The notes beneath the pieces were generated by a model. It was not told where the DNA came from, did no database searches, and worked only from the letters and a program-made list of their open reading frames with translations. A stretch of 64,000 bases of DNA from an uncultured Phycisphaera sp. (GTDB lineage: Bacteria; Planctomycetota; Phycisphaerae; UBA1845), in contig CAZYEX010000053.1 in NCBI GenBank assembly GCA_964646605.1, positions 14,929-78,928 on the forward strand, given 5' to 3'. This document shows, one piece after another, positions 1 to 64,000 of this stretch. Positions within the stretch are counted from its first letter, which is position 1; each line of letters starts with the position of its first letter. A program made the translations under genes and the position numbers.

Positions 1-350
1 AATTGCAGCGTCAGTCACAAGTGGCTTTGTTTCGCAAAGTATTTTTTTTGCGTTTTGCGCGTTTTTCAAGTCGTGTCATGGTGTGGCACTGGATGCAATT
101 GACGGAGGGACGAAGGGGATTGTCGATTGTGCATAACCAATGACCAGTGACGAGTCACGTTTCCTTCGCTGTCTGCGGGCCGTGATGCCCATTCGCTCTT
201 CGCACGTCATCATTCCACCAACACCGCTCCTTGACCCTCGATGCTTCGCGTAAAGGGCAGGCAGTCGCGGTTCTGAACTCCGCTGGTCGAGCTCCGCGCC
301 ACGTTCGGTCTATGTTAGCATGGCCGGGGCGGGGAGTCAAGGGGGGACTG

Positions 351-371
351 GCGATTGTCGATTCTCGATTG
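351..371. repeat. Degenerate heptamer tandem repeat (GCGATTG TCGATTC TCGATTG)
   Basis: Three consecutive 7-mers in intergenic DNA; the same 7-nt periodicity occurs at 30487-30514 and 31381-31408. Confidence 0.55.
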
Positions 372-575
372 GGGAGCGGTCGAGGGAAGGAGGGACGGCC
401 GAAGGCGGCGAAACGCCGGAAGCTGATCGCTGACAGCCGAAAGCAATTGCGGTTGCAGGGCACGGGTTGTTCTGCGGGCGGGGGGTAGCCGAGGCTTGAT
501 GCGGCAAGGCGACGACACCGCTGCCAGAGAGAAGTCGGAACCGTCGCTTCGCCGGTACGGCCGAGCCGAGCAACT

Positions 576-875
576 GTGCATTTAATAGGTGACTGTCCTT
601 CAGGATCCCCTCAGGATCGCAACAAGCTTCTGTCGCTCGTCGGGAAGATCGGCGAGATTCCTGGCGGTTCCGCAAGCGAGAAGGTCCAACGCTTCGGAGA
701 AGACGGATCGCTGATCTAGATTCCGCGCGCGTTCGTGTTCAGGATGTCTAGATTGGTCGAGGATCTAGCCGCAGCTTTGATTGTCCCGGTCGACCGCGAG
801 GCACCTGACGTGAGTGCTTCGATAGCCGAGTTCTTCAAGAAGGCGCAACAAGCAAACAACGAGGGCGCAAAGTGA
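576..875 (+). pseudogene. Possible small ORF interrupted by an in-frame TAG (717-719)
   Basis: GTG576 frame reads VHLIGDCPSGSPQDRNKLLSLVGKIGEIPGGSASEKVQRFGEDGSLI*IPRAFVFRMSRLVEDLAAALIVPVDREAPDVSASIAEFFKKAQQANNEGAK*; both halves look protein-like but no family recognised. Confidence 0.25.
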
Positions 876-1048
876 ACGACGGAAGGGTGGCGCGGAATTC
901 GGGATACCGATGGATCATGTCTCCGCCGCGGGGCTGACTTTCGCGCAGCGGTTTGCGGAGGATTGCGGCTTGAGGCGTTGGCCTCATGTCGTCACGAACG
1001 TCAACATGTTTCCGTGGCGCCATTCAGACGGGTATCGACGTGTCAAGA

Positions 1049-2170
1049 TTAGTGTCCGCCCTGTGCAGGGGACGGTTCGGGGGTTTCGCGTGGGGAATCG
1101 AGTTTTTCGCGTAGCGCGGCGACTTCGCGTTCCAGGTCTTTGATGCGGCGGACCCAGTCGGGGAGCTTTTGGAAGATGGACATGGAGCGTTTGGCGGCGT
1201 CGATGGGGATGGCGGGGGAGCCGAAGATTTGGGCGTTGGCGGGGACGTTTCCGGCGATTCCGGATTGTGCGGCGGCCATGGCCCCGTCGCCGATGGTAAG
1301 GTGTCCGGCCACGCCGACCTGACCGGCCAGAGTGACGTGCCGACCGACTGTCACCGAGCCGGCTACGCCCACCAATCCCACGAACATGCAGTCGGGTCCC
1401 ACCTTGGTTCCGTGTCCGATGACCACCACGTTGCCGAACTTGGTGCCGGCGCCGATTTCGGTCTGGCCGAGGGTGGCGCGGTCGATGGTGCAATTGGCGC
1501 CGATCTCGACGTCGTCACCGAGCACGGCGCGGCCGACCTGGGGGATCTTGATCCACTGGTCGCCGCGCGGGGCGTAGCCCAGTCCGTCCTCGCCGATTAC
1601 TGATCCCGCGTGAACCGTCACGCGGTTTCCCAACACGCAGCCGTCGTACACGACGACGTTGGGATAGAGGGTGCAATCGTTTCCCAGGCAAGCGCCGTCG
1701 GCGATGTAGCAGCCGGGATAGAGGGTGCAGTTGTCGCCGAGTACGACGTGTGCCGCGATGGTGACACCACCGGCGATGTTGGGGTTGGCGCCGACGTTCG
1801 CCGTGGGATGGATCGACGCGTTGCGGTCCACACCCCATTGCGGGTGGCGACGATGGCCGTGCAGCTCGATGATCGCCAGAGTCACGGCGCCGTAGGGGTC
1901 GGCACAACGGATCGCCGCCAATCCGTCGGGCAGGGGAACATCGGGTTGAACAATGACCGCTGAGGCCTTGGTCGTCGTCAAGGCGGAAAGGTATTTGGGG
2001 TTGGAGACGAAAGTGATCTCGCCGGACTGAGCATCGGCGATAGTGTTGACTCCGTGGACCGGACAATCGGCTCCGTCCAGGGTGGCGGCTAGTCCGGCAT
2101 CTTTGAATATGCCGAGCAGTTTTGTAAGTAATAATTTATCCAAGTGCGTTTCCTTGCCCCACAGGGCCAT
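1049..2170 (-). CDS. lpxD: UDP-3-O-(3-hydroxymyristoyl)glucosamine N-acyltransferase
   Basis: N-terminal GEITFVSNPKY/ADPY domain, hexapeptide repeats, DGLGYA...KIPQVGRAVLGDDVEIGANCTIDRATLGQT motif, C-terminal helix; start may be TTG 2143. Confidence 0.95.
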   Translation of the reverse strand: MALWGKETHLDKLLLTKLLGIFKDAGLAATLDGADCPVHGVNTIADAQSGEITFVSNPKYLSALTTTKASAVIVQPDVPLPDGLAAIRCADPYGAVTLAIIELHGHRRHPQWGVDRNASIHPTANVGANPNIAGGVTIAAHVVLGDNCTLYPGCYIADGACLGNDCTLYPNVVVYDGCVLGNRVTVHAGSVIGEDGLGYAPRGDQWIKIPQVGRAVLGDDVEIGANCTIDRATLGQTEIGAGTKFGNVVVIGHGTKVGPDCMFVGLVGVAGSVTVGRHVTLAGQVGVAGHLTIGDGAMAAAQSGIAGNVPANAQIFGSPAIPIDAAKRSMSIFQKLPDWVRRIKDLEREVAALREKLDSPRETPEPSPAQGGH

Positions 2171-2365
2171 TTCTGGTGCTCGCGGGGACGCGATTGTATT
2201 GGGAATGGGGAGGGGGTGTCAAACGCAAGCGCCGTACGGGGGAATGGCTGGGGATTGGAAGGAGTGGTGGAGTCCACTACCATGCCCACCGACAAAGGCG
2301 TGGGGACGGCGTGGGCTTCGATTCCCGTTGGGGTCGGGGCGGCAGTATCGGTATCGGAACAGACT

Positions 2366-3088
2366 ATGAAGGCCGACCGGCGGCATGAGCTCAAAGAGAA
2401 CGAACTGGCCCTGGCGTTGTACAACGCGCGGGATTACCTGGACCGGCACGGCAAGCAGATCGGTATGGCCGCGCTGGCGGTCATCGCGGTGCTGGCGACG
2501 GTGACTTTCGCCATGCGTTCGCGGGCGGCGGCGGCCGAGGATGTTTGGCGGCGGCGCAGCCAACTAACTTTTGATTCGTTCGAAACCGGGAAACAATCGC
2601 TGCAAACGCTCGAGAGCATCACCAAGGAACTTTCCGAGGACAGCTTCGTGATGGGGTCGCTCATGGACCAAGGCCGGCAGGCCTTGCGTCTGGCGCAGCA
2701 GGCGGCGCTTCCGCCGGATCGAGAATTGAATCAAAAGGCTCGGCGGGCGTTCGAGGAACTGCTCTCGCGTTTTGGGAAGAATCCGCTGGCGCTGGGCATG
2801 GGGCTCTCTGGTCTGGCGACGGTGGAAGAGAACGAGTTTGTGATCGACGGGAACGAGGCGCATAAGCCCAAGGCCCGCGAATACCTGAACCGGATCGTCG
2901 GTGAGACGATGTTGAACGGGATGCCTTATCAGAAGATGGCCGTGGATCGTTTGGCGAGCTTGGATGCGACATTCACGAAGGTGACGGTGCAGCCGCCGCC
3001 GCCGCCGCCGGCACCACCACCCGCGCCGCCGCCGCCCGCGGAGGGAACAGGCGAGCCTCCCAAGATCGAGTCCCTTGAGAAACCCTAG
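2366..3088 (+). CDS. Membrane-anchored TPR-like (YfgM-like) protein with poly-proline tail
   Basis: MKADRRHELKENEL start, one TM helix (IGMAALAVIAVLATVTFAM), helical body, QPPPPPPAPPPAPPPP tail; ATG2366 preferred over the track start 2144. Confidence 0.7.
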   Translation: MKADRRHELKENELALALYNARDYLDRHGKQIGMAALAVIAVLATVTFAMRSRAAAAEDVWRRRSQLTFDSFETGKQSLQTLESITKELSEDSFVMGSLMDQGRQALRLAQQAALPPDRELNQKARRAFEELLSRFGKNPLALGMGLSGLATVEENEFVIDGNEAHKPKAREYLNRIVGETMLNGMPYQKMAVDRLASLDATFTKVTVQPPPPPPAPPPAPPPPAEGTGEPPKIESLEKP

Positions 3089-3137
3089 GCGCCGGCCACG
3101 TACCGCGGCGGGGCCATCAAACTTTCCAAGGATCGCC

Positions 3138-5939
3138 GTGGGTTTGCGGCGGTTCTTTGTCCCTCTCGCCCTTCTCGTTTTCGTTTCAAGCTGCGGCGGA
3201 TGTCGGAGTTCGATCCGTTCGATCGAAGTGCGGACGTTCGATGCGCCGCCCGCGCCGCTTTCCTCTCGCGGCGAGGCGCGGGTGGAGTTGGCAGGCGCAA
3301 TCAATGAGACCCTGAGTTTTTGCTTTGCGCTCCGCCCGATCGGGGGAGCGATCGAGCGTCCCGAGTTGTACGTTTCGCCGCCCACCTCGCGGGTGGCGAC
3401 GATGGATCCCGCGTCGTTTGAGTTGTTTCGGATGCACCGGGTCGCGGTGGAGCGCTGGCCGGGGTGGCATATCCGGTCCATCCCGCCGTCGCGCCGCGAG
3501 CCCGCGCCGCTCGATGTGCTCGTGCCCGTCCGTGCCCCGCGAGGCGGGCTTCCGCCACAGATGGTTGCGAACCAGGAGTACTTTTTTTGGGTGGATGTGG
3601 CAATTGCCAAGGGAACTTCGGAGGGTATTTACGCGTCGCGGATCGAGTTGCGGTCGGAGGGGCGCGTTGCGGCGGCCATCGAAGTTTCGCTTACCGTCTG
3701 GCCGGTGGTGTTGCCGGACGAGGCGGGCATTCCCGTGATCGCGGAGTTGGACCATCGCAGGCTTTTCTCGCAGCACGTCGATCTGCGCGTCGGGCCGCTG
3801 GGGCTGCCGGATGATTGGCGGGATCATCCGAAGAGCGCCTCGTTGGATCGAGTGCTGCTGACGACGATGCGGGTCCTGCAAAATCATCGGTTGACGCCCG
3901 TGCTTCCCGAGTTGATGCCCGCGTTGAGTCCGAGTCAAAACCGCGAAATCCACGCCGATTGGTCGCATTACGACGCGGTGGTCGAGCCGTTTCTCAACGG
4001 CCGGGCGTTTTACAATCGGGTTCCTCTGCGTTTGTGGCCGTTGCCGACGGCGCGGATTTCACGGGAGGAGTTGTCGGCCGCGAGTCTACGCTTCCCCTCG
4101 TCCGACGTCAGGCTCTCGTCGTTTGTCCGTGGGTGCGTGGACCACTTCGTGGAGAAGGGGTGGGCTGGGCGGTCGTACGCGGCCACGGCGGGTCCCTACA
4201 ACGCCGTGATGGAATCGGCGGAACAAGTCCGGCGGTTGGCGTCCGCGGTCCGGATCGGCGGCGGGCAGGTGCCGGTCGCAACGCGGCGGTTTCCACAGGA
4301 CATGAGAGCGCTGGGGTGGGAGCGGTTCGTTCATGAGAACGTGTCGCAGAGCGTGGACATCTGGATGCCGCGCGGGCAGTTCTTTGATCGCGGGATCATG
4401 GCGGACCAGGCTCGCGGCGGTCGGCGGAGCTGGCTGACGATGGATCGTCCGCCGTTCACGGGGACGACGGCGTTGTCTGGGGCCGCGGCGGACGCACGGA
4501 TTCTCCCGTGGCAGGCGTTGGAGCTGGGGGCGGAGGCGCTGCACCTGGGTTCGATCAACCGCTGGCCGGAGTCGGCGGCGAATGCGTCAACGCAAGACTG
4601 CGCGTCGTTCGACCCGCACCTCCTGCTGTATCCGGGCGGCGAGTTTGGATGGGACGAACCGGTGGCAAGCGTGCGTTTGAAGCACCTTCGCCGTGGTTTG
4701 CAGGATGCAGCGTATCTTCGGCTGTTGAACGAGCACGGGTTGGAGCCCGTGGCGACGGCGGTTCGGAGCTCGTTGGTTCGATACGCGGGGGCCGACGCTT
4801 ATCGCGCGCACTTTGCGGACGGCCGCTCGAACGGTTGGTCGGATGATCCGCAGATGTTTGAACTCGCCCGGCGGATCATGGCGGACGAACTCATGGCCGC
4901 TGCGTCCGGGTCCCAGCCCGCCGACGGTGGCAACGCCAAGTCGTTGGCACGGACCGCGGCCTGGCGGCGATTGATGGCGGGGACAAGATCGATCGAGCTT
5001 CGTGTGGATGGGGCGCGGGTTCGGATGAGAGGCTTTCCGGTGTCGCCTCAGGCCGAGGTCGACGTACACGTCACGGTGGGCAACGGAGAACGGACGCCGG
5101 TGACGGGAACGGTGGAGTTCGAGACTCTACCCGCGGGCTGGTCGCAGGCCGTCGTCCCCGCACCGATCGAGGTGCCCGCGGGCGACGGAGTACGTGTCGT
5201 GCTGACTGCCCATCCGGGATTGTTGACGCTTCCTCCGGGCGGGGCGTTTACCTCGACGGTCGCTTTCACGGAAGAAGGGGGAACGGTTCACCGCCGGGCG
5301 GCGCGGACGACATACATCGAAGCGACCCCGCGCAGGGAGAGAATCGTGATCGACGGCGACCTATCGGACTGGCCCCCGGGTGCGGGGAACGTCGCCGGAG
5401 ACTTTCAACTCATCAGCGGGGGACCACCGAGCGCCCGGACGACCGCATTCGTGCTTGCGGACCAGGAGAGTCTGTACGTGGCGGTGAACTCTGAGACCAC
5501 TTCGCCGGGGGACCCCTCCGGCCCGCGGCGCAAAGGCGTCCGTTATGACGACCTCATTCCCGCGGATGAGGAGGACCTCATCGAGGTGCTGATCGACCCG
5601 CTCAACGCGGGAACTCGATCGCCGACGGACCTGTTCCACATTCTGGTGAAGCGCTCGGGAACGGACGTGACGGAGGTGGGGATCGGGACGGATCCACCGT
5701 GCGGGGCCCGTCGGCCCTGGGCGGCGGATTTGGAAGTCGCGACCCGCGACGGTTCGAGGCGCTGGATTGCGGAACTGCGCATTCCGTTATCGGCTTTCGG
5801 AGCGGACGAACCCGACGGAGCGATTTGGGGACTCAACATCACGCGATGGGACGCGGCGGGGCAGGAGTTAAGCACCTGGTCCGGGGCGACCGGGAACGCC
5901 TACGACCCGCTTTCGCTGGGGAATCTGCAGGTGTGGTAA
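3138..5939 (+). CDS. Large lipoprotein with DUF4091-like glycoside-hydrolase-type region and C-terminal CBM9-like sugar-binding domain
   Basis: Lipobox VSSC; LLLYPG...SVRLKHLRRGLQDAAYLRLL (DUF4091-like); IVIDGDLSDW...LYVAV...DLIEVLIDP...WIAELRIPLSAF...WGLN (CBM9-like); start uncertain. Confidence 0.7.
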   Translation: MGLRRFFVPLALLVFVSSCGGCRSSIRSIEVRTFDAPPAPLSSRGEARVELAGAINETLSFCFALRPIGGAIERPELYVSPPTSRVATMDPASFELFRMHRVAVERWPGWHIRSIPPSRREPAPLDVLVPVRAPRGGLPPQMVANQEYFFWVDVAIAKGTSEGIYASRIELRSEGRVAAAIEVSLTVWPVVLPDEAGIPVIAELDHRRLFSQHVDLRVGPLGLPDDWRDHPKSASLDRVLLTTMRVLQNHRLTPVLPELMPALSPSQNREIHADWSHYDAVVEPFLNGRAFYNRVPLRLWPLPTARISREELSAASLRFPSSDVRLSSFVRGCVDHFVEKGWAGRSYAATAGPYNAVMESAEQVRRLASAVRIGGGQVPVATRRFPQDMRALGWERFVHENVSQSVDIWMPRGQFFDRGIMADQARGGRRSWLTMDRPPFTGTTALSGAAADARILPWQALELGAEALHLGSINRWPESAANASTQDCASFDPHLLLYPGGEFGWDEPVASVRLKHLRRGLQDAAYLRLLNEHGLEPVATAVRSSLVRYAGADAYRAHFADGRSNGWSDDPQMFELARRIMADELMAAASGSQPADGGNAKSLARTAAWRRLMAGTRSIELRVDGARVRMRGFPVSPQAEVDVHVTVGNGERTPVTGTVEFETLPAGWSQAVVPAPIEVPAGDGVRVVLTAHPGLLTLPPGGAFTSTVAFTEEGGTVHRRAARTTYIEATPRRERIVIDGDLSDWPPGAGNVAGDFQLISGGPPSARTTAFVLADQESLYVAVNSETTSPGDPSGPRRKGVRYDDLIPADEEDLIEVLIDPLNAGTRSPTDLFHILVKRSGTDVTEVGIGTDPPCGARRPWAADLEVATRDGSRRWIAELRIPLSAFGADEPDGAIWGLNITRWDAAGQELSTWSGATGNAYDPLSLGNLQVW

Positions 5940-6021
5940 CGGATAATCGGGTTTGATTGCCGCGATTGGGGGGGTAACATTGGATGGGAGTTCAGCGCGA
6001 CGCTTCGGGTTGCGGACTCCG

Positions 6022-6043
6022 CGCGGGCTTAAGCCCGCGGCTC
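6022..6043. repeat. REP-like palindrome (family C) CGCGGGCTTAAGCCCGCG-GCTC
   Basis: Perfect 18-bp palindrome; related copy GAGCCGCGGGC-GCGA-GCCCGCG at 30651-30672. Confidence 0.6.
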
Positions 6044-6077
6044 GATGGGGGTGTCGAGGCGTTATCGGAACCAAGCC

Positions 6078-6929
6078 ATGTCCACTTGTCGATCAACCAG
6101 GCGTGCCTCGCGCGGGGCGTTCACGCTGATCGAACTGCTGGTGGTCATTTCGATTATCTCTCTGCTGATCTCGATCCTGTTGCCCTCACTGAGCCGGGCG
6201 CGGGACCAAGCGAAAAGTGTGCATTGTCTGGCGAAGCTCAAGGAGTATGGGAATGCTCTGGCGGCGTATGAGAACGTGACCAGCGGGGGTCTGCCTCCGG
6301 CCCTATGGAAGCCGGCGGAATCGGACCTTGCGGACCCCAACGACGCAGTCAAGGTCGACGTGGGGCGAGACGGCGAGCAGACTATCTCGTATGGTTGGTC
6401 GGAGATTCTGTTCACGTATGTTTACCATCAGGAAGTCCGCCTGCGGGAGTCGTTTCCGGTGCAGCGGAACATCGGCGGTCGGCAGTGGGAGAAGTATTTC
6501 ATCTGCAACGCGGCCGGGGACGACGGCCCGCACAGCGGGCATTATCGAGTCTACCTGCCCGCGTGGGGGGCGGGGTCGGTGGGGTTGGATCGCAAAGGAC
6601 GCTGGAACGAGAAAATCCGCGCGAACCCGTCTCGGGGGGCGCAGCGGGAGATGATCCGCCCGAAGCTGCCGCTGATCGGCGACGCCAACGAATTTTCGGA
6701 GCGCGGCGACGGCTTGGGAAACGACGACTGCAGCTACATCGACGCGGGGGAGGCCAACTATGCGGGGTCGGACGGGCAACGCAATGGGAACCGCTTCTCC
6801 GATCGCCATTACGGCGGCGGGAACTACCTTTTCCAGGACTTGCACGGGTCGTGGGACACGCGGATGCGCGAGGAATTGGCCCGGGATTTTGACCTCAACG
6901 GAATTGTCGATGTCGACGTTCAGCCGTGA
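6078..6929 (+). CDS. Prepilin-type N-terminal cleavage/methylation protein (DUF1559-like)
   Basis: GAFTLIELLVVISIISLLISILLPSLSRARDQAK; C-terminal RHYGGGNYLFQDLH (H-X9-DG-like). Confidence 0.9.
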   Translation: MSTCRSTRRASRGAFTLIELLVVISIISLLISILLPSLSRARDQAKSVHCLAKLKEYGNALAAYENVTSGGLPPALWKPAESDLADPNDAVKVDVGRDGEQTISYGWSEILFTYVYHQEVRLRESFPVQRNIGGRQWEKYFICNAAGDDGPHSGHYRVYLPAWGAGSVGLDRKGRWNEKIRANPSRGAQREMIRPKLPLIGDANEFSERGDGLGNDDCSYIDAGEANYAGSDGQRNGNRFSDRHYGGGNYLFQDLHGSWDTRMREELARDFDLNGIVDVDVQP

Positions 6930-6969
6930 GTAACCGCTCGTCGACGTCGCCCTGAGACACGGACGCAGC

Positions 6970-7869
6970 TTGGTCTTTCCACCTTTCAATCTTTGTGCGT
7001 TCCTTTTTCTGGCGTCACTCTTTGCGCCGACCGACGGACTGACCACGGTTGAATTCAAACACTATGTCCTGGAGACGGACGTGGTTCCCGACAGGGCGAA
7101 GTTCATCGGGCAACTGATGGACGCCACGGGGAAGGAGTTCGACCGGCGGTTTGCGGGCTTTCACGGGATCGTTCGTAAGAAGCCCAAGCTCAAGGTCTTT
7201 GCAAGCAAGGAACGGTACGTCGAGGAGCTGAAGGGGGCGACTTCGGGCGGCAACGTGGAGTTTACGTCGGGAGTGTTTTGCGTCCGTGATGAGACGGTGT
7301 ATTCGTACGATTCGCCGGGTTTGGAATCGACGCTCAAGCACGAATGTTTTCATCAGTTCGCACACTTTGTGATCGGCGGGACGCTGCCGCTGTGGGCGAA
7401 CGAAGGATTGGCGGAGTATTTCTCGGCCGGGGTGTTCGACGAGTGGGCGGGAGAGATGCGGCTGGGGGGCGTTCCCACGGGGCGCGTGCTCGTTCTACGC
7501 GACACTTGGAAGACGCCGGATAAGCTCACCATCGACGAATTGTTGCAGATCGGTCCGTTGGAGTGGCAGCACAACCTGGACGATCCGCGGGGGGCCGCAC
7601 AGTACGCGCAAGCCTGGGCGCTGTGTCACTTTCTGGTTCACGGGGAGGGCGGCAAGTACGAGAAGTACTTCGACCGGTTCCTGCGCTTCATCGACGGGGG
7701 GCTGGACGGCGAGACGGCGTTCAAACAGGCGTTCGGGCCGGATACCAAGCCCTTGCAGGCGAAGTACGACGCTTACATCGAGCAACTGGTGGCCCGGACG
7801 CCTTTGCGCAAGGTCGAGAAGCCGCCGCCGGACGGGGCCGCAAAACCCAAAGCGAAGAAGAAACCGTAG
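6970..7869 (+). CDS. Secreted DUF1570 / gluzincin-like metallopeptidase
   Basis: Signal-like N-terminus, LKHECFHQF (HExxH), LPLWANEGLAEYF, YAQAWALCHFL. Confidence 0.8.
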   Translation: MVFPPFNLCAFLFLASLFAPTDGLTTVEFKHYVLETDVVPDRAKFIGQLMDATGKEFDRRFAGFHGIVRKKPKLKVFASKERYVEELKGATSGGNVEFTSGVFCVRDETVYSYDSPGLESTLKHECFHQFAHFVIGGTLPLWANEGLAEYFSAGVFDEWAGEMRLGGVPTGRVLVLRDTWKTPDKLTIDELLQIGPLEWQHNLDDPRGAAQYAQAWALCHFLVHGEGGKYEKYFDRFLRFIDGGLDGETAFKQAFGPDTKPLQAKYDAYIEQLVARTPLRKVEKPPPDGAAKPKAKKKP

Positions 7870-7886
7870 CCAGCCGCGTCGAGGTT

Positions 7887-9368
7887 CTACCGCCGCATGG
7901 TCTCGGGATCGCGGAGGGGCAGGCGGGTGACCTTGCCGAAAACGTCGAACTTGAGGTCCTTCGCCTTGTCGTAACCGCCGCCGATCACGCCGTCAGCATC
8001 GCCGACCGCGAGGATCACCAACTTGTCGGGCTGCAAATACTTCTGGGCCACGCGCAGTACGTCATCGGGGGTGACCTTCTTTAGATTTTCGATGTAGGTC
8101 TCCCAATACTTGGAATCCCGTCCGGTATACTCGTCGGAGGCGAAGGTTTCGAGGATGGTCATCTTGTCGTCGAAGCGCTGCGGGAGGCTTTCGACGTAGA
8201 AGTTGACCGTGTCATCGACGTCCGGTTGGCTGACTTTCTCCATGCGCAGGCGGGCGATCTCGTCGAGAACGATGCGCGTGGCGTAGGCGCAGGAGTTGGT
8301 TTTGCTCTGGAACCAGGCGCGGAAGTTCCCGGACCAATAAATGCCTTGGCCGAACTGACTGCCGGTGTTGTAGGCGAGTCCTTCGTCGGAGCGGACCTTG
8401 GCCACCAGGCGTGAACGGAAGCCCGAGGCGCCGAGGATGCCGTTCATCACTTGCAAGGCGAACTCGTCCGGCGTGCCGCGCATGGCGCCTTTGTGTCCGA
8501 CGGTGACACGTCCCTGGTTGACGTCGGCTTTGTGAACCACGTAGACGCCGGGCTTGGGGTCGAAGTTGGGCTTGGGGAAGGTGCGGGGCGACTTCTCCCC
8601 GCTGGGCCAGTCGGCGAAGGCCTTCTCCACCTTCTTGAGCATCTCCTTGCGGTCGAAGTCGCCGGCGACGGCGAGCATCATGTTGCCGGGGTGAACGTAT
8701 TTGCGATGGAAGGCGATCAAGTCGTCGCGGGTGATCGCGCCCAGGGTGGCGGGCGTGGGGTACCAGTTGCTGAAGTGCTCCTCGCCGTTCATGAGGAAAC
8801 CGAACTCGGTTTGTTCGACGGTTCCCGTGTTGTCGTTGCGGCGTTTGACGTTCTGGAGGCGGCGCTCCTTGGCCAGGCGGAAGCGCGTTTCGTCGTAACG
8901 CGGATAGCGGAGGATGCTGACGAGCAGGTCCAAACCGGCGTCAATGTCCTTGGAAAGTACGGAGACGCCGGCGGAACCCTGGGTTTCGCCGATATTGCAG
9001 AAAACCTGGGCGGCGAGGAACTCGATTCGTTCATCCAGTTGTTCGGGGGTGAGGTCTTGGGTGCCGCCGTCGCGCATCTGTTCTCCGGCGAGGGCGGCGA
9101 GGCCGATCTTTTCCGGAGAATCGAAGGCGCCTCCGGCGGCGATGGTGACGTGGATGTCGAAGACGGGCAACATGCGCTCTTCGGCGATGTAGACGACCAT
9201 CCCGTTGGGCAGAACCTCACGGAACTGCGCCGCGGAGGGGACCTTGTAGTCGAACTTGGGATACTCGAGTTTCTCGGGATGGGACGCAATGGGCGTTTCG
9301 GCGCGACTCCACGTCGCCGCAGATACAAGGCACGAAAGGCCGAGCAGGGTTGTGGAACGGGCATTCAT
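7887..9368 (-). CDS. M16 (pitrilysin-family) peptidase, non-catalytic subunit
   Basis: Signal peptide, LPNGMVVYIAE, GLAALAGEQMRDGGT (no HxxEH), SRLVAKVRSDEGLAY. Confidence 0.92.
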   Translation of the reverse strand: MNARSTTLLGLSCLVSAATWSRAETPIASHPEKLEYPKFDYKVPSAAQFREVLPNGMVVYIAEERMLPVFDIHVTIAAGGAFDSPEKIGLAALAGEQMRDGGTQDLTPEQLDERIEFLAAQVFCNIGETQGSAGVSVLSKDIDAGLDLLVSILRYPRYDETRFRLAKERRLQNVKRRNDNTGTVEQTEFGFLMNGEEHFSNWYPTPATLGAITRDDLIAFHRKYVHPGNMMLAVAGDFDRKEMLKKVEKAFADWPSGEKSPRTFPKPNFDPKPGVYVVHKADVNQGRVTVGHKGAMRGTPDEFALQVMNGILGASGFRSRLVAKVRSDEGLAYNTGSQFGQGIYWSGNFRAWFQSKTNSCAYATRIVLDEIARLRMEKVSQPDVDDTVNFYVESLPQRFDDKMTILETFASDEYTGRDSKYWETYIENLKKVTPDDVLRVAQKYLQPDKLVILAVGDADGVIGGGYDKAKDLKFDVFGKVTRLPLRDPETMRR

Positions 9369-9369
9369 G

Positions 9370-11172
9370 TTATTTCGTCTCCTTGCTAGCCGCTTCGAGT
9401 TCCGCGACGCGAGTCTTCATGGCCTTCATCATCATTTCCAGGACCGGTTTTTGTGGATCGGGCACTTGGCCTGAGGCCAGCATCTGCTCCATTTGCTGCA
9501 AGCTTGTCTGCAGCTTGGCGAGGTCCTTGGATTCCTTGATTTTGGAAAGTTGTTGCTTGATGGCGCCCTGGACTTCGGCGGGAACGCCGGCGAGGGCCGC
9601 GGTCAACTCAGGGTCCTCGCTTTCCTTGGAGGCGCTCGCCTTGGTGCGATAGATGGCTACGGTGCGGGTCTTGTGGTCGAAGTAGGTCTTGAGGATGCGC
9701 TTCACGTCGTCGGCGGTGACCTTGAGCATCCGCTCCGGCGATTCGTTCAGGTAGCTCCAGTCATACCAGAGGTCGTAGACGGCGAGTTGGAACATCAGGC
9801 CGGTGTTGTTTCGCAAACGCTGGATGGATTGGGCGAGGACCTGGTTCTTCACCTTTTCCAATTCGTAGGCGGTGATTTCGCCGTCACGAAGCTTGTCGAT
9901 CTCTTCGAGGATCATCTTCTCGACCGCTTCGGGTTCCTTGCCCTCTTTCACCGTGGCGTTGATTTCGAAGTAGCCGGCGTATTTGCGGGAGGCGTTGTTG
10001 GCGGAGGGCTGTCCGAGGACCGCCTCCTCCTGGGTGAACAGTCTCTTGTAGAGTCGGCCGGTTTTGCCGGAGAGAAGCTGGCCGGCGACATCGAGGGCGG
10101 CGTCGTCGCTATGGCCCATGGCCACGCCGTGGTAGCGGATGCTGAGCTGCGGGTTGGTCTCCGCCTCACCGAGAAAGCGTCGCTCGGCCAGGGGCTTGGG
10201 TTCTTCGGTGATGATCGGCGCGGGTGGGATGGTCCCTTTGGGAATCCGTCCGAAATAACGCTTGGCTTGCTCCACAACCTTGTCGGAGTCGAAGTCCCCG
10301 ACCAGAACCACTTTGGCGTTGTTGGGGGCGTAGTAGATCTTGTAGAAATCACGCACGTCCTGGGCGGTGATGGATTCGACCTCGGACGCCCAACCGAGGA
10401 CGGGCACGCCGTAGGGGTGGGATTGCCAAAAGAGGGCCTCGAAGGCCTCGTCGAGCCTTCCCGTGGGCGTGCTCTCGGTTCGCAGGCGGCGCTCCTCGCG
10501 GACGTTGTCGCGCTCCACGTAGAACTCGCGCATGATGCCGTTGGCCATTCGGTCGGACTCCAGCCAGAAGAAGAGCTCGATCTTGTTGGCGGGAATCTCG
10601 ACGAAGTAGATGGTGAAGTCCTCGGAGGTTCCGGCGTTCAGGCCGGCGCCCCCGTTGGTGGTGTAGAGATTGAACAACTCGTTGTTCTTGATGAACGGGC
10701 GGTGCTTCTCGACGAGTTCGTCGAAGCGTTTCTTCATGGCGATGTACTCGGGCGTCCACTGCGCGGGGTCGAGGACATCGCTGATCTTGCCGTGGCGTTT
10801 CATCTCCCGCATGCGGTTCATCTCGTCGTTCATCTGCACGCGGAGCTTTTCCTCGTCGTCGATGATCTTTTTCTCGCCCTCGAAGTCCGTGGTGCCGACG
10901 ATGGTCGAGCCTTTGAAGAGCATGTGCTCGAAGAGGTGGGCGATGCCGCTTTGCCCGCGGGGGTCGTTGACCGACCCCACGTCGTAGGCGACGCAGCAGG
11001 CGACGGTCGGGGCCTCATGACGCTCGACCAGCAACAGCTCCAACCCGTTGTCGAGTTTTTCGACTCTGGGCTGGACGCCCTTGGCGTAGGCCGGGCGGTC
11101 GTACCCCTGGAATGCCAGCCCGAGCGCGGTTGCCGCCAGAAAAACAAGTTTGTCCCGTCGATACCGTCCCAT
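9370..11172 (-). CDS. M16 (pitrilysin-family) zinc peptidase, catalytic subunit
   Basis: LDNGLELLL, GIAHLFEHMLFKG (HxxEH), LNAGTSEDFTIYF, ERDNVREERR; ATG11172 precedes the signal peptide. Confidence 0.93.
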   Translation of the reverse strand: MGRYRRDKLVFLAATALGLAFQGYDRPAYAKGVQPRVEKLDNGLELLLVERHEAPTVACCVAYDVGSVNDPRGQSGIAHLFEHMLFKGSTIVGTTDFEGEKKIIDDEEKLRVQMNDEMNRMREMKRHGKISDVLDPAQWTPEYIAMKKRFDELVEKHRPFIKNNELFNLYTTNGGAGLNAGTSEDFTIYFVEIPANKIELFFWLESDRMANGIMREFYVERDNVREERRLRTESTPTGRLDEAFEALFWQSHPYGVPVLGWASEVESITAQDVRDFYKIYYAPNNAKVVLVGDFDSDKVVEQAKRYFGRIPKGTIPPAPIITEEPKPLAERRFLGEAETNPQLSIRYHGVAMGHSDDAALDVAGQLLSGKTGRLYKRLFTQEEAVLGQPSANNASRKYAGYFEINATVKEGKEPEAVEKMILEEIDKLRDGEITAYELEKVKNQVLAQSIQRLRNNTGLMFQLAVYDLWYDWSYLNESPERMLKVTADDVKRILKTYFDHKTRTVAIYRTKASASKESEDPELTAALAGVPAEVQGAIKQQLSKIKESKDLAKLQTSLQQMEQMLASGQVPDPQKPVLEMMMKAMKTRVAELEAASKETK

Positions 11173-11313
11173 GCGTAGTCTCCTCGGCGTTGGTCTCTCT
11201 CGACCGTCGCGGTCGAAAAGGGGGATATTAAGGCACCCCCGCCCAGACGGCAAACGTGTGATTTTGTGTCCCTTTTCCGGTCGCCCGGTCGTCCAGGACC
11301 GACGGACAAACGG

Positions 11314-11341
11314 TTGACCCGTATCCTCCCCGGGTGACAAT
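11314..11341 (+). promoter_or_regulatory. Possible sigma70 promoter of the PhoD-family gene
   Basis: TTGACC-N16-GACAAT. Confidence 0.3.
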
Positions 11342-11400
11342 CTCCGGCCATCCGCTCGGATTCGGGCGGAACCGTCCGTTCTTTTTGGAAAGGCTCGTTT

Positions 11401-12990
11401 ATGTCCACGCTCGCAGGTCCGTTCCTGAAGTTCGTCCGTTGCTCAAATAACGAGTGGGTCGTCTCGGCGATCTTGGTCGCCGACAGTGACAAGCCCCCTG
11501 TCCTTTCGTGGTCCGTGGTTTCCTCTAACACCAAAAACACCCCGCCCAAACCCCGAGACATCTTTCGCAACGGACCGAACGCCGTCGTTTGGCGCTACCA
11601 ATGGTCGGTTCCCTTGCAGCCGCGGGAACAAACGGTCGAGTACACGATCGACAAGCAGGTGCGTCGCTTCGTCGTTCCCGCGGAGGGCAAGCGGCTGCGC
11701 CTGGGCTACGCCTCGTGCAACGGGTTCCATTCGCTCAACGACATGAAGAGCGTTGTGCCCAACGCCATGTGGGGAGTGCTGCCCGCCGGCCCCGTCCCCA
11801 TCCGCAAGGACAAAGCCGGGCCGATCTTCACTGTCCTACACCAGCACCTTGATGAACCCATTCACTTGCTCCTGATGGGCGGCGATCAAGTCTACGCGGA
11901 CTCGATCTGGCTCGCGGTGCCCGCGATTCGCGAGTGGGTGGAGGGCGATGACAAGTGGACTGCAAAGTTCACCCGGAAGATGGAAACCGAGGTCAAGCAG
12001 TTCTATTTCAACCTCTACGCTTCACGTTGGTCGAAGCCCGGTCCCGCCGACGCCTTTGCGTCGATCCCGACGCTCATGATGTGGGACGACCATGACATCT
12101 TCGACGGCTGGGGTTCGTACGATGACGACATCCAGCAATCCGACGTCTACCAAGGTATTTTCCGCGGTGCGCGAGAGTGTTTCGAGGTCTTTCAGCTTCA
12201 CCGGCGACCGGGCGACGCGGGCGGCGCGGACGAGGGACTCATCGAGGAACTTGGTCGCAACCCGCTACGACGGAACCTCACATCCTGCCACCGAATCAAC
12301 GATGTCGCGATCGTAGCACTGGATACCCGGTCGAACCGCGCGACGAATACGATCCTCCCGCAATCCACATGGAAGGCCGTTTTCGATTGGATGGATGCCG
12401 AGCAGGGTTGCAAGCACTTGTTCTTGATGGCCAGCATCCCTGTCGTGTATCCGAAGTATCCAGCGTTCATCGAGGGTTTCATGGGACTCTGGCCCGGACA
12501 AGCGACCGGACATCTCGATTCCCTCGAGGACGACCTTCGAGACCATTGGCGAAGCGGGCAGCACACCGGTGAGCGTCTGCGCTTGATTCACCGCCTGTTG
12601 AGGTTCGCCCGCGACAACCATTGCCGCGTTACCATCCTTTCCGGCGACGTGCATCTGGCGGCGCTGGGATTGTTGAGTTCAACGCGCGAGACCGCGAAGT
12701 TCCCCAATACCCAAACGATCACCCAACTGATCTCTTCGCCGATCGCCAATCTTCCGCAACCGCGAAGCGGGCAACTCGCCCTACAGGCGATCATCGGGAA
12801 CCCGGACGCCGTCGACCGCGGGATCACCGCCGCCATGGACAATTTTCCAGACACGGAAATAAAGGTTGTCGCCGCTCGGAACTGGCTCTGTCTGGACATC
12901 GAAAAGGATCGACGGATCTGGGCCAAGTGGTGGGTGGAAGATCGGCTGACGCCGCTATGGAAAGTCATCCACGCGCCCGGGCCATCTTGA
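11401..12990 (+). CDS. Alkaline phosphatase D (PhoD)-family metallophosphatase, no obvious signal peptide
   Basis: SCNG, GGDQVYAD, MMWDDHDIFDGWGS, LDTRS, LSGDVH motifs. Confidence 0.85.
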   Translation: MSTLAGPFLKFVRCSNNEWVVSAILVADSDKPPVLSWSVVSSNTKNTPPKPRDIFRNGPNAVVWRYQWSVPLQPREQTVEYTIDKQVRRFVVPAEGKRLRLGYASCNGFHSLNDMKSVVPNAMWGVLPAGPVPIRKDKAGPIFTVLHQHLDEPIHLLLMGGDQVYADSIWLAVPAIREWVEGDDKWTAKFTRKMETEVKQFYFNLYASRWSKPGPADAFASIPTLMMWDDHDIFDGWGSYDDDIQQSDVYQGIFRGARECFEVFQLHRRPGDAGGADEGLIEELGRNPLRRNLTSCHRINDVAIVALDTRSNRATNTILPQSTWKAVFDWMDAEQGCKHLFLMASIPVVYPKYPAFIEGFMGLWPGQATGHLDSLEDDLRDHWRSGQHTGERLRLIHRLLRFARDNHCRVTILSGDVHLAALGLLSSTRETAKFPNTQTITQLISSPIANLPQPRSGQLALQAIIGNPDAVDRGITAAMDNFPDTEIKVVAARNWLCLDIEKDRRIWAKWWVEDRLTPLWKVIHAPGPS

Positions 12991-13021
12991 GGACGCGCCG
13001 TCGTGCGAAGAACCGGGCGGG

Positions 13022-13165
13022 TCAACGCTTTCCCTTCGTTGGGCACCCTCCGTTCTCAACGCGGATGGTCGCGACGAGGAGAAGATCCACGAGCTTGAAG
13101 CCGCCGCCGGGTGCGGCCACGACAGGTGTGGCGTTGGGTCCTGCACAGGATCGCTTTTTTTCCAA
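13022..13165 (-). pseudogene. Degenerate remnant of a prepilin-type leader
   Basis: TTG13165 frame: LEKKRSCAGPNATPVVAAPGGGFKLVDLLLVATIRVENGGCPTKGKR*, resembling GFTLVELLVVxAII and then stopping. Confidence 0.35.
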
Positions 13166-13172
13166 CGGGCCG

Positions 13173-13501
13173 TCAGGGAAGTACAAATTGCAGGGCCTGG
13201 CGGAGTTCGGCGTTACGGTTGGGCGGATAGGCGTGGCCGACGCCGGGGTAGATTTTCAAGAGCACGGGGGGCGGACGGCTTCGAGCCTCCGTGCCGCGTC
13301 GCGGTTGTTTTCGGCCTCCTCGTCTTGGTCGCGGTTGAGGATGGCGAAGCGAGGGAGTTCGGTCGTGGGTCGCTCCGGAACGGCGGCCACGCGGTGATCG
13401 TAGAACCCCGCAATGGGGATGGCGGCGGCGAGAGTTCCGTAGGCGACAACGACAATGAAGACGAGCCGACACTTCATCCGCAACCACGAACGTTCTTTCA
13501 T
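13173..13501 (-). pseudogene. Internally deleted, frameshifted alpha/beta-hydrolase (esterase) remnant
   Basis: MKERSWLRMKCRLVFIVVVA + LAAAIPIAGFY...PRFAILNRDQD...RRLEA; frame change at the G6 run 13266-13271 into VLLKIYPGVGHAYP...ALQFVLP; no GxSxG. Confidence 0.55.
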
Positions 13502-13770
13502 GGATGGTTCTCCAGGAAACCGACGACCGTCAGGCGGGACCGCTCGTCTCTCTTTGCCCACGGATTTTGCGCGAGGAATTGAATCTCCGGTCCGTGACTC
13601 CCCGGCCACGCCCGCGCCTACTCTGAAGCCGCACTTCACGATTAGATCGCGCGGTCGATCTGTGTTTTTTTCGTGCGGGGGCGAATCGGATCTGTTAGGC
13701 TGTCGTCTTATCGGAAACGTCTGGGTGCGGGTCGAAGGCAGCTTCTCTAACCACGAAACTGAGGAAAGCC

Positions 13771-14847
13771 ATGACAAAGAAGCTAACGAGAGGCATGTTT
13801 CCGTGGACCCTGCTGGGGATTGCGGTGTGCTGGAACCGGGCGATTGTGCAAGCCGCGCCGTTCTGTGACCCCAACAAGGTCGCCAACCGAAGTCTGAACT
13901 GTGAGGTGCTTCCTCTTACGTCCGCGACGGGGGACGTCGCGCAGACGGCCCTGCGGGTGTTAATGATCGATTTGCAGAACCCCCAGCCTCCCAATGCGGT
14001 GTGCTGCCCGCCGCAGGACTTCAGCGCTTTCGAAGTGGGTACTTGCACGGCGGCGGGAGAATCGGCCGGGTGTGGTAGGTGGGTCGGTCCGCCACAGATG
14101 TTCTTGGAGAAGCAAGACAAACGTGCGAAGGGCGGCTATTTTGCCTCTCGTTTGCAGTGTACGCCCTATTACCACGACTGGACGCTGATCGGTGGGTTCA
14201 GTATTTTCGGGGCGGAGATCGTGCCCAGCTCGGCGTACGAACTTGTGGCCTACGCGTCATCCTGTAAGGGAGTGGAGCCGACCTGTACGGATGTTTCGAC
14301 CCCGGTCACGACGGTCACCCGCCGCTGGGGCGACGTCGCGGCGGCCTTTAACCCGCCCAGCATCACGACCCAGCCGGATGCGATCGATGTCACCGTGATG
14401 GGACAGAAGTTCACCAACCAGCCCGGTTCGCCCCCCAACGCCTTGACGAAAGTCCGAGGCACGGTCCCCGATCTCTTTCTTGACGTCGACGCGCTGGACG
14501 TCAACGACGTGAACGATGCGTTTAACGGCGTGGCCTTCCCCTATAGCGGCCCATGTGTGTGCCCGCCGACTGTCTCGTGCGGGGCGGTGACTTGTACCTC
14601 TCCGGTGCAATGTACGGCGTTCGGACCTGGGGCGACGTGCGTGAGGACCTGTGTCGGCGGACCAAACAGCGGGCTGCAATGCAAGGCGGACAAACATTGC
14701 AATCTTTGCCCGGGCGGCTCGCCGTTTGCGGGGTTGTTCTGCGACCCGACCGTGGCAGACGACTGCGGTGGCCCGGGATTCAACTGTCCGTCACAAGGCG
14801 CATGCGGTCCGGGGTCTTGTCGAGACCGCTGCGAGCGGTGCAATTGA
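13771..14847 (+). CDS. Secreted hypothetical protein with dockerin-like acidic repeats and Cys-rich C-terminus
   Basis: Signal peptide; RWGDVAAAFNPP...PDAIDV and DVDALDVNDVNDAFNG; dense Cys tail (CVGGPNSGLQC...). Confidence 0.7.
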   Translation: MTKKLTRGMFPWTLLGIAVCWNRAIVQAAPFCDPNKVANRSLNCEVLPLTSATGDVAQTALRVLMIDLQNPQPPNAVCCPPQDFSAFEVGTCTAAGESAGCGRWVGPPQMFLEKQDKRAKGGYFASRLQCTPYYHDWTLIGGFSIFGAEIVPSSAYELVAYASSCKGVEPTCTDVSTPVTTVTRRWGDVAAAFNPPSITTQPDAIDVTVMGQKFTNQPGSPPNALTKVRGTVPDLFLDVDALDVNDVNDAFNGVAFPYSGPCVCPPTVSCGAVTCTSPVQCTAFGPGATCVRTCVGGPNSGLQCKADKHCNLCPGGSPFAGLFCDPTVADDCGGPGFNCPSQGACGPGSCRDRCERCN

Positions 14848-14952
14848 CGCACTTCGCCACTTGCGGCTCCTGCCCGTGTAGGTTCTCATGCATCCTGGTT
14901 GGGCCTGGGTTTGTGGTACGGAAGGCCCTTGAAACGAGCGGTGTTGCGCTCC

Positions 14953-14979
14953 GCGTCACCCACGAGGGGTGACGCTACA
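14953..14979 (-). repeat. GTAG-type REP (family A)
   Basis: TGTAGCGTCACCCCTCGTGGGTGACGC; GTAG tetranucleotide plus hairpin; three more copies in the window. Confidence 0.8.
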
Positions 14980-14984
14980 TTCGA

Positions 14985-16082
14985 TTGGGTCACACGGCTT
15001 CTGGCGGAACCTCTGGGCAATACGGGGACGTAGCGGCGGTGATTCCAGAATTCGGCATCTCCAAACAAGGGACTCGCTTTTCCCTGTTTGTTTCGCTTTT
15101 CGCCGCCGCAGTGATCTTGTCCGGTTGTTCACAGTACATCGACCCGAACGTACCCGAGCCCTTGCACCCCATGACCGATCCCGAACTGGGGCGGGAATAC
15201 ATCCTTTATCGTCCGTCGAGTTACGACCGCGCTCACTCCTGGCCTCTGCTGGTGGTGTGCCACTCCGGTTTTCCCGACTCGCCCAACCGCCGGATTCGGG
15301 AATGGACGCAGCTTGCCGAGGAGTTCGGGATGATCGTGATCGCCCCGAAACTCACCTCGACCACGTCCTCGATGTCCCGCGCTTCGGCGAAGGATCCGCA
15401 GCGCCGCCGCGAGGATGAGCGTTGCATCCTTTCCGCCGTGCAGCACGCCCGGGCCGGTCACAACGTCTCCGAGGACCGCATTTTCCTCCACGGATTCGCG
15501 GGCGGGGCGGAGGCGGCGCTGTCCGCCGGGCTGAAGAACCCCGTCATTTTTCGTGCCATCAACGTGACACAACCGCGCTTTGACGCCGCCCGCGTCGCGG
15601 AGGCGGTCTCGCTCATGGACCCACACCAGCCGATCTACGTCAACTATCGCGCCGCCGACGTGATGACCGGGAAGATGGGGCGCGAATGCGCCGACTGGCT
15701 TCGTTCCCAGGGGGCCGATCTGCGGGCCGACTCCATCGGCGGACCGCAGGGCGGCGACGCCCGCCGCGCGATCGAGTTTTTCCAGGACGTCCTTCGCACC
15801 CGGCCGTGGATGCACGTCCGCGTGGCGCCAACGGAAAGCGGCAATCCGCTCGAAGTGCGTTTCCAACTGCGCAGCATCACTCCGCCGGCGCGGTTCCACT
15901 GGCGTTTCGGCGACGGCGACGAGTCGCCGGTGGCCGATCCCGTACACACTTTCGCCAAACCGGGCGCCTATCGCGTGGGCGTCACCGTCGAGTGGCCCAC
16001 GCTAGGCGAGCACACCCGCCTGGTCGATCTCGCCTTGCCGTCGGGGACGCTTCGCCCCGCCCGCGGGCCTGACCCCCGCTGA
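14985..16082 (+). CDS. Lipoprotein: PHB-depolymerase-type esterase fold plus PKD domain; nucleophile Ser replaced by Ala
   Basis: Lipobox LSGC; YILYRPSSY...WPLLVVCH; RIFLHGFAGGA; C-terminal FHWRFGDG...PVHTFAKPGAYRVGVTV (PKD); start may be GTG15039. Confidence 0.8.
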   Translation: MGHTASGGTSGQYGDVAAVIPEFGISKQGTRFSLFVSLFAAAVILSGCSQYIDPNVPEPLHPMTDPELGREYILYRPSSYDRAHSWPLLVVCHSGFPDSPNRRIREWTQLAEEFGMIVIAPKLTSTTSSMSRASAKDPQRRREDERCILSAVQHARAGHNVSEDRIFLHGFAGGAEAALSAGLKNPVIFRAINVTQPRFDAARVAEAVSLMDPHQPIYVNYRAADVMTGKMGRECADWLRSQGADLRADSIGGPQGGDARRAIEFFQDVLRTRPWMHVRVAPTESGNPLEVRFQLRSITPPARFHWRFGDGDESPVADPVHTFAKPGAYRVGVTVEWPTLGEHTRLVDLALPSGTLRPARGPDPR

Positions 16083-16209
16083 TCCGAACGCCCGCGGCCC
16101 CGCCGTGTGCCACAACATGGCATCCATCCAAGGCCGGACGAACCTTCAAACCATGGCGCCGAGACGCCTCGGGAGGTCCCATATCTCGGCAATGCCTCAA
16201 AAAAGACCG

Positions 16210-16238
16210 TTCCGAGAAGGGCCGGCGGACGGTATAAT
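16210..16238 (+). promoter_or_regulatory. Candidate sigma70 promoter of the fibre-like array
   Basis: TTCCGA-N17-TATAAT. Confidence 0.5.
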
Positions 16239-16394
16239 CCGGGTTCGTCGTGACGGAGGTTTGGGGGGAATGCGACTCCTGGAAATGACATCGGCCCTGG
16301 GTTCGGAAGGTCCCGCGCGCATCTCGAATCGGGAAAGGGACTCGATTCGAAGGGGGTGTCCACCGCTACGGGCCAAGACTCGAGGAATTGGGCG

Positions 16395-17516
16395 ATGACG
16401 AGGTTCTCATGGCGTTGGGATTGGGCGGCACCGGCGATTGTCATTTTGTCGAGCGCAGCTCGGGCCGGTACGCTCCCAAATACGACCTTCACCTACCAGG
16501 GTCAACTCAAGCAGAACGGCGTGCCGGCAAGCGGCGAATTCGATCTTCGGTTCCGGTTGATTCGCAGTCCCATCAACTCCATCGAACTGTGCGTAGACAA
16601 TGTACCCGTGGTCAACGGGCTGTTCAGCGCTTCTCTTGACTTCGGCACGTTGCTTTTCAACGGTTCGGAGCTCGATCTCGAGGTCGCGCTTCGACCCGGC
16701 GGTCCGCCCGCCGACTGTTTCCTCTTTCCGGGACCCGACTACACAACGCTGGTCCCGCGCCAGCCGGTGACTCCTGTCCCTTACGCGCTCCATGCGTCCA
16801 GCACCCCAGCGCCGTCCACCCTGGCGAACCCCGACAACGCGCGGGATACGGTGGTCACGGTGGATTCGGACGGCGAGGTCGGGATCGGCACGGAGATTCC
16901 ATTAACAAACTTGCACGTGGTCGATGGCACGGGGGTTTCGGGATCGATCCACCCCGACTCGATCGCGGCCTTTCAGCGCGACGGCAGCGCCTTCCTCTAT
17001 GTGGAAACCTCTGAATCCGGCGTCGGCGGGGTGGCGTTCGGCCACCCCGGCAAGTCGCAGGCGGCAGGAATCGTCTTCGGCGACGCAGCTACGTCCGAAG
17101 GGCTCCAGTTTCAGACCGGCGGGCTTGCGCGAATGGCGATTAGCTCCGCGGGTCGCGTCGGCATCGGCGTGACTGCTCCGACGGACAGGCTCCACCTCGG
17201 CGGAACGCCCGGAACCGACGGCATCCGATTCCCCGACGGTACGCAACAAACGACGGCCTACCGGCGGCTCAAGGCATCGGCGGTCTTCGACCCGCCGTCC
17301 GTCGCGGCCGGTGCCAGCACGACGGTCTCCATCGCGGTCGTGGGCGCGGCCGTTGGCGACGTGGCCATCTTCAATCCGCGCGTCGGCATGCCCGCGGGAC
17401 TGATCGTCGCCCAAACTCGCGTCAACACCGACGGCGTAGTCGTCACGCTGTACAACGCATCGGCAATCATCATTGACGCTCCGGGGAACACCGCGGATGT
17501 CGTCGTGCTGAAATAG
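16395..17516 (+). CDS. Secreted fibre-like protein 1 (FTYQG module, VGIG repeats, small beta-rich tip)
   Basis: Signal peptide, TFTYQGQLKQNG...NGLFSASLDFG...PRQPVTPVPYALHA, two VGIG(T/V)xxP repeats, tip FDPPSVAAG...VGAAVGD. Confidence 0.75.
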   Translation: MTRFSWRWDWAAPAIVILSSAARAGTLPNTTFTYQGQLKQNGVPASGEFDLRFRLIRSPINSIELCVDNVPVVNGLFSASLDFGTLLFNGSELDLEVALRPGGPPADCFLFPGPDYTTLVPRQPVTPVPYALHASSTPAPSTLANPDNARDTVVTVDSDGEVGIGTEIPLTNLHVVDGTGVSGSIHPDSIAAFQRDGSAFLYVETSESGVGGVAFGHPGKSQAAGIVFGDAATSEGLQFQTGGLARMAISSAGRVGIGVTAPTDRLHLGGTPGTDGIRFPDGTQQTTAYRRLKASAVFDPPSVAAGASTTVSIAVVGAAVGDVAIFNPRVGMPAGLIVAQTRVNTDGVVVTLYNASAIIIDAPGNTADVVVLK

Positions 17517-17553
17517 ATCACGCGGCAAGCGAAGCTGCGGAGGTTGCGTGATC
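17516..17553 (+). terminator. Hairpin after fibre gene 1 (weak terminator or processing site)
   Basis: GATCACGC...GCGTGATC inverted repeat, no U-tract. Confidence 0.3.
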
Positions 17554-17614
17554 GAATCGATCTGTTGAAATCAGTACGTGGAACCATGACCGAAAGGGAG
17601 GCAGGAGCAAGACC

Positions 17615-19285
17615 ATGAGAGGCAATCGAGTACAAGCCGCGACGGTTGTTCTGCTTTGGACGACGGGGATGGTCCTGGCCGCACCGCCGGGTACCGCGTT
17701 CACCTACCAAGGGCAACTCAAGCGAGACGGCGTGCCGCCGAGCGACACCGTACCGATGGGGTTTTCACTGTGGAACGCTGAGGCAAACGGGGCGAAAGTC
17801 GCGCCGGATATCAACGACGACAGCGTCGAAGTCGTGAACGGCCTGTTTGCCGTGCGGCTCGACTTCGGAGCATCCGCGTTCACCGGTGAGGGACGTTGGC
17901 TGGAGATCGCCGTCGACGGAACGCCGCTATCGCCCCGCCAACCGCTCACGCCGACGCCGTATGCGCTGCACGCGCTAAACGTCCCGGCGCCGTCAAACTG
18001 GTTGAACGACGGCGACCACGTGGTCCTGCCCACGGGCAACGTCGGCATCGGCACGAATCAACCCACGGCCATGCTTCACTTGCAGCGGCCCTACGCGTCC
18101 ACCGCGATGCGATTCCAAAGCCTACGGTTCGATCAGGGCGCGCCGGCGTCGTTGGTGCGAGCGCCCAATTCTGCGGCGAATTCGGGCATCGGTGCAACAT
18201 GGAGCAACCCCGGCAATGCCCTTTCGACCAACGACGCGTGGGCGACGACCGACCTTTCGGAAGTCGTCGGAACGCCGGATGCCGATCAGTCGGGCTTCTT
18301 GGACCTGTCCGCGGCCGCCTTTTCGATCCCTGCGGCCGGACAGGTCACCGGGATTACCGTACAGATCGAGGGCCATGCCGCCGCCGGTTGCTCCGACTGC
18401 GAAACGGCTGCGGTGGTCGTGTCGGCGGAACTACTGGGCGGGTCGGCGCCGTCCTCCACGCGGTCCGTGGAGTTCGGCCCGTCCGACGCCGTCTTCGCCA
18501 CGGGCGGGAGCGTCGATCCCTGGGGGCTCGACTGGACCCCCGCACAGGTCAACAGCGCCGGCTTCGGTGTGCGCCTCTCTGCAAATCTGGTCGTGGGAGA
18601 GCTGCTCTGCGTCTTTGGCAGTTGCGGCATTATTCCTTGCGACTGCACGGGCACGGGGACGAGCTTCGTTGATGCCGTCACGATTACGGTCTTCTACTTC
18701 GAAGCCCCGTCAACGAGCACGCCGGTGCATTGGAGCTTGGGCGTCTCGCAGGAAGACGCCAACTTCCGCATCGCGGCCACGCCCGATCTCAGCTCCCCCA
18801 TCTTTGTCGTGACTCCGCAGGGGAGCCTGGGGATCGGTACTACGGAATTTCTCAATGGGTTCTTCAAGCTGGCCGTCAACGGCCCCGCCGCCAAACCCAA
18901 CGGTGGGCAGTGGTCGGCCTTGTCCGATGCCCGCGTGAAACGCAACGTCGAACCGCTCCACGGCGCGCTGGAGCGAATGCTGTCGCTTCGCGGGGTCACC
19001 TTCGAGTTCACCGAGGAGGGATTGCGCACGGGTCTGGCCACCCCAGGCCGGAAGGTCGGCCTCATCGCCCAGGAGGTCGAAGCGGTCCTTCCCGACTGGG
19101 TCGATGAAACACCGTCCGGCTACAAGTTCGTGACCGAATATGGCACGACGGCGCTCCTCGTCGAGGCCCTGCGCGAACTTCGCGCGGAGAAAAACGGGGA
19201 AATCACCGAACTGAGACATCGCCTGGAGCGGCTTGAGGCGATGCTTGAACGAGTCAATTCGAAGGGAGAAGGAGAAAGACCATGA
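17615..19285 (+). CDS. Secreted fibre-like protein 2 with Peptidase_S74-type intramolecular chaperone
   Basis: Signal peptide, FTYQGQLK module, GNVGIGT, passenger WSNPGNAL...FSIPAAGQVTGITVQIEG...WGLDWTPAQVNSAGFGV, tail WSALSDARVKRN...LRGVTF...GLIAQEVEAVLPDWV...LLVEALREL. Confidence 0.85.
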   Translation: MRGNRVQAATVVLLWTTGMVLAAPPGTAFTYQGQLKRDGVPPSDTVPMGFSLWNAEANGAKVAPDINDDSVEVVNGLFAVRLDFGASAFTGEGRWLEIAVDGTPLSPRQPLTPTPYALHALNVPAPSNWLNDGDHVVLPTGNVGIGTNQPTAMLHLQRPYASTAMRFQSLRFDQGAPASLVRAPNSAANSGIGATWSNPGNALSTNDAWATTDLSEVVGTPDADQSGFLDLSAAAFSIPAAGQVTGITVQIEGHAAAGCSDCETAAVVVSAELLGGSAPSSTRSVEFGPSDAVFATGGSVDPWGLDWTPAQVNSAGFGVRLSANLVVGELLCVFGSCGIIPCDCTGTGTSFVDAVTITVFYFEAPSTSTPVHWSLGVSQEDANFRIAATPDLSSPIFVVTPQGSLGIGTTEFLNGFFKLAVNGPAAKPNGGQWSALSDARVKRNVEPLHGALERMLSLRGVTFEFTEEGLRTGLATPGRKVGLIAQEVEAVLPDWVDETPSGYKFVTEYGTTALLVEALRELRAEKNGEITELRHRLERLEAMLERVNSKGEGERP

Positions 19286-19539
19286 GAACAAAAGTATTTC
19301 GGGGGGCCATGGTCGCGGTGGGGTGCGCGTTGGTTTCGACGACCGTCGAGGCCGGTTCGCCGGTCGGCAGCGCTTTCACCTATCAGGGGCAGCTCAAGGA
19401 AAACGGCGCCCCGTCGAACGGGGACTTCGATTTCCGATTCACGCTCTCTTCGCCGGACGCCACCTTGAACATCGTGCCGTTCGACGGTTTCAGCGAGGAT
19501 CCCACAATCCGGATAGACCGGCTTTTTTTGGAGAAATGA
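19282..19539 (+). pseudogene. Truncated fibre-like paralogue 3 (signal peptide plus first half of the FTYQG module)
   Basis: SAFTYQGQLKENGAPSNGDFDFRFTL, then similarity is lost and the ORF stops at 85 aa; ATGA overlaps on both sides. Confidence 0.65.
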
Positions 19540-20762
19540 TGATGAACAGACCCTCGAGCGTCGTTTGGATTTGCATGGTTGCACTCCTGGTCGTGATTCA
19601 CTGGAACCCACAGTCGGCACACGGCGCCGGCGCTTGTTGCCTTGACAACGATGCATGCAGCGATACGTCGGGTTCAACCTGCATCATCGGCCTGGGCGGT
19701 GTCTTCGCAGGAGAAGGTACGAGCTGCTCAACGGAGGGTGTTTGTTACGGGGCATGCTGCGACTGTGAATTTGGATGTTACGACTATTCTGAATTGGGAT
19801 GTTACAGTGCGGGCTCTATCTTTGCACTGTTCGTCGGCCCCAGATCAAGCTGCGCGTCCGATCCTTGCACGGGCGCCTGCTGTCAGAGCGACGGCTCATG
19901 CACGGTGGGGCCGTTTTGCTCATGTTCCCCACTAGAGTTTCAAGGGCTTGGCTCCTCTTGCGCTACAGGCGTTTGCGGCTGGGCGTGTTGTCTGGCGAAC
20001 GGGTCGTGTGGACAGACGAATCCGTCCGTTTGTACGAACAACCACGGGGACTACCAGGGCGACGGCGTCTCGTGCGCCGGGCTTGACTGCACCGGGGCCT
20101 GCTGCGGCGCTGGGGCCGTCTGCACCAACACCAACGAAGTTGCGTGCGCGGGTGAGTTTCGCGGCTACGGAACGCGCTGCGACACGGAGGTATGCGGAGG
20201 AGCTTGTTGTTTCGCCAATGGAACCTGCGATCTGGACATCCAAAGCTCGTGTCGCTCTCGCGGGGGTGTCTCCCGGGCCAACTGGTCGGACTGCACGGTG
20301 TGTCCTCGACCTCTGACCGCCTTCACATACCACGGTCAACTTAAGAGCGGCGGTGTTCCCGTCAACGGACCGGTCGATTTCCAGTTTACACTCTGGGACG
20401 ACGAGGCGGATGGTCACCAAAGGGGGGCGTCGCTCCCCCGGGGCGACGTCGACGTCAGGAATGGGCTGTTCACACTCGAACTCGACTTCGGACCCGGGGC
20501 CTTCGACTGGACAACACAATGGCTCCAGATCGAGGTATGTCAGGGAACCTGGGCCCAACAGACCGACTTCACGACGCTAACTCCACGGCAACATCTAACG
20601 GCCGTGCCCTTTGCCTTGCAACTCGTCGGCGTCGCGCCGGATGAGTATGAAGCTCCGGATGCGCCCGGAACGGCCCACCCCGATCCGGAAATCGCGGAAC
20701 TCATGCATCGAGTTTCGAGAATGGAGGCACTCCTGGAGCGTTACGCCAAGGAACGGGAATGA
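19536..20762 (+). CDS. Secreted Cys-rich repeat protein carrying a C-terminal FTYHG module (paralogue 4)
   Basis: Signal peptide, six xACC..xxC repeats, AFTYHGQLK...NGLFTLELDFG...PRQHLTAVPFAL, then EIAELMHRVSRMEALLER; ATG19536 preferred over 19233. Confidence 0.75.
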   Translation: MMMNRPSSVVWICMVALLVVIHWNPQSAHGAGACCLDNDACSDTSGSTCIIGLGGVFAGEGTSCSTEGVCYGACCDCEFGCYDYSELGCYSAGSIFALFVGPRSSCASDPCTGACCQSDGSCTVGPFCSCSPLEFQGLGSSCATGVCGWACCLANGSCGQTNPSVCTNNHGDYQGDGVSCAGLDCTGACCGAGAVCTNTNEVACAGEFRGYGTRCDTEVCGGACCFANGTCDLDIQSSCRSRGGVSRANWSDCTVCPRPLTAFTYHGQLKSGGVPVNGPVDFQFTLWDDEADGHQRGASLPRGDVDVRNGLFTLELDFGPGAFDWTTQWLQIEVCQGTWAQQTDFTTLTPRQHLTAVPFALQLVGVAPDEYEAPDAPGTAHPDPEIAELMHRVSRMEALLERYAKERE

Positions 20763-20849
20763 GAGTTGATAAAGCACGGATCTTGGTTACGGGCCTCGGG
20801 CGCCAAACTGGCGCAACGTTGATGCCATCGGACCTTCCGCGGGTTGGGC

Positions 20850-20878
20850 TTCCCCGTTGCGGGCGAAACCGGTACAAT
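20850..20878 (+). promoter_or_regulatory. Candidate sigma70 promoter of fibre gene 5 and the protease
   Basis: TTCCCC-N17-TACAAT; same CGGTAYAATC context as 16230-16239. Confidence 0.45.
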
Positions 20879-20991
20879 CGCCGACCGGGGGCTCGCGGCC
20901 GAACGGGACCGGGCCCGGGGGGCGATCACGGCGGCGGGGGATCCACATGACGGTTCTTTCACATTGGGTGTTACGACGAAGGGGACGACGA

Positions 20992-22497
20992 ATGAGAACT
21001 GCGAGGACGTTGGGATTGGGCGGCGCGGCTGCCTTTCTCGTATGCGCGAGCGGCGCGTGGGCGGGGGTGACGATCGGAACGGCGATCACGTACCAGGGTC
21101 AGCTTAAGCTGGGCGGCGTTCCCGTCGACGGCTCGGCCGACCTCAAGTTCAGTCTCTGGCAGCACGTCTCGGACCCCGATCTGGCGGATCAAATCGGCTC
21201 GACGTTGACCAAGACCAACGTTCCCGTCGACAACGGGTTGTTTACCGTCGATCTGGACTACGGCGCCAACGCCTTCAACGGCTTCGACCGCTGGGTGCAA
21301 GTCGAGGTGCGCAGTCCGCACGATCCGTTGAACCTCGCTCCCTTCACCACGTTGGCTTCGCGTCAGCCGGTCAGCCCGGCCCCCTATGCCATCAAAGCCT
21401 TCTCCGCCGTCGGAGTGGATGGACATTCGCTGGACGCCGCCGACGGCGCGCCCCTCGACGCCGTGTCGGTCAACAACGACGGCAGCGTCAGCATCGACTT
21501 CCGACTGATCTTCAGTGCCGGAACCACGCCGCTGATCACCGCCGGTCACGACAACAACGCCGCCCGTCCCAAACGGATGTGGATTGCGCACGGAGAGTTG
21601 AACCCCGCGTGGGGCATCCAATACCGCGATCTAGCCTCCGACGGACTGAGCGCCGACGCTATCGAGTTCGTGGCCGGCGACACGACCGTACCGCGGTTCC
21701 GCTTTGACCTCCCCGGTCGCGCGCTGACCCTTCACGACTCCGTCGGTAACACGACCGTCAATCTTTTAGGACAGGCGGGCGGGGGCGGCGGCGGACTGGT
21801 TCTAGCCAACAGCAACGAGATCAGCACGATCGAGTTGGACGCCGACGAAACGGATTCCCCGGCGATTCGCCTTCGAAACGCGACCGGCACACAAGAACGT
21901 GTCTATCTGGCGGCTTCGGAGGGCGCCGAAGGGGCGGAAATGCACCTTCGCAACGCCGCCGGCGTTACCACCATTCAACTGGACGCGGATGTCGGGGGGA
22001 CCGGTGACGGGCGCGTGGTTACCAGCGAATTGCAGGTCACCGGCGGCAGCGACCTTTCCGAACAGTTCGAGATCAATGCCGGCGACCACGCAACACAACA
22101 ACCCAGCGACGACGCAGCCGCGGTAAAACCGGGAATGGTCGTGTCGATCGACCCGCACAATCCCGGTGAACTCATCGTCAGCAGCGCCGCCTACGACCGT
22201 ACCGTCGCGGGCATCGTCAGCGGCGCGGGCGGCGTCAAGCCCGGCATGTTGATGGGTCAGGCCGGAACACTCGCCGACGGGAAACACCCCGTAGCCTTGA
22301 CCGGGCGGGTGTATTGCTGGTGCGACGCCTCCAGCGGAGTCATCCGACCCGGCGATCTCCTAACCACCTCCGATCGTCCCGGGCACGCCATGAAAGTGAC
22401 CGACCCGTCGCGGGCTCACGGGGCGATCATCGGAAAGGCCATGACCGCGCTCGACGAGGGTCAAGGCCTGGTGCTGGTTCTCGTTTCGTTGCAGTAG
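20992..22497 (+). CDS. Secreted fibre-like protein 5 with a second type of C-terminal chaperone-like domain
   Basis: Signal peptide, ITYQGQLK module, low-complexity beta repeats, tail GGSDLSEQF...PGMVVSID...VAGIVSGAGG...PVALTGRVYCWCDA...PGDLLTTS...GHAMK...IIGKAM...LVLVLVSLQ. Confidence 0.8.
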   Translation: MRTARTLGLGGAAAFLVCASGAWAGVTIGTAITYQGQLKLGGVPVDGSADLKFSLWQHVSDPDLADQIGSTLTKTNVPVDNGLFTVDLDYGANAFNGFDRWVQVEVRSPHDPLNLAPFTTLASRQPVSPAPYAIKAFSAVGVDGHSLDAADGAPLDAVSVNNDGSVSIDFRLIFSAGTTPLITAGHDNNAARPKRMWIAHGELNPAWGIQYRDLASDGLSADAIEFVAGDTTVPRFRFDLPGRALTLHDSVGNTTVNLLGQAGGGGGGLVLANSNEISTIELDADETDSPAIRLRNATGTQERVYLAASEGAEGAEMHLRNAAGVTTIQLDADVGGTGDGRVVTSELQVTGGSDLSEQFEINAGDHATQQPSDDAAAVKPGMVVSIDPHNPGELIVSSAAYDRTVAGIVSGAGGVKPGMLMGQAGTLADGKHPVALTGRVYCWCDASSGVIRPGDLLTTSDRPGHAMKVTDPSRAHGAIIGKAMTALDEGQGLVLVLVSLQ

Positions 22498-22516
22498 GCT
22501 CGTTCGCAAGGAGATC

Positions 22517-23917
22517 ATGACCATGAAACCACGCACACAGAGGATCGTCGGATGGCTCGCCGCACTGAGTCTCGGCCCGGCGCTCAGCGCCGCTCCGCCG
22601 ATGCCGCCGCGGCATGTGCAGCCATACCCGTTGCACACCGGAATTCACGCCCTCTCCACGGATGCGGCGGCGACGGCCAATGTCTATCAGGACGTCGTTA
22701 CCTCGCCGGGCGCGATATGGATGCGCCTGCACTTCGCGGATCACAACCTCGGCCGCGAAAGCTACATCACCATCACCTCGTCGCTCGACGGAGATCACCA
22801 GCGGCTGGATACACGCTCCATGGCGCCATGGGGCAACGCCTCGGCGTTCTTCAAGGGCGACACCGTGGAAATCGAACTGCACGTCGCCCCGGGCGACTCC
22901 GGCGTATTCGTCGAACTCGACTGGATCGTGGTCGGCGATCCCGTCGCTGACGGCGGAGTAGCCACGATCTGTGACTCCGGCGACGAACGCGCTTTGTCCT
23001 CCGACAGTCGCGTCGGGCGTTTGTACTTCGGCGGCTGCACGGCCTGGCTGGTTTCCAACGGCGCCGTGCTCACGGCCGGTCATTGCGTCGATTTCGACCC
23101 CGACGAAACCAACAACGGTTGCGGACCCCTATTGCCCAACGGAATCCTCGACCTCAACGGAGTCGTCGAATTCAACATCCCCCTTTCCACCGCCGGCGGC
23201 AACACCAATCCCGCCGCAGTCGCCGACCAATACCCCATCAACGTCCCCAGCACGGTCTGGAACTTCGACGGATGCGGACAGGGACTGGGCAAGGATTACG
23301 CGGTTTTTTCCGTCAATGCCAACACCACGACCGGCCTGACCGCCCACGACGCCCAGGGGTTCTTCCGCATGACTCGCGAGGTCCCCGCCATCGACGCGAC
23401 CGTCCGCACCACCGGCTGCGGCTCCGACAGCGGCACCCGCAACTTCGTGCAGCAGACCGACACCGGCACCTACGAAGGCGAATCGACAAGCGGTGCCAAC
23501 TTATGGCACAGTTACCGCGTGGACACCACCGGCGGCACCTCCGGAAGCCCCATCATCTGGGAAGCCAACGGTTTGACCCTCGGCATCCACACCAACGCCG
23601 GATGCACCTCCACGGGCGGGGCCAACAGCGGAACGTCCTTCGAACACTCGCCCGTGGAAACCGCCCTGGAGAACTTCCCGGGCGCCAACACGGTCTACGT
23701 CGATCGCGGACATCCCCTGCCCGTCGCCGAGGCGGGCACGATCTTCCGCCCCTACAACACCCTCCCCGAAGGCATCGCTGCCGTCCTCGACGGCGGAATC
23801 CTTAGCGTGGTCGAGGGCAACTATCCGGCCTCCGAGGGAAACACTTTCCTCATCGGCGACGACGGACGGGCCATGTGGATCCGCGCTCCGGTGGGGACCG
23901 TTACCATTGGGGACTAA
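22517..23917 (+). CDS. Secreted trypsin-like (S1) serine protease with lysyl-endopeptidase-like prodomain
   Basis: Signal peptide, WMRLHF prodomain, LTAGHC (His), KDYA (Asp), DTTGGTSGSP (Ser). Confidence 0.88.
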   Translation: MTMKPRTQRIVGWLAALSLGPALSAAPPMPPRHVQPYPLHTGIHALSTDAAATANVYQDVVTSPGAIWMRLHFADHNLGRESYITITSSLDGDHQRLDTRSMAPWGNASAFFKGDTVEIELHVAPGDSGVFVELDWIVVGDPVADGGVATICDSGDERALSSDSRVGRLYFGGCTAWLVSNGAVLTAGHCVDFDPDETNNGCGPLLPNGILDLNGVVEFNIPLSTAGGNTNPAAVADQYPINVPSTVWNFDGCGQGLGKDYAVFSVNANTTTGLTAHDAQGFFRMTREVPAIDATVRTTGCGSDSGTRNFVQQTDTGTYEGESTSGANLWHSYRVDTTGGTSGSPIIWEANGLTLGIHTNAGCTSTGGANSGTSFEHSPVETALENFPGANTVYVDRGHPLPVAEAGTIFRPYNTLPEGIAAVLDGGILSVVEGNYPASEGNTFLIGDDGRAMWIRAPVGTVTIGD

Positions 23918-24025
23918 GACGCGCTCGAATGCAGTGCCATTAACATGGCACCTTCCCGGGCGAGACGGGAAAGATTCGGCGCAGAGTGGGTTGCCACACA
24001 CCCTTGGAGAGATGCGGCCCTACGT

Positions 24026-25300
24026 TTAGACGGTCTGTTTTTCTTGGGGCGAGACGAGCTTGAGAAGCAGCCGGGTGATGCGCCGCGGTTCGGCGGTGAG
24101 GACCTGGATGCCCACGTTGTCGTGCTCGCAGAACTCCCCGGCCTTGGGAATTTTCCCCAGCGTGCTGAAGACGAACCCGCCGATGGTTTCGTAGTCGCGG
24201 TTGTCGGGCAGACCCAGGTGCAGTTGGTCGTTCAGGTCGTCGATGCGCATGCGGGCGTCCACTTCGTAGGTGTGTTCGTCGATGCGCTTGAGTTCCGCGG
24301 GTTCCGCCGGCTCGTACTCGTCGCCGATCTCCCCCACCAATTCCTCGAGAATGTCCTCGATGGTGACCAGACCCGCGGTTCCTCCGTACTCGTCGAGGAC
24401 GACGGCCATGTGTACCTTCTCCCGTTGAAAATCTCGAAGAAGGTCGCCGACCAGTTTCGACTCGGGGATGAACACCGCTTTGCGCATGATATCGCGCGGA
24501 TCGAAGGGACCGCCTACCGCTCGTCCGAGGAGGTCCTTGGCGTAGAGGATGCCCAGGATCGTGTCGATGGTGCCGTCGTAGACGGGGATGCGCGAGTGGC
24601 CTTGGATGCGGATCAGTTCGAAAATGGACGACAACTCCACGTCGGCGGGCACGGCCACGATCTCGGTCCGCGGGGTCATGATCTCGACCACCCGCTGTTC
24701 GCCAAGTTCCATGACCGACTCGATCATCTCCTTTTCCTGCTCATCGACGGCCCCGTGCAACTCTCCCTCGCTGACCACGTCGAGGATTTCCTGCTCGAGT
24801 TCGTCGGCCAGCGTCTTGGGATCGCGGATCGGAGCACCGATCAGGCGTCGAACCAGGGGATCGAAGAGCTGCAGAAAAACGATGAGCGGGTAGCAGACCC
24901 ATCGCAGCACTTCGAGCAAGGGCAGAAAGCGGATGACCAGCCAATCGCTGGAATACTCGGCCCAGGCGTAGGGGATGGCCACGCCGAAGATCAGAAGAAA
25001 GGTCCAGGCGACCACGCACCCGGCGGCAATGCGACGAAAGTCGTCGGGAGTCTGACGGGTCTCAAAGTAGTACAACACCGTGACGAAGAGGACGAGCACG
25101 GCCGCGGAGCGCAGCGCCGCCGTCACCAGCAGATACTGCCCGCGGCAGGCGAGAAACCGGTCGAAGGCCGCGGCGCGCCCGCGACGCTCGAACCACTCCG
25201 CAAGCCGACCCTTGGCCGGGGAGCGAAGAGCAAGGTTGAGCGTCGAAAAGAGCGACAGCGACGCCAAACCGATCAACCCCAGCCACAGCACCCAGTTCAT
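24026..25300 (-). CDS. Hemolysin/CorC family protein (CNNM + 2 CBS + CorC_HlyC)
   Basis: TM region, IMTPRTEIVAV, GHSRIPVY, HMAVVLDEYGGTAGLVTIEDILEELVGEIGDEY, YETIGGFV. Confidence 0.93.
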   Translation of the reverse strand: MNWVLWLGLIGLASLSLFSTLNLALRSPAKGRLAEWFERRGRAAAFDRFLACRGQYLLVTAALRSAAVLVLFVTVLYYFETRQTPDDFRRIAAGCVVAWTFLLIFGVAIPYAWAEYSSDWLVIRFLPLLEVLRWVCYPLIVFLQLFDPLVRRLIGAPIRDPKTLADELEQEILDVVSEGELHGAVDEQEKEMIESVMELGEQRVVEIMTPRTEIVAVPADVELSSIFELIRIQGHSRIPVYDGTIDTILGILYAKDLLGRAVGGPFDPRDIMRKAVFIPESKLVGDLLRDFQREKVHMAVVLDEYGGTAGLVTIEDILEELVGEIGDEYEPAEPAELKRIDEHTYEVDARMRIDDLNDQLHLGLPDNRDYETIGGFVFSTLGKIPKAGEFCEHDNVGIQVLTAEPRRITRLLLKLVSPQEKQTV

Positions 25301-25809
25301 GATCGCCTCGCGCGGGTGGACGGCCGCGGAGCGGTTCCACCAAAAACCGCGCCGATCCCCAAGGAGCCGAGGATTTCATCCTCGAGGCGGTGCATACGGG
25401 CCGCGCCGCGCGCCGTCCGATCGTCGTGGCCCAGGAGGTGCAGCAACCCGTGTACGGCATACAAAGCCAATTCCGCGTCCACGGCGTGACCTCGTCGTTT
25501 CGCCTCGCGCGCCGCGGTGTCCACGGAGAGAACGATCTCCCCGTCCACGCGGTGGGCGCCTTCGCTTCCGTTCAGATCGAAGCTCAACACGTCGGTGGGT
25601 CCGCGGCGTCCCAGGAACGTGCGATGGAGGTCGGCCATGGTCGCGTCGTCCACCAGGGCGACGCTCAGGCAGGCGCGTTTCACTCCGTGCAACCGTAGGG
25701 TGGCCCCGATCGCTCGGCGGATGGGCGCAACCCGACCGGCCTTGACTCGGTCGAGTGTGGTAATGGCGATGGAGTCGACCGCGGTGCGACCTGATCCACG
25801 GAGTTTCAT
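25297..25809 (-). CDS. ybeY: rRNA maturation endoribonuclease YbeY
   Basis: PTDVLSF, GEIVLSVDTA, LYAVHGLLHLLGHDD; ATGA overlaps with both neighbours. Confidence 0.92.
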   Translation of the reverse strand: MKLRGSGRTAVDSIAITTLDRVKAGRVAPIRRAIGATLRLHGVKRACLSVALVDDATMADLHRTFLGRRGPTDVLSFDLNGSEGAHRVDGEIVLSVDTAAREAKRRGHAVDAELALYAVHGLLHLLGHDDRTARGAARMHRLEDEILGSLGIGAVFGGTAPRPSTRARRS

Positions 25810-28142
25810 ATGCTCATCCGCACCGGCTCGACGGCGTCGGGTCCCGGTTTTCGCGTCTTCTGATAGGCCACGCGACCGTGATAGATTCCGCACAGCGACT
25901 TCACCAACGACTCCTCGACCAGCCGGATTTCCCGCAGGGTAATGTCGCAGTCGTCGAATTGTCCGTCGGTCAGGCGGTCCATCACCATCTGGTGTACGGT
26001 GCTCTCGATGCGACCGACGGTCGCCTCGGGCAAAGCTCGCACCGCCCCCTCGACTCCGTCGCACATCATCAACACCGCGGATTCCTTGGAGCGCGGTTTG
26101 GGACCCGGATAGCGAAAATCGGATTCGGCGACTTCGCGGTCGTGTCGCCCGCTGGCCACCAAGGGTTGCTTGTCGCTGGCTACGCGGTGGAAGTAGCGGA
26201 CCACCGTCGTGCCGTGGTGCTCGGCGATGAACTGGTGGAGGACTCGCGGCAGTCGATATTGTCGGGCGAGTTCCAAACCGTCTTTAACGTGACCAAGGAT
26301 GATCAGCAAGCTCATGGTCGGAGCCAAGTTCTCGTGGCGGCTGATGCGTCCCTCCTGGTTCTCGGTGAAATAGGCCGGACGGTGGATCTTCCCGATGTCG
26401 TGGTACAAGGCCCCGACTTGGGCGAGGAGCCCGTTGGCGTCGATCCGTTCGCAGGCTGCCTCCGCCAGGGTTCCTAGCACGAGGCTGTGGTTGTAGGTTC
26501 CCGTCGCCTCGCGGGCCAGGAGTTGGAGCATCGGGCGCGTGGGATCACGCCATTCCAATAGCGTCAGCGACGTGGCCACGCGGAACAGCCGTTCGATGAA
26601 GGGCAGGGTGCCGGAAATCACGAACGCCGCCATCAAGGCAGAGGCGCCGGCCCATAGGGCGTGCTGCAGCAGGAACTTCGGTGTTTGCCCCTCGATCAAT
26701 CCCCCCCCCGCGGCAGCGAGCATCACCGCCAAACCCGTCACCAATCCGACCTGGATGAGCTTGGTGCGGGTGCGGATTTGATCTAGCTGATACACCGTGG
26801 TGGCCACGCCCAGCAGCAACATCAGCAGGAAGGGGAGGTGATTGCGCAGCGTCGTGGCAGTGAGCACGGCCAAGATGCACATGGCCCCGACCGCGAATCG
26901 CCGCGGATAGGCGATGCTCATGACGCTGGCCGCGATCATGCAGGGACCCAGCACCAGTTCGGGAATGTGGGGCCACTTGAGGTCCACCAGCCGCGCCGCC
27001 GCCAGCGTCGCCAACATCAGCAGGGCAAAGGACACGATCCGAACCTGGTGCTCGAACATCGTGGGTTGATACAAGCGGGTGTACACCAGCAGCCCCATCG
27101 ACAGGAGCACCACCAGCGTCACCAGCCCCGCGCGTTGCAACCATCGCGCCTGACGCAGGCCGGCGGACTGGGGCGATCCCAGTTCCAGAAACGCCAGGTA
27201 AGCGGCTTGGTGGGCTTCGAGGAGCGCGTAGCTTTCTTGCGACAACAAGCCCGGACGGATGTAGGGCTGGTCCTTTTCGTACTTGGTCCAGGCCGGCGGG
27301 GTCAGCTCCTCGGCCTTTTGCATGGCCTCGGCGGTGCGATCCTGAGCGTACACGATCGTCGGTTGCTCACGAAACACGGCCATGACCGCGGCCTCCGCCG
27401 TCGAGCGGAGTTCATAGGCCGGAATCTTCCGCGCCACGATCGAGGCGCTGCCCTGCAAGGCCTTGTCGTTCCCCTGTTGAACCAGCTCCGAATGGGGAAT
27501 GGATGCCACAGTTGTGTCACCGCTGTCCGACCGCGTCTCGAGAAGGATGAAGTCCCCGGCGCTGGGCGGATCGCGCGGCTCTTTGTACAACCCGCGCACC
27601 ACGAACTGGTTTTCCAGGGGCAGACGGTCGTTCCACTCTTCAAACTGTTTCCGCCCCGCATCCTCGGGCATGTCCACCAAGGTCCGCAGGCGCTCGTAGG
27701 CCGCACGATCCGCGGACCACTTGAGGTTGTCCATCGCCGTTGCGTAGTCCTCGAAGGCGTCGGCGTCGGCGGCCACCTGGTAGAGACGCTTCAGATCAGC
27801 GCGAATTCGACCGTAAGTCAACGCAGGGTCAGTCACCGCGTAGTAGCTGGGCGTCTTGGCCCGCGCCGCCTTGCGCTCCGTCTCCGTCTGCGTCGGATCG
27901 GGAACCTGGAATTGGACCTTCGCGTAGATCGGTTGTTCGATGCGCTGCCCGACGACGTAATCCAAACTCTGTTCGCCGACCAGGGCGATCCCCGCCGCCG
28001 AGGCCACAAAGAGCGCTCCCAGGAAGCTGGGCCAGGAGAAAACTCCCTGTAGAATCTGCAACCAGCCCGCTTGAGCCGCACGCGTGCGTTGCTCGCGCAG
28101 TTGCCGTGATCGAATGTCTCGTTTGAAGCCGAAGCCGAACAT
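25806..28142 (-). CDS. 7TM-HD (HDIG) phosphodiesterase, PgpH-like
   Basis: Extracellular domain plus multiple TMs, GTYNHS, LYHDIGK, HHGTT, YPGPKPRSKESAVLMMCD. Confidence 0.92.
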   Translation of the reverse strand: MFGFGFKRDIRSRQLREQRTRAAQAGWLQILQGVFSWPSFLGALFVASAAGIALVGEQSLDYVVGQRIEQPIYAKVQFQVPDPTQTETERKAARAKTPSYYAVTDPALTYGRIRADLKRLYQVAADADAFEDYATAMDNLKWSADRAAYERLRTLVDMPEDAGRKQFEEWNDRLPLENQFVVRGLYKEPRDPPSAGDFILLETRSDSGDTTVASIPHSELVQQGNDKALQGSASIVARKIPAYELRSTAEAAVMAVFREQPTIVYAQDRTAEAMQKAEELTPPAWTKYEKDQPYIRPGLLSQESYALLEAHQAAYLAFLELGSPQSAGLRQARWLQRAGLVTLVVLLSMGLLVYTRLYQPTMFEHQVRIVSFALLMLATLAAARLVDLKWPHIPELVLGPCMIAASVMSIAYPRRFAVGAMCILAVLTATTLRNHLPFLLMLLLGVATTVYQLDQIRTRTKLIQVGLVTGLAVMLAAAGGGLIEGQTPKFLLQHALWAGASALMAAFVISGTLPFIERLFRVATSLTLLEWRDPTRPMLQLLAREATGTYNHSLVLGTLAEAACERIDANGLLAQVGALYHDIGKIHRPAYFTENQEGRISRHENLAPTMSLLIILGHVKDGLELARQYRLPRVLHQFIAEHHGTTVVRYFHRVASDKQPLVASGRHDREVAESDFRYPGPKPRSKESAVLMMCDGVEGAVRALPEATVGRIESTVHQMVMDRLTDGQFDDCDITLREIRLVEESLVKSLCGIYHGRVAYQKTRKPGPDAVEPVRMSI

Positions 28143-28259
28143 AGGTCGTTGCCGATCCAGCGGGCAGGAGCGCAGGTTTACGCTTTCATCCTATCGGACC
28201 GAGTTCCGCGGGCATCTCCGTCCGGTCCAAACCGCTCGACGCGCGGGTTGGAAGGGAGA

Positions 28260-29207
28260 TTATTCTCGGACGCTGCGGTCATTTCTCCCATAGGCCTCGA
28301 CCACATGCTGAACCAATTGATGCCGGACAATGTCCACCTTGCCCAATCGCACCACGCCCACGCCGGGGACGGACTCCAACCGCCGAACCCCGTGGATCAA
28401 ACCGCTGACTTCGCTGTTGGGCAGATCGCTTTGACTGTCATCGCCTGTCACCACCATTTTGCTGTGATGACCCAAGCGGGTCAGGAACATCAACATCTGG
28501 GCCACGGTGGCGTTCTGCGCTTCGTCGAGGATGATCGCCGCGTGGTTGAGCGTCCGCCCGCGCATAAACGCCAGCGGAATCACCTCGATCACGTCGTTCT
28601 GCAAAAAGCGCCGAATCTGATCGTAGGGCATCATGTCGTGCATGGCGTCAAACAGCGGGCGCAGATACGGGTTGACCTTGGCCTGCAAATCGCCGGGAAG
28701 GAACCCGAGTTTCTCGCCGGCCTCGACCGCCGGACGGGCCAGTACGATCCGCTTGATCTTGTGCTGCTTGAGTAGGGAAATCGAGACCGCCACGGCCAGG
28801 AACGTCTTGCCGGTGCCCGCCGGTCCCAGACAAAACGTCAGATCGTGGTTGAGAATCGCCTCCACGTAGAGCCGCTGGCCCTCTCCCTTGGGAACGATCG
28901 TGGCGGCCGAGGAGAACACGTCGATCCCCCCGCGTCGATCCCCCCGCGCGTCGTCGTTGGCGTCGGAGATGGAGGCTTCCAGGAACTCGTTGGGCACGTC
29001 CGCGTTTTCGCGAAGGAAGCGCTGCAACTCCTCGATGACCAGGGTCGCCCGGCGGACACCCTCGGGCGAACCGCTGATGTGAACGATGCCGTCGCGGGCG
29101 CTCATGCGCACGTCGAACGCCGCCCGAATCATTCGCAGGTTTCGGTCCGCGGTCCCATAGAGCGCCGCGCGGCGCGAGGGGTCCTCGATAGGAATGCTCA
29201 GTTCCAA
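28260..29207 (-). CDS. phoH: PhoH family ATPase
   Basis: GPAGTGKT, RPAVEAGEKLGFLPGDL, PLAFMRGRTL, ILDEAQN, VVTGD. Confidence 0.95.
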   Translation of the reverse strand: MELSIPIEDPSRRAALYGTADRNLRMIRAAFDVRMSARDGIVHISGSPEGVRRATLVIEELQRFLRENADVPNEFLEASISDANDDARGDRRGGIDVFSSAATIVPKGEGQRLYVEAILNHDLTFCLGPAGTGKTFLAVAVSISLLKQHKIKRIVLARPAVEAGEKLGFLPGDLQAKVNPYLRPLFDAMHDMMPYDQIRRFLQNDVIEVIPLAFMRGRTLNHAAIILDEAQNATVAQMLMFLTRLGHHSKMVVTGDDSQSDLPNSEVSGLIHGVRRLESVPGVGVVRLGKVDIVRHQLVQHVVEAYGRNDRSVRE

Positions 29208-29310
29208 CTGTGCTTAGACTTCCACGGGCGGCCCCGCCCGTCTCCTCGAACGCATCCCGAAGCATCCCAGCTTCGGCCCCAGTCGTCGCCAGCCCCTTGT
29301 CAACCGACCC

Positions 29311-30312
29311 TCATACCACGTCCCACACAGCGCTCAGCAGGAACCACGCAACCGGCATGGCGAACATGGGGCTGTCAATCAGGTCCAATATACCACCATA
29401 CCGCGGAATCAAGTCACCGGAATCCTTAACGCCACTGTCCCGTTTCAAGCAAGACTCGAATAAATCTCCGATTTGGCCGGCCGCCGACATCGCCAAGCCG
29501 AAAAGCACCGCCCGCAGGAGCGGTGGGATGCCGTCCGGGGTGTGGTCGATCGAAAAGGATCGGGCCGAATCATGGACGATAGAGAGCAGAAAGTGATCGG
29601 GCGGACCGATCGTCCCGGCGATCGTCGGTGCGAGGGCGATGAAGGCGGCGGCGAGCGCACTGCCCACCAACCCGCCGACCGCGCCCTCGATCGACTTGGC
29701 CGGGCTGACGGAGGGGATCAGTTTGTGACGACCGATCGTACTCCCGACGAAATAGGCGCCGATGTCGGAAGCCTTGGTGACCAGCAATGTAGTCAGTAGC
29801 AACCACGCCCCCTCTTGCGCGGGGATGTCCCGCCCACATCGCAGCATCAATCCCAGCGAACCCAGGAACCCTAGATAAAACACGATCAGCAGAGTGGCGC
29901 CCGCGTTGTGGATTGAACCGCGCGGGTCGCGGCGCAGGACGATCAATAGCCCGGTCCCCAGGGGCGCCGCCATCAAGATCGAAAGCTGCCACATCCAGCC
30001 CTCCTGCGAAGCGACCTCCGACCCCAGCCAGCCTGCCGCCGACAACCAAGGGGCCAGGAGCAGCGCGAGAATCATGAGGTTGGCAAACCCGCTGTGCGGA
30101 CGGATGCCCTTGGCCCGCATGATGCGGCTGAGTTCGACGGAGGCGCGCAAAAGCACGACGACAAAGAGAAGTGGGATGAGGCTCCCTCGGCGGAGGAGGT
30201 CGCCGAAGGGCCCAGCGACGGCGACGGCCTCTCGGGCGATCACCACGTCCTGCACGAAAAGCAGAACCAGAACCGCAATGGCGAGGGCCCCGTATCCGAT
30301 GCGCTGGATCAT
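29311..30312 (-). CDS. cdsA: Phosphatidate cytidylyltransferase
   Basis: Multi-TM; SDIGAYFVG, SPAKSIEG, GDLFESCLKRDSGVKDSG, GGILDLIDS; ATG30312 preferred. Confidence 0.93.
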   Translation of the reverse strand: MIQRIGYGALAIAVLVLLFVQDVVIAREAVAVAGPFGDLLRRGSLIPLLFVVVLLRASVELSRIMRAKGIRPHSGFANLMILALLLAPWLSAAGWLGSEVASQEGWMWQLSILMAAPLGTGLLIVLRRDPRGSIHNAGATLLIVFYLGFLGSLGLMLRCGRDIPAQEGAWLLLTTLLVTKASDIGAYFVGSTIGRHKLIPSVSPAKSIEGAVGGLVGSALAAAFIALAPTIAGTIGPPDHFLLSIVHDSARSFSIDHTPDGIPPLLRAVLFGLAMSAAGQIGDLFESCLKRDSGVKDSGDLIPRYGGILDLIDSPMFAMPVAWFLLSAVWDVV

Positions 30313-30400
30313 GGGCCAGGGTTCTACGTTGCGTAGGACCGGGCTGCAACAAGGGCGGATCATCGAGGGGGCGGACCGACTCCCGGCGGGTGGGCGAGGG

Positions 30401-30484
30401 TCAGGGGGCGAATGGCGTGGTCTGCAAGGCCGCGAAGTCGAGAAAGTCCACGTCGCCGTCGGCGTTGAAGTCGAACGCAGGGCA
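30401..30484 (-). pseudogene. Orphan dockerin-like C-terminal remnant
   Basis: CPAFDFNADGDVDFLDFAALQTTPFAP* with no gene body upstream. Confidence 0.6.
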
Positions 30485-30486
30485 TA

Positions 30487-30514
30487 CAATTGCCAATTGC
30501 CAAGTTCCAATTGT
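30487..30514. repeat. Heptamer tandem repeat x4
   Basis: CAATTGC CAATTGC CAAGTTC CAATTGT. Confidence 0.65.
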
Positions 30515-30650
30515 CTTTTTTCGATCAGTGCCGCGACCGACGGCGCGACCGAACAGGGAGCGTCGTCCCCGGAGTTCCGCGGCAACGCGGAACGTAGGGC
30601 GAGGGAGCGGTGTTGGACGACCGATGGGACCGATTGCCGATCGGCGCTCA

Positions 30651-30672
30651 GAGCCGCGGGCGCGAGCCCGCG
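30651..30672. repeat. REP-like palindrome (family C)
   Basis: GAGCCGCGGGC-GCGA-GCCCGCG, related to 6022-6043. Confidence 0.55.
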
Positions 30673-30709
30673 GACCCTCAGACCCACCCGCGCCGGCGAC
30701 GAGTGTTGA

Positions 30710-32218
30710 TTACCGTACGCAAGTTGGCGTGGGCTTGCGGGCGCGGAAGAGTATCTTGGCTGCGATGAGCAGCGAGAGCGTGAGGATGGTGACGCCCCAC
30801 AGTGAAATCGTCGGAATCCGCGCCAGCCCTAGAGCACAGTCCGGAAAGCCGTCGCCGTCTTCGTCCATCCGGTCGTCGGCGCTCGGACATTGATCGTGAC
30901 AATCCGGAACGGTGTCGGCGTCGCTGTCGACGTCCGGCACTCCGCAGCCGCAGACGCCGGGAGCGATCTTCTCGGGGTCCTCCGGGCATTGGTCGCCGCA
31001 GGCGGCGTCGATTCCGTCGCCGTCCGCGTCCGCGTCGCAGAGCGCTTCCTGCGGGGTTCCGCCGTGGTCGGTGCAGCACAACGGCGAGAGGCTGGCGCAA
31101 GTGCCACCGGGAAGGCAGCAAGCCGACGGGGGCGGGCAGTCGGTCTGTTCGTGGAAGGTGCCCGCACAGTCAGGCTCGTAGGTCGTCGCGCACGTTCCGT
31201 CGGCAAGGCAGCAAGCGCCGCTCGCCAAAAGCGTGTATTCGACGACGTTGGGCGTCCCGCCGGTGGCGAAGGTGAAGCGCGTGGTGACGCCCACTTCGAG
31301 AGGCCGGTCGAGGACGATCTGGACGGTTTCGGGGGAACCGTTGTCGAGCCTTCGCGTCGCAATCACCGCCGGAGGCGGCGGAAGTTCAAAGTTCGAAGTT
31401 CGAAGTTCAAAAAACCCACCCTTCGTGGCTTCGTGCCTTAATGCCTCAGTGCCTACGGCTATTTCATCCACGTACACGTAGTTGGGCTGATCGAAGGTGA
31501 CGGTGAAGCGGTCCAGGCCGGAGTATTGTGCGGCGTCGAGGATTCCGGCGGGCGGGTCGGAGGCGACGATGGCCTCGCCTTCCGCGATCCGCCCGTAGCG
31601 AATGAAATCCCACTTGTTCACCGTTGGAGGCTTACTGCATCCACCCCCTCCGCCAGTCTGGAGGTAGGCTGGATTGCCGGTATGCAGGGTGTCATTGCAG
31701 GTAAAGACCGTGCCATCGACGGCGAAGCAATAATTCAAGCCGTCGAGCGTCTCAAGTCGGTAAATGTGGAAGGCGTTGGGCTGTAGCCCAGTTACCACGT
31801 CGTCGAAACTATTGGATGCGACTGCATCTCCGAATGCATAAATGACTTCGCCGATACGGTCGTAATAGACCGCAAATCGCCCATCGCTCGAGCATGCCCC
31901 GGGAAAATGGGTGGCCGACGAGAAGCTCCATTCGACCCAGAACGGTGGGGGGGGAGCGTCCTGCGGATCCTTGGCGATCCAAAGATGATAGTTAGCGTCG
32001 ATGTCGCCGCCCCCGGCGACCCAACGCAAGGTGAAAGCCCCATCTTCTACAGATTCCGAACAGGTCGAGGCACAGGCCTCGGCGATGATCCAGCCGGTTG
32101 ACGGATCGAGGAGTAGTACGTCGCCCTCGTAACGATAGAGGAGTTCATCGCCGAACATCGCGGGCGTGAAGCCCGCCACGACGAGAATGGTCAGATTGAG
32201 TCTGGCTAACCGGCGCAT
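30710..32218 (-). CDS. Secreted mosaic protein: beta-sandwich N-terminus, Cys-rich ACC repeats, thrombospondin type-3-like Ca-binding repeats, IPTL-CTERM
   Basis: Signal peptide; GACCLADGTC; DADGDGID..CDQCP..GVCGCGVPDVDSDAD; IPTISLWGVTILTLSLLIAAKILFRARK. Confidence 0.8.
   Translation of the reverse strand: MRRLARLNLTILVVAGFTPAMFGDELLYRYEGDVLLLDPSTGWIIAEACASTCSESVEDGAFTLRWVAGGGDIDANYHLWIAKDPQDAPPPPFWVEWSFSSATHFPGACSSDGRFAVYYDRIGEVIYAFGDAVASNSFDDVVTGLQPNAFHIYRLETLDGLNYCFAVDGTVFTCNDTLHTGNPAYLQTGGGGGCSKPPTVNKWDFIRYGRIAEGEAIVASDPPAGILDAAQYSGLDRFTVTFDQPNYVYVDEIAVGTEALRHEATKGGFFELRTSNFELPPPPAVIATRRLDNGSPETVQIVLDRPLEVGVTTRFTFATGGTPNVVEYTLLASGACCLADGTCATTYEPDCAGTFHEQTDCPPPSACCLPGGTCASLSPLCCTDHGGTPQEALCDADADGDGIDAACGDQCPEDPEKIAPGVCGCGVPDVDSDADTVPDCHDQCPSADDRMDEDGDGFPDCALGLARIPTISLWGVTILTLSLLIAAKILFRARKPTPTCVR
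31381..31452. repeat. 72-nt block of 7-mer and 8-mer tandem repeats in frame inside a CDS
   Basis: GAAGTTC AAAGTTC GAAGTTC GAAGTTC + 12 nt + CTTCGTGG CTTCGTGC CTTAATGC CTCAGTGC. Confidence 0.7.
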
Positions 32219-32320
32219 CCTTGTAACCTCCCTCGACGCTGGAGGCGCATTCTACCGGAACCGCAGGGCGGCGGGGCCCAAATTCTCGGGAGGTAGGAGG
32301 TAGGGGATGCGGTGATCGGT

Positions 32321-32344
32321 GGGTGGCCCGGGTCCTTTGGACCT
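32321..32344 (+). repeat. REP-like element (family B), GGGTGSCCC + hairpin
   Basis: GGGTGGCCC-GGGTCC-TTT-GGACCT. Confidence 0.65.
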
Positions 32345-32425
32345 TGGGACCGCGATCGATGGGTACGCTTTCTCCAGGGGCAACGATCGACGCCCAGCGT
32401 TAAGCCCTCGATCATCGCCTCCCCC

Positions 32426-32449
32426 ACCTCCCGAGGAGGTGGGGCACCC
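32426..32449 (-). repeat. REP-like element (family B)
   Basis: GGGTGCCCC-ACCTCC-TCG-GGAGGT on the minus strand. Confidence 0.6.
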
Positions 32450-32705
32450 TTCTAACCAGTCCCGTTCCCGGCTGTCACCCTAACGGCGGTGGGCGACCTT
32501 CGCGTACCCGAGGTCTATCCGACGATCGGAGGAGTGCGTTTTGCGGTAGTCTGTCTTGCGGCGTGGATACTCGGTACGAGGGTACTCCGAGTGAGCGCAG
32601 ATGAGAGGCAGCGGCTCGCTCACGCCGGGGACTCCTCTTAACGCCGTTTGCGCTTGTTTCGCTTTTCTGGGTCCGTATCGGCACTTCTTGGGAGGCAACC
32701 CCGGC

Positions 32706-34445
32706 ATGACCACGCTTACGACCGACGAACCGACTCCCCGGAAACCGCTTCGGGTGTGGCCCGGCGTGGGCGCCGTCGCGCTGCAATGGCTGCTCTGGTT
32801 CGTTGTCCCCATCTTCTTCCCCGAAACCGGACCCTACGGGATTTTTGCCGGACTGTGCGCCGGGCTGGCTGTCGTCCTGTGGTGGCTCTTCTTCAGCCAG
32901 GCGCTTTGGTCCGATCGCGTGGGGGCCATCGTCCTGATGGTGGTCGCGATCGTCGCGACCAAACGCGTCGTTCACCAGTCCATCGCGGGCGGGGGGATGG
33001 GGATGTTGCTTTACATCTACGCCGTCCCGGTCCTGAACCTCGCTCTCGTCGCCGCGGCGGCGGCCGGTCGTCGGCTGTCAAGCGGACCTCGGCGCGTGAC
33101 GATGATCGGCGCAGTCCTGCTCGCCTGCGGAATGTTCACGCTCGTGCGTACTGGCGGCATCACCGGCGAGGGTGATTCGGATATTCACTGGCGGTGGACC
33201 GCAACTCCGGAAGAACGACTGCTGGCCCAGGGCGGAAACGGGCCGGCGGCCCTCACGGTTCCCCAAGAAACGAAAACGGGCGCAAATTGGCCCGGCTTTC
33301 GCGGACCCCAGCGTGACGGCATCATTCGCGGCGCGCGGATCGAGACCGACTGGACGAAGTCGCCGCCGGTCGAGCTCTGGCGCCGGCCGATCGGACCGGC
33401 GTGGTCGTCGTTCGCGGTTCACGGCGACCTCTTCTACACCCAGGAACAGCGGGGCGAGGAGGAGTTGGTCTCGTGCTACAACCTGGCCACCGGCGAGCCG
33501 GTGTGGACACACCGCGACGCGACCCGGTTCTGGGAGTCGAATGCCGGAGCCGGTCCGCGCGCGACACCGACCCTCAGCGTCGGTCGCGTCTATACGTTTG
33601 GTGCGACTGGAATCGTAAACGCGCTCGATTCCCGTGACGGCGCCGTCGCGTGGTCGCGCAGTGCGGCGGCCGACACGGGCAAAAAGGTCCCGCACTGGGG
33701 TTTCGCGAGCTCCCCGCTGGTGATGAACGATCTCGTCATCGTTGCCGTCAGCGGCCAGCTCGTCGCCTACGACGTCTCCACTGGCCATCCGCGCTGGTTC
33801 GGTCCCACCGATAACGGCGGTGGCTACAGCTCGCCGCATCTAATGACGATCCACGAAGTCGCTCAGATCTTGCTGCTGAAGGGAGGCGGGGTGGTTGGTG
33901 TCTCGCCGGCCGACGGTACCCTGCTGTGGGAGCACTCGTGGGAACCGGGCGGCAGCATCGTTCAGCCCGCTCAAACTGCCGACGGTGACATCCTGATCAC
34001 CGCGGTCGATGAAATGGGCGGGATCGGCATGCGCCGCATCGCGGTCGCGCACGGACCCGCCGGATGGACCGTCGAAGAGCGCTGGACCTCGCGCGGGCTG
34101 AAACCGTACTTCAACGACTTCGTCGTTCACGAGGGCCATGCCTTAGGCTTCGATAACAGCATCCTCGCGTGCATCGATCTCAAGGACGGCACGCGCAAGT
34201 GGAAGGGTGGACGCTACGGTCACGGGCAACTTCTTTTGTTGCCGGACCAGGACGTGTTGCTGGTGCTGTCGGAGGAGGGTGAGTTGGCGCTGGTCGGGGC
34301 GACCCCCGACCAGTTCACGGAGCTTGCGCGGTTCCCGGCGATCGAGGGCAAGACCTGGAACCACCCGGTGCTGGTCGGCGACATCCTGCTGGTTCGCAAC
34401 GACGAGGAGGTGGCCGCGCTGCGGCTACCCCGGGCGGGGCGCTGA
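32706..34445 (+). CDS. Membrane-anchored PQQ-binding-like (BamB-like) beta-propeller protein
   Basis: About 5 N-terminal TMs, WPGFRGPQRDG, PRATPT, ASSPLV, GYSSP, WNHPVL. Confidence 0.88.
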   Translation: MTTLTTDEPTPRKPLRVWPGVGAVALQWLLWFVVPIFFPETGPYGIFAGLCAGLAVVLWWLFFSQALWSDRVGAIVLMVVAIVATKRVVHQSIAGGGMGMLLYIYAVPVLNLALVAAAAAGRRLSSGPRRVTMIGAVLLACGMFTLVRTGGITGEGDSDIHWRWTATPEERLLAQGGNGPAALTVPQETKTGANWPGFRGPQRDGIIRGARIETDWTKSPPVELWRRPIGPAWSSFAVHGDLFYTQEQRGEEELVSCYNLATGEPVWTHRDATRFWESNAGAGPRATPTLSVGRVYTFGATGIVNALDSRDGAVAWSRSAAADTGKKVPHWGFASSPLVMNDLVIVAVSGQLVAYDVSTGHPRWFGPTDNGGGYSSPHLMTIHEVAQILLLKGGGVVGVSPADGTLLWEHSWEPGGSIVQPAQTADGDILITAVDEMGGIGMRRIAVAHGPAGWTVEERWTSRGLKPYFNDFVVHEGHALGFDNSILACIDLKDGTRKWKGGRYGHGQLLLLPDQDVLLVLSEEGELALVGATPDQFTELARFPAIEGKTWNHPVLVGDILLVRNDEEVAALRLPRAGR

Positions 34446-34628
34446 CGCGCACCTTCGCAGCGGTCGGGCGCGCCGCCCCACAACGCGATGCACCTGACGA
34501 GGGGCGGTGGTGGTACGCAATGAGCATCCGACAAAACTGCTCTTTGACGGCGGGTGGCCCAACTCGTCGGGAGGCGGGGGCGGCGGTGATCGCGGGGATG
34601 ACGCTGGGTGTACATCATCGACTCTCAC

Positions 34629-34652
34629 AGGTCCAAAGGACCTGGGGCACCC
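34629..34652 (-). repeat. REP-like element (family B)
   Basis: GGGTGCCCC-AGGTCC-TTT-GGACCT on the minus strand. Confidence 0.65.
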
Positions 34653-34660
34653 GCCACTTG

Positions 34661-34706
34661 GCAAAGAGAATCTTTGCGTTCCCATGTAGGCAAAGAGAAT
34701 CTTTGC
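34661..34706. repeat. Two identical 17-bp hairpin palindromes GCAAAG-AGAAT-CTTTGC
   Basis: Copies at 34661-34677 and 34690-34706 between convergent genes. Confidence 0.7.
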
Positions 34707-34720
34707 CCTCCCCGGTCGGG

Positions 34721-35449
34721 TCAGGGGTCGAAGCGTAGGTAGTGGGCGGTTGCGGGGGGGAAATTGAGGAAGACGCTCTTGCGGGCGAAACGGTGGTCGC
34801 GGAGGTTTTGGGTGAGGAAGGCGTTGACGGCGCGGAGGCGCTCGCGTCGGCGGCCTAGGGCGAGGGCCCGCGAGGTTCGCCGCATCCCGAGGTACTCGAA
34901 GTAGCTGAAGACTCCGCCGGGCTTGAGGCATCGGCGGATGACGGCGAAAACGTCCTCCACGTCGCGGAGCTCGAACACCGTGAGCGGCAGCCCGGAGATG
35001 ATGAAATCGTATTTTTTCTCCGCGGGCAGCATTTGCACGGGCATGCGCAGCAATTGCACGCGTCCGCCGGCCATCAAGGGCGCGAACTCCGGGCGGGTCA
35101 GGACGTCGTGCTCGAGGATGTCGGCGAAGGAGTTTTCGATCTCGCAGATGTCGAACTCATCCTCGGGAGTCAGGACGGTGCCTAGGTAGCGAGTGATCGC
35201 CCCGGTCCCCGCCCCGACCTCGAGGATCGAAACGGGCCTGGGCGCTTTGCGGAGCGGTTCGGCGAGGGCCGCGGCGAGAGATCGCGAACTGGGACCGATG
35301 GCCCCGACGACGTTGGGGTTGCGAACGAAGCCGTGAAGAAAACGCCAGCGGTGCTGGAGCGCGGCGCGGAGCGGCCCGCGTGCCGATCCGTTCGTCCTGC
35401 ACGCGCCGTTGCCGTTTCCGTTAGCGGACGAAGTCAAGGTTGTTTGCAT
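34721..35449 (-). CDS. SAM-dependent lipid N-methyltransferase (PmtA/OlsG-like)
   Basis: VGAIGPSSRSLA, ILEVGAGTGAIT, YDFIISGLPL, LKPGGVFSYFEY. Confidence 0.85.
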   Translation of the reverse strand: MQTTLTSSANGNGNGACRTNGSARGPLRAALQHRWRFLHGFVRNPNVVGAIGPSSRSLAAALAEPLRKAPRPVSILEVGAGTGAITRYLGTVLTPEDEFDICEIENSFADILEHDVLTRPEFAPLMAGGRVQLLRMPVQMLPAEKKYDFIISGLPLTVFELRDVEDVFAVIRRCLKPGGVFSYFEYLGMRRTSRALALGRRRERLRAVNAFLTQNLRDHRFARKSVFLNFPPATAHYLRFDP

Positions 35450-35622
35450 CCTTAGAAACGATACCCATCCCCCGCCGCCGCGCCGCAGCCGGGGTCCGAC
35501 CGCGTTTATAGTACCAACCGGGCATCCGCGCGACTACCCCAAGTTCCTGTGGTTACAACAAAACACCGTCCCGCCGGCCCGCGAGACGATGGGGGATTTT
35601 TCTGGATTTTCCTCCTGGAGGC

Positions 35623-35631
35623 TGATAAACT
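35623..35631 (+). promoter_or_regulatory. Candidate extended -10 promoter
   Basis: TG-A-TAAACT upstream of the structured region. Confidence 0.35.
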
Positions 35632-35843
35632 GGAGGGTGCGGGGAATGGTGCGGAGGTTCAAGGGCCGGCAAAATCGGGCCGAAACCGGACACCGGACCA
35701 GCCTCGCTGCGTTCCGGCCGTGCAAACGGACGGTTCGCGCGGGCTCGCGGGTGGCGACCTGCGGGCAAGGACAGTCCGACGCTCCACGGAGGTTCCAACC
35801 CTCCCGCGCGTCGGGGGTCCCGTGCGTGAAAGGAGGTGGTTCG

Positions 35844-35873
35844 TTGGAATCAAAGATAGGTACGCTGCCGTAG
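35844..35873 (+). CDS. Putative 9-aa micropeptide MESKIGTLP
   Basis: TTG start 7 nt after AGGAGG, within GAAAGGAGGTG (11-nt anti-SD complement). Confidence 0.35.
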   Translation: MESKIGTLP

Positions 35874-35914
35874 GGCGGCAGACGCTGTTGCCCTAAAGGC
35901 AGCGTCCACAAGAA

Positions 35915-35953
35915 GGCCCGTTCCGGTTGCGACTGGAGCGGGCCGATTTTTTT
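35915..35953 (+). terminator. Rho-independent terminator
   Basis: GGCCCGTTCCGG-TTGCGA-CTGGAGCGGGCC followed by GA-T7. Confidence 0.75.
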
Positions 35954-35969
35954 GGTGCGAGGCGAGGAG

Positions 35970-36929
35970 TTAGCGCCGAACCCGCCGCGCGATTTCTTCG
36001 ACCCAATCCGGCGGCGCCATCATCGCGGCATCGGGCAATCGGGCGAGTTGGACGGACGGTCCCAGCGGACCCCATACCTGGGGATCGGTGGGTCCAAAGA
36101 GTGCCAATGTGTTGACCCCTGCGAGGGCGGCTAGGTGGGTCATCCCCGCGTCGCAGCCGATGAAGGCGTCGGCGCCGGCGACGAGGTCGGCGGCAGCCTC
36201 GACCGATGCTTCGTAGAGCACGGGGGCTACCGTTTCCCATCGGTGCGCGTAGTCCGGTCCGAAGCGCTCGACTTCGTCCGGGCCGATCATCCACGCCGAC
36301 GACCATCCGTCGCCGGTCAGCCTGTCCATCAACCTGAGCGCCGCGTCGAACGGACAACACTTCGCCAATCCGCCGCTGCCGGGGTGAACGAGGACGATGG
36401 AGCGATCCCCGCTGCGCAGGCGCTCCGCGAGGCGTGGGCGGAGCAACGAGCGATCCGATGATGACAGCGTGGAGGCACCGAGGATCGACGGATCCAATTC
36501 CAACCCCTGCGCTCGCAATTGTTCGAGCCATTGTCGGGTGATGTGTGTGCTCGTGGTGCAGCGCGGATCGACAGTCCAGACCTTTCCCCGACCCACGGCG
36601 GAGAGCTTGACGTTCGCAGGCGCGTCGGGACCGCCAAGAAAACTGAGGATTCCGTCGAACGAGCGGATGAATTCGGCGGTTGCGCTGGGCGCCTCCGCGG
36701 CCGCGGCATACAGGGTATGCGCGGCTAGGTCATCCAGCGAACGGGCCGAATCGATGATTCCATGGCGCGATGCCCAGCGGGCAATCGGCGACCTCGTCGC
36801 CATGGCCACGTGCCCCACACCCTCCTGGCGGCGCAGAGCCGTGGCGACGTGAATCGCAAAGACACAGTCTCCCAAGGCCCCATCGTGCAGAACGAGGATT
36901 CGCTGGAGGTGAACGGCGGTCCCGGTCAT
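35970..36929 (-). CDS. Glycosyltransferase family 9 (heptosyltransferase-like)
   Basis: LHDGALGDCV, VHPGSGGLAKC, FIGCDAGMTHLAA...ALFGPTDP..WGP. Confidence 0.9.
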   Translation of the reverse strand: MTGTAVHLQRILVLHDGALGDCVFAIHVATALRRQEGVGHVAMATRSPIARWASRHGIIDSARSLDDLAAHTLYAAAAEAPSATAEFIRSFDGILSFLGGPDAPANVKLSAVGRGKVWTVDPRCTTSTHITRQWLEQLRAQGLELDPSILGASTLSSSDRSLLRPRLAERLRSGDRSIVLVHPGSGGLAKCCPFDAALRLMDRLTGDGWSSAWMIGPDEVERFGPDYAHRWETVAPVLYEASVEAAADLVAGADAFIGCDAGMTHLAALAGVNTLALFGPTDPQVWGPLGPSVQLARLPDAAMMAPPDWVEEIARRVRR

Positions 36930-36935
36930 GGGGAC

Positions 36936-38066
36936 TTACGTAACATCATGTTGGCACACGGTTTCGGGGAGGTGCGCTTCCGCGTGTTCGATCCAGGCCC
37001 CGCCGAGGACCGTATCGCCGTCATAAAAGACGACGGCCTGACCCGGGGTAATGGCCCGCTGCGGTTCGTCGAACGAAACGCGAAACCGATCCTCGTCGAG
37101 GCGATGCACCTTGGCCGGGGCCGCGGAGTGGAGGTACCGAATCTTCACCTGCGCCGCGAACTCATCCCCTAGTCCCTGGACCAAGAAGTTGGCTCGCTTG
37201 GCAATCAACGCGGGGCACAACAAATCCGCGTCGTCGCCTAGAGTCACGCGATTCTGCACGACATCGAGCGAAGTAACGTACACCGGTTTGCCCGCGGCGA
37301 TGCCCAGCCCGCGGCGCTGCCCGACGGTGTAGTGTCCGATCCCCTGGTGCCGACCCATGACACGACCCGATGAATCGACCACCTCGCCCTCGTGGAATCC
37401 ATCCGGGCGGCGCTCGCGCACCACCCGTGCGTAATTGCGGTCGGGCACGAAGCAGATTTCCACCGAATCGGGCTTGTCATGATTGGGAAAGCCCATGTTC
37501 GCGGCGATGGCTCGGACCTCGGTCTTGGTCAGTCCGCCGATGGGGAAAAGAATGCGGCCTAGGCGCTGCCGCCGCAGCCCGAAGAGCACGTAGGACTGGT
37601 CCTTACGCGAATCGACGGCCCGCAGGAGCACGGGTTCGCCGTTGCGAAGTCCGGTCCGCGCGTAGTGCCCGGTAGCGACGAAACTGGCTCCGACCGCGTC
37701 GGCGTAATCGAACAACTTGCCGAATTTCAGGCGGTCGTTGCACACCACGCAGGGGTTGGGGGTGCGCCCGCGGGCGTATTCGTCGGCGAAATAGTCGATG
37801 ATGCCGTCGAATTCTTCCTGAAAGTTCAGAGCGTAGAGCGGAACGCCCAACATGCCCGCGACGAAGCGTGCGTCGGCGGCGTCCACGGCGCTGCAGCAAC
37901 CTTGATGACGGTGACCCGCGGCGGGTTGCACCGGCGCATCCGAGGCGCCCACGCGCATGAACAGGCCGATGACTTCGTAGCCTTGCTCGATGAGCAGATG
38001 GGCGGCGACGCTGGAATCCACGCCGCCGCTCATGGCCACCACGACTTTTTCCCGTGCCGCCGACAT
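36936..38066 (-). CDS. mnmA: tRNA-specific 2-thiouridylase MnmA
   Basis: VVVAMSGGVDSSVAA, GRTPNPCVVCN, ATGHYA, KDQSYVL, DSVEICF, YTVGQRRGLG, AITPGQAVVFY. Confidence 0.97.
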   Translation of the reverse strand: MSAAREKVVVAMSGGVDSSVAAHLLIEQGYEVIGLFMRVGASDAPVQPAAGHRHQGCCSAVDAADARFVAGMLGVPLYALNFQEEFDGIIDYFADEYARGRTPNPCVVCNDRLKFGKLFDYADAVGASFVATGHYARTGLRNGEPVLLRAVDSRKDQSYVLFGLRRQRLGRILFPIGGLTKTEVRAIAANMGFPNHDKPDSVEICFVPDRNYARVVRERRPDGFHEGEVVDSSGRVMGRHQGIGHYTVGQRRGLGIAAGKPVYVTSLDVVQNRVTLGDDADLLCPALIAKRANFLVQGLGDEFAAQVKIRYLHSAAPAKVHRLDEDRFRVSFDEPQRAITPGQAVVFYDGDTVLGGAWIEHAEAHLPETVCQHDVT

Positions 38067-38206
38067 GCGGGGCATCCTACCGAGGACCCGCGGATCGTCC
38101 AACGGGCTCGCCGCTGCCGGCGGTGGGCTCCACACGCTTCTTGGCGCGGGCGGCACTACCACGGGACATTCCCGGTTGGTAAACTGAGCGGGGAGGTGAA
38201 CGTCCG

Positions 38207-38542
38207 ATGGACTACTATTACATCTGGTGTAATCTCAACGGGCGGGCGACGGACCTGGAGTTCGCGTCGGCGCTGGGTGCGTACATGGGGGCCCTTAAGC
38301 GTCAGGGGGCGATCGAGGGCTACCGCCTGGCCCGTCGCAAGTTGGGTTTCGGGCCGCCGGAGCTAGGCGAATTCAACATCATCATCGAGACCAAGAACCT
38401 CGAACAGCTTGACCGTGCTTTCAACCTCGCGGCGCGCCGAGAGGGAGAAATCGAGGCGTTACACTCCAAAGTTTATTCGGCGGTTGGGGACTTCCGCGCC
38501 GGACTGTTCCGCGATTTTCCCGACCCCGTTCGACGAACCTAG
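38207..38542 (+). CDS. Small hypothetical protein (DUF6614-like)
   Basis: MDYYYIWCNL...YRLARRKLGFGPPELGEFNIIIE...YRD-like end FRDFP. Confidence 0.7.
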   Translation: MDYYYIWCNLNGRATDLEFASALGAYMGALKRQGAIEGYRLARRKLGFGPPELGEFNIIIETKNLEQLDRAFNLAARREGEIEALHSKVYSAVGDFRAGLFRDFPDPVRRT

Positions 38543-38622
38543 GCGACGATGGTACGTAGAAGCATCTTGCAGGCGTGCCTGCGAGCGACCGATTCCCAAC
38601 CTAAGGAAAGGGAGAAACACAG

Positions 38623-39162
38623 ATGAGCACCGCGACAGTGACCGTCGAAAGAGGAACCACAGCCGACTATCAGCAAAAGCTCATGGGCCTTTTGGGAGAC
38701 CGCGATCCGTTGAAGGTCATGGTCCAGACGCCGAATGAACTCGCCCGGATCGTCAAGGAAAACACCGCCGAAGTTCTTCGCACGCGCCCGTTCCCGGGCA
38801 AGTGGACGCCGAACGAAGTGATCGGTCACCTTACGGACAGCGAATGGGTCTACGGTTATCGCGTCCGTCTCATTCTGTGCGAGAATCAGCCCACGATCCT
38901 GGGCATGGATCAGGACCTATGGGTCGCGGGTCAGCGGCATAACGACCGCGACCCCGGCGAGCTGGTCGAAATGTTCCGCCAGTTGCGGCAATGCAATCTG
39001 CACGTGTGGAAGCACCTGAGCCCGGCGGACCACGCCCGGACCGGACAGCACAACGAACGCGGCGCGGAGTCCTTGGGGACCATGTTGAGGATGGAAGCGG
39101 GTCACGATCTGTCGCACCTGGATCAGATCACGCGCTACCTCGCGGCGATCCGCGCCCACTGA
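38623..39162 (+). CDS. DinB family protein
   Basis: RPFPGKWTPNEVIGHLTDSE, GHDLSHLDQI; good RBS. Confidence 0.88.
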   Translation: MSTATVTVERGTTADYQQKLMGLLGDRDPLKVMVQTPNELARIVKENTAEVLRTRPFPGKWTPNEVIGHLTDSEWVYGYRVRLILCENQPTILGMDQDLWVAGQRHNDRDPGELVEMFRQLRQCNLHVWKHLSPADHARTGQHNERGAESLGTMLRMEAGHDLSHLDQITRYLAAIRAH

Positions 39163-39265
39163 CAAGATTACACGTCTGCCCCAGGCGGCGGATCGACCCT
39201 AGACGATGCACGGAGCCAGCCTGCCGCGTCCGATAGCCCACGATGAGGCGCGGTACACGGGCGCG

Positions 39266-39294
39266 CTGACGGGGAGGGAGAAATCCGCCATAAT
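39266..39294 (+). promoter_or_regulatory. Candidate sigma70 promoter of the BatA/VWA operon
   Basis: CTGACG-N17-CATAAT, 23 nt before ATG39318. Confidence 0.45.
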
Positions 39295-39317
39295 CACCCC
39301 CGGTTCGTACAAGGGGG

Positions 39318-41612
39318 ATGATGGTGGCGGGGGTTCTCGATCCAATGATGGCCGCGTTTGTAACCTCGGGTCTCGCGTGGGCGGGTGCCGGGGCCGTCTC
39401 CATCCCCATCCTCATTCATCTATTGGCCCGCCGACGCTTCCGGCGAATCCGCTGGGCGGCGATGGACTTCCTCGTCGACGCCGAACGCCGCAACCGCCGC
39501 CGGGTTCGCATGGAAGAATGGATTCTGCTCGCCCTGCGCTGCCTGGCGATGCTCCTGGCGGGTTGGCTCGTGGCACGACCGTTCGTCACGCCGTCGGGGA
39601 TCGCCTCGGCCCTGGGCGGAGCGCGGCGGATCGAACGGGTGTTCGTTCTGGACGACTCCTTCAGCATGGCCTACGAAACGCCCCAGGGGCAACTCTTCGA
39701 CCGGGCCAAGAGCGGCATCCGCCGAATGATCGAGTGGATTCGCCGCGAGACGCCGGACGACACGGTGACCCTGGTGCGGATGAGCGCCCCGTCCAAGCCG
39801 GTGGCCGCCGGGGCGTCGCTGGATGACTCGGGGGTCGAGGAATTGCTGGCCCGGTTGGAGGGTCAGAGCGTCTCGCACCGCCCCATCGACCCGCCGATGG
39901 TGTTCGAGGGAATTGCCGAAGCCTTGCAACGCGACGGGGGCATCGTCAACGCCGCCGTTTATCTGTTCAGCGATTTTCAACGAAAAGACTGGGGCATCCG
40001 AACGTCGGACGCCGGCGATGCGAAGGCGAGCGAATCCGTGGCCGCCCCGCTGGCCGCCTGGTCCGCCGGTGACCGGGCCTTGCGACTTGTTTTCGTCAAT
40101 ATCGGTGAACCGAACGCCGCCAACGCCGCGGTCACCGCGGTCTCGATTGCCGGTGGACAGTTGGTGGCCGGCGCGGAGGGAAACGTCCGAGCCGCCGTGG
40201 CGAACTATTCGGACCGCGCCCTCGGGAATCTCGAACTGAAAATCAGCGTAGACAACCGTGCCCAGGACTCCAAGACCATTCCCACGCTCGGCGAACGGCA
40301 ATCGGCGACCTGCGATCTGGAAGCCGAGTTCCCCCGCCCGGGCGACGAATCGGTCCGCATCGACATCGCCCGCGACGCCCTCACCGTGGACGACTCCCGA
40401 TTCACGGTCGCCGAAGTGGTCAGCGCCGTCCGCCTGCTGTTGGTCAACGGCGAACCGTCGGCTGACGGGTATGACGACGAGGTGGCACTTCTGGAGACGG
40501 CCCTTCGCCCCGAGGGCGAGGTCTTCAGCGGTTACGAGGTCGTGGTGGTCGATGAGGCGGGTTTGGAGGACGTGAGCCTGCCGAGCTTCCACGTCGTGGT
40601 GCTGGCCAACGTGTATCGAGTCGCGGAACCGACGGTCGAAAGGCTGGAACGGTTCATTCGCCAAGGCGGCGGACTGGTCGTGTTCCTGGGCGATCAGGTG
40701 GACGCGGAATCGTACAACTCTGCCCTTTATCGCGGCGGCGAGGGGGTGCTTCCTGCGGAAATCGGACCGGTGGTGCGTGCCCCGGATGCGGCCCATCTGA
40801 CCGTGGTCGAGCGACTGCATCCCGCGCTTCGCGCCGTGGGACGCGAGGACGATCCGCTGGGGCTGGGGCAGGTTCGTTTTGCGGAGTTCATGGCTTGCAA
40901 GCCGATCGGGGCGGAGAAGACCGAGGGCGAGCCGACGGACAGCGGACCAGCTCCCACTCGCACGGCCAAGGTCGTCGTCCGGTTCGACGATCCTGAGGCT
41001 CATCCTGCGGTCATCGAGGGGGACTTCGGGTTGGGACGCGTGGTGGTCTTCACCTCCTCGGCGGACAAGGAATGGAACGATTGGCCGGACCATCCGACGT
41101 ACCTGCCCGTCGTCGCGGAACTCGTGCGGCACGTTTCACGGCGGAGCGACACCGGCGTGGAGCAATTGGTCGGCGCGGTGATCGACGTGCCCGTGGACCC
41201 CGGCGTGTTCGCGGAAGAGGCCGTGGTACGTACGCCCGCCTACCCGTCCGAACCCGAGGTCACGGTCACGGCCACGACGTCGCCGGACGGACGCGGGCTT
41301 GTGGCTCGCTGGGAACACACCGAAACGCCGGGCGTGTATCAATTCGCCTTGCCCCGCCGCGAAGGCGGAGAGACCGTCCACCTGGTCGCGGTGAACGTCG
41401 ATTCCCGCGAAAGCGACCTCGCTATGGCGGGCGAAACGGAACTTCGGCGGGCGATGGGCGGGGTGGCGTTCGAGTACATACAGGGTTCGGATCGGCTGGA
41501 GGAGGCCGCGGGCGAGACGCGCATCGAACTCTGGCGGATCGTGCTCCTCGCCGCCGCGACGGTCCTGCTCACCGAGCAGTTCCTCGCCTGGCGCTGGGGG
41601 AGGAGACGATAG
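39318..41612 (+). CDS. BatA N-terminal domain + VWA + Ig-like + GATase1-like membrane protein
   Basis: PILIHLLARRRFRRIRWAAMDFL...LLALRCLA; VLDDSFSM; FSDFQ; GGGLVVFLGD; C-terminal TM. Confidence 0.88.
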   Translation: MMVAGVLDPMMAAFVTSGLAWAGAGAVSIPILIHLLARRRFRRIRWAAMDFLVDAERRNRRRVRMEEWILLALRCLAMLLAGWLVARPFVTPSGIASALGGARRIERVFVLDDSFSMAYETPQGQLFDRAKSGIRRMIEWIRRETPDDTVTLVRMSAPSKPVAAGASLDDSGVEELLARLEGQSVSHRPIDPPMVFEGIAEALQRDGGIVNAAVYLFSDFQRKDWGIRTSDAGDAKASESVAAPLAAWSAGDRALRLVFVNIGEPNAANAAVTAVSIAGGQLVAGAEGNVRAAVANYSDRALGNLELKISVDNRAQDSKTIPTLGERQSATCDLEAEFPRPGDESVRIDIARDALTVDDSRFTVAEVVSAVRLLLVNGEPSADGYDDEVALLETALRPEGEVFSGYEVVVVDEAGLEDVSLPSFHVVVLANVYRVAEPTVERLERFIRQGGGLVVFLGDQVDAESYNSALYRGGEGVLPAEIGPVVRAPDAAHLTVVERLHPALRAVGREDDPLGLGQVRFAEFMACKPIGAEKTEGEPTDSGPAPTRTAKVVVRFDDPEAHPAVIEGDFGLGRVVVFTSSADKEWNDWPDHPTYLPVVAELVRHVSRRSDTGVEQLVGAVIDVPVDPGVFAEEAVVRTPAYPSEPEVTVTATTSPDGRGLVARWEHTETPGVYQFALPRREGGETVHLVAVNVDSRESDLAMAGETELRRAMGGVAFEYIQGSDRLEEAAGETRIELWRIVLLAAATVLLTEQFLAWRWGRRR

Positions 41613-41648
41613 CAGCCCGTTGGAACGCGCACGGACGGAAGCGTGGCA

Positions 41649-41713
41649 TGTAGCGCCACCCCTTGTGGGTGGCGAGAACGAAGCCCGCGCCACCCACAAG
41701 GGGCGGCGCTACA
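41649..41713. repeat. REPIN-like inverted pair of GTAG REPs (family A)
   Basis: 26-bp arms 41649-41674 and 41688-41713 with one mismatch. Confidence 0.85.
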
Positions 41714-41726
41714 GTAACAGACGAAC

Positions 41727-44210
41727 ATGATTCGATTCCCCTATTGGTTGACGACCTGCATCGCCGCGGCGGACTCGCGCGAGACCGAGAGCGTGGTCAC
41801 CGAGTTTCGCAACGTGCCCGAAGGGTGGCTGGGGTTGGGCGGAATGGCCCTGCTGGCGGCGCTGCTCTGGGGCGTGGTGTGGATGTATCGGCGCGAGGGG
41901 CGGATCGGGGCGTCGCCGCGGGTGCGGATGTTCCTGGCCGGCGTTCGATGCACGATCTTCGTGATCCTGGCCGCGATCCTCTTGGAACCCGTCAGTGTGC
42001 GAATTCTCCGCCGTTGGGTGGACTCGTACACCATCGTGCTGGTGGACGACTCCTCGAGCATGGACCTCGCCGATCGCTACCGCGACGAGGGGGCTGGTCG
42101 GCGCGTGCGGACGGTCATCGGCAACGACACACTTCCCATGCCGCGACGGCGAATCGTGGAGAAACTCTTCGCCGCCGCCGACCGCAAACTGCTCCGCGAT
42201 CTGACCCAAAACAACCGCGTGAAGCTCTACACCTTCGCGGACGACGCTCGACTCGTCGCCACGCTTCGCGCGGCGCATGAAACGCCGTCGCCGCAGACCG
42301 CGCCCGCGGCCGGCGCAGCCGCTCTGTCGGATCCCGCGGAGTCGCCGCTCGAATTCCCCGCCACGGGAGCACGAACCAACCTCGAGCGCGCGGTTCGGCG
42401 CTCGGTGGAATCGCTGGGCAGCGCCCCGATCGCCGCCGTAATCGCCTTCACCGACGGCGGGATCAACGACGGGGCGAGCGCTGAGCAGATCGCCCGCTAC
42501 GCCCGCGAACGCCGCCTACCCATCCACGTAGTCGGCTTGGGCGATCCCGCTCCGCCCCGTAACGTCCGCGTGACCGAGGTCCTCGCCCCGGAGAACGTCT
42601 TTCAAGCCGATCCCTTCGCCGTGACCGCGACGGTGGGCACGGAAGGGTTGGAAGGGGAGACGGTCCGCGTCCAGCTCCGCGAACGGCACGCCGACGACTC
42701 CGCGGAAGCGCGGATCGTGGACAGCCGGGACGTCTTCGTGGGCTTCAGCGGGGCCGGCGCCACCCTCACCTTCCAGCGCCGACAGGAGCGTGTGGGACGA
42801 TACCTCTACACCGTCGAGGCCGCCGCGGTCGCCGACGAATCAGTGGTGGAGGACAATGCCCGCCAGGCGACGGTGAACATCATCGACGCGCGGACCAAAG
42901 TTCTCCTGATCGCCGGCGGACCGAGTTGGGACTACCGCTACGTGACCACTTTGTTGCAGCGCGACGATACCATCGAGGTCAGTTGCTGGTTGCAGTCGGC
43001 CGACGTCAGCGCCGTCCGCGACGGCGACGCGGTCATCGATCACCTGCCCGCCACGGCCGAGGAACTGTTCGAGTACGACGTGATCCTTCTCATGGACCCG
43101 GACAAGGAGGAGCTCGACGAGGATTGGTGTCGCCTTGTTGACACTTTGGTAAGCGAGCACGGGGGCGGGTTGCTCCTCGCCGCGGCCCGCCCGCATACGC
43201 CGGAGTTCCTGCGGGAACGGGCGCTGAAACCCATTCACGATCTGCTGCCCGTCTCGCTCGACCCGGAGGCCGATCTGCTGCTCAACCAGATCGGTCACTA
43301 CCAGACGTCCGCGTCGCCGCTGGACATTCCGGTCTCGGCCTACGCCCACCCCATCCTGCGTTTGTCGGATGACGCCGTAGCCACCAAGCTCGCCTGGCAA
43401 GGCATCGGTGACGTCTACTGGCACCTCCCGGTTCTGCGGGAAAAGCCCGTGGCCACCGTCCTTTTCCGGCATGGAAATGCACGGATGCGAAACGCCTTCG
43501 GCGGGCACGTGCTGGCTGCGGTGCAGTTCGTCGGCGCGGGTCGAACGGGTTTTCTGGGCTTCGACGGCACCTGGCGATGGCGGCGTTTCGGCGAGCAAGT
43601 GTACGACCGTTTCTGGGTGCAAATGGTGCGATATCTTTCCCAGGGAAAGCTGCTGGGCGGCAGCAAACGGGCGACGCTGATCGTGGAAAACGAGCATCCG
43701 GCGCTGGGCGAAGCCGTCAACGTCAGCGCCCGCTTGCTGGACGCTCGATACGAGCCGATGGTGCGAACGGAAGTCGTGGCCCAGTACCGGGTGGACGACC
43801 AGAGAGTGGACTTCGTGCTGACCCCCAAGAGCGATCGACCGGGTTGGTATGACGGGCGGTTCGTTCCCGATCGCGTCGGCGCGTATCGCGTGCGGGTCAG
43901 CGCTCCGGGCGGTTCGGGCGGCGCGATCGAGGCCGAGCGCGAGGTCCTGGTGAGCCGGCCGAACCTCGAACTCGCCCGCCCGCAGATGAACAAGGCGGAG
44001 TTGACGCTCCTCGCTGAACAATCGAACGGCGGACGATTCTGGGAGGTGGACGAGGCCGCGAACTTGCCCGCCGCGATTCCCGATCTTCACGAGGAAGTCC
44101 CCGTCCGTTCACGTCCGAAAACGCTTTGGGACAACGGGACGACCCTCTCGCTGTTGGTGATCTTACTGGCGATAGAATGGGCGCTGCGGAAATGGAACCG
44201 ATTGCTCTAG
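41727..44210 (+). CDS. VWA domain + GATase1-like membrane protein (Bat-like cluster)
   Basis: N-terminal TMs, LVDDSSSM, FTDG, GGPSWDYRY, GTWRWRR...YDRFW, C-terminal TM EWALRKWNRLL. Confidence 0.85.
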   Translation: MIRFPYWLTTCIAAADSRETESVVTEFRNVPEGWLGLGGMALLAALLWGVVWMYRREGRIGASPRVRMFLAGVRCTIFVILAAILLEPVSVRILRRWVDSYTIVLVDDSSSMDLADRYRDEGAGRRVRTVIGNDTLPMPRRRIVEKLFAAADRKLLRDLTQNNRVKLYTFADDARLVATLRAAHETPSPQTAPAAGAAALSDPAESPLEFPATGARTNLERAVRRSVESLGSAPIAAVIAFTDGGINDGASAEQIARYARERRLPIHVVGLGDPAPPRNVRVTEVLAPENVFQADPFAVTATVGTEGLEGETVRVQLRERHADDSAEARIVDSRDVFVGFSGAGATLTFQRRQERVGRYLYTVEAAAVADESVVEDNARQATVNIIDARTKVLLIAGGPSWDYRYVTTLLQRDDTIEVSCWLQSADVSAVRDGDAVIDHLPATAEELFEYDVILLMDPDKEELDEDWCRLVDTLVSEHGGGLLLAAARPHTPEFLRERALKPIHDLLPVSLDPEADLLLNQIGHYQTSASPLDIPVSAYAHPILRLSDDAVATKLAWQGIGDVYWHLPVLREKPVATVLFRHGNARMRNAFGGHVLAAVQFVGAGRTGFLGFDGTWRWRRFGEQVYDRFWVQMVRYLSQGKLLGGSKRATLIVENEHPALGEAVNVSARLLDARYEPMVRTEVVAQYRVDDQRVDFVLTPKSDRPGWYDGRFVPDRVGAYRVRVSAPGGSGGAIEAEREVLVSRPNLELARPQMNKAELTLLAEQSNGGRFWEVDEAANLPAAIPDLHEEVPVRSRPKTLWDNGTTLSLLVILLAIEWALRKWNRLL

Positions 44211-44254
44211 AACCCAGCGCCGTAACGCCGAGCCTCGATCGCGGGCTGACCGAC

Positions 44255-44286
44255 CGCTTGCGGGCCCTGGTGGCGCGCTTGCGCGG
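44255..44286 (+). repeat. 32-bp direct repeat, copy 1 (remnant of the 5' end of gene 47483)
   Basis: CGCTTGCGGGCCCTGGTGGCGCGCTTGCGCGG; 31/32 identical to 47540-47571. Confidence 0.85.
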
Positions 44287-44389
44287 CGAGCGGGCGTTCG
44301 GCGGCGGTTGCCTAATCCGCGGGCGCGTGGTAGGATCGCGTGTTTGCTGGGTGGGGTTCCAAACCGCCCGGGGTCGCGGAGGGTTGAGC

Positions 44390-45421
44390 ATGACCAGAGG
44401 ACGAACGATCGTTATCGTCGCCTTGGGACTGCTCATGCTGACGCCCTCCCTCGCCCATGCTCAACGCATTTACTGGACCGATGGCGGGGTTCCGGGCGTC
44501 CATCGGTGCGACCTCGATGGAACCCACATTGAACAAGTCCTCCCCACTGGAACGGGCGGAATTGCGCTCGACTTGAGCGCAGGCAAGCTGTATTGGGCCG
44601 ACGAGGGCCCAGCCATCCGCCGGGCCAACCTCGACGGGTCCGACGTCCAGGAGGTGATCACGGACGAGTATGGAACGCCCTACAGAGTTGCGCTGGACCT
44701 GCTGCACGAGAAGGTCTATTGGAACAACGGACTCGGCATCTGGCGCACCGACCTGACCAACCCGGACGGATCCGAGATCGAAAACGTGATGTTCGATGCG
44801 GTGTCCGGCGGCCCTCCGTTCGTGCTGGACCCGGCTGGCGCAACGATGTACTGGACCGTGGGGGAGCCATCATTTCAGGCGATCATGAAGGGCGACCTGA
44901 ACGCGTCCAATCCCCAACAACTGATTACGGAAGGTCTGAATCGCCCCGGGTCGATTGCACTGGATGAGACGGCCCATAAGCTCTATTTTGGTGATGCTGG
45001 CTTTGATGCCGGGATTCGTCGTGCCAACTCCGACGGATCGGGATTGGAGTTGGTCGTGCCGTTTGGCAAGCACCAAGCGATCGCCCACGAGGTGGCCTTG
45101 GACATCCTTCGCGGAAAGCTCTATTGGACGGATCGGCGTCTTTTCAGCATCCACCGCGCCAACTTGGACGGCTCCGATCCCGAGAGACTCCCCATCGATC
45201 TCCCCTATGAACCCAGGTATGTCGCCATTGATGAACGCGTGCCGGGGGACTGTGATTCCAATGGGGCGATCGAGTCCGCGGATCATTTTCGGTTGGTCAA
45301 CTGTTTGGGCGGGCCGGGATTGGGCGCAGTCGTGGGCTGCACCTGCGCGGATACTAATGGGGACCAGGATGTTGATCTCGCTGACTTCGCAGTCCTTCAG
45401 CGAGCTTTCCAGGTTCCGTAG
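44390..45421 (+). CDS. Secreted YWTD (LDL-receptor class B) beta-propeller with dockerin-like tail
   Basis: Signal peptide; IYWTD, LYWAD, VYWNN, MYWTV, LYFGD, LYWTD blades; GDCDSNG...DTNGDQDVDLADFAVLQRAF. Confidence 0.88.
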   Translation: MTRGRTIVIVALGLLMLTPSLAHAQRIYWTDGGVPGVHRCDLDGTHIEQVLPTGTGGIALDLSAGKLYWADEGPAIRRANLDGSDVQEVITDEYGTPYRVALDLLHEKVYWNNGLGIWRTDLTNPDGSEIENVMFDAVSGGPPFVLDPAGATMYWTVGEPSFQAIMKGDLNASNPQQLITEGLNRPGSIALDETAHKLYFGDAGFDAGIRRANSDGSGLELVVPFGKHQAIAHEVALDILRGKLYWTDRRLFSIHRANLDGSDPERLPIDLPYEPRYVAIDERVPGDCDSNGAIESADHFRLVNCLGGPGLGAVVGCTCADTNGDQDVDLADFAVLQRAFQVP

Positions 45422-45478
45422 CCCGGAACTGGCCAGTACCCTCTCCGGAAACGATGGAACGTGTGCGGAGGCAAATCG

Positions 45479-47428
45479 ATGAAGCCGAGCAAGTGGTTAT
45501 CGAAGTGTGTTTTTCTCCTTGCCCCAGCGCTCGCCGGAGTGTCGAGCACCTGGAGGCAAACTCATGCAGGCGGTCCCACGCTTTCGACGATCGATCTCTG
45601 TAGCGTCCTAGGGCCGACGTGCATAAACCTCGCCCAGTCTCTCGTGGGGCCGAACATTGTCATCTCCAACGTCCAATGTCGAGCCGCCTGCCGGGCGGCA
45701 GGGCTGTTCCAAGGCGGCGCCGGCGTCCTTGGCTTTGAGAGCGGGGTCGTCCTCGGGACGGGGAGCATCGCGGAGGTTGCCGGACCCAACGACGGGCCTC
45801 ACCAAACAACCGGAAATGCCTTCCCCGGAGATCCGCGCTTGGACCCGCTGGCGTCAGGATGCGGAGTCGATTGTCTCACCAGGGACGCGACCATCCTGGA
45901 ATTCGACTTCCAGTTCGCGCCGGGCTGTCAAGCGCAAGACACGATCTCCTTCCAGTATGTTTTCGCCTCCGACGAGTACCACGAGTACCTCAACGACCCT
46001 CTGGTCGGCACCTACAACGACGTCTTCGCCTTTTTTCTCAACGGGGTCAACATTGCCCGGCTCCCGGGGACAATAAGCACGCCGGTCTCCATCGGCACCG
46101 TCAACTGCGGCTGGGGTGATACTTCACCTTGTGGGCATTGTCCCTTCACCTATCGCGATTGTCCGCCCTACGGCGGGTCCAACTGTGTTCTGTTGCGTAA
46201 CAATCAGTTCGATCCGCCGGTGATCGGCACTTGTAACTCGGTCGGGCCCGGAATCGACACCGAAATGGACGCCCTGACCATCGTTCTGACCGCAAGCGGT
46301 CCCGTGGACACGGCCCCGGGGGCGATCAACCACATCGTCCTGGGCATCGCGGACGTACGCGATCAACAGGTCGACTCGAACGTGTTCCTCAAGTCCGCGA
46401 GTATCGTCTGTCAACGCCCCACCGGCGCGTGCTGCGACAGCGCGGGCGGAACATGTACCGAGAACGTACTCGAAGAGGACTGCGCGGGTCAGTGGTACGC
46501 GGGGATCGACTGCGCCCATGTTCATCCCCCCTGCAAGGCCCCGCGGATGCTCGTGCTGCTCGATCGAACGGGGTCGATGAACGCGATTCGTGTGAAGACC
46601 GGGAATACCCGTTGCTTCGACGCCTTGCAGCGAGCGAAGGACGATGTGACGGAGTTCTTCACCAATCACTCGAACGGGCGCGTGGCGGTGTGGACGTTCA
46701 ACGGCGCGGAGCCGACCCCGCGCACCAACGGGTTCGTCGATCAGGCCGCGGCGCTGCCGGCCTTGAACGACCCGAGTGCGGCCGTCTGCCAGTCGCTGAC
46801 CCCGTTGGCGGAGTCGATGTGCGAGGCCGCCGACGCCCTGACCGCGCAACTGGCGGATCCGTCCGTGGGCGACTTGTTCTTGGCGGTCAGCAGCGACGGT
46901 CAAGAGAACCACAGCGATGGTGAATGCGCCGGACCCCACTCGACCGCCGGGACAACGAACTGCGGGCAGTACGACGCCCTTTCGTGGCAGAAAAAGGTGT
47001 GCGACAAGTTGATCGGCGCCGCCGTGGTGATGGCCAGATACTGGGGATCGCTGCAATTCACCGAGTCGAGCGGGATGGACCAGGAGACAGGGCAATTGCA
47101 AGGAGGCGCGGTGTCCGATTATGTGTTCTTCCAGAGCCTTGCCGAGGCGAGCGGCGGGCGCTTCGACCTCATGGACGATGCGGCCGCCCCGCCCACCGGC
47201 GCTTGCTGCGACGATGTCGATCGCTGCCGGGGCGGACTCACGTCCGACGCCTGCGCCGCTATCGGAGGGGCATACCTTGGCGACGGGACCGACTGCTCCA
47301 CGGTCCTCTGTAGCCCCAGGCCGGTCGTGATTCCGACCCTGTCGGAATGGGGTGTCATTGCCATGACGTTGCTTCTCCTTGTCAGTGGCACCGTGATTCT
47401 GGCACGCCAACACACTTTACCGATGTAA
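45479..47428 (+). CDS. Secreted choice-of-anchor-L-like + Cys-rich + VWA protein with IPTL-CTERM
   Basis: FQYVFASDEY...YNDVFAFFLNGVNIA...GIADVRDQQVDSNVFL; LLDRTGSM VWA; GACC repeats; IPTLSEWGVIAMTLLLL. Confidence 0.85.
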   Translation: MKPSKWLSKCVFLLAPALAGVSSTWRQTHAGGPTLSTIDLCSVLGPTCINLAQSLVGPNIVISNVQCRAACRAAGLFQGGAGVLGFESGVVLGTGSIAEVAGPNDGPHQTTGNAFPGDPRLDPLASGCGVDCLTRDATILEFDFQFAPGCQAQDTISFQYVFASDEYHEYLNDPLVGTYNDVFAFFLNGVNIARLPGTISTPVSIGTVNCGWGDTSPCGHCPFTYRDCPPYGGSNCVLLRNNQFDPPVIGTCNSVGPGIDTEMDALTIVLTASGPVDTAPGAINHIVLGIADVRDQQVDSNVFLKSASIVCQRPTGACCDSAGGTCTENVLEEDCAGQWYAGIDCAHVHPPCKAPRMLVLLDRTGSMNAIRVKTGNTRCFDALQRAKDDVTEFFTNHSNGRVAVWTFNGAEPTPRTNGFVDQAAALPALNDPSAAVCQSLTPLAESMCEAADALTAQLADPSVGDLFLAVSSDGQENHSDGECAGPHSTAGTTNCGQYDALSWQKKVCDKLIGAAVVMARYWGSLQFTESSGMDQETGQLQGGAVSDYVFFQSLAEASGGRFDLMDDAAAPPTGACCDDVDRCRGGLTSDACAAIGGAYLGDGTDCSTVLCSPRPVVIPTLSEWGVIAMTLLLLVSGTVILARQHTLPM

Positions 47429-47482
47429 CCCATAGAGGGTCGTCTCGATGCGCTTTCAAACCCAACCCGAGAGGCGTCGTCC

Positions 47483-49609
47483 ATGAACATGCACCCCACG
47501 CTTTTGCATCGGGCCACGCTGGACGAATCCGTGGCGGCACGCTTGCGGGCGCTGGTGGCGCGCTTGCGCGGATACGTTCTTCTCGAAGGGATCGCTCAGG
47601 CGGCGCTGTTCGTCGTGCTTTGTGCGGCGCTGCAATTCGCTTTGGACTACGGCCTGCGCGGATTGCGCTGGAGCATGCGCGCCGCCCTCCTCGGGGCGGT
47701 CGTGGGGGCGACGGGTTGGCTGATCTGGCGGCGCATCATCGCTCCGTTGAGCGTTCGCATGGGGCTGCCGGAGGCCGCCAATCTGGTGGAGCGACGATTC
47801 CCCGAGTTGTCTTCCCTTCTCGTGTCCGCGGTCCGGTTTTCGAGCGGGCAGGTGGGCAATCGACAATCGAATTCCCCGGCCCTGATGTCCTCGGTCGTGG
47901 CGTCCGCGTCGCGACAGGCCTCGCGCTTAGACTTTCAGACGGTCCTCGATTCGCAACGTGCCCGGCGGTCGGGCATGACCACCTTCGGCGTCATCGTCCT
48001 TTTTACGCTTGCCGCATGGCTCGCTCCACAAATGGTGGGCACCTGGTTCGCTCGCAACGTTCTTCTGGAAGAGATCGCCTGGCCTCAGAAGACCTGGCTC
48101 AAGGTCGACGTCCCGCAAGGCGGGTTGGTGGGGGCGCGGGGCGACGACCTAGTCCTCCAAGCCCATGCCGAGGGCGTCCAGCCGCAGGCCGTGGAAATCT
48201 TTTTCACCTCCGCCACTGGCGACGAGGGTCGCGAGACCATGGTGACCGTGGGCAGCGAGGGGGCCTACCGCTATCGCTACACCTTCAAGGATGCGCAGGA
48301 AGATTTTAGGTTCCATCTTGCGGGCGGCGACGACGAAACGGAGGAGTTCGAGGTGCGCTTACGCGATCGGCCGCGGGTGGAGCATTCGCAGGTCCGCATC
48401 GTGCCGCCTTCGTATACGGGTTTGAGCGAATCGATCCTCGGCGACGGCGAACGCGCGGCGCAGATTCTCCCCGGCAGCGAGGTGACCTTCGACATTCGCG
48501 CCAACAAGCCGATCACGACGGCTTCGTTGATGGTCGGTGCCAAGGTCGCGGTATCGGCCTCAACGGACGGCGACCATGTCATCGCGTCCGTGCGACCCTT
48601 GGAAACGCAGACCTATCATTTCGCGCTGCTCGATGAGTTCGGCTTGGAAGACCGTCAACCGGCTCGCTTCGCCCTGCGGGTCATCAAGGACGAACCGCCG
48701 CGGGTTCGCATGAAACTTCCCGGCGTCGGCGAGATGATCACGCCGGACGCGGTGCTCCCCATTGAGATCGAGTTCAGCGACACGTATGGGTTGGCCTCGG
48801 CGGAACTCGCCTTCCAGGTCACCCGCGACGACGCCCGTGAAGGGACCATTTCGTTCGACGGTTTCTCGCCGAAGCAAACGACTTTTTCCACGTCGGTCCC
48901 CTGGCCCGTGAGCGCCGCAACGGTCGCACCGGGCGATCGCCTTACGCTTGTCGCCCGCGCCGCGGACTTTGACGACGTGTCCGGCCCCAACACGGGCCAG
49001 TCGGCTGAGTTTTCCATGCGCGTCGTCACTCGGGACGAGCTTTTGGCGGAATTGGCCCGTAAGGAACAAGAATTCCGCATGGACTTTGAGAGACTCATCG
49101 ACGCGCAGGAACAGCTTCGTGGCCGCCTCCTTACACTTATCGGACTTTCAACCGGCGACCGATCCACTGAATCTTTTTCCTTGGAGGCGTCGAATCTTGA
49201 AAGGCGACAAAGGTCGATTGCCGGGTCGGTAGGGGTGGTTCGGCAACAAGTGGAGCAGATTCTGGCCGAAATGCGTATAAACCAAGTGGCCACCCAGACC
49301 GTCGAGGAGCGGGTCGGGGGGGGCATTGCGGAGCCGCTGGGGCGGTTGATCACCCGCGATTTTCCTCTGGCGGCGGACACGATCCGGCAGTGGTCGCGGG
49401 AAGCCCAGGGTGAGGCCGGGGGGCGGGTGGACCCCCAGCAGGCTGCTTTGTTGTCACAAATGCGCGCCGTGCTGGCCAACATGCTACAATGGGAAGGGTA
49501 TCAGGAGGCGGTCAACATGCTCCGCGACATCCTTCGCTTGCAGCAGGAATTGCGAACGGAGACGAAGGATGCAGCGGGCAAGCAAGGGACCGGAGTGTTC
49601 GATGATTGA
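47483..49609 (+). CDS. DUF4175-like membrane protein (TMs, Ig-like domains, coiled coil)
   Basis: RLRALVARLR start, NLVERRFPELSSLLVSAV, WFARNVLL..WP, DEPPRV, AADFDDVSGPNTG. Confidence 0.8.
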   Translation: MNMHPTLLHRATLDESVAARLRALVARLRGYVLLEGIAQAALFVVLCAALQFALDYGLRGLRWSMRAALLGAVVGATGWLIWRRIIAPLSVRMGLPEAANLVERRFPELSSLLVSAVRFSSGQVGNRQSNSPALMSSVVASASRQASRLDFQTVLDSQRARRSGMTTFGVIVLFTLAAWLAPQMVGTWFARNVLLEEIAWPQKTWLKVDVPQGGLVGARGDDLVLQAHAEGVQPQAVEIFFTSATGDEGRETMVTVGSEGAYRYRYTFKDAQEDFRFHLAGGDDETEEFEVRLRDRPRVEHSQVRIVPPSYTGLSESILGDGERAAQILPGSEVTFDIRANKPITTASLMVGAKVAVSASTDGDHVIASVRPLETQTYHFALLDEFGLEDRQPARFALRVIKDEPPRVRMKLPGVGEMITPDAVLPIEIEFSDTYGLASAELAFQVTRDDAREGTISFDGFSPKQTTFSTSVPWPVSAATVAPGDRLTLVARAADFDDVSGPNTGQSAEFSMRVVTRDELLAELARKEQEFRMDFERLIDAQEQLRGRLLTLIGLSTGDRSTESFSLEASNLERRQRSIAGSVGVVRQQVEQILAEMRINQVATQTVEERVGGGIAEPLGRLITRDFPLAADTIRQWSREAQGEAGGRVDPQQAALLSQMRAVLANMLQWEGYQEAVNMLRDILRLQQELRTETKDAAGKQGTGVFDD
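47540..47571 (+). repeat. 32-bp direct repeat, copy 2 (inside gene 47483)
   Basis: CGCTTGCGGGCGCTGGTGGCGCGCTTGCGCGG. Confidence 0.85.
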
Positions 49610-51566
49610 CCCACGTCCCATCCGCGAGGGCGGAGCGCGCCTGGGCTTGCGCCGTGGGCGGCGGGGCGCATTCGCACTTCCTTCGCCGGCACGATTGTTG
49701 GCGGTTATGGCCATCTCTTTGTGGGGCGGGTTCCTGGCGAACACCGCAACTGCGACCGACACGACCCCACCGGCTGAATTTCACCCGCTGGCCTCGAAAG
49801 AGGAGATGATCCGGGATCGGTTCCAACGGTTCCAGGATCGGATCTTCCGACTGCGCGAGCAGCTTTCGCAAAGCGAGCCGGAGAATGCCGCACGGTTGGC
49901 ACGGGCGTTGACCCGCGCCGGCGAGTTGGGACTGGCCGAGAAACTCGAAGAGATCATTCGCCAACTTCGCGATTCGTCCTCCTTGGATCAGTCGGTGGAC
50001 GCGCAGGGAAGTTGGATCGAGGACGCCGATCGCCTGCTCAATCTTCTCCTGGAGCAAGACAGCAACAACGAAGAGCGGAAACGGGAATTGGAGCGTCTGG
50101 AGGCATACCGTCAAAAGCTCGCCGAGATTCTCGCCCAAGAAAAGGGACTGCGTGCGGACTCCGCCGACACGGGCGCGGCCGAGCGACTCTCCAAGCAGGT
50201 GGACCAAGCCCTTCGCCGCGCCGAGGCGCTGCTCAAGCGGCAGGAGAGTCTGTCTCAATCCACGCAGAAGCAGGCGGCGTCCGGCGGCGAGTCGTCCCGA
50301 CCGTTGGGTGACGAGCAACAGACACTTTCGCGCGACGCAGAGGAGCTGGCCAAAGAGTTGGAGCGGCTCAGTGCCGCACCGTCCGAACAGGCGGCGGAGT
50401 CGGGGCCCATGTCGGCGGCGCGGTCGCAGGTGCAGTCCGCAGGGGAATCCACGCAGAGCGCATCCGGTTCGATGTCCCAGGCAGGGCAGCAGTTGAGCGA
50501 AAACAAGCCTCCGGAGGCGAAGGAACCGCAGGAGAAGGCGGAAGAGTCTTTGCGCGAGGCGATCGAGCGCTTGCAGGAGGCCAAGAAGGAGCTGAGCGCT
50601 CCCAAGCAACCCCCGGCGGAAATGGCCGAAAAGCAGCGCGGCGTCGCCCAGCAAACCGGCGGGCTTTCCGACCAGATGCGTCAAGACGCTTCGTCCGAGC
50701 AGGGCGGTCAGCAAGGTCAGCCCAAAGAGGGTCAAAAGGGCGGCGGCAAGAGCGGCGCCAAAACCCCGGGGCTACAAAACCTCGACCAGGCCGAGCGAGA
50801 GATGAACGGGGCCGCGGAATCGCTCGACGCCAACACTCCCCAAGAAGCGACGCCCAAGCAGGACAAAGCCATCGCCGAGTTGGAACAGGCGCAGCAGGAA
50901 CTCGAACAAGCCCTCGAACAGCTTCGCAAGGAACAGCGCGAGGAGACGCTCCGCGATCTCGAGGCACGGTTTCGCGACATGCTCACCAAGCAGAGGCCCA
51001 TCAACGAATCGACGCTCGCTCTGGATCGCCTGGGGTCGTCCAACTTCCGTCGCGCCGAGGAGTTGCAGCTCGCCGATCTCTCGACGGCGCAGCGCGGGCT
51101 TTCCGAGCAGGCGGCGACGTGCCTGCACATTCTTGACGAGGAGGGTTCGACGATCGCGTTTCCGCGGGTGGTGGAACAACTCGCCGAGGACATGGCCGCG
51201 TCGGGGGAGCGTCTGGCGGGGCTGGACGTGGCGGCGATCACGCAGGCGATCCAGCAAGAAATCATTGACACGCTCGAACAGTTGCTCGAGTCGGTCAAGA
51301 AAATGCAACAAGAAAATGAACAATCGAATGGGTCGCAGTCGCAGAGCGACAAGGAGCCTCCGCTGCTGCCGGCCTCGGCGGAGCTCAAACTCCTGCGATC
51401 GAGCCAACTTCGAGTCAACACGCGGACGGCCACCATCGCCCAAAGCGCGGCGAGCGGCGTCGAGGATGTGCAAAAGGCGGCGCAGGCCTTGCGGAAACTC
51501 GCCGCCCGGCAGACCGAGTGTGCGGAAATTGCCAAGCAGATGCGCGATCGAGAACAGGGCCAGTAG
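49602..51566 (+). CDS. Secreted long coiled-coil protein (DUF4175-family-like)
   Basis: Signal-like segment, then Q/E-rich heptads; AELKLLRSSQLRVN motif; ATG49602 preferred. Confidence 0.75.
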   Translation: MIDPRPIREGGARLGLRRGRRGAFALPSPARLLAVMAISLWGGFLANTATATDTTPPAEFHPLASKEEMIRDRFQRFQDRIFRLREQLSQSEPENAARLARALTRAGELGLAEKLEEIIRQLRDSSSLDQSVDAQGSWIEDADRLLNLLLEQDSNNEERKRELERLEAYRQKLAEILAQEKGLRADSADTGAAERLSKQVDQALRRAEALLKRQESLSQSTQKQAASGGESSRPLGDEQQTLSRDAEELAKELERLSAAPSEQAAESGPMSAARSQVQSAGESTQSASGSMSQAGQQLSENKPPEAKEPQEKAEESLREAIERLQEAKKELSAPKQPPAEMAEKQRGVAQQTGGLSDQMRQDASSEQGGQQGQPKEGQKGGGKSGAKTPGLQNLDQAEREMNGAAESLDANTPQEATPKQDKAIAELEQAQQELEQALEQLRKEQREETLRDLEARFRDMLTKQRPINESTLALDRLGSSNFRRAEELQLADLSTAQRGLSEQAATCLHILDEEGSTIAFPRVVEQLAEDMAASGERLAGLDVAAITQAIQQEIIDTLEQLLESVKKMQQENEQSNGSQSQSDKEPPLLPASAELKLLRSSQLRVNTRTATIAQSAASGVEDVQKAAQALRKLAARQTECAEIAKQMRDREQGQ

Positions 51567-51589
51567 TCGCGCAATGGGGAGGTTGGGCT

Positions 51590-52612
51590 ATGCAAACAAC
51601 GGTTCGAGGAAGTTTGGCGCTTACGGTGGGCGCCTGGGTGGCTGTCGCAGGTGTCGTCCACGCGGCGGAGGTCGGACCGGTGGACCGCTTCCTCGTGGGA
51701 TTGGAGTCCGCGGCGCTTCCCGGTTCTGCCAAAACGCTGCTTCAAGAGCAGTGGAAAAAGTGTGACGGTTGCGACCCCCACGAGTTTCTCACGCAAGCCC
51801 TGGCCGTGGTGTCGAGCGAGTTCCGCGAGGGGCTGGATGCCTTCGACGCCGACGAGTACGAGCGCTGTGCGGGGCGCATGGCGGGGCTGACCCAAGACGC
51901 CGATCCCTTCCTCGCGGTCCACGCGGGGGTCTACGAGATCAAGGCCTTGGTGGAGTTGGAGCGGCTGGTCGAAGCCGGGGCGCGGATCGCGGAGCTGACC
52001 TCCGATGGCGGAGCGAAGCTCGCCGCACATTCCTACTTCGCCGCAGAGATCGAGTTCCTCCGCGGGTTCTGTATGGTGGCCGACCTGCAATACGACGCGG
52101 CGGAGGATGCCCTGGCGCGATTCCTGACGGAGTTCGGGGATGCGCCGCAGCGGTTGACTTTGGCCGCCAAGCAGATGCTCGCCGAGCTTGCCAACCGTGA
52201 GCCGGGTGGGATGGGCGAGGTCGCCGATTTGATGAACTACTCCGGGCGACGGCTGAAAAGCTCCGACGGCGGGGAGGTCGTCCAGACGCGCCAACAGCGC
52301 ATCCTCGAACTGCTCGACGCGCTCATCAAGGAGGCCGAGGAGCAGGAAAAGAAGAGTTGCAACAGCGGCGGATCAAGCGGTCGTGCCAGCGGCAAGTCAC
52401 CGGCCACACCCATGTCGGAATCGGGCCTGCCCGGCGGAAGTCCGCAAAGCGACGCCATGCGCGCCGCCCGCCGCGCCAACCCCGGCGAAGTCTGGGGCAA
52501 CATGCCCCCCGGCGAACGGGAACGCATCCTGCAGGCATTGCGGGAGAGCTTTCCGGCCCGCTATCGCCAACTTGTCGAGCAGTACTATGAGGAGCTTGCC
52601 AAGAAGCCGTAA
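51590..52612 (+). CDS. Secreted TPR-like helical protein
   Basis: Signal peptide; EVADLM...QQRILELLDALI; WGNMPPGERERILQ...FPARYRQLVEQYY tail typical of Bat-cluster terminal proteins. Confidence 0.7.
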   Translation: MQTTVRGSLALTVGAWVAVAGVVHAAEVGPVDRFLVGLESAALPGSAKTLLQEQWKKCDGCDPHEFLTQALAVVSSEFREGLDAFDADEYERCAGRMAGLTQDADPFLAVHAGVYEIKALVELERLVEAGARIAELTSDGGAKLAAHSYFAAEIEFLRGFCMVADLQYDAAEDALARFLTEFGDAPQRLTLAAKQMLAELANREPGGMGEVADLMNYSGRRLKSSDGGEVVQTRQQRILELLDALIKEAEEQEKKSCNSGGSSGRASGKSPATPMSESGLPGGSPQSDAMRAARRANPGEVWGNMPPGERERILQALRESFPARYRQLVEQYYEELAKKP

Positions 52613-52665
52613 GGCGAGGGAATCGAAGGTCGCCGGAGGGCCCTTGATGCCGAAGGTGATTTCCC

Positions 52666-52980
52666 GTGGTTGCCAACATTGACTTGAATCACGACGAACT
52701 TGCCCGACTTTGTCGGCGTCACGACATTCTGCGGTTATCGCTGTTCGGGTCGGTGTTGCGGAACGACTTCGCCCCAGGCAGCGACGTCGATGTGCTCGTG
52801 GAGTTCGATCCACAGGTCGTCGTCGGATTTCGGATTTTCCGCGTGGAGGAAGAACTTTCGCGGCTCTTTGGCGGGCGCTCCGTCGACCTGATCGACCCTC
52901 AGTACGTAAACCGATGCCTGCGCGAGCCTATCCTTTCCAGCGCTGAAGTCGTGTACGACGCGAACGATGGTCGGCGCTGA
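52666..52980 (+). CDS. mntA: MntA-type nucleotidyltransferase antitoxin
   Basis: FGSVLRNDFAPGSDVD = G-S-X10-D-X-D. Confidence 0.88.
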   Translation: MVANIDLNHDELARLCRRHDILRLSLFGSVLRNDFAPGSDVDVLVEFDPQVVVGFRIFRVEEELSRLFGGRSVDLIDPQYVNRCLREPILSSAEVVYDANDGRR

Positions 52981-53311
52981 TCGGATCTTCGTTCAGCAGA
53001 TGATCGACCACGGGCGCAAGGCGCTCGCGCGCATCGCGGACAAGCAGCACGCGGATTTCGACGCCGATGAGGACCTTCGGATCGTCGTTTTGCACTTGGT
53101 GCAGATCCTCGGGGAGGCCGCCCGCAAGGTGAGTCCCGATTTTCGCAACCTACATCCGCAGATTCCGTGGAACGACATCATTGGGATGCGGCACAAGATC
53201 GTCCACGACTACATGGACATCAACGAACGAATCCTGTGGGAAGTCGTTCGCTATGAACTCGGGCCGCTGCTGGAACGACTCGAGAGGCTGGTTTCCCACG
53301 CGCCTCGGTAG
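52967..53311 (+). CDS. hepT: HepT/DUF86 HEPN ribonuclease toxin
   Basis: GMRHKIVHDY = R-X4-H-X-Y; overlaps mntA. Confidence 0.88.
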   Translation: MVGADRIFVQQMIDHGRKALARIADKQHADFDADEDLRIVVLHLVQILGEAARKVSPDFRNLHPQIPWNDIIGMRHKIVHDYMDINERILWEVVRYELGPLLERLERLVSHAPR

Positions 53312-53338
53312 CCCCTCTTGGTCCTGTCGGAGCGGGTT

Positions 53339-55300
53339 TCACGGCTCGCAACTGACGCTCCGACAGACGCCTGGACAATCCTGCACACAGGCTTGGTGCT
53401 CGCCCTCGCTCACTTTGAGCCAACGGGCTGAGGCCCGGCCGAAGCGCGAGACCGTGGCGATCTGCGGATCGCCGCCGTCGAGGGTCAGGATCAGCTCCGT
53501 CCCTTGGGAAAATTGCGTGACCACGGTCGCCTGCAGAGTGAATGTCCCGCTGCGGCAGGTCAGGCGCATGCGGTTGACGTCGTCGCACGTTCCCGGGCAA
53601 GAGATGCTGTGCGCCGCAAAAGCATCGCAGATCGCTTCGCCGTGCGGCGTACCGTTGGAGATGTCGGCGTTGTCGTCGTCGACGGTGAGCACTTCGACGG
53701 CCGTCAGGGGATGGGCGCTGTTGCGAAGGCGGCCGCCGATGGTGATCTGCGACCAATCGGTGAACAACTGCCGAGCGTAGTCGAGCCCCATCGGCGCGCC
53801 CATCGAGGCTTGCAGGTTCAGCTTGAGGTCCCACCACACGCCGCCGAGCACTTGCCCGCAGTCATGCACCTCGCCGAAACAGGGGTATTGTTTGTTGGCG
53901 GTCACGATGTCGCGGACGGACGTTCCCGGTCCGATGAACTCGCGCCCGACCACGGGGTCGTCGTGTTGCAGGATGGCCGTGCAGTCGCCGAATCCCTCGC
54001 CGAACGCCCCTTGGGGAAGGTTGAGGCGGTCGACGATGAAATGGCCGTACTCATGGGCGACAACGGTGCTGTACGCCGTGTTCGGGCAACCCGATCCCGA
54101 GGCGAAGAAGTTGATCGACAGACCCACCGGCGTGAAGAACGCGTTGCACGTGCTGGGCATGTTCACGAAGCAATCGAGCGGAAGATCCAACCCGGTGAAC
54201 GCGGGTTGGCGCTGTTTGTAGAAGTTGTGCGTTGCGTTGGTGTGCAGGAAGGCGTTGACTTGCGAGGTCGTCGTTTCCGCGGGGGTGTCGTTGAAGAACA
54301 GGTCGGCGGGTCCCGGCGGGGTGACGGTCTGGTCGACGCGCAGCCCCTCGCCGCTAGAATCACGAGCGAAAACCCAGGGGCCGGAAAGAAGCGCGAACAC
54401 ATCTACGGGGTCCGTCCCGGCGTTGGACAGGATGAAGTCGCCGCCGGCGTCGGTGAGCGCCGACCCGCTGAGTTCGCGCTGCACCTCGAGCTCGGCGAGG
54501 TTCACGGCCACGGGTGCGTTGGTCGGCAAATCGGGCAGCAAGCCCGGAGTCGTTTTGCCGCTGGCGTGACCGAAGATATCGAGCTGGTAGACCTCATCTT
54601 GAACGTGAATCAGGTTTCCGTTCGACGCGTCGACGAAGAAGGTGTAGGCCGCGAAGTTCTCGCCGTGCGGCGTCGATCCGTGGAACTTCCAGGCGCGGAC
54701 TGGGTCATTGCGGAGAAAGCTGTCACCCGGCACAAAGACCACAAGCTGCGCTGGGGACCATTCGGTGAGTTCTGAAAAGACGGGGTTCGTTCGGACGGTT
54801 CGGATGGCGGCGTCGGCCTCCACGCGGTCCGCGGGGAACCCCAAAGTCGGTCGACGAGCGAATCGCCCCGCGGCGTACACGACGCGGGATCGCCCGCCGC
54901 CCGAGACGACCATGCGGCCGATGCCGCCCTCGACGGGCACGCCGTCGAAGGTTTGTTGCAAAACGGTGACGCTGAGGGCGCCGCCGCCCAGGGCATGGTG
55001 CGAAGCGATGCGCAGGTCGGCGACCCGCGCTCCGAGAACGCCCGCGTGGTGGTGAAGCCACGCTTGCACGGCCTTTTCGCCACCCGCGGCTACGGTCATC
55101 GGGCGGCCGTACACGGCGGGTTCATCCTCGTCGCCGTAGGCGATCCGCACGCCGGGGAACCGCGATTCGAGCAAGTCGCGGTCGGCCTGGGCAACCTCTG
55201 CGAGTGCCGATGGACCGTTCGACACCGCACTCGCGACGAAAATCGCCAGAACAACAGAGGCATTCAGCACCGATGGGCGCATCCGATAACTCATCATCAT
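53339..55300 (-). CDS. Secreted M4/M36 (thermolysin/fungalysin-like) metallopeptidase with FTP/PepSY-like prodomain
   Basis: Signal peptide, QQTFDGVPVEGG, YTFFVDASNG, CNAFF, VVAHEYGH (HExxH), FGEGFGD, VHDCG. Confidence 0.85.
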   Translation of the reverse strand: MMMSYRMRPSVLNASVVLAIFVASAVSNGPSALAEVAQADRDLLESRFPGVRIAYGDEDEPAVYGRPMTVAAGGEKAVQAWLHHHAGVLGARVADLRIASHHALGGGALSVTVLQQTFDGVPVEGGIGRMVVSGGGRSRVVYAAGRFARRPTLGFPADRVEADAAIRTVRTNPVFSELTEWSPAQLVVFVPGDSFLRNDPVRAWKFHGSTPHGENFAAYTFFVDASNGNLIHVQDEVYQLDIFGHASGKTTPGLLPDLPTNAPVAVNLAELEVQRELSGSALTDAGGDFILSNAGTDPVDVFALLSGPWVFARDSSGEGLRVDQTVTPPGPADLFFNDTPAETTTSQVNAFLHTNATHNFYKQRQPAFTGLDLPLDCFVNMPSTCNAFFTPVGLSINFFASGSGCPNTAYSTVVAHEYGHFIVDRLNLPQGAFGEGFGDCTAILQHDDPVVGREFIGPGTSVRDIVTANKQYPCFGEVHDCGQVLGGVWWDLKLNLQASMGAPMGLDYARQLFTDWSQITIGGRLRNSAHPLTAVEVLTVDDDNADISNGTPHGEAICDAFAAHSISCPGTCDDVNRMRLTCRSGTFTLQATVVTQFSQGTELILTLDGGDPQIATVSRFGRASARWLKVSEGEHQACVQDCPGVCRSVSCEP

Positions 55301-55409
55301 TTCCGCGAGGTCCTTTCGTATGGTCGGGCGTCGGCGTGCGTGAGCGACGGGTGGCGCCGATTGTCCCAACGTGAATGCCCCCCACTAGCCGACCGACAAC
55401 CCAGGCGAT

Positions 55410-55438
55410 AGCGTATAAACAATGACAGGAGATGTCAA
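55410..55438 (-). promoter_or_regulatory. Sigma70 promoter of the M4/M36 peptidase
   Basis: TTGACA-N17-TACGCT on the minus strand. Confidence 0.65.
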
Positions 55439-55459
55439 CGCGGCGAGATCAGAAAACGC

Positions 55460-56710
55460 ATGAAATCAGTCCGCTTTGGACGTTCATTCCGGGTTGGAAT
55501 ACTCCGACTGTCTGCGGTTGGGGTCGTCCTCACGGCACACTTTACGGCGACCGCGTCGGCGGAGACAACCGTTCAAGCAGTTCGAATTGATGGAACCGGC
55601 GTCTCCGGCGTCTGGCTGGGTGTCGGGCCTGATGGCGCGGTGCGGCTGCAAGGTGCACAAGGTGCGGCGACGCTCCCGCCGGATGAGCTGTCCTCGGTTC
55701 GATTTCCGACAGGCCCGAGCGCTCCGCCTGGCGCCAGTTCGTTTTTCCTCTCCGACGGCGGCCGACTTCAGGGCACGCTTGGCGGCGGAGATGCGGAGTC
55801 GGTGATCGCCCAAACGATCCTGTCGGAGAATACGCGCTTGCCCTTCTCCGCTCTGGCGGGAATCCGGCTGGTTGCCGTCGAGGAAACCGAGAAGTCCGAA
55901 GAACTTTTTCAGGCGGCGTTTCGAGCCCGATTGCCCGGACAGGACGTGCTGATCGCCCGCGAAGGCGATGAGGTCAAGTCCATTCGCGGACGATTGGAAA
56001 CACTGGAAGCGCAGCGCGGGGCGTTCGTCCTAGGCGAGCGATCGCGCCCCTTCCAGACGGAGAAGATGTACGGCGTCGTTTTCGCAGCGGGGCTGGCCAG
56101 ATCGACCGCGCTGCCCGTGACGGTCGAGCTTTCCGACGGGTCGAGCTTCGCGGGGACGATCGAGCGGGCAGACGAATCCACCATCCGAATCGGCGCGTCG
56201 TTTGGGACGGCGCTCGACGTGGCGACGAGTCGGGTCGTCAAGTTGACGTTCCGCAGTCCGCGGGTGGTGTATGTGAGCGATCTATCGCCGGTCGGGGAAC
56301 GGGTGGAGGGTCTGGTGCATCGACCCTGGCCGATCCGACGCGACCTGTCGGTGTCCGCCAAGCCCTTGTCGATCGACGGTCGGGTTTTCGACAAGGGGTT
56401 GGGGGTTCACAGCCGGACGGAGTTGGACTACGACCTTGGCGGCGGCTACGAGTTGTTTGTGGCTACCGTGGGGATCGACGACGCGGTGCGGCCGCTGGGC
56501 AGCGTGGTCTTCCGCGTCATCGGCGACGGCCGTACGCTTTGGGATAGCGGGTCGGTCAGCGGACTGGATGCCCCGCGTGAGGTTCGCGTGGAGGTCGGCG
56601 GAGTCAAACGTTTGACGCTGGCGGTGGATTACGGAGACGGGCTGGACCTCTCGGACCAAGCCGACTGGGGCGGGGCTCGTTTGATACGACCGGTGGATCG
56701 CAAGCCATGA
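55460..56710 (+). CDS. Secreted NPCBM/NEW2 domain protein
   Basis: C-terminal FDKGLGVHSRTELDYDL...ATVGIDD...GSVVFRVIGDG...DQADWGGARL. Confidence 0.88.
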   Translation: MKSVRFGRSFRVGILRLSAVGVVLTAHFTATASAETTVQAVRIDGTGVSGVWLGVGPDGAVRLQGAQGAATLPPDELSSVRFPTGPSAPPGASSFFLSDGGRLQGTLGGGDAESVIAQTILSENTRLPFSALAGIRLVAVEETEKSEELFQAAFRARLPGQDVLIAREGDEVKSIRGRLETLEAQRGAFVLGERSRPFQTEKMYGVVFAAGLARSTALPVTVELSDGSSFAGTIERADESTIRIGASFGTALDVATSRVVKLTFRSPRVVYVSDLSPVGERVEGLVHRPWPIRRDLSVSAKPLSIDGRVFDKGLGVHSRTELDYDLGGGYELFVATVGIDDAVRPLGSVVFRVIGDGRTLWDSGSVSGLDAPREVRVEVGGVKRLTLAVDYGDGLDLSDQADWGGARLIRPVDRKP

Positions 56711-58437
56711 GGTCGATGTTCGCAAAGCGGGCGGCGCTGGGGCTCTTGTGTCTCGCCTGCCAGATACCCGTCACTTACGCCGATTCCCTGAACCTACCCG
56801 ATGCGATTCGCCGGGCGGAGGAAGCCCGCGTGGAGATGATCCAGCGCGTGGCGCCGAGCGTGGTGTCCGTTTTCGACGCTCGTCAACGCGGCGGCGGATC
56901 GGGCGTAGTGATTGACGCGCAAGGGTATGGTCTGAGCAATTATCACGTCGTTGCGGAGATGCTCGAAACGCGCCGTGGATGGGGGGGGCTCAGCGACGGG
57001 AAACTGTACGAGCTGGAAGTCTTGGGGATCGACCCGACCGGCGACGTAGCCATGTTTCGCCTGATCGGCGGGGAACCCTTCGCACATGTTGACCTCGGCG
57101 ACTCGGACGCGGTGCGCGTGGGTGACACGGTTCTGGCCATGGGCAATCCGTTTTCCATCAGCGAGGACTACACGCCGACGGTGACCTTGGGCATGGTGAA
57201 TGGCGTCCACCGCTATCAGTCGGGCGTGGGGAAGAACCTGGTTTATTCCGACTGCCTTCAAGTGGACGCGGCCATCAATCCTGGCAACTCGGGCGGGCCT
57301 CTGTTCAACCTGGCGGGCGAGGTCATCGGCATCAACGGCCGGATTTCGGTCAATCGTCGCGGTCGGCTCAACGTTGGTTTCGGGTATTCGATCGCCGCCA
57401 ATCAGATCAAGCGTTTCCTTCCCACGCTACGAGCGGGTTTGCAGGCCAAACACGGGACGCTCCAAGCGACGTTGGACGCCGTGGCCGAGGGAAGCGTGGC
57501 TTTTTCGAAGATGGGCGCGGAGTCCAACGTCGCCCGCATGGGGATTCGCAGCGGCGACCGACTCCTTCGCTTCGACGACGTACCCATCGCCTCGGGCAAT
57601 CAATATGCGGGACTTCTGGGGGCCTACCCGGCGGACTGGCCGGTGCCCCTCCACATCGAGCGCGACGGGCAGCAGCGTGAAGTGATCGTCCGTCTCGATG
57701 CCGAGAACCCCAAGTCGCGCCGGCCCTTCGCCCCCGACCGCGCCGTGAATTTCCGCGAGATCGAACGCGTGCTTCGCAACTTCCAGAGCGCATCCTTTGC
57801 CGGCGGGATCGCGCGCCGACCGCAGAGCTGGAAGTGGAAGGTGACCCGCGAGGAAATCGGCGTAGCCGACGGCGCTCAGCGCCTCGAGGTCTACGACGTT
57901 TCGCAGGTCGGCGACGGCCCGATGCGCATGCAGCGGCGCTACGACGACGGCTCGGCGGGTTCGCTTTTCACGGCCACGGAGCGGACGGTGACCGAGTCAC
58001 TGCCCCGCGAGGGCGGCGAAATTGAGCCTCGTTTGGAGGTCAAGATGGCGCTACACGCGCTGTACGTCATGCAGCGCTGGCTTCTGGAACCGGTCGAGGC
58101 CATCGACCTGACCGGCGTGCATCACGTCGGCGGAGACCGATGGATGCAAAGGGCGTCCTCCGCGACTGCTTTATCGCCGCGACAAGCCCGCGATCGGGTC
58201 CTGGACGTTCTGGAATGGGCGGTCGGCGAGCAGGCGTGGGCCAAGTTCGGGTTCGACGGCGACGGCGGGCGATTGGTCTACATTCGCGTGCGCGACGTAT
58301 TGACCGGAAGCGAGGTGACCGTGGACCTTTCCGATCACCGGGACATCGGCGGGATTGTCTGGCCCGGCCGAATGGACCTCACCCTCGGCGGTCGTCAGTA
58401 TCGTGATGTCCTCTCCGATTGGGAACTTACTCCGTGA
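56707..58437 (+). CDS. HtrA/DegP-like (S1C) protease + PDZ + extra C-terminal domain; triad intact
   Basis: GSGVVI, SNYHV, GDVA, DAAINPGNSGGP. Confidence 0.9.
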   Translation: MRSMFAKRAALGLLCLACQIPVTYADSLNLPDAIRRAEEARVEMIQRVAPSVVSVFDARQRGGGSGVVIDAQGYGLSNYHVVAEMLETRRGWGGLSDGKLYELEVLGIDPTGDVAMFRLIGGEPFAHVDLGDSDAVRVGDTVLAMGNPFSISEDYTPTVTLGMVNGVHRYQSGVGKNLVYSDCLQVDAAINPGNSGGPLFNLAGEVIGINGRISVNRRGRLNVGFGYSIAANQIKRFLPTLRAGLQAKHGTLQATLDAVAEGSVAFSKMGAESNVARMGIRSGDRLLRFDDVPIASGNQYAGLLGAYPADWPVPLHIERDGQQREVIVRLDAENPKSRRPFAPDRAVNFREIERVLRNFQSASFAGGIARRPQSWKWKVTREEIGVADGAQRLEVYDVSQVGDGPMRMQRRYDDGSAGSLFTATERTVTESLPREGGEIEPRLEVKMALHALYVMQRWLLEPVEAIDLTGVHHVGGDRWMQRASSATALSPRQARDRVLDVLEWAVGEQAWAKFGFDGDGGRLVYIRVRDVLTGSEVTVDLSDHRDIGGIVWPGRMDLTLGGRQYRDVLSDWELTP

Positions 58438-59492
58438 ACGGCAAAGCGTTGTTTTTGGCCTGTTTCTCGCTCGTCGGTGGTATGTCCGCGGGGGGCGGTG
58501 AGTTCGATCGGGCGATCGAGACGGTCCTGCCGAGAGTCGTGAAGCTGTACGGACTGGGCACGGGTCAACAGGTCGGCTATGGCACCGGTGTGTTGGTTTC
58601 ATCGGACGGGCTGGTGCTCACCGTGTTTTCGCTGTTGATTGACGCCCGCAAGGTCCGGGCGGTGACGGAAGATGGCACGGTGCTCGAGGCCGAGGTCGTC
58701 CGCCGCGACGCCAAGCGGCAACTCGCCCTGCTTCGACTGCGGCAGTCCGGGGGCGGTACCCAGGGGGATACCGCGCCGCGACCGTTTCCCTATTTCGATC
58801 TTGCCTGCACCGCAAGCGGCGACGCGAATTCGCCCGCAGCGCTGAAGCCCGGTGATTGGGTGGTGGTGGCGGGCAACCCCTTCAAGGTGGCCGACGGGGC
58901 CGAACCCGTCACCGTCTCGCACGGACTCTTCTCGGCGCGCACACGCATGGACGCCCGGCGAGGCGTCAAGGATTTCCCCTACCGCGGCGAGGTGTTGGTG
59001 TTGGATACCGTGACCAGCAACCCCGGGGCGCCGGGCAGCGCCGTGGTCGATCTTGACGGTCGTTTCGTGGGGATGGTGGGGCGGGAAGTGATTTCCAACC
59101 TGACCCATACGCACTTCAACTATGCGATGCCCCGCGATGTCTTGTGCGAGTTTCTTCTCGAAGCCGCGGCCCCGCCGGGGATGGCGGCGAGTGCCGAAGC
59201 TATGTCATCCACCGAACCGCCGGCGAGCCGCGATCCGGGCATCCGTCTGGTCCGTACGGGCTACCAAAGACTCCCACCGATGGTGGAGCGCGTTCGCCGC
59301 GGTTCGCTTGCGGAGCGGGCCGGCGTGCGGCCTGACGATTTGATTCTCTCCGTCAACGGCAGGCAGGTGGCCGACGTCGAGGAGTACGCCGAGCGGTTGG
59401 AATCCGTTTCGTCTGACGAACCGATCGAACTGGTCATTCGCCGCGACCGGACGATCCACTCGATCCGCATCGAGGCGGAGAAAAAACCATGA
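58419..59492 (+). CDS. HtrA-like pseudo-protease + PDZ
   Basis: GTGVLV; LTVFSL (no His); SNPGAPGSA (Ser to Pro). Confidence 0.85.
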   Translation: MGTYSVNGKALFLACFSLVGGMSAGGGEFDRAIETVLPRVVKLYGLGTGQQVGYGTGVLVSSDGLVLTVFSLLIDARKVRAVTEDGTVLEAEVVRRDAKRQLALLRLRQSGGGTQGDTAPRPFPYFDLACTASGDANSPAALKPGDWVVVAGNPFKVADGAEPVTVSHGLFSARTRMDARRGVKDFPYRGEVLVLDTVTSNPGAPGSAVVDLDGRFVGMVGREVISNLTHTHFNYAMPRDVLCEFLLEAAAPPGMAASAEAMSSTEPPASRDPGIRLVRTGYQRLPPMVERVRRGSLAERAGVRPDDLILSVNGRQVADVEEYAERLESVSSDEPIELVIRRDRTIHSIRIEAEKKP

Positions 59493-60679
59493 CCCGTCGC
59501 ATCGCGACCCGGTTCATCGCCGCCGCTTGTCTGTGCCTGGCAGGCCAAACGAGCCTCGGCGCCCCCGAGGCGTCCGGCGACTCGACGCTTCGCGCCATGC
59601 AGGACCAATTCCGCCGCGTCGCCGATCGGCTGCGGCCCTGCATGGTTCGCATCGAGACGGTGGGCGGAACCCAACCCACGGCTCCGCAAGCTCCGCGGGA
59701 GGAAAAGAGCGACCCAGACGAGGGCGGCGAACCGAACGAGCCGAAAAAACCGCGCCTGCAAAATCCCTTCCGCGAGGAGGTGGGTTCGCGGTTCGCGGTT
59801 GCGGACGGTCCGACGACCGGACTGGTCTGGTCGTCCGACGGGTACATCGTCACCAGCAGCTTCAACTTCGTCCGCGAGCCGGCGCTGGTGTCGGTGGTGC
59901 TTGCGGACGGTCGGCGATTGGCGGCGGATGTCGTGGCTCGGGATCAGGTCCGCAAGATTGCTTTGCTGAAGATCGACGCCCGCGACCTTCCGGTCCCCAC
60001 GTGGACCGATCTGCAGGACGTCCGCGTCGGAGAATCGGTGGTGGCGCTGGGGCTAGGGTTTGGGACCGAGGCGCCGTCGCTCACCGTGGGCATCGTCAGC
60101 GCCTTCAACCGTATGCGCGGCAACGCCTTGCAGACCGACGCCAAGCTCAGTCCGGCGAACTACGGCGGACCGCTCTGTGATCTGTACGGACGAGTGCTGG
60201 GCATCAACGTCCCCATGGCCCAACGACCCGGCGAATTGGCGGGCGCGGAGATGTATGACTCCGGAGTGGGATTCGCCGTGCCCAAGGAGCGGCTGGACGC
60301 CATCGTCGGCGAGCTGGTGACCGGTCGATCGTTTTATCGCGGCTGGTTGGGGCTGAACATCGAGCCGCGGATCGTGGACGCGTTGGTGATTCACAACGTC
60401 GCCGATCCCTCGCCGGTCAGGGCCGCGGGTCTGCTGCCGGGCGACAAGATCCTCACCATCGACGGTCGGCGAATCAATCACTACGGGAACCTCGTGCAGT
60501 CCCTCAACATGCGTCCGGCGGGCGAGGAAGTCCTCTTGGAGGTGGACCGCAACGGCGCCGCCTTCAGCGTAAAGGTTCGATTGGGGCGGATCGACGAACT
60601 GGGCCCCATGCCCGAGCTCGAAGAGCCGTTCGACCCGTCGAACCCGCTCCCCGCGCCCGAGCCGGAAGAGAACCCCTGA
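59489..60679 (+). CDS. HtrA-like pseudo-protease + PDZ
   Basis: TTGLVW; VTSSFN (no His); LSPANYGGP (Ser to Tyr); RGWLG + PDZ. Confidence 0.85.
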   Translation: MTRRIATRFIAAACLCLAGQTSLGAPEASGDSTLRAMQDQFRRVADRLRPCMVRIETVGGTQPTAPQAPREEKSDPDEGGEPNEPKKPRLQNPFREEVGSRFAVADGPTTGLVWSSDGYIVTSSFNFVREPALVSVVLADGRRLAADVVARDQVRKIALLKIDARDLPVPTWTDLQDVRVGESVVALGLGFGTEAPSLTVGIVSAFNRMRGNALQTDAKLSPANYGGPLCDLYGRVLGINVPMAQRPGELAGAEMYDSGVGFAVPKERLDAIVGELVTGRSFYRGWLGLNIEPRIVDALVIHNVADPSPVRAAGLLPGDKILTIDGRRINHYGNLVQSLNMRPAGEEVLLEVDRNGAAFSVKVRLGRIDELGPMPELEEPFDPSNPLPAPEPEENP

Positions 60680-60755
60680 CGGGTCGATAGTGGACTCTGC
60701 ATTGGCGCGGAGATTCGAAAGTATCGCTACTTGGGGGCGCGTACATCGTCGTTCG

Positions 60756-60782
60756 GCGTCACCCACAAGAGGTGACGCTACA
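60756..60782 (-). repeat. GTAG-type REP (family A)
   Basis: TGTAGCGTCACCTCTTGTGGGTGACGC. Confidence 0.8.
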
Positions 60783-60817
60783 TGGGGAAACGGTCCGCGT
60801 CGTGGTTCCAGGGTCCG

Positions 60818-63800
60818 TCAAGGGTCGAAACTCTTCTGAAACTCCGCGACATCCAGCATGTCCACGTCCCCATCGCCGTCGAAGTCGAACGGTTCGCAGC
60901 CGGGACTTCGCTCCACGTCCGGTCCGGTGGTGCAACCGGCGAGCAGGTCCGCGTCCACGAGATCCACGTCGTCGTCGATGTCACCGTCGCCGAAGCGCGT
61001 GATGATCACCGTGAGGTTGGCGACGGCGCTGGTCACGCTCCCGCAATCGTTGGTGACTACCACGTCGTATTCGCCGGGATGAGCGAGGGTTGCGGTGCCG
61101 ATCCGCAGGACGCTGGTATTCGCACCCGAGATCACGGCGCCGTTGTTGAGGTTGTTTCCGTTTCGACGCCATTGGTAAGTATGGGTCGGCGCCCCCTTGG
61201 CCGTCACGGAGAACTGCACCGGTTGGCCGGACACCACGGCGCGATGCTTAGCTTGGCGAACGATCTCCACGCGGTCCGCATCGACCAGCTCCCAGGTATC
61301 CCCCGGCACGAAACCGCTGGGTCCGCCGCCCCCGAACTGCACGATCGCGTTGCGGGCACTGTCATACGCAATGGCCCCACCCGCGGATCGAGGCGGACCG
61401 TCACTGTGCGACAGTAGTTTCCACGCCGCGCCGTCGAAACTCCAGGTGACCTGGATCGGATCGCTGAGCCGGTACGCGCCGTTGTTCCAAATGACCGTTT
61501 GGCGACCTTGGTGATAGGCGATTCCCGCACCGCCGGTGTACATACCCGGGTTGCGGTACACGGGGTCGTTGGCCGGAAAGATCCGCACCCATTGGGCGCC
61601 GTCCCACTCGAAGGTGTGCATATCCCAGTTGAAATCCGGAGCAAGCCAGCCGTTGAATGCGAATCGCTTATTGCGGGCGATATCATAGGCGATCGCCCCG
61701 ACATCCACGTAACCTCCGGGTGGAAGGTCCGGCAAACCGGATGAAATCTGTATCCACGTGCCTGCGACGCCGTCGAACTCCCAAGTGTCGTGCGCGTAGA
61801 ACGGTCCGCCCGGGGGGTCGATAAACCCGCTAAAGAGCACAGTTTTCTTGGCCGTAGAGTCGTACACCATACCGTGCCCGACGCGCCTCGCCGGTCCGGT
61901 CGTTACCCGCTGCGTCCAGGAGTTACCGTCCCATTCCCACGTGTCGTCAAGGAATCCGTAGGGGGACTGCGACCCGACGCCCAATCCGCCGAAGAGCACG
62001 CACGTGCCCCGGTCGCTGTCATAGGCCATTCCGGCGTCCCTCCGCGCGGTTGGACCGTTTGTGGCCCGCAGCGTCCACGTGTTCCCATTCCATTCCCACG
62101 TCTCGCGGTTGAAGCTGGAATAATCCGGATACAGGCCGCCGAACAGGACGGTCACGCCGCGTCGGCTGTCATACGCCATGCTCGGTCCGTAACGATAGGA
62201 CGGCCCCGTCGTCGCTGCGGTCGTCCACGGTTTGTACGCGACCGACAGCCCCACGGGGTTGCTGGTGCTGGAATCACAATCATTGGCGATGCGGACGGTG
62301 TATTGGCCGTTATCCGAATAGAGCAGGCCGTCGAAGGCGAGGTCCTCGGCCTGCGATCCGGTGCGGTGATCGTCGTCGGCAAGCGCCACGTTGTTCTGAC
62401 GCCATTGGTACATGAACGCGGGGATGCCGTTGCTGACGGCGTCGAACGTGGCGTCCTGACAGACGGTGTGCGGCCCGCCGCCGAAAATCGGAGAGGCCGT
62501 CGGGGGGATCACGTGCAAGCCCGCGGCGAAGGTGGCCACGGGAGAGCAGAGGGCGTTGGAAATAAGGGCCCGGTAGGTCACCTGCCCGTCGAAGGGGAAG
62601 ACGCGATCAATGGTCATGGTGTCGGTCGAGGTCCCTCGGGTGCGGATGTCGTCCACGAGGTACTCGAAGTCGAATAGGCCGTATTGCCATCGGAAGTTCA
62701 TGTCGTCAGGCCCCGTGGACGCCGCGTGAAAAGCGGCCGTTCCGCAGGCGGGCACGTTGATCGTTGCGGGGTGCTCGGCTACGTTGGGGCAGATGCGAAC
62801 CGTCCCCGCGCTGACCGCGTAGTGATTCCCGTTGAATGCGTCGGAGTAAAGCAGCGGAAATGCGCCGACGAAGTAATCGCCGGAGGCGACTTCGGGAATC
62901 GCCTTGACGACGTGGGCCTCGCCCACAGCGCCGCCGTTGAGGTTCACCGACGTAGCGCCCAGCAACGTGTCACCGACGGTCACGTTGTTGTCGGTCGAAA
63001 GGCGGAACTCGAGGAGGGGAACCGAAACGGGCCCCACGCCCACGTTGGTGACGGACGCCCCCGCGTCCAGGGACTCCCCATGCAAGTAGGAACTCGCGGC
63101 TACGGCAAATGCCGAGCGAAGGTCGAAGTCGCCCGGCGGCTGATCCGCCTCGCGTCCGAACCAGACGCTGACCGGGACGACGTTGGCCGCATTCGGGCCG
63201 TTGAGGTAATGCCCCGAGGAAAGGTACGTCCGATCGTCGAGCCAATGCAGTTGTGTCGAGAAGTAATCGCCCCAACGGTTACCGGCCGGCGGCGTAGCCG
63301 TGCCCGTGCCCGCCGGGACCAGCTCCGTGCCCGCGAAAGTGTGGTTGTTGTACCCATCGACGATGAATACACAGGGCACGGGGTGCTCGGCGCCGCCGCC
63401 GATCGCCACCACACCGCCCTTACCCCCGCCGGAGTTGGGATGAACCGAAGGGTAAGTGAGGGCAAACTGGTTGCTCCACATCGGCTCGGTGGTCAGGTAT
63501 CCCCGATCCGACTCGCGGACCTTGATCACGTCCACGTAGGGATAGGGGAAGTTCTCGTTTTGGGCGGAGGCGCGCAGGAAACCGAGTTCGCCGTTGGAGC
63601 GATAAGCGCCAAGGAGACGATTGTCGGCGCCCTGACAGTAGTTCCGCCCGCCCGGACCGGTACAAAGGAAGTTCCCGCCCGTCAGATCCGGATGATCCAC
63701 GTCGTCGAACGCCACCTCGTTGGAATCCTCGAACCAGCGGTGGATGCGAATCTCGTCGAGCAACTGCTGCTGCCCGCAGAAGGCCGTGTCGCCCGCGCCG

Positions 63801-64000
63801 CGCACGCACCGAACCGGCGAGCCCGCCGCGTAGTTGGCGAATTGGAACCCGATCCCGCCCCCGTCCTTCAGGTCGTCCAGCCCAATTCGCATGAGCACTT
63901 CCGCTTGCGAGGCCGCGGGCGTCGCATTGTTGAACACCCGCGTGGTGATCCACAGAAAGTCATCGGAAACGGTCAAGTCCGGAAAGTCCAGCCAGAACGC
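60818..64000 (-). CDS. Large secreted mosaic protein, 5' end outside the window: RWGDY-type domain, CARDB-like and I-set Ig domains, Kelch propeller, dockerin-like tail
   Basis: Frame open to the window edge; GNRWGDY; YQWRxNxxxL Ig repeats; MAYDSxRxxxVLFGG...TWEWxG Kelch repeats; FDFDGDGDVDMLDVAEFQKSF. Confidence 0.88.
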   Translation of the reverse strand, partial: AFWLDFPDLTVSDDFLWITTRVFNNATPAASQAEVLMRIGLDDLKDGGGIGFQFANYAAGSPVRCVRGAGDTAFCGQQQLLDEIRIHRWFEDSNEVAFDDVDHPDLTGGNFLCTGPGGRNYCQGADNRLLGAYRSNGELGFLRASAQNENFPYPYVDVIKVRESDRGYLTTEPMWSNQFALTYPSVHPNSGGGKGGVVAIGGGAEHPVPCVFIVDGYNNHTFAGTELVPAGTGTATPPAGNRWGDYFSTQLHWLDDRTYLSSGHYLNGPNAANVVPVSVWFGREADQPPGDFDLRSAFAVAASSYLHGESLDAGASVTNVGVGPVSVPLLEFRLSTDNNVTVGDTLLGATSVNLNGGAVGEAHVVKAIPEVASGDYFVGAFPLLYSDAFNGNHYAVSAGTVRICPNVAEHPATINVPACGTAAFHAASTGPDDMNFRWQYGLFDFEYLVDDIRTRGTSTDTMTIDRVFPFDGQVTYRALISNALCSPVATFAAGLHVIPPTASPIFGGGPHTVCQDATFDAVSNGIPAFMYQWRQNNVALADDDHRTGSQAEDLAFDGLLYSDNGQYTVRIANDCDSSTSNPVGLSVAYKPWTTAATTGPSYRYGPSMAYDSRRGVTVLFGGLYPDYSSFNRETWEWNGNTWTLRATNGPTARRDAGMAYDSDRGTCVLFGGLGVGSQSPYGFLDDTWEWDGNSWTQRVTTGPARRVGHGMVYDSTAKKTVLFSGFIDPPGGPFYAHDTWEFDGVAGTWIQISSGLPDLPPGGYVDVGAIAYDIARNKRFAFNGWLAPDFNWDMHTFEWDGAQWVRIFPANDPVYRNPGMYTGGAGIAYHQGRQTVIWNNGAYRLSDPIQVTWSFDGAAWKLLSHSDGPPRSAGGAIAYDSARNAIVQFGGGGPSGFVPGDTWELVDADRVEIVRQAKHRAVVSGQPVQFSVTAKGAPTHTYQWRRNGNNLNNGAVISGANTSVLRIGTATLAHPGEYDVVVTNDCGSVTSAVANLTVIITRFGDGDIDDDVDLVDADLLAGCTTGPDVERSPGCEPFDFDGDGDVDMLDVAEFQKSFDP

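Follow-up and report, generated by a model that had tools for sequence, protein, structure and literature searches.

The locus considered here raises the question of what two short open reading frames, lying beside intact paralogues in an array of fibre-like genes, represent. The array is contained in the window, that is, the whole stretch of 64,000 nt of DNA that was analysed, which comes from an uncultured member of the Planctomycetota in freshwater sediment. It consists of tandem, co-oriented genes for secreted surface proteins resembling trimeric fibres, in which a signal peptide is followed by a beta-sandwich module of ~100 aa and by a shaft with a variable tip; an S74 chaperone is present in some and absent in others. 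Two members of the array, copies 3 and 4 (Table 1), are truncated compared with all of their homologues, have lost defining domains and have no syntenic orthologue, yet both frames are open. The initial annotation proposed that copy 4 may represent a new "cargo plus anchor" protein. We consider it probable (about 0.72) that copies 3 and 4 are deletion remnants of once full-length fibre genes in a fast-changing slot, and the process at work in this slot is best read as ordinary gene turnover, not as the emergence of a new protein type.

Table 1. Coordinates of the features of the fibre array in the window
Feature	Position	Strand	Description
Copy 2	17615..19285	+	Full-length fibre: signal peptide, module, shaft, tip, Peptidase_S74 chaperone, terminal coil
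Copy 3 leader	19270..19287	+	Shine-Dalgarno-like motif and ATGAGA start, within the last codons of copy 2
Copy 3	19282..19539	+	85-codon stub: signal peptide, first ~26 module positions, then 29 codons matching nothing
T7 run	19523..19529	+	Preceded by a CCGG-ATAGA-CCGG mini-hairpin; just 5' of the copy 3 stop/copy 4 start
Copy 4	19536..20762	+	408-aa ORF: signal peptide, six Cys repeats, module, linker, terminal helix
Cys repeats	19626..20315	+	Six ~37-aa six-cysteine repeats (GACC..C..C..C..C), CC-containing
Module of copy 4	20316..20621	+	FTYHGQLK...PRQHLTAVPFAL; predicted Ig-like beta-sandwich; starts at residue 262
Linker	20622..20687	+	24 residues, disordered; pLDDT <50 at 359-380
Terminal coil	20688..20741	+	EIAELMHRVSRMEALLER; predicted helix at 383-406 (AlphaFold2)
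Third ATGA	20759..20762	+	Copy 4 stop overlaps the ATGAGA start of a 63-codon ORF (20759-20950)
Copy 5	20992..22497	+	Full-length non-S74 fibre; secreted trypsin-like protease next (22517-23917)

A similar architecture is known from the mosaic adhesive trimeric (MAT) fibres of Bdellovibrio bacteriovorus, which fall into an S74 and a non-S74 subfamily (Caulton et al., 2024; PMC10769870). In MAT fibres, a Sec signal peptide is followed immediately by a conserved beta-rich N-terminal domain without a PDB homologue, then by a long trimeric beta-helical shaft and by interchangeable C-terminal tips, which are either an S74 autoproteolytic chaperone (SDxxxK) or other folds; many paralogues are encoded per genome, and the binding partner of the conserved N-terminal domain was left open by the Bdellovibrio work (PMC10769870). 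The array described here shares the layout of signal peptide, beta-rich domain, shaft, tips and paralogues, the N-terminal domains being likened by layout alone. In addition, the profile made from copy 4's full-length relatives matches the Bd2133 structure 8OND (E=1.7e-10) and, more weakly, the tips 8OJN, 8OML, 8OL4 and 8ON4, and copy 2 combines PF13884 with the sequence SDARVK, an instance of the SDxxxK motif. On the other hand, the array belongs to a host in another phylum with no known predatory lifestyle, its proteins are of about 400-600 aa compared with about 1,000 aa for MAT fibres, and its genes are tightly tandem, with 4-nt overlaps and a conserved secreted protease downstream. The subfamily to which copy 4 belongs further differs in that 1-6 Cys repeats separate the signal peptide from the conserved domain, and copy 4 itself is devoid of a shaft, a tip and an S74 domain. 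These comparisons extend the MAT-type fibre architecture to the Planctomycetota and define a subfamily with an N-terminal Cys-repeat extension.

The setting of copies 3 and 4 is best seen from their neighbours. The chaperone domain of copy 2 is recognised by Pfam (PF13884, E=3.2e-14, aa 437-496), and its C-terminus matches many PHROG tail-fibre C-termini as well as the distal subunit of a long tail fibre (PDB 6F45); no further phage genes are in view at the locus. Orthologues of copy 2 with 56-76% identity occur in five other assemblies. In four of these relatives, copy 5 corresponds to the genes found between the copy-2 orthologue and the protease, with identities of 75% (L082), 60% (L089), 53% (L090) and 67-73% (L083). 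The order in L082 and L089 is copy-2 orthologue, ATGA, copy-5 orthologue and protease; L083 has the same order plus a spacer, and there the copy-5 orthologue has been broken up by a duplication within it, while L090 holds a different fibre of 923 aa in the slot. The closest relative, L086, is represented by a short contig with another downstream context. Copy 2 and copy 5 are the conserved left and right flanks of the slot, and together with the protease they form a conserved syntenic core enclosing a variable interval. A comparison of the locus across relatives, which had been suggested as a check, shows that neither copy 3 nor copy 4 is present at any of the four syntenic loci. At the DNA level, positions 19212-21064 have no counterpart in L082 or L083 except for 19364-19447, where the conserved module start of copy 3 gives a short match to the module starts of L083. 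Cross-genome synteny thus documents the turnover of a MAT-like array, with a conserved core and one slot of gain, swap and erosion. A scan for promoters and terminators gave nothing above shuffled sequences.

The junctions might be artefacts of assembly or sequencing, in which paralogues were collapsed or chimerically joined or the length of the T-run was miscounted; such a suspicion could arise because the locus is a tandem array of paralogues assembled from a metagenome and has a homopolymer where copies 3 and 4 meet. An artefact of this kind is extremely improbable. The paralogues are only 60-80% identical in DNA even in their most conserved 53 nt and are therefore too divergent to collapse, and an independent Logan contig is 100% identical across 13.7 kb. 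Moreover, a second sample (X2) yielded exact contigs covering 18282-20251 and 20228-20879, which span both overlaps and the tail of copy 4 and among which no alternative junctions or indels were seen. Mis-assembly, which the initial annotation had named as a ground for dismissal, is refuted by the contigs of two samples that are identical across all junctions, and copies 3 and 4 are real.

Copy 3 encodes 85 aa, in which the signal peptide is followed by FTYQGQLKENGAPSNGDFDFRFTL. Against an HMM of 100 positions built from 211 family modules, it scores 31.9 bits over positions 2-28 only, and a six-frame scan placed positions 2-27 at 19372-19449 and found the rest of the module in no frame. Neither copy 3 nor copy 4 has a Pfam, NCBIfam or PHROG match, including PF13884 at E≤0.1. 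The earlier description of copy 3 as a signal peptide plus half a module is correct in that copy 3 is a truncated stub, but the part of the module that remains is nearer a quarter (HMM positions 2-27 of 100). The GC3 of copy 3 is 0.756. In semi-global alignments, copy 3 is about equally close to several paralogues and orthologues. A reading of copy 3 as the displaced 5' end of copy 5 was dropped, the module of copy 5 being orthologous to that of L082 from its start.

The stub retains the start signals of the array. Its leader, AGGAGAAAGACCATGAGA, agrees with the copy 2 leader (17603-17620) at 17/18 positions, and the layout of a Shine-Dalgarno (SD) motif in the tail of the preceding gene followed by ATGA recurs at the junctions between the copy-2 orthologue and the next gene in L082, L089 and L090. 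The stop codon of copy 2 (TGA, 19283-19285) overlaps the ATG of copy 3 (19282-19284) in ATGA at 19282-19285. Copy 4 has three ATGs (19536, 19539 and 19542), and the stop codon of copy 3 (TGA, 19537-19539) overlaps with the one at 19536. Both overlapping starts keep an SD-like motif, which for copy 4 is GGAG at 2-8 nt ahead of its three ATGs. The database gene call begins copy 4 at the second ATG, and even then a TGATG overlap results. The overlaps claimed to join copies 2, 3 and 4 are thus present in both the sequence and the ORF coordinates, and translation of the three copies may be coupled.

Copy 4 is predicted by AlphaFold2 with a mean pLDDT of 82.3. Its GC3 of 0.66 is the lowest of the 36 genes in the window (mean 0.772, sd 0.041) and lies 2.7 sd below the mean. 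The Cys repeats, which were examined by regular expression and with an HMM of 175 repeats from homologues, keep the cysteine framework in all six cases and are predicted as small beta-hairpin/helix units (pLDDT 75-92); they score 17.9-53.1 bits compared with a family median of 45.5, and four of the six fall at or below the 7th percentile of the family repeats. Such low scores could stem from phylogenetic distance instead of decay. The module, with a pLDDT above 90, covers HMM positions 1-100 with 121.9-128.7 bits, the upper value being the highest among the five copies; it carries changes at nearly invariant residues of the family alignment (FTYQG to FTYHG and NARW to TTQW). A Foldseek search of the PDB with this module returned only generic Ig-like sandwiches (best E=4.4e-3), and phmmer found no sequence match for copy 4 in the PDB at E≤1. 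The initial annotation had deduced the loss of shaft, tip and chaperone, and this is borne out: only the linker and the final helix follow the module, and the SDxxxK motif is likewise absent. The linker may be a degenerate first shaft unit, as its pattern G..D....GT..P bears a weak similarity to GIVV.D.GNVGIGTK.P.

The position of the Cys repeats ahead of the module had been regarded as an inverted architecture. In copies 1, 2, 3 and 5, the module lies directly behind the signal-peptide-like N-terminus. However, the arrangement of copy 4 occurs in about 25 (at least 25) of the top 120 homologues, P0002-P0023 among them, and is the normal layout of a recurrent subfamily. Wherever the end of the module could be recognised in another member (24 of 24), the module is internal, with 103-434 residues behind it, compared with 48 in copy 4; with at least 103 residues always lying beyond it, the module of this subfamily is not a C-terminal one. 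In a MAFFT alignment of 24 sequences, the Cys and module columns are invariant and copy 4 fits the N-terminal plan of the subfamily, whereas it is empty across the columns of the shaft (GNVGIGT units) and the tip. Copy 4 is 36-41% identical to P0002-P0013 over 87-94% of its length, and a search of 5.8 billion proteins gave no relative above 41% identity. Scanning genome contigs with just copy 4 as the query revealed no relative; with an alignment as the query, at least 569 loci bearing the module were obtained from many phyla, none of them from a close relative of the source genome.

Two members of the subfamily, P0015 and P0021, combine Cys repeats, module, shaft and PF13884 with a coil of the form DAEIAEL..R..R.E.L. 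BLASTP aligns copy 4 with them in two blocks, the Cys repeats with the module and the tail, between which ~290-315 residues are missing from copy 4; the alignment to P0015 runs weakly through the linker. For the tail itself, matches to the terminal coil were obtained in P0021 at E=3e-5 and in P0015 at E=6e-6. As had been noted, the coil EIAELMHRVSRMEALLER is identical at 12/18 positions to the last coil of copy 2, EITELRHRLERLEAMLER, and the suspicion that this is a generic coiled-coil resemblance is not supported: the next best 18-mer in all six frames of the window reaches 7/18, and the background maximum is 10/18 among 2,242,608 six-frame positions of 80 related loci, in which most of the top matches are coils themselves, located 3-7 residues before a stop. 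The resemblance is therefore family-specific and well above background. In phage tailspike and tail-fibre chaperones (Peptidase_S74, endosialidase type), as in copy 2, the domain ends in a helical coil to which the tail of copy 4 is homologous, and the latter is thus best regarded, by its sequence, as what is left of the final helix of an S74-type chaperone. By contrast with such chaperones, copy 4 has none of the S74 core and no Ser-Lys cleavage site, so that the coil cannot be released and a chaperone function cannot be assumed.

The coil might have reached copy 4 from a neighbour. According to such a model, copy 4 would be a chimera that combines three-quarters (from the 5' end) of a Cys-repeat fibre gene acquired by horizontal transfer with the very 3' end of a copy-2-like paralogue already resident. 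A single illegitimate recombination would have produced it, taking the place of most of two resident genes, of which copy 3 would be the stub remaining on the left. The coil is closest anywhere to that of copy 2, with which it shares the unusual ELxHR and the LER ending, while the Cys-type S74 fibres match at only 11/18 (P0021) and 10/18 (P0015); copy 4 looks foreign and copy 3 resident in GC3, and the SD+ATGAGA junction at the 3' end of copy 4 is of the resident type. However, 12, 11 and 10 matches in 18 residues do not differ significantly, the GC3 of the tail (0.61 over 49 codons) is as low as that of the rest of copy 4, and P0015 and P0021 are Cys-type fibres that bear this very coil themselves. 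The DNA of the two coils is identical at just 34/54 positions and mostly different at synonymous sites, which led to the rejection of recent gene conversion from copy 2; the similarity reflects old paralogy. We thus regard a chimeric origin as unlikely.

In the decay model, which we prefer, the slot would contain what is left of two or more fibre genes that were once full-length. Copy 3 would be the 5' stub of a gene that once followed copy 2, in which leader, overlapping start and signal peptide survive together with ~26 module residues, and the deletion would extend from mid-module up to the leader of copy 4. The ancestor of copy 4 would have been a fibre of the Cys-repeat type which, like its nearest S74 relatives, possessed Cys repeats, module, shaft, S74 chaperone and terminal coil; an in-frame loss of ~290-315 residues would have eliminated the shaft, the tip and the catalytic core of the chaperone, so that the module, followed by a degenerate linker, would now run into the final 2.5 heptads of the coil. 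The coil may be copy 4's own or that of a copy-2-like paralogue. Likewise, the slot may have arisen by erosion of a larger array or by insertion of an already damaged foreign gene, and its polarity, insertion here as against loss in the relatives, would be read by parsimony over only five loci. Copies 3 and 4 resemble gene remnants of tandem arrays in their truncation, their loss of defining domains and their absence from orthologous loci; intact paralogues adjoin them and would supply repeats for recombination, and comparable damage is found in relatives, as in the split gene of L083 and in P0002, whose C-terminus looks frameshifted and which adjoins a transposase. Both copies may have lost their function, and annotators should treat the two short ORFs as probable remnants.

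Unlike typical remnants, copies 3 and 4 keep open frames, intact starts and stop/start overlaps, so that residual expression or function is possible. Against decay also stand the in-frame deletion of copy 4, the retained SD-like motifs at the overlapping starts, and the intact six Cys frameworks and module with their confident AlphaFold2 folds; a selected short form would look alike. Copy 4 might accordingly be conceived as a functional, selected "tipless" fibre, in which a Cys-repeat stalk and module are presented or anchored in the manner of full-length fibres, the coil, uncleaved for want of the S74 Ser-Lys site, serves as a permanent trimerisation element, and copy 3 is only an upstream ORF bringing ribosomes to copy 4; the product would be a small adhesin, or a competitor for or adaptor at the anchor site of the other fibres. 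The in-frame fusion, the best module score of the five copies (128.7 bits) and the 24-residue helix with I/L/V/M/L/Y at a/d positions agree with this idea, as do exact contigs from an RNA-Seq-labelled library within copy 4 (19749-19944 and 20305-20497). The coverage of that RNA-labelled run is, however, thin and patchy, extends across intergenic DNA and is indistinguishable from DNA carry-over; it therefore does not show transcription. The weak scores of most Cys repeats, the altered near-invariant residues and the lowest GC3 of the window, which is in keeping with a gene that arrived recently and has yet to adapt to the genome, count against selection. The segment is missing from all syntenic relatives, and a search for module plus tail among 1.84 billion representatives, in which 22,941 clusters carried the module, found no other protein with the coil directly after the module. 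The same two observations speak against a "cargo plus anchor" class, and a functional tipless fibre is in our view doubtful. Still more so is a deliberately minimal form, in which the coil stays on the anchor module and the stub shows only its disulfide-rich Cys-repeat stalk; if true, the stub could block or control the sites at which full-length fibres dock on the cell surface, or be a small adhesin. Were copy 4 functional, it would be a natural experiment showing that module and coil can stand alone and would help to find the target of the conserved N-terminal domain.

Further features lie at the ends of copy 4. At its 3' end, the SD+ATGAGA junction is the same as in resident genes, and the 63-codon ORF that begins there is without fibre features; the module HMM gave no match over 20763-20991. 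This ORF may begin with the vestigial start of a lost downstream gene (20759). At the 5' end, the T7 run is one of only six A/T runs of at least 7 within 64 kb and likely marks the vicinity of a deletion junction; RNA folding around it is no better than in shuffled sequences (z=0.31). In the frame of copy 3 the run reads T_TTT_TTG, and a -1 shift leads into the frame of copy 4; slippage or phase variation at this site could fuse or uncouple the two copies, as a sub-variant of the minimal tipless form.

Five co-oriented ORFs on the + strand of the window (16356-22497), referred to as copies 1-5, have in common a module of ~100 residues with the pattern FTYQGQLK...NGLF..LDFG...PRQ..TP.PYAL. Copy 2 is similar to many phage tail-fibre C-termini. 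The ATGA overlaps by which the initial annotation linked copies 2, 3 and 4 are present at both junctions, and the database model of copy 4 (P0001, 407 aa) begins at the second of its ATGs, with the stop overlap kept as TGATG. A 17-nt exact repeat in the signal-peptide regions of copies 1 and 5 is read in different frames (RWDWAA vs TLGLGG), which hints that the 5′ end of copy 1 may have been frameshifted or remodelled.

Features of the fibre array and of related loci (coordinates refer to the window unless a locus is named)
Feature	Location	Strand	Description	Module HMM match
Copy 1				1-100, 83.5 bits
Copy 2	17615-19285	+	556 aa, complete fibre-like protein, Peptidase_S74 (PF13884, E=3.2e-14)	1-100, 110.4 bits
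Copy 3	19282-19539	+	85 codons	2-28 only, 31.9 bits
Copy 4	19536-20762	+	408 codons	1-100, 128.7 bits
Copy 5	best start 20992	+	MRTART..., agrees with independent gene call	1-99, 113.8 bits
Overlap 2/3	19282-19285		ATGA, copy 2 stop and copy 3 start
Overlap 3/4	19536-19539		ATGA, copy 3 stop and first of three consecutive copy 4 ATGs
Module start, copy 3	19364-19447
T-run, copy 3	19522-19530		CT T_TTT_TTG
Cys repeats, copy 4	19626-20315		six repeats
Module, copy 4	20316-20621		residues 262-360
Terminal coil, copy 4	20688-20741		EIAELMHRVSRMEALLER
Short ORF	20759-20950		63 codons, MRVDKARILV...
17-nt repeat	16413-16429; 21008-21024		CGTTGGGATTGGGCGGC
Protease	22517-23917		secreted, trypsin-like
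Protease, relatives	L082 6214-7587; L083 13635-15032; L089 8469-9872; L090 9873-11339
Split copy-5 orthologue	L083 11820-13609		ORFs of 246 aa and 351 aa
P0002	L092 1206-2744		closest copy 4 homologue
Logan contig	10904-24600		13,697 bp
X2 contigs	18282-20251; 20228-20879

Mis-assembly, which the initial annotation had raised against copies 3 and 4, is effectively excluded. The independently assembled Logan contig is 100% identical to the window, and the exact contigs from a run of a second sample (X2) span the two overlaps as well as the stretch of copy 4 from module through linker to coil, with no indels or substitutions reported relative to the window; both copies are therefore real. The few “joints” that were listed have sides of 22-30 nt and 90% likeness, and derive from paralogues of other organisms. 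Collapse of paralogues is implausible, because even in the 53 nt that are best conserved among the five, identity is just 60-81%.

Copy 3 had been described as a signal peptide plus half a module. The truncation stands, but the loss is greater, as three-quarters of the module are missing according to an HMM derived from 211 modules of the family. When the whole window was scanned in six frames, exactly five module matches emerged, with no trace of the missing part in any frame. The leader of copy 3, AGGAGAAAGACCATGAGA, matches the copy 2 leader at 17/18 positions, and the GC3 of copy 3 (0.756) is typical of the window. The final 29 codons match nothing, and the 3′ end carries a CCGG-ATAGA-CCGG mini-hairpin followed by a T7 run, one of just six A/T runs of at least 7 nt in 64 kb, several of the other five being intergenic by the gene calls or situated at the 3′ end of an RNA. 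These codons may thus represent former non-coding DNA that is read to the first stop. The T-run in the copy 3 frame resembles a slippery heptamer, and a -1 shift there would enter the copy 4 frame, open since 19233. Structure prediction returned no stimulatory element.

Copy 4 comprises, in order, a signal peptide, six Cys repeats of ~37 residues with six cysteines each (GACC..C..C..C..C), the module, 24 residues that are disordered in the AlphaFold2 model, and a 24-residue helix (mean pLDDT 82.3; module >90; helix 383-406 at 70-86). A Foldseek search with this model returned generic Ig-like sandwiches only. The architecture, initially regarded as inverted, is that of a subfamily: in ~25 of the top 120 homologues, 1-6 Cys repeats separate the signal peptide from the module. 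Every one of these has GNVGIGT shaft units and a tip beyond the module, where 103-434 residues follow vs 48 in copy 4. In the closest homologue (P0002, 41% identity), the C-terminus is of low complexity, seems to be frameshifted and is overlapped by an ORF on the minus strand; the gene is ~2 kb away from a DDE transposase and a fragment of an integrase.

The coil of copy 4 and the one at the end of copy 2 share 12/18 residues, in line with the initial annotation, and just 34/54 nucleotides at the DNA level. This match exceeds that expected of generic coils, since the best 18-mer matches were 7/18 in the six frames of the window and 10/18 in a six-frame scan of 80 related loci (2.24 million positions), where the top matches are mostly fibre-strand helices located 3-7 residues upstream of a stop. 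Within the Cys subfamily, P0015 and P0021 possess a shaft, PF13884 and a coil (DAEIAELKLRLERLEALV or DAEIAELRDRVARFERLV) with 10/18 and 11/18 identity to that of copy 4, and the copy 4 tail aligns with them in BLASTP (E=6e-6 and 3e-5). Because the match lies above background and the tail aligns to these coils, the tail is a true remnant of the terminal coil from an S74-type fibre. Relative to P0015 and P0021, copy 4 is without ~290-315 residues between module and coil, in agreement with the proposed loss of shaft, tip and chaperone; its linker retains a faint, weak echo of the first shaft unit. The coil may be copy 4's own or may have been captured from a copy-2-like paralogue, and the differences among the match counts (12, 11 and 10 of 18) are not significant.

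The suggestion that copy 4 is a new “cargo plus anchor” protein finds no second example. A module and tail search of 1.84 billion representative proteins yielded 22,941 module-bearing clusters, and in none does the coil directly follow the module; thus, the short form is a singleton rather than a protein class. The Cys repeat also forms long arrays in other proteins with dockerin-like ends, and is a common extracellular building block in the phylum rather than a special cargo. It has no Pfam model; its arrays reach ~11 copies in other secreted planctomycete proteins (P0039, P0048, P0069, P0072 and P0094), some with dockerin-like domains at the end. Copy 4 has a modest probability of being a functional stub without a tip, as its frame is open, its start signals are kept, its module and Cys frameworks are intact and its domains are predicted with confidence; however, measured against the repeats of the family, four of its six do not score above the 7th percentile, and two near-invariant residues of the module are altered.

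The close relatives, whose comparison had been proposed, contain a conserved core. Full-length orthologues of copy 2 are 56-76% identical. In L082 (GCA_005240095.1), the copy-2 orthologue is followed by ATGA, the copy-5 orthologue (75%) and a trypsin-like protease (69%); L089 (GCA_040960765.1) has the same gene order, as does L083, with a 157-nt spacer and the copy-5 orthologue split in two. L090 harbors an unrelated 923-aa fibre between the two orthologues, and L086, the closest by copy 2 (76%), is a short contig with a different downstream context. None of these five loci contains a counterpart of copy 3 or copy 4. At the DNA level, window positions 19212-21064 match nothing in L082, and in L083 match solely through the copy 3 module start, which resembles the module starts of several L083 fibre genes. 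The junction 3′ of the copy-2 orthologue, a Shine-Dalgarno (SD) sequence in the tail plus ATGA, is kept in L082, L089 and L090; therefore, the copy 3 start is the site at which the next gene starts there. By these comparisons, the slot flanked by copies 2 and 5 appears to gain and lose fibre genes.

Copies 3 and 4 are thus best read as the outcome of ordinary gene decay, within a variable slot of a fibre array resembling the mosaic adhesive trimeric (MAT) fibres of Bdellovibrio bacteriovorus. Copy 3 would be a 5′ stub left in the slot, and copy 4 a Cys-type S74 fibre after internal deletion. The slot content may stem from a larger array eroded in place or from insertion of a damaged foreign gene. 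The GC3 of copy 4 (0.66 vs 0.772 ± 0.041 for 36 window genes) is the lowest of all, which suggests that the gene either came from a foreign source relatively recently or is under relaxed selection. The stop of copy 4 sits inside another ATGAGA, which opens the featureless, module-free 63-codon ORF; a 229-nt spacer precedes copy 5, and the two are perhaps what is left of another fibre gene that has been lost.

A profile of full-length copy 4 relatives matches the Bd2133 crystal structure 8OND (E=1.7e-10) and other Bdellovibrio “cell wall surface anchor family” fibre tips, which are MAT fibres (Caulton et al. 2024; PMC10769870). This family combines a signal peptide, a beta-rich, conserved N-domain that presumably attaches to the surface of the producing cell itself, and a trimeric beta-helix with swappable S74 or non-S74 tips (PMC10769870). 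The likeness of the window array would lie in this organisation; the array differs in its phylum, tight tandem arrangement and conserved protease, and copy 4 itself falls outside the family in shaft and tip. The FTYQGQLK module, a predicted beta-sandwich, is very widespread but matched no Pfam or NCBIfam model and no solved structure. It occurs in 22,941 clusters (50% identity) at E<=1e-3 and 12,993 at E<=1e-10, and in at least 569 loci of Planctomycetota, Chloroflexota, Verrucomicrobiota, Acidobacteriota and others.

The split of the L083 copy-5 orthologue is caused by an internal duplication of ~200 nt (window 21517-21713 aligns twice), apparently a further recombination scar in the same type of array. 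Each of the four syntenic relatives has the protease downstream of its copy-5 orthologue (67-69% identical to that of the window), which suggests a functional link to the fibres, e.g., in maturation or shedding.

Follow-up and report, generated by a model that had tools for sequence, protein, structure and literature searches.

A stand-alone gene for a structured, abundant RNA with an extended Shine-Dalgarno-like tract and a nine-codon frame in Phycisphaerae-like Planctomycetota: a candidate for ribosome docking

The 64-kb stretch of DNA analysed here (the window) carries on its plus strand a gene for a stable RNA, which is followed on its 3' side by a convergent GT9 gene (35970-36929, minus strand); as the initial annotation had remarked, no gene on the same strand comes next. 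Transcription of the RNA starts from an extended -10 promoter of its own (35603-35631), made up of a -35-like TGGATT (35603-08) and the -10 box TGATAAACT (35623-31), a motif that had already been picked out from the sequence. This arrangement of TGGAWT, a 17-nt spacer and TGATAAACT is aligned and conserved in most homologues. Since a strict sigma-70 consensus scan did not find the promoter upstream of the RNA, its assignment rests on this conservation and on the RNA 5' end, which metatranscriptome contigs place at 35639, 7 nt past the -10 box. At the other end, a terminator scan recovered the intrinsic terminator proposed earlier, a hairpin (35915-44) which together with its U7 tract spans 35915-35952. 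The hairpin stem (helix 12 of the consensus described below) is 83% paired among the homologues with four pairs altered on both sides, and the terminator is possibly bidirectional, serving the convergent GT9 gene as well.

A plus-strand transcript of ~280 nt was observed in RNA-seq data, close to the ~300 nt that had been anticipated. Contigs span 35639-35917 in X3 (depth 1986), 35650-35919 in X9 (120) and 35647-35919 in X10 (96), and in X4 and X5 the RNA has a depth of 6-7; a covariance model (R1, see below) places the 5' half of the RNA at 35639-35739. Illumina adapters abut 35917/35919 and 35650, and by their orientation the first mate is antisense to the plus strand, identically in four libraries. 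The mature RNA (35639-35919, ~279-281 nt) closes with an A-rich tail (35906-35919) reading ...AAGAAGGC(CC). In the window, 12-14 nt separate the last hairpin, E, from these 3' ends; the homologue L020, with its end at 2130, has 13 nt there. Depth falls to 0 past 35919, and in the flanks it is 0, or ~3 along a short stretch in X9. Because the 3' end lies at the foot of the terminator hairpin, the mature RNA is without the terminator; we infer that the primary transcript ends there and is then trimmed back. A conserved promoter of its own, a terminator, a discrete transcript and near-uncovered flanks support a stand-alone gene rather than a classic attenuator, as had been suspected.

In a size-fractionated library, the depths of L020-type RNAs add up to 174,195, with ~8 for the adjoining rimO gene; in libraries without size selection (X9), the RNA exceeds rimO in depth more than 100-fold. 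In two rRNA-depleted total-RNA libraries it is just 2-3 times deeper than its flanks, and the extreme abundance is therefore owed partly to size selection.

Eight homologues beyond the window copy were retrieved from metagenomes and MAGs, giving nine loci. The carriers are uncultivated Phycisphaerae-like Planctomycetota, sampled from sediment, groundwater, caves and the subsurface. In all nine, a divergent lipid N-methyltransferase gene lies off the 5' side of the RNA, with the RNA upstream of it; the encoded proteins are orthologous (67% identity between the window and L020). At six of the nine loci, rimO (TIGR01125, 425 bits with the cut-off at 357) lies on the same strand ~120 nt past the terminator. 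It is missing from the downstream position at L028 and L035, and was found nowhere in the 64-kb window. The more distant methyltransferase relatives (56% identical; L040-L044) have an upstream gap of 185 nt in which the RNA is absent. In L038, a more distant genome, a tRNA-Gly gene occupies the equivalent spot upstream of the methyltransferase gene.

Other routes to homologues gave little. Synteny through the GT9 gene was tried and dropped, as the nearest relatives (42-54% identical) keep the MnmA-GT9 pair with ~130 nt downstream and the RNA is absent. The metagenome pattern TCGGGGGTCCCGTG..TGAAARG gave 0 matches; TTGGAATCAAAGATAGGTA gave 18 loci, of which L017 and L020 alone are homologues, the other 16 being unrelated AT-rich contigs, mostly marine. 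Nothing was found in viral, plasmid and phage collections. With the RNA region translated in six frames, a search of 5.8 billion proteins returned no homologue. Covariance model R1, for which the five closest sequences were used, finds the window at 34.5 bits and L029 at 23.9 bits (filters off); L028 and L035 did not rise above noise, and R1 was for that reason left out of the final alignment. No known family was identified for the RNA with Rfam 15, ARAGORN or the literature. ARAGORN reported nothing in the RNA region of the window or at the homologue loci, the Rfam tRNA model was silent on the RNA, and the tmRNA, RNase P, SRP and 6S models had no match in four homologues at E up to 10, nor had the RNase P and SRP models in the window, L020 and L029 at the same threshold.

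The fold of the RNA comprises five hairpin domains, A to E. The plus strand from 35600 to 35960 has a folding z of -5.4, against -1.4 for the minus strand over the broader span 35450-35970, and the mature RNA alone has a z of -4.85. The five-hairpin consensus comprises 97 pairs, with 81.3% of cells paired as compared to 37-47% in slid-partner controls. The initial annotation had called for homologues and covariation; across the eight homologues and the window, 28 consensus pairs are altered on both sides, none of 500 shuffles matched the observed values, and individual folds of the homologues agree with the consensus.

Domain A (35639-35707) is closed by P1 (GCGGGG 35639-44 with CCUCGC 35702-07), whereby the RNA 5' end pairs with nt 64-69 and not with the 3' end. 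In all nine sequences the domain is a single extended, irregular hairpin with the same 8-nt apical loop, AAAAUCGG (35671-78), on stems of differing sequence. P1 covaries (GCGGG/CUCGC, GUGAG/CUCGC, GCAAG/CUUGC, GCGAG/CUCGC) and holds in 9/9 save for one terminal mismatch in L035. It was preferred to an RNAalifold solution in which CUCG pairs with the junction that precedes hairpin C, since that pairing breaks in L030 and L035. Per-sequence folds were used for the inner helices, which a MAFFT alignment of domain A alone misaligned. Hairpin B (35708-35739) was found in 9/9, its helices 4 and 5 being 92% and 71% paired with five pairs altered on both sides. Hairpin C (35743-35766) is the 10-bp hairpin noticed earlier; 97.5% of its cells are paired, three pairs are altered on both sides, and its loop, GGCG in the window, is GACG in most homologues. 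In close variants, T>C at 35745 and C>T at 35746 exchange G-U and G-C pairs, and pairing is thus kept on the plus strand only.

Domain D (35769-35820) has a GGAC/GUCC base, a middle helix (35776-82 with 35808-14) that covaries between CCGACGC/GCGUCGG in the window and CCGGGCC/GGUUCGG in most homologues, and a tip (35788-35804) that varies among subclades. The window version of this tip, GGAGG-UUCCAAC-CCUCC, had been read as a tRNA-like T-arm stacked on a CGCGCG closing stem (35736-41 with 35805-10). The tip is present as described, but not as a conserved T-arm: it is kept just in the window and L028 and partly in L029, five of the nine sequences have unrelated tips, and a sixth has none. The CGCGCG stem did not survive the comparison, since it forms 6/6 pairs in the window only, none of the eight homologues having more than 3/6, and it clashes with hairpin B and with the middle helix of D. 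As neither element is conserved, we find no tRNA mimicry here, in line with the negative ARAGORN, tRNA and tmRNA searches.

The segment from D to E is conserved, and the consensus leaves it unpaired bar a weak mini-hairpin. For the invariant CCCG that follows domain D there are alternative candidate partners, the CGGG of loop A and either AUGGG. The segment contains an extended SD-like tract, GAAAGGAGGUGGUUC (35828-35842), which is complementary to almost the entire 16S 3' tail and includes the Shine-Dalgarno sequence GAAAGGAGGTGG recognised earlier at 35828-39; an SD-like tract is kept in 9/9. With the tail GGAUCACCUCCUUUCU, taken from general knowledge and not from this genome, the predicted duplex has -26.2 kcal/mol in the window and -22 to -29 kcal/mol over 13-16 bp in all nine sequences. 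The tract is the strongest site for the 16S tail on both strands of the 64-kb window (mean -6.3, sd 2.9), in which a rough count gives a strong SD to four of 37 genes. Single-sequence ensembles leave it about half accessible, with a mean unpaired probability of 0.19-0.59; for the start codon the value is 0-0.35.

Behind the tract lies a putative mini-ORF (35844-35873) of UUG, eight sense codons and UAG (35871-73), which would encode MESKIGTLP in the window. The TTG, the nine codons and the TAG had been noted in the window, and proved to be conserved in 9/9. Invariant across the nine are UUG, the spacing, the nine-codon length, AUAGGU, CUGCCG and UAG; in L035, codons 2-4 are rewritten (UCU AGU CAU), with length and frame unchanged. 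In the window the mini-ORF also forms the last part of a 154-codon open frame (35409-35873), for which a Pfam match was not found. The nucleotide invariance within the ORF, third codon positions included, could reflect contact with RNA or protein rather than decoding.

The last codons and the stop lie in the 5' strand of the long hairpin E (35862-35905). Its outer helix is 98% paired but, like the base of D, invariant across n=9 and so without covariation signal; the inner helix is 78% paired. The initial annotation had proposed a switch over the stop codon between this hairpin and two shorter ones. Both pairings can indeed be drawn in 35862-35905, but switching is unsupported, since two RNA-seq variants retain solely the long hairpin: CUGCCG/CGGCAG becomes CAGCAG, which breaks the short hairpin and improves the long one. 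A compensatory GG/CC insertion in the window likewise fits only the long form. Of the micropeptide-coupled switch suggested earlier, the SD, UUG, nine codons and UAG stand in 9/9, and the switch finds no support in the variants and the insertion.

What might such an RNA do? At somewhat less than even odds, we favour a new family of stable, structured, highly expressed RNAs of ~270-280 nt, encoded by stand-alone genes, that dock ribosomes in trans. Engagement with the ribosome is a predicted function, drawn from the logic of the sequence and the 16S tail as generally known. The D-E segment would be a near-ideal initiation region, with a purine-rich spacer, a 13-16-nt complement to 16S rRNA, 7 nt, and UUG. 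The ~20 mostly unpaired nt after UUG would be enough to fill the mRNA channel of a 30S subunit, and they run into the very stable hairpin E, in whose 5' strand the UAG follows a CCG proline codon. From this design of initiation region, unpaired stretch and hairpin we propose that the RNA may dock ribosomes and act in trans. Ribosomes might initiate on the mini-ORF and translate it, release at Pro-UAG against the hairpin probably being slow, or small subunits might merely be held at the module; domains A-D could provide stability or a second binding function.

A more specific proposal, which we regard as unlikely though worth stating, is that the RNA parks ribosomes and masks the anti-SD, occupying both the 16S anti-SD tail and the mRNA channel. 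The 13-16-bp duplex with the 16S tail would lock one side, and the hairpin at the channel entrance with its Pro-UAG would lock the other. Protein-based anti-SD sequestration has been described in Bacteroidetes; by analogy, a parking RNA in a lineage whose genes seldom use SD would be its RNA counterpart.

The RNA might instead be a small mRNA, with the nine-residue peptide M-x-S-x-I-G-x-L-P as its product and the structure merely stabilising the transcript. The ideal SD, the UUG, the fixed nine-codon length and the stop in 9/9 fit this explanation; moreover, codon 3 of L035 still encodes serine through the other codon family (UCG to AGU), and among many RNA-seq variants the sole common one in the ORF is synonymous (UCA to UCG). 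That same change, however, also keeps a pair of the small hairpin (helix 9), U-A becoming U-G. Codon 7 encodes the unlike residues T, R, G and E, and codons 2 and 4 vary too, whereas codons 5-6 and 8-9 are invariant at every position, the last two within a helix, which fits constraint at the RNA level. A peptide alone leaves ~200 nt of covarying upstream structure unexplained and, to our knowledge, nine residues is below nearly all free-standing bacterial peptides. We consider this explanation improbable.

There is also a small chance that the RNA sequesters a protein in the manner of CsrB/RsmZ or of 6S/Ms1, the SD-like tract and invariant hairpins binding a regulator or an abundant protein and not ribosomes. 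The RNA is very abundant, stable and processed; GGA occurs in the SD tract and again at UUGGAAU, 14-16 nt apart, a spacing that suits a CsrA dimer; and GACG-type loops in C, E and some homologues' B, together with the invariant base of E, suggest sequence-specific recognition. Sponges of the CsrB/RsmZ type carry many loop GGA, whereas here just two or three are conserved, all in the linker and none in a hairpin loop (A, C and E included). The SD core of L031 is without GGA and L035 lacks the second one, while complementarity spans the whole 16S tail, well past the GGA motif. An invariant UUG and a fixed frame would be superfluous for a sponge, and the fold is unlike the 6S rod with its central bubble.

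Much less probable is a role in cis on rimO, as its leader or attenuator, in which the mini-ORF would be the leader peptide and the stable RNA the terminated leader. The position of rimO in six of the nine loci invites it, and a short ORF, hairpins and a terminator do recall leader-peptide attenuators. Against this, the RNA is expressed and structurally constrained in the window, which has no rimO and a convergent gene next, and it is present in L028 and L035 without a downstream rimO; its depth exceeds that of rimO more than 100-fold in the non-size-selected libraries, as given above. Reading the nine sequences by eye, we saw no complementarity between hairpin E and the 5' strand of the terminator, and no antiterminator pairing with that strand. 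It is highly improbable that standard models have missed a divergent member of the tRNA-like or universal RNAs (tmRNA, RNase P RNA, SRP RNA or 6S RNA): abundance and 3' processing resemble those of housekeeping RNAs, the T-loop-like hairpin and short ORF recall tmRNA, and L038 has its tRNA-Gly gene at the same position, but neither ARAGORN nor, in four homologues at E up to 10, the models matched, the ends do not pair with each other, there is no 3' CCA, the T-loop-like tip and acceptor-like stem are not conserved, and we saw neither a P4 motif nor an SRP domain IV motif on reading the sequence. A 10-mer in common with the 23S L1-stalk region was judged to be at chance level and was dropped.

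New abundant RNAs conserved throughout a lineage are seldom found, and tmRNA, 6S RNA, RNase P RNA and SRP RNA each serve a core cellular machine. The RNA described here dominates size-selected sediment RNA pools, and carries what is predicted to be the strongest possible ribosome-docking sequence in a genome otherwise rarely using one. Should it park or reprogramme ribosomes, it would add a new layer of global translation control, and if parking is true the role of the anti-SD tail retained in SD-poor bacteria becomes directly testable. If it proves to be a peptide gene or a regulator sponge instead, it would still be a new class of RNA whose gene, ends, fold and neighbourhood are defined.

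Comparison with known systems places the RNA near several of them. Like tmRNA, which acts on the ribosome, it is abundant, stable, processed, ~300 nt long and has a short frame ending in structure. However, tmRNA forms a tRNA-like domain from its paired ends, carries CCA, has neither SD nor start codon and enters the A site of stalled ribosomes, whereas our RNA has an SD and UUG for ordinary initiation and no acceptor or CCA end; together with the negative model and ARAGORN searches, its unpaired ends and non-CCA 3' end argue against assignment to tmRNA. With 6S and Ms1 RNA it shares lineage-wide presence, very high abundance, processing, stability and the size range (180-300 nt). These RNAs titrate RNA polymerase, through a rod with a central bubble mimicking an open promoter; here covariation supports five separate, independent hairpins, alongside an mRNA-like module, and Rfam was negative for 6S. 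A T-box riboswitch was likewise rejected, Rfam being negative and the downstream gene being rimO or none.

As in RNAIII/hld, SgrS/SgrT and SR1, a structured RNA bears a small ORF, in our case a putative one, with a ribosome-binding site, both being conserved among the homologues. Those dual-function RNAs have ORFs of 26-43 residues and act through base-pairing seeds; the RNA of the window has nine codons, an SD complement spanning nearly the whole 16S tail, and no evident mRNA-targeting seed. The nine-codon leaders of cat-86 and cmlA, and those of ermCL and tnaC, also have a very short ORF that runs into a hairpin in its 3' part, and the tnaC peptide ends in Pro-stop like our mini-ORF. In such leaders the structure contains the ribosome-binding or Rho site of the downstream gene that they control, whereas here the 3' strand of the hairpin has no ribosome-binding site and no gene on the same strand lies downstream in the window. 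The lambda bar minigenes follow an SD-start-few codons-stop design and act by occupying the translation machinery. In CreT RNA toxins, as outlined in PMC8501985, a strong SD and a start lead into a few codons, some of them rare, and then into a stop and a stable hairpin; these RNAs occupy the translation machinery rather than acting through a peptide. The module in the D-E segment resembles both in its strong SD, start codon, few codons, stop and stable hairpin. CreT and bar, however, are toxic elements restrained by CRISPR or Pth, whereas the gene described here is vertically conserved, stands outside any CRISPR context and gives a constitutively abundant RNA with a large additional structured domain.

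The candidate RNA is encoded on the plus strand of a 520-nt intergenic gap (35450-35969) lying between two minus-strand genes. One encodes a class I SAM methyltransferase (34721-35449), whose best named relatives, ornithine-lipid and phospholipid N-methyltransferases, are weak, and the other a GT9 heptosyltransferase-like protein (35970-36929), followed by mnmA. The plus strand from 35600 to 35960 folded far better than its shuffles (z = -5.4), and a terminator scan returned a hairpin at 35915-35944 with a T7 tract; the broader minus-strand span 35450-35970 did not stand out from its shuffles in this way (z = -1.4). On the minus strand, a terminator-like hairpin of 11 pairs (35564-35591) followed by TTTTGTTGTA was observed between the RNA promoter and the methyltransferase gene start, within the presumed 5' leader of that gene. 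Three such sites were found by the scan against 1.2 expected, and a low-coverage DNA contig of a related organism, spanning 35546-35688, carries several indels there. This hairpin may form part of the leader of the methyltransferase mRNA or may have arisen by chance.

A search of public runs revealed the stretch in many sediment metatranscriptomes, and the transcript of about 300 nt anticipated by the initial annotation was observed as a discrete plus-strand RNA of about 280 nt. In the size-fractionated RNA library X3, a single contig at a depth of 1986 corresponded exactly to 35639-35917, with Illumina adapter immediately after 35917. The contigs from libraries X9 (35650-35919, adapters at both sides) and X10 (35647-35919) covered much the same interval, and those from X4 and X5 were parts of it, while the flanking genes had a depth of 0 or, along one short stretch in X9, of about 3. 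The RNA begins at 35639, which is 7 nt past TAAACT, and its 3' end at 35917-35919 falls 3-5 nt inside the 5' strand of the terminator hairpin's stem; the mature RNA therefore lacks the terminator. In 4/4 adapter-bearing libraries the plus strand ran into the read-2-side adapter, which makes the first mate antisense to it, as in usual stranded protocols; the strand so derived matches the orientation of promoter and terminator and the strand-specific G-U pairs. The X3 contig carries 26 extra nt (CCGGGCGGCTCTCCTGGCTCCGGCAG) ahead of 35639, neither genomic nor adapter, which are probably an assembly chimera.

RNAs of the type found at the homologous metagenome locus L020 had summed contig depths of 174,195 in X3 and 77,340 in library X20, over dozens of micro-variant contigs, but these figures are inflated by size selection, since the RNA was just 2-3 times deeper than its flanks in two total-RNA libraries depleted of rRNA. 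Their 3' adapter stood at the position equivalent to the 3' end of the window RNA, and metagenomes from sediment, groundwater, caves and the subsurface also contained the L020-type sequence. One X20 contig (depth 5.7) skips 116 nt within L020 2176-2293, between the RNA terminator and the rimO start, suggesting a related genome with the spacer deleted.

Homologues, whose collection the initial annotation had proposed, amounted to nine distinct sequences in which the RNA is divergent from the methyltransferase gene. Other very deep RNA contigs matched 35811-35876 only, defining a conserved core, and a 19-mer from it (TTGGAATCAAAGATAGGTA) was used to search JGI metagenomes, yielding two true homologues, L017 and L020. 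The 19-mer also occurred in 16 unrelated, mostly marine (TARA and similar) AT-rich contigs (L010-L016, L018, L019, L021-L027); most have near-identical flanks and look like one conserved locus without relation to the RNA. In L020 a methyltransferase 67% identical to that of the window is encoded divergently upstream of the RNA, and the RNA occupies the same position in contigs of further methyltransferase relatives (L028, L029, L030, L031, L032, L034 and L035), of which L031 is the same contig as L017 and L029 belongs to assembly SBAX01, a MAG labelled Phycisphaera. More distant methyltransferase relatives (L040-44) have a 185-nt gap without the RNA. In the complete Phycisphaerales genome L038 (CP070744), likewise with a more distant methyltransferase relative, the position upstream of the methyltransferase orthologue is taken not by the RNA but by a tRNA-Gly(UCC) gene (2136-2208, minus strand), beside which the stored record has about 100 bases (2291-2393) masked as N. 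Synteny through the GT9 gene was also followed, but the relatives were at most 54% identical and left no room for the RNA. The mnmA-GT9 pair (window 36936-38162) is kept in relatives about 52% identical (L006-L009), where a convergent S9 peptidase gene takes the place of the RNA and the methyltransferase gene, pointing to local rearrangement.

Alignment and per-sequence folding revealed one architecture common to the homologues. Helix P1, formed by the very 5' end with CUCGC at nt 64-69, covaries (GCGGG, GUGAG, GCAAG, GCGAG) and closes hairpin A, which is long and irregular and carries a conserved loop of 8 nt, GAAAAYCGG. Next come hairpin B, hairpin C (the 10-bp hairpin of the initial annotation) and domain D; the covarying middle helix of D is CCGACGC (35776-35782) with GCGUCGG (35808-35814) in the window and CCGGGCC/GGUUCGG in most others, and its tip is variable. 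A conserved linker of about 40 nt leads to the long hairpin E (35862-35905), an A-rich tail and the terminator. When the structure of one member, L031 (97 pairs), was projected on the nine-sequence alignment, standard pairs occupied 81.3% of cells against 37-47% with partners slid by 1-3 columns; 28 pairs were altered on both sides, bearing out the proposed covariation, and 0/500 column shuffles reached any observed measure. In divergent sequences, the inner helices of domain A are wrongly aligned by MAFFT, and neither the outer helix of E nor the base of D varies, hence neither shows covariation. Pair-preserving changes were also observed among close variants of the window RNA (such as 35745 T>C and 35746 C>T in hairpin C) and in hairpins B, C and D of L020-type variants. 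The CGGG of loop A and two (A)UGGG copies, before hairpin C and before domain D, could each pair with an invariant CCCG(U) after D (sites at 35736-35741, 35765-35772 and 35819-35824, all invariant), a pseudoknot being among the possible pairings.

Every sequence feature listed by the initial annotation was found in its place, but its structural reading was altered by the homologues. The proposed CGCGCG/CGCGCG closing stem is complete in the window only (at most 3/6 elsewhere) and shares positions with hairpin B and the helix of domain D, and was therefore rejected. The T-arm-like hairpin GGAGG-UUCCAAC-CCUCC is real in the window, but only as the variable tip of D: L028 and L029 retain it as GGUUCCAACCCUC, five homologues have unrelated tips such as GGGGCGAAAGACGCC in its place, and L035 lacks it. 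For the hairpin switch over the stop codon we found no supporting evidence. Both alternative folds can be drawn in 9/9 sequences, the four segments being a-a'-a-a' repeats. The long hairpin is favoured, since the GG and CC insertions of the window pair with each other only there, L028 has a perfect 15-bp version, and two independent RNA-seq variants (CGGCAG to CAGCAG) break the short hairpin and improve the long hairpin's inner helix. On reading the nine sequences, no pairing was seen between E and the terminator, leaving the switch without evidence.

The linker comprises a variable purine-rich spacer, the tract (G)GAGGUG(G/A)U(C/U)C, 1-2 bases, an invariant UUG, nine bases GAAUCRAAG (UCUAGUCAU in L035; length constant), invariant AUAGGU, two variable bases and invariant GCUGCCGUAG, which begins hairpin E. 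Read as a gene, it holds a Shine-Dalgarno (SD) tract, a 7-nt spacer, UUG, eight codons and UAG, and this SD-ORF unit, whose loss would have told against the initial annotation, is intact in 9/9 sequences, codon count included. Against the canonical 16S 3' tail GGAUCACCUCCUUUCU, assumed for these genomes, the tract is predicted to form 13-16 contiguous pairs in all homologues, with energies of -22 to -29 kcal/mol. No other site on either strand of the 64-kb window scores better: the tract reaches -26.2, the mean being -6.3 (sd 2.9) and the next best site outside the tract -21.4. By rough counts with uncurated starts, strong SDs occur at 4/37 window genes at their longest start (background 4.7%) and any 4-nt SD core at 10/37 long ORFs (background 16.5%), suggesting that window genes seldom have a strong SD. 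After the UUG, a weak mini-hairpin alone is predicted in the next ~20 nt. The mini-ORF ends CCG-UAG, and a proline codon before the stop slows termination in other systems.

Taken together, the results show a stand-alone gene with defined transcript ends, conservation, a covarying fold and a conserved initiation-like module. From the linker sequence we infer that the module may dock ribosomes. Our leading interpretation, held tentatively at somewhat less than an even chance, is that the RNA would act in trans, engaging ribosomes through mini-ORF translation or stable 30S docking. With the UUG in the P site, the 30S channel would be filled by the ~20 nt after it, with hairpin E at its entrance.

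That the RNA is an mRNA solely for the peptide seems unlikely to us, the evidence for peptide-level selection being mixed: serine 3 is retained in L035 through a different codon family and the common mini-ORF variant is synonymous, but that same change also preserves a small helix, codon 7 may be T, R, G or E, and several other codons are invariant at all three positions. We consider it similarly doubtful that the RNA serves as a protein sponge. A leader of rimO (uS12 methylthiotransferase; TIGR01125, 425 bits against a cut-off of 357) is suggested by this gene lying downstream on the same strand in 6/9 loci, but is very improbable, since the window, L028 and L035 have no rimO downstream, none occurs anywhere in the 64-kb window, and the RNA is vastly deeper than rimO (depth ~8 next to the L020-type RNA). 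A divergent universal or tRNA-like RNA is the least credible reading, with hardly any weight; ARAGORN returned neither tRNA nor tmRNA.

Comparison with known RNAs and proteins included the Infernal/Rfam scan suggested at the outset. Rfam 15 gave no match across the whole window at gathering thresholds, a permissive scan of the gap gave noise only, and no family matched the homologues, whether at gathering thresholds or with E values up to 10. No matches were obtained in plasmid, phage and viral collections, nor was a description of such an RNA found in literature searches. No protein relatives were found for six-frame translations of the RNA region, and no Pfam match for the long ORFs that overlap it, which excludes a hidden protein gene. 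Since the family matches nothing known, we rate it as a new RNA class, with a mechanism predicted from sequence.

Follow-up and report, generated by a model that had tools for sequence, protein, structure and literature searches.

How can two foreign genes settle inside an operon, at the very start of one of its members, without breaking the gene that they interrupt? The question is raised by a locus of an uncultured Phycisphaera sp., contained in a 64,000-nt stretch of DNA (hereafter the window; positions are counted from its first letter), in which a segment of 3,285 bp carrying two genes lies between two 32-bp direct repeats, the second of which falls within a DUF4175-like gene (Table 1). 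A sequence-only reading of the window had proposed that the segment was inserted at the 5' end of this gene, which was restored in the process. The core of the proposal holds, on the evidence of empty loci in relatives and of a recombinase-free cargo, and its assertion that the first repeat copy is startless does not. The locus is a clean natural example of a foreign transcription unit gained inside an operon with no obvious mobile-element machinery, in which the interrupted gene stays unbroken because the incoming DNA supplies a replacement start.

Table 1. Features of the cassette and of the flanking operon genes in the window.
Feature	Position	Strand	Remarks
BatA-domain/VWA gene	39318-41612		PF07584, E 3.7e-14
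Upstream operon gene, 827 aa, weak VWA	41727..44210	+	shares its final 19 nt with the native start of the gene that follows
X_L, displaced native 5' end of the DUF4175-like gene	44192..44286	+	ATG 44192 and 31 codons (MEPIALEPSAVTPSLDRGLTDRLRALVARLRG)
Repeat copy 1 (32-mer)	44255..44286	+	proposed crossover or conversion patch
Non-coding left end of cassette	44287..44389	+	conserved in L005 and L006
Promoter-like site	TTGCCT 44308-44313, TAGGAT 44331-44336	+	17-nt spacer
Cargo gene 1, YWTD (LDL-receptor class B) beta-propeller with C-terminal dockerin	44390..45421	+	PF00058, E 8.9e-20; PF00404 (Dockerin_1), E 5.1e-6
Cargo gene 2, choice-of-anchor-L (CAL) and IPTL-CTERM	45461..47428	+	NF038133, E 6.9e-56, residues 50-308; TIGR04174 sorting signal, E 1.3e-5, residues 618-643; database gene call starts 45479
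Young right end of cassette	47192..47482	+	last ~77 codons of cargo gene 2 and 54-nt spacer
X_R, substitute 5' end now used by the intact gene	47483..47571	+	MNMHPTLLHRATLDESVAA and 32-mer
Intact DUF4175-like gene, 708 aa	47483..49609	+	uses the X_R start
Repeat copy 2 (32-mer)	47540..47571	+	inside the intact DUF4175-like gene

The host operon, the cassette and the two gene starts

The host operon resembles the Bat (Bacteroides aerotolerance)-like MoxR/DUF58/BatA/VWA operons, as it includes a BatA-domain/VWA gene, a large VWA-like gene and downstream genes for membrane proteins. In contrast to them, its BatA/VWA gene is not adjoined by genes for a MoxR AAA+ protein and DUF58, neither of which has a match anywhere in the 64-kb window; in relatives both are located directly upstream. 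To our knowledge, the cassette genes belong to no described Bat operon. Orthologues of the 827-aa gene (67-71% aa identity) directly precede the DUF4175-like gene in relatives. The DUF4175-like protein of the window has no Pfam match at E 0.01 or better, whereas PF13779 has been assigned to three homologues by precomputed annotation, so that the label is given by homology only; the closest sampled relatives are ~69% identical in protein.

Family scans bear out the notion that the two cargo genes are unrelated to the operon and come with no integrase or transposase, and found a recombinase domain in neither of them. Cargo gene 1 starts with a signal-peptide-like segment, visible in the translation, and its product is predicted to be secreted. 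The middle part of cargo gene 2 carries a putative VWA-like label, taken over from the earlier reading. The ATG of the YWTD gene is preceded at a distance of 7 nt by GGAGG. The TTGCCT-N17-TAGGAT site upstream may function as a promoter; it scored below threshold in a promoter scan of the window, matching the consensus at 8/12 positions. The 54-nt spacer at the right end carries a GAGAGG ribosome-binding site.

The direct repeats are identical at 31/32 positions, as self-comparison of the window corroborated, and make up the sole significant self-similarity of the region within the 64 kb (blastn E 1.6e-8). A chance origin was ruled out, no comparable match having been found in 100 shuffles, and neither the 32-mer nor the cargo has further copies in the window. 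Translation likewise agrees with the sequence-only reading: both copies encode RLRALVARLRG, the codons on the 5' side align loosely (SLDRGLTD and TLDESVAA, 9/24 nt by manual count), and the resemblance, which had been reported to fade after copy 1, stops sharply on either side of the 32-mer. Copy 2 does lie in an intact gene, X_R yielding an open reading frame of 708 aa. An inverted repeat (44132-44148/47434-47450) noticed in the same region belongs to a set of 14 similar pairs within 5 kb, and was dismissed as fortuitous.

The claim that copy 1 has no start codon is wrong. An ATG at 44192-44194 is in frame with it, and the frame so opened overlaps by 19 nt the end of the 827-aa gene, whose TAG stop lies at 44208-44210, exactly as found in 11 cassette-free clade-A relatives. 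It follows that copy 1 represents the original 5' end of the DUF4175-like gene, now displaced. What was duplicated is a gene start of ~90 nt (44192-44286 and 47483-47571), in which near-identity is confined to the final 32 nt. The first ~21 codons leading to copy 2 are a substitute brought by the cargo, and the true N-terminus of the DUF4175-like protein in the window lineage is chimeric.

The two starts have different affinities. Outside the window, the sole BLASTN match of X_L is the native 5' end of an empty relative, L057 (54 nt, 78%), which belongs to the window's own clade according to the trees. Ungapped matching over 30 nt points to the same genome by a small margin (20/30, against 14-18 for other native starts); the gapped BLASTN match is the stronger statement, yet covers only 54 nt. 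X_R matches the native 5' ends of the clade-A genomes L002 and L009 (66 nt, 80%), and its first 44 nt match L115 at 84%; no BLASTN match to L057 was found. These assignments to lineages rest on 54-66 nt. The 32-mers of the sampled native genes differ at 4-12 positions.

Foreign genes bracketed by direct repeats might also be taken as the footprint of a transposon, the repeats being a target-site duplication, or as an assembly chimera, and we give hardly any credence to either. The cassette holds no transposase, its ends carry no terminal inverted repeats, and a duplicated unit of ~90 nt with just 32 nt identical is unlike the short, exact target-site duplication of a transposon; a crossover or conversion patch left by homologous recombination is the better reading of the 32-mer. 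The check for an assembly artefact was equally clear. One contig from sequencing run X1 spans positions 43000-48992 with zero differences, and separate contigs from run X2 cross each of the two junctions. The same structure thus occurs in two independent assemblies, and homologous loci (L005 and L006) come from other samples, which rules an artefact out.

Empty and occupied sites in relatives

In 76 related loci the DUF4175-like gene comes immediately after the 827-aa gene, which is the empty allele that the sequence-only reading had suggested to look for. In turn, occupied loci number only the window and two other distinct ones, L005 (identical to L007) and L006. The three share the left junction (CGCGG followed by CGAGCGGGCGTTCGG) and a homologous non-coding left end, which in the window agrees with L005 at 75/99 nt; the right end and the substitute start, which begins with MN, are homologous in these loci and in L115, which retains only the right end of the cassette. 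As judged from the sequences compared, the window genome does not have the insertion to itself.

The same gene pair, accompanied by a similar promoter-like site, resides at unrelated chromosomal positions in L113/L118, L114, L116 and L120 with L117, and the motif TTGAC(T/C/G)-N17-TA(G/A)(G/A)(A/G)T precedes the YWTD gene in L113, L114 and L120. The occurrence at unrelated sites indicates that the cassette is an independent unit.

Empty sites in relatives and a reconstituted target gene (here a 708-aa gene, and 76 loci) are expected of site-specific elements, and the window insert could be a cis-mobilisable element or a decayed island lacking its integrase, with an att core inside the 32-mer and a recombinase of the tyrosine or serine type, encoded elsewhere, inserting it at the gene start while a replacement start is supplied. 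The architecture, as regards its repeats, the rebuilt target gene and the empty sites, is that of elements integrating into protein-coding genes and bringing a replacement gene end, such as the cryptic prophage e14 in icd of E. coli, where a displaced icdC fragment is found at the other end (Hill et al. 1989, as cited in PMC13626634). In either case the target gene is kept intact by an end supplied by the element, a displaced native fragment marks the other border, and the two copies form direct repeats that are identical over a short patch only; a deletion between them would give a chimeric functional gene. The window insert differs in replacing the 5' rather than the 3' end of its target, and in being just 3.3 kb long, its two genes for surface proteins being accompanied by neither an integrase nor phage genes. 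A recombinase is absent both from the cassette, as it is from CIMEs, which need one in trans, and from the flanking ORFs scanned on either side (between 30 and 39 kb, and between about 53 and 55 kb). Nor does a common identical core appear to exist: 21 nt of the 32-mer are missing from the left copy of L005 and L006, in which left and right copies are identical further upstream, at codons 9-23. That the patches of identity differ between lineages argues for general, not site-specific, recombination. A phage origin was considered and rejected, since neither the 32-mer nor cargo gene 2 matched viral contigs. A site-specific element is on these grounds a distinctly improbable source of the cassette.

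Divergence along the cassette

The cassette is a mosaic. Its right end, which begins at an internal 21-nt repeat (47192-47212), is 85% identical to L115 and 80% to L005 by BLASTN. Over the final 77 codons of cargo gene 2, fourfold sites differ at 8/40 positions between the window and L005, and at 10/41 between the window and L115 (20-24%, low values which could partly reflect constraint at the nucleotide level), against about 53-59% in flanking host genes of the same genomes (157/277 in one host gene) and 67% (108/162) in the rest of cargo gene 2 between the window and L005; Fisher p values are 1e-7 and 1.4e-5. At the opposite end, 6-7 of 20 fourfold sites differ in the first 42 codons of cargo gene 1 in comparisons with L005 and L006, and ~70% further in. 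The interior is saturated, the window products being 57-61% (CAL) and 47-48% (YWTD) identical in amino acids to those of L005 and L006. The cassette ends are younger than the host flanks, and the contrast of the right end with flanks and rest of the CAL gene makes the ends look horizontally exchanged. Between L005 and L006, fourfold divergence is 19-29% in the cargo and 25% in host genes, and this equality denotes vertical inheritance of the cassette at that scale.

These figures can also be read as a single ancient insertion, in the common ancestor of these lineages, accompanied by a duplication of the ~90-nt start, followed by vertical descent and many precise losses between the copies, the 31/32 identity resulting from recent intragenomic gene conversion. 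The interior has diverged as much as, or more than, the hosts, cargo and host have kept pace in L005 and L006, and direct repeats would make losses easy. The branching of L005, L006 and the empty L002/L054 is nearly a trichotomy (quartet sites 11:9:5 for L005/L006/L054), which permits one precise loss there. On the whole tree, however, at least five or six independent precise losses are required, and the low fourfold divergence of the right end between saturated flanks is left unexplained. Moreover, X_L would be expected to have decayed, and is still a family-like N-terminus matching the native 5' end of L057. An ancient insertion is accordingly judged unlikely, though less so than a site-specific element.

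Probable recombination at a shared gene start

Homologous recombination at the start of the DUF4175-like gene, in which the 32-mer served as crossover patch, is the probable route by which the cassette was acquired. The borders are homologous to the recipient, a patch of identity is located at the joint, and the flanks of the patch differ in ancestry, the sequence 5' of the 32-mer resembling the L057 native start in X_L, and clade-A native starts and L115 in X_R. A self-contained two-gene surface-protein cassette would have entered the DUF4175-like gene of the Bat-like operon by recombination at codon ~32. The incoming DNA would have borne, at its right end, its own copy of the first ~30 codons of the target gene with a ribosome-binding site and, at its left end, the tail of such a copy. 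Portable and resident starts would have recombined within the (nearly) identical 32 bp, by one Campbell-type crossover of a circle, or by double crossover or conversion of a linear fragment. As a result, the native start would remain to the left of the cassette, its overlap with the stop of the upstream gene preserved, and the cassette-borne start would be fused on the right to the native gene body, so that the DUF4175-like gene stays intact. No integrase or transposase would be needed, host homologous recombination being assumed to suffice. We infer both the pathway and the direction of transfer. By the same repeats the cassette could be precisely deleted; neither an empty allele nor a circle junction was seen in the contigs of runs X1 and X2, which drop rare variants.

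Several points weigh against recombination at the gene start, among them the divergence of the native 32-mers and the short stretches behind the lineage assignments mentioned above. The homology available for crossover is short, 95 nt or less. Moreover, since the interior is saturated relative to L005 and L006, a simple recent transfer of the whole cassette misfits, unless the interior has later been replaced. No donor is among the sampled lineages. Clade-diagnostic residues, compared along the DUF4175-like protein for signs of mosaicism, are scattered (25 A-type and 20 B-type), the window is close to a third lineage, and sliding protein identity along the same protein is noisy.

When a circle that bears part of a chromosomal gene integrates by a single crossover, a process known mainly from suicide-plasmid genetics, two copies of the gene fragment come to flank the insert, with identity confined to the crossover patch. 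The window conforms to this pattern: the left copy combines native upstream with insert downstream sequences, the right copy insert upstream with native downstream sequences. It differs in being a proposed natural case across lineages, with homology limited as said above.

Homology-facilitated illegitimate recombination (HFIR; PMC3240628) and the sequential displacement of modules, as in the T6SS effector-immunity arrays of Vibrio cholerae and in orphan Rhs/CDI 3' ends (PMC5361080), offer a second parallel. There, as in the window, a foreign module enters beside a conserved segment serving as homology anchor, leaves displaced older pieces behind as remnants, requires no dedicated recombinase, and is patchily distributed among relatives. 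By contrast, the anchor in the window is the short start of the neighbouring gene, brought along as a copy by the cassette, each border is formed by a copy of this one segment, and the displaced piece is a gene start rather than an immunity gene or a toxin tip.

On this reading the cassette is a recombination-borne gene islet devoid of integrase, and not a new kind of mobile element. It is tempting, as a tentative extension in which we place limited confidence, to imagine a class of integrase-less cassettes carrying gene starts, each using a portable target start of ~30 codons with its ribosome-binding site as its own homology arm. Host recombination might insert and precisely remove them at the same codon across species saturated at synonymous sites, and conserved ends might allow cassettes at other chromosomal sites to exchange their variable surface-protein interiors. 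If the recombination reading is true, short conserved gene starts would act as landing pads for the exchange of surface-protein genes across species of Planctomycetota, a phylum whose genetics is little explored.

The left remnant has a practical consequence for annotation. The open frame of X_L continues in frame into the YWTD gene, and gene callers may mistake the remnant, which starts at ATG 44192, for a long N-terminal part of cargo gene 1.

Repeated gene start at the cassette borders

The two-gene cassette inserted in the operon (cargo genes 1 and 2 in the table below) had been described as bracketed by a 32-bp direct repeat, and the repeat does occur at 44255-44286 and 47540-47571, with a single mismatch (44266 C vs 47551 G). 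No match of this kind arose in 100 shuffles, and when the whole region was compared by BLASTN to the 64-kb window the pair was the sole significant internal similarity (E 1.6e-8). As the sequence-only reading had it, both copies of this 32-mer encode RLRALVARLRG in their reading frames, and the codons on the 5' side align loosely (9/24 bases shared over eight codons, by manual count). Similarity is lost sharply past both edges, copy 1 running into unrelated sequence downstream. An assembly artefact or chimera is ruled out by Logan contigs of two metagenome runs: a single DNA contig of run X1 spans 43000-48992 with zero differences from the window, and separate contigs of run X2 cross each junction.

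Genes and gene-start copies in the window
Feature	Position	Strand
BatA/VWA gene	39318-41612	+
827-aa protein, weak VWA	41727-44210	+
X_L, left copy of the DUF4175-like gene start	44192-44286	+
Cargo gene 1: YWTD beta-propeller and dockerin, signal-peptide-like N-terminus	44390-45421	+
Cargo gene 2: choice-of-anchor-L (CAL) domain (E 7e-56) and IPTL-CTERM	45461/45479-47428	+
X_R, right copy of the gene start	47483-47571	+
DUF4175-like protein, 708 aa	47483-49609	+
Two more conserved genes	from about 49600	+

The claim that copy 1 has no start codon was wrong: the frame of the repeat has an ATG at 44192-44194, and the ORF that it opens overlaps by 19 nt the end of the 827-aa gene (TAG, 44208-44210). 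In 11 loci of clade A, a branch of the operon-protein trees which does not include the window, the DUF4175-like gene likewise starts 19 nt before the 827-aa stop. Since the two genes are adjacent in relatives, and overlap in this way in those 11 loci, X_L is the original start of the gene, still in place. X_R differs in its spacer, which is new and includes a GAGAGG ribosome-binding site, and in the N-terminus that it encodes (MNMHPTLLHRATLDESVAA); the 32-mer is where it meets the gene body.

X_L is separated from the start of the YWTD gene by 103 nt that include a promoter-like TTGCCT-N17-TAGGAT and a GGAGG. The X_L frame and the YWTD gene form a single stop-free ORF of 409 codons (44192-45421), and a gene caller could output from it an N-terminally extended YWTD protein with a buried signal peptide. 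Contigs of run X3, labelled metagenomic RNA-Seq, reach a depth of 3.3-5 across the cargo, compared with 0.5-1.8 across the 827-aa gene and 0.3-0.8 across the DUF4175-like gene. Such depths measure expression poorly, are strand-blind and may include DNA carry-over, and the pattern is weakly compatible with the predicted cassette promoter (44308-44336). Depth peaks for the region (about 10.6-12) in genes 3' of the DUF4175-like gene (50450-53063).

On the 5' side of BatA the window has a DinB_2 gene (38623-39162) and a minus-strand MnmA-like tRNA methyltransferase gene (36936-38162); MoxR and DUF58 genes, which take this place in relatives, gave zero matches across the whole window. A HepT-like ribonuclease toxin ORF (52967-53311; PF01934, E 2e-20) lies 3' of the operon, and its antitoxin could be encoded by the upstream ORF that overlaps it (52666-52980).

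Empty and filled loci

About 115 related loci were fetched and sorted by tblastn, the closest relative by protein search showing 69% identity. The empty allele that an insertion predicts does occur: 76 loci, some of them one contig fetched twice, were counted as empty because the 827-aa and DUF4175-like genes are adjacent. The cassette is also present in two further distinct loci, L005 (=L007, GCA_964421865.1) and L006 (GCA_041486225.1). They share with the window the left junction, ...CGCTTGCGCGG joined to CGAGC(G/C)GGCGTTCGG (cassette junction sequence, CGCGGCGAGCGGGCGTTCGG), and over the signal-peptide codons and the non-coding cassette end to the left of them they are 79-81% identical to it. 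X_L in both loci is an ORF of 30 codons (MDSPVVERHRPTLDESVTARLRGEPAFGGA, then a stop) closed by a TGA within the -35 box TTGACT, and is without 21 nt of the 32-mer, a loss consistent, from the sequence, with slippage between two CGCTTGCG motifs. Over its first 58 nt the L005 copy does not differ from the functional gene start of L054, an empty sister locus.

A further locus, L115, whose contig stops short of the left border, retains the final 77 codons of cargo gene 2 along with the same spacer, and has an MKMRPSLL.. start before its DUF4175-like gene. On the 5' side of this remnant lies an IPTL-CTERM gene of another kind (L115 2-887), whose repeats are FG-GAP and TSP3; several surface-protein genes therefore appear to be successive occupants of the site.

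Filled loci vary in other respects. L005 has two tandem YWTD genes (5819-7939; 68% mutual aa identity), the window and L006 one. In L006 an in-frame TAG (3958-3960) truncates cargo gene 2 just inside the IPTL-CTERM membrane anchor, and the tail of this gene diverges from L005 more than host genes do (66% vs 95% aa identity). The empty loci closest to the window, L012 (~6042-6090) and L057 (~9960-10000), have no 19-nt overlap, about 35 nt separating the genes, and their N-termini are atypical for the family; a second CTGTAG right after the L057 start codon hints at a small local duplication.

Age of the cassette ends and interior

Neighbour-joining trees of three operon proteins are concordant. 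L005 and L006 fall within clade A, beside the empty L002 and L054 (92-95% identity), L115 clusters with the empty L008 and L001, and the window joins the empty L012 and L057, being about 68% identical to every other locus. The clearest historical signal comes from synonymous sites.

Divergence at fourfold-degenerate sites
Sequence	Comparison	Divergence
Host genes	window vs L005, L012, L057	54-60%, saturated
Host DUF gene	L005 vs L115	53%
Cargo gene 2 minus tail	window vs L005	108/162 = 67%
Cargo gene 2, last 77 codons	window vs L005	8/40 = 20%
Cargo gene 2, last 77 codons	window vs L115	10/41 = 24%
Cargo gene 2, last 77 codons	L005 vs L115	9/44 = 20%
YWTD, first 42 codons	window vs L005/L006	6-7/20

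By Fisher's test the tail of cargo gene 2 departs from the host gene at p 1.4e-5 and from the remainder of its own gene at p 1e-7; in the 54-nt spacer the window and L115 show 83% identity. Divergence at the cassette ends is low, and their common ancestor must therefore be much younger than that of the host genomes and of the cassette interior. A 21-nt direct repeat (20/21) within cargo gene 2 (46418-46438 and 47192-47212) encodes PTGACCD, which opens two Cys-rich modules. Its second copy is the start of both the low-divergence tail and the L115 remnant, and for this reason the repeat may be an internal recombination point.

A single old insertion is the main alternative; the cassette would then have been lost precisely many times, and the 32-mer converted recently. 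This reading accounts for the saturated interior, and for the co-divergence of L005 and L006, in which fourfold divergence of the cassette (19-29%) equals that of the host (25%), though cassette proteins evolve at three to four times the host rate. This pair of loci shows vertical inheritance of the cassette at shorter time scales. Yet neither the young cassette ends nor the well-preserved X_L fit an old insertion, which would require at least five or six losses, and we regard it as rather unlikely. Sequence matches set X_L and X_R apart: of all the loci fetched, L057 alone has a native start that matches X_L (54 nt, 78%), and X_R finds its matches in the native starts of clade A (66 nt, 80%) and in L115 (84% over the first 44 nt).

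Probable spread by recombination, and related cassettes

We favour, as the probable scenario, that the cassette spread between lineages by recombination and that other cassette loci afterwards supplied a new interior. The observed order, native left half, cassette, incoming left half and native gene body, with identity between the copies confined to the exchange point, is what a homologous crossover would produce if a copy of the gene start came in and recombined with the resident one. The donor may have been a circle, integrated by a single crossover (Campbell type), or a linear fragment, through double crossover or conversion; both routes yield one and the same product. Excision via the repeats is plausible, though the contigs of runs X1 and X2 showed none. 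A transposon footprint was excluded.

The closest known cases are integrative elements which replace the end of a gene, such as e14 in icd (PMC13626634), and the T6SS, Rhs and CDI loci, in which modules are displaced by homology-facilitated recombination (PMC5361080; PMC3240628). The e14 architecture is mirrored here, as it would be had a recombinase acted in trans on an att core within the 32-mer; but no recombinase is found in the cassette or in the flanking ORFs scanned (30 to 39 kb and about 53 to 55 kb), L005 and L006 lack a common core, and such an origin seems quite improbable. The window cassette differs from all these cases in that it replaces a 5' end, has no recombinase, is bordered on both sides by copies of one ~90-nt gene start, and has ends younger than its interior.

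In the favoured scenario the interior would have been swapped later, from cassettes at other loci. The YWTD and choice-of-anchor-L pair is also found at unrelated chromosomal sites, 3' of a promoter-like TTGAC(T/C/G)-N17-TA(G/A)(G/A)(A/G)T: 5' of a metallophosphoesterase gene (L113, L118), between feoAB and an amino-acid kinase gene (L114), adjoining an aminotransferase gene (L116), and 5' of an M14 peptidase gene (L120+L117). These off-operon copies are the nearest kin of the window cargo (YWTD 53-55%, CAL 60-63% identity, vs 47-48% and 57-61% for L005/L006). Just 5' of the YWTD gene, L116 (1396-1734) and L120 (150-250) carry dockerin-like C-terminal remnants (…DVDLADVA.FQR…), which earlier YWTD/dockerin genes may have left behind.
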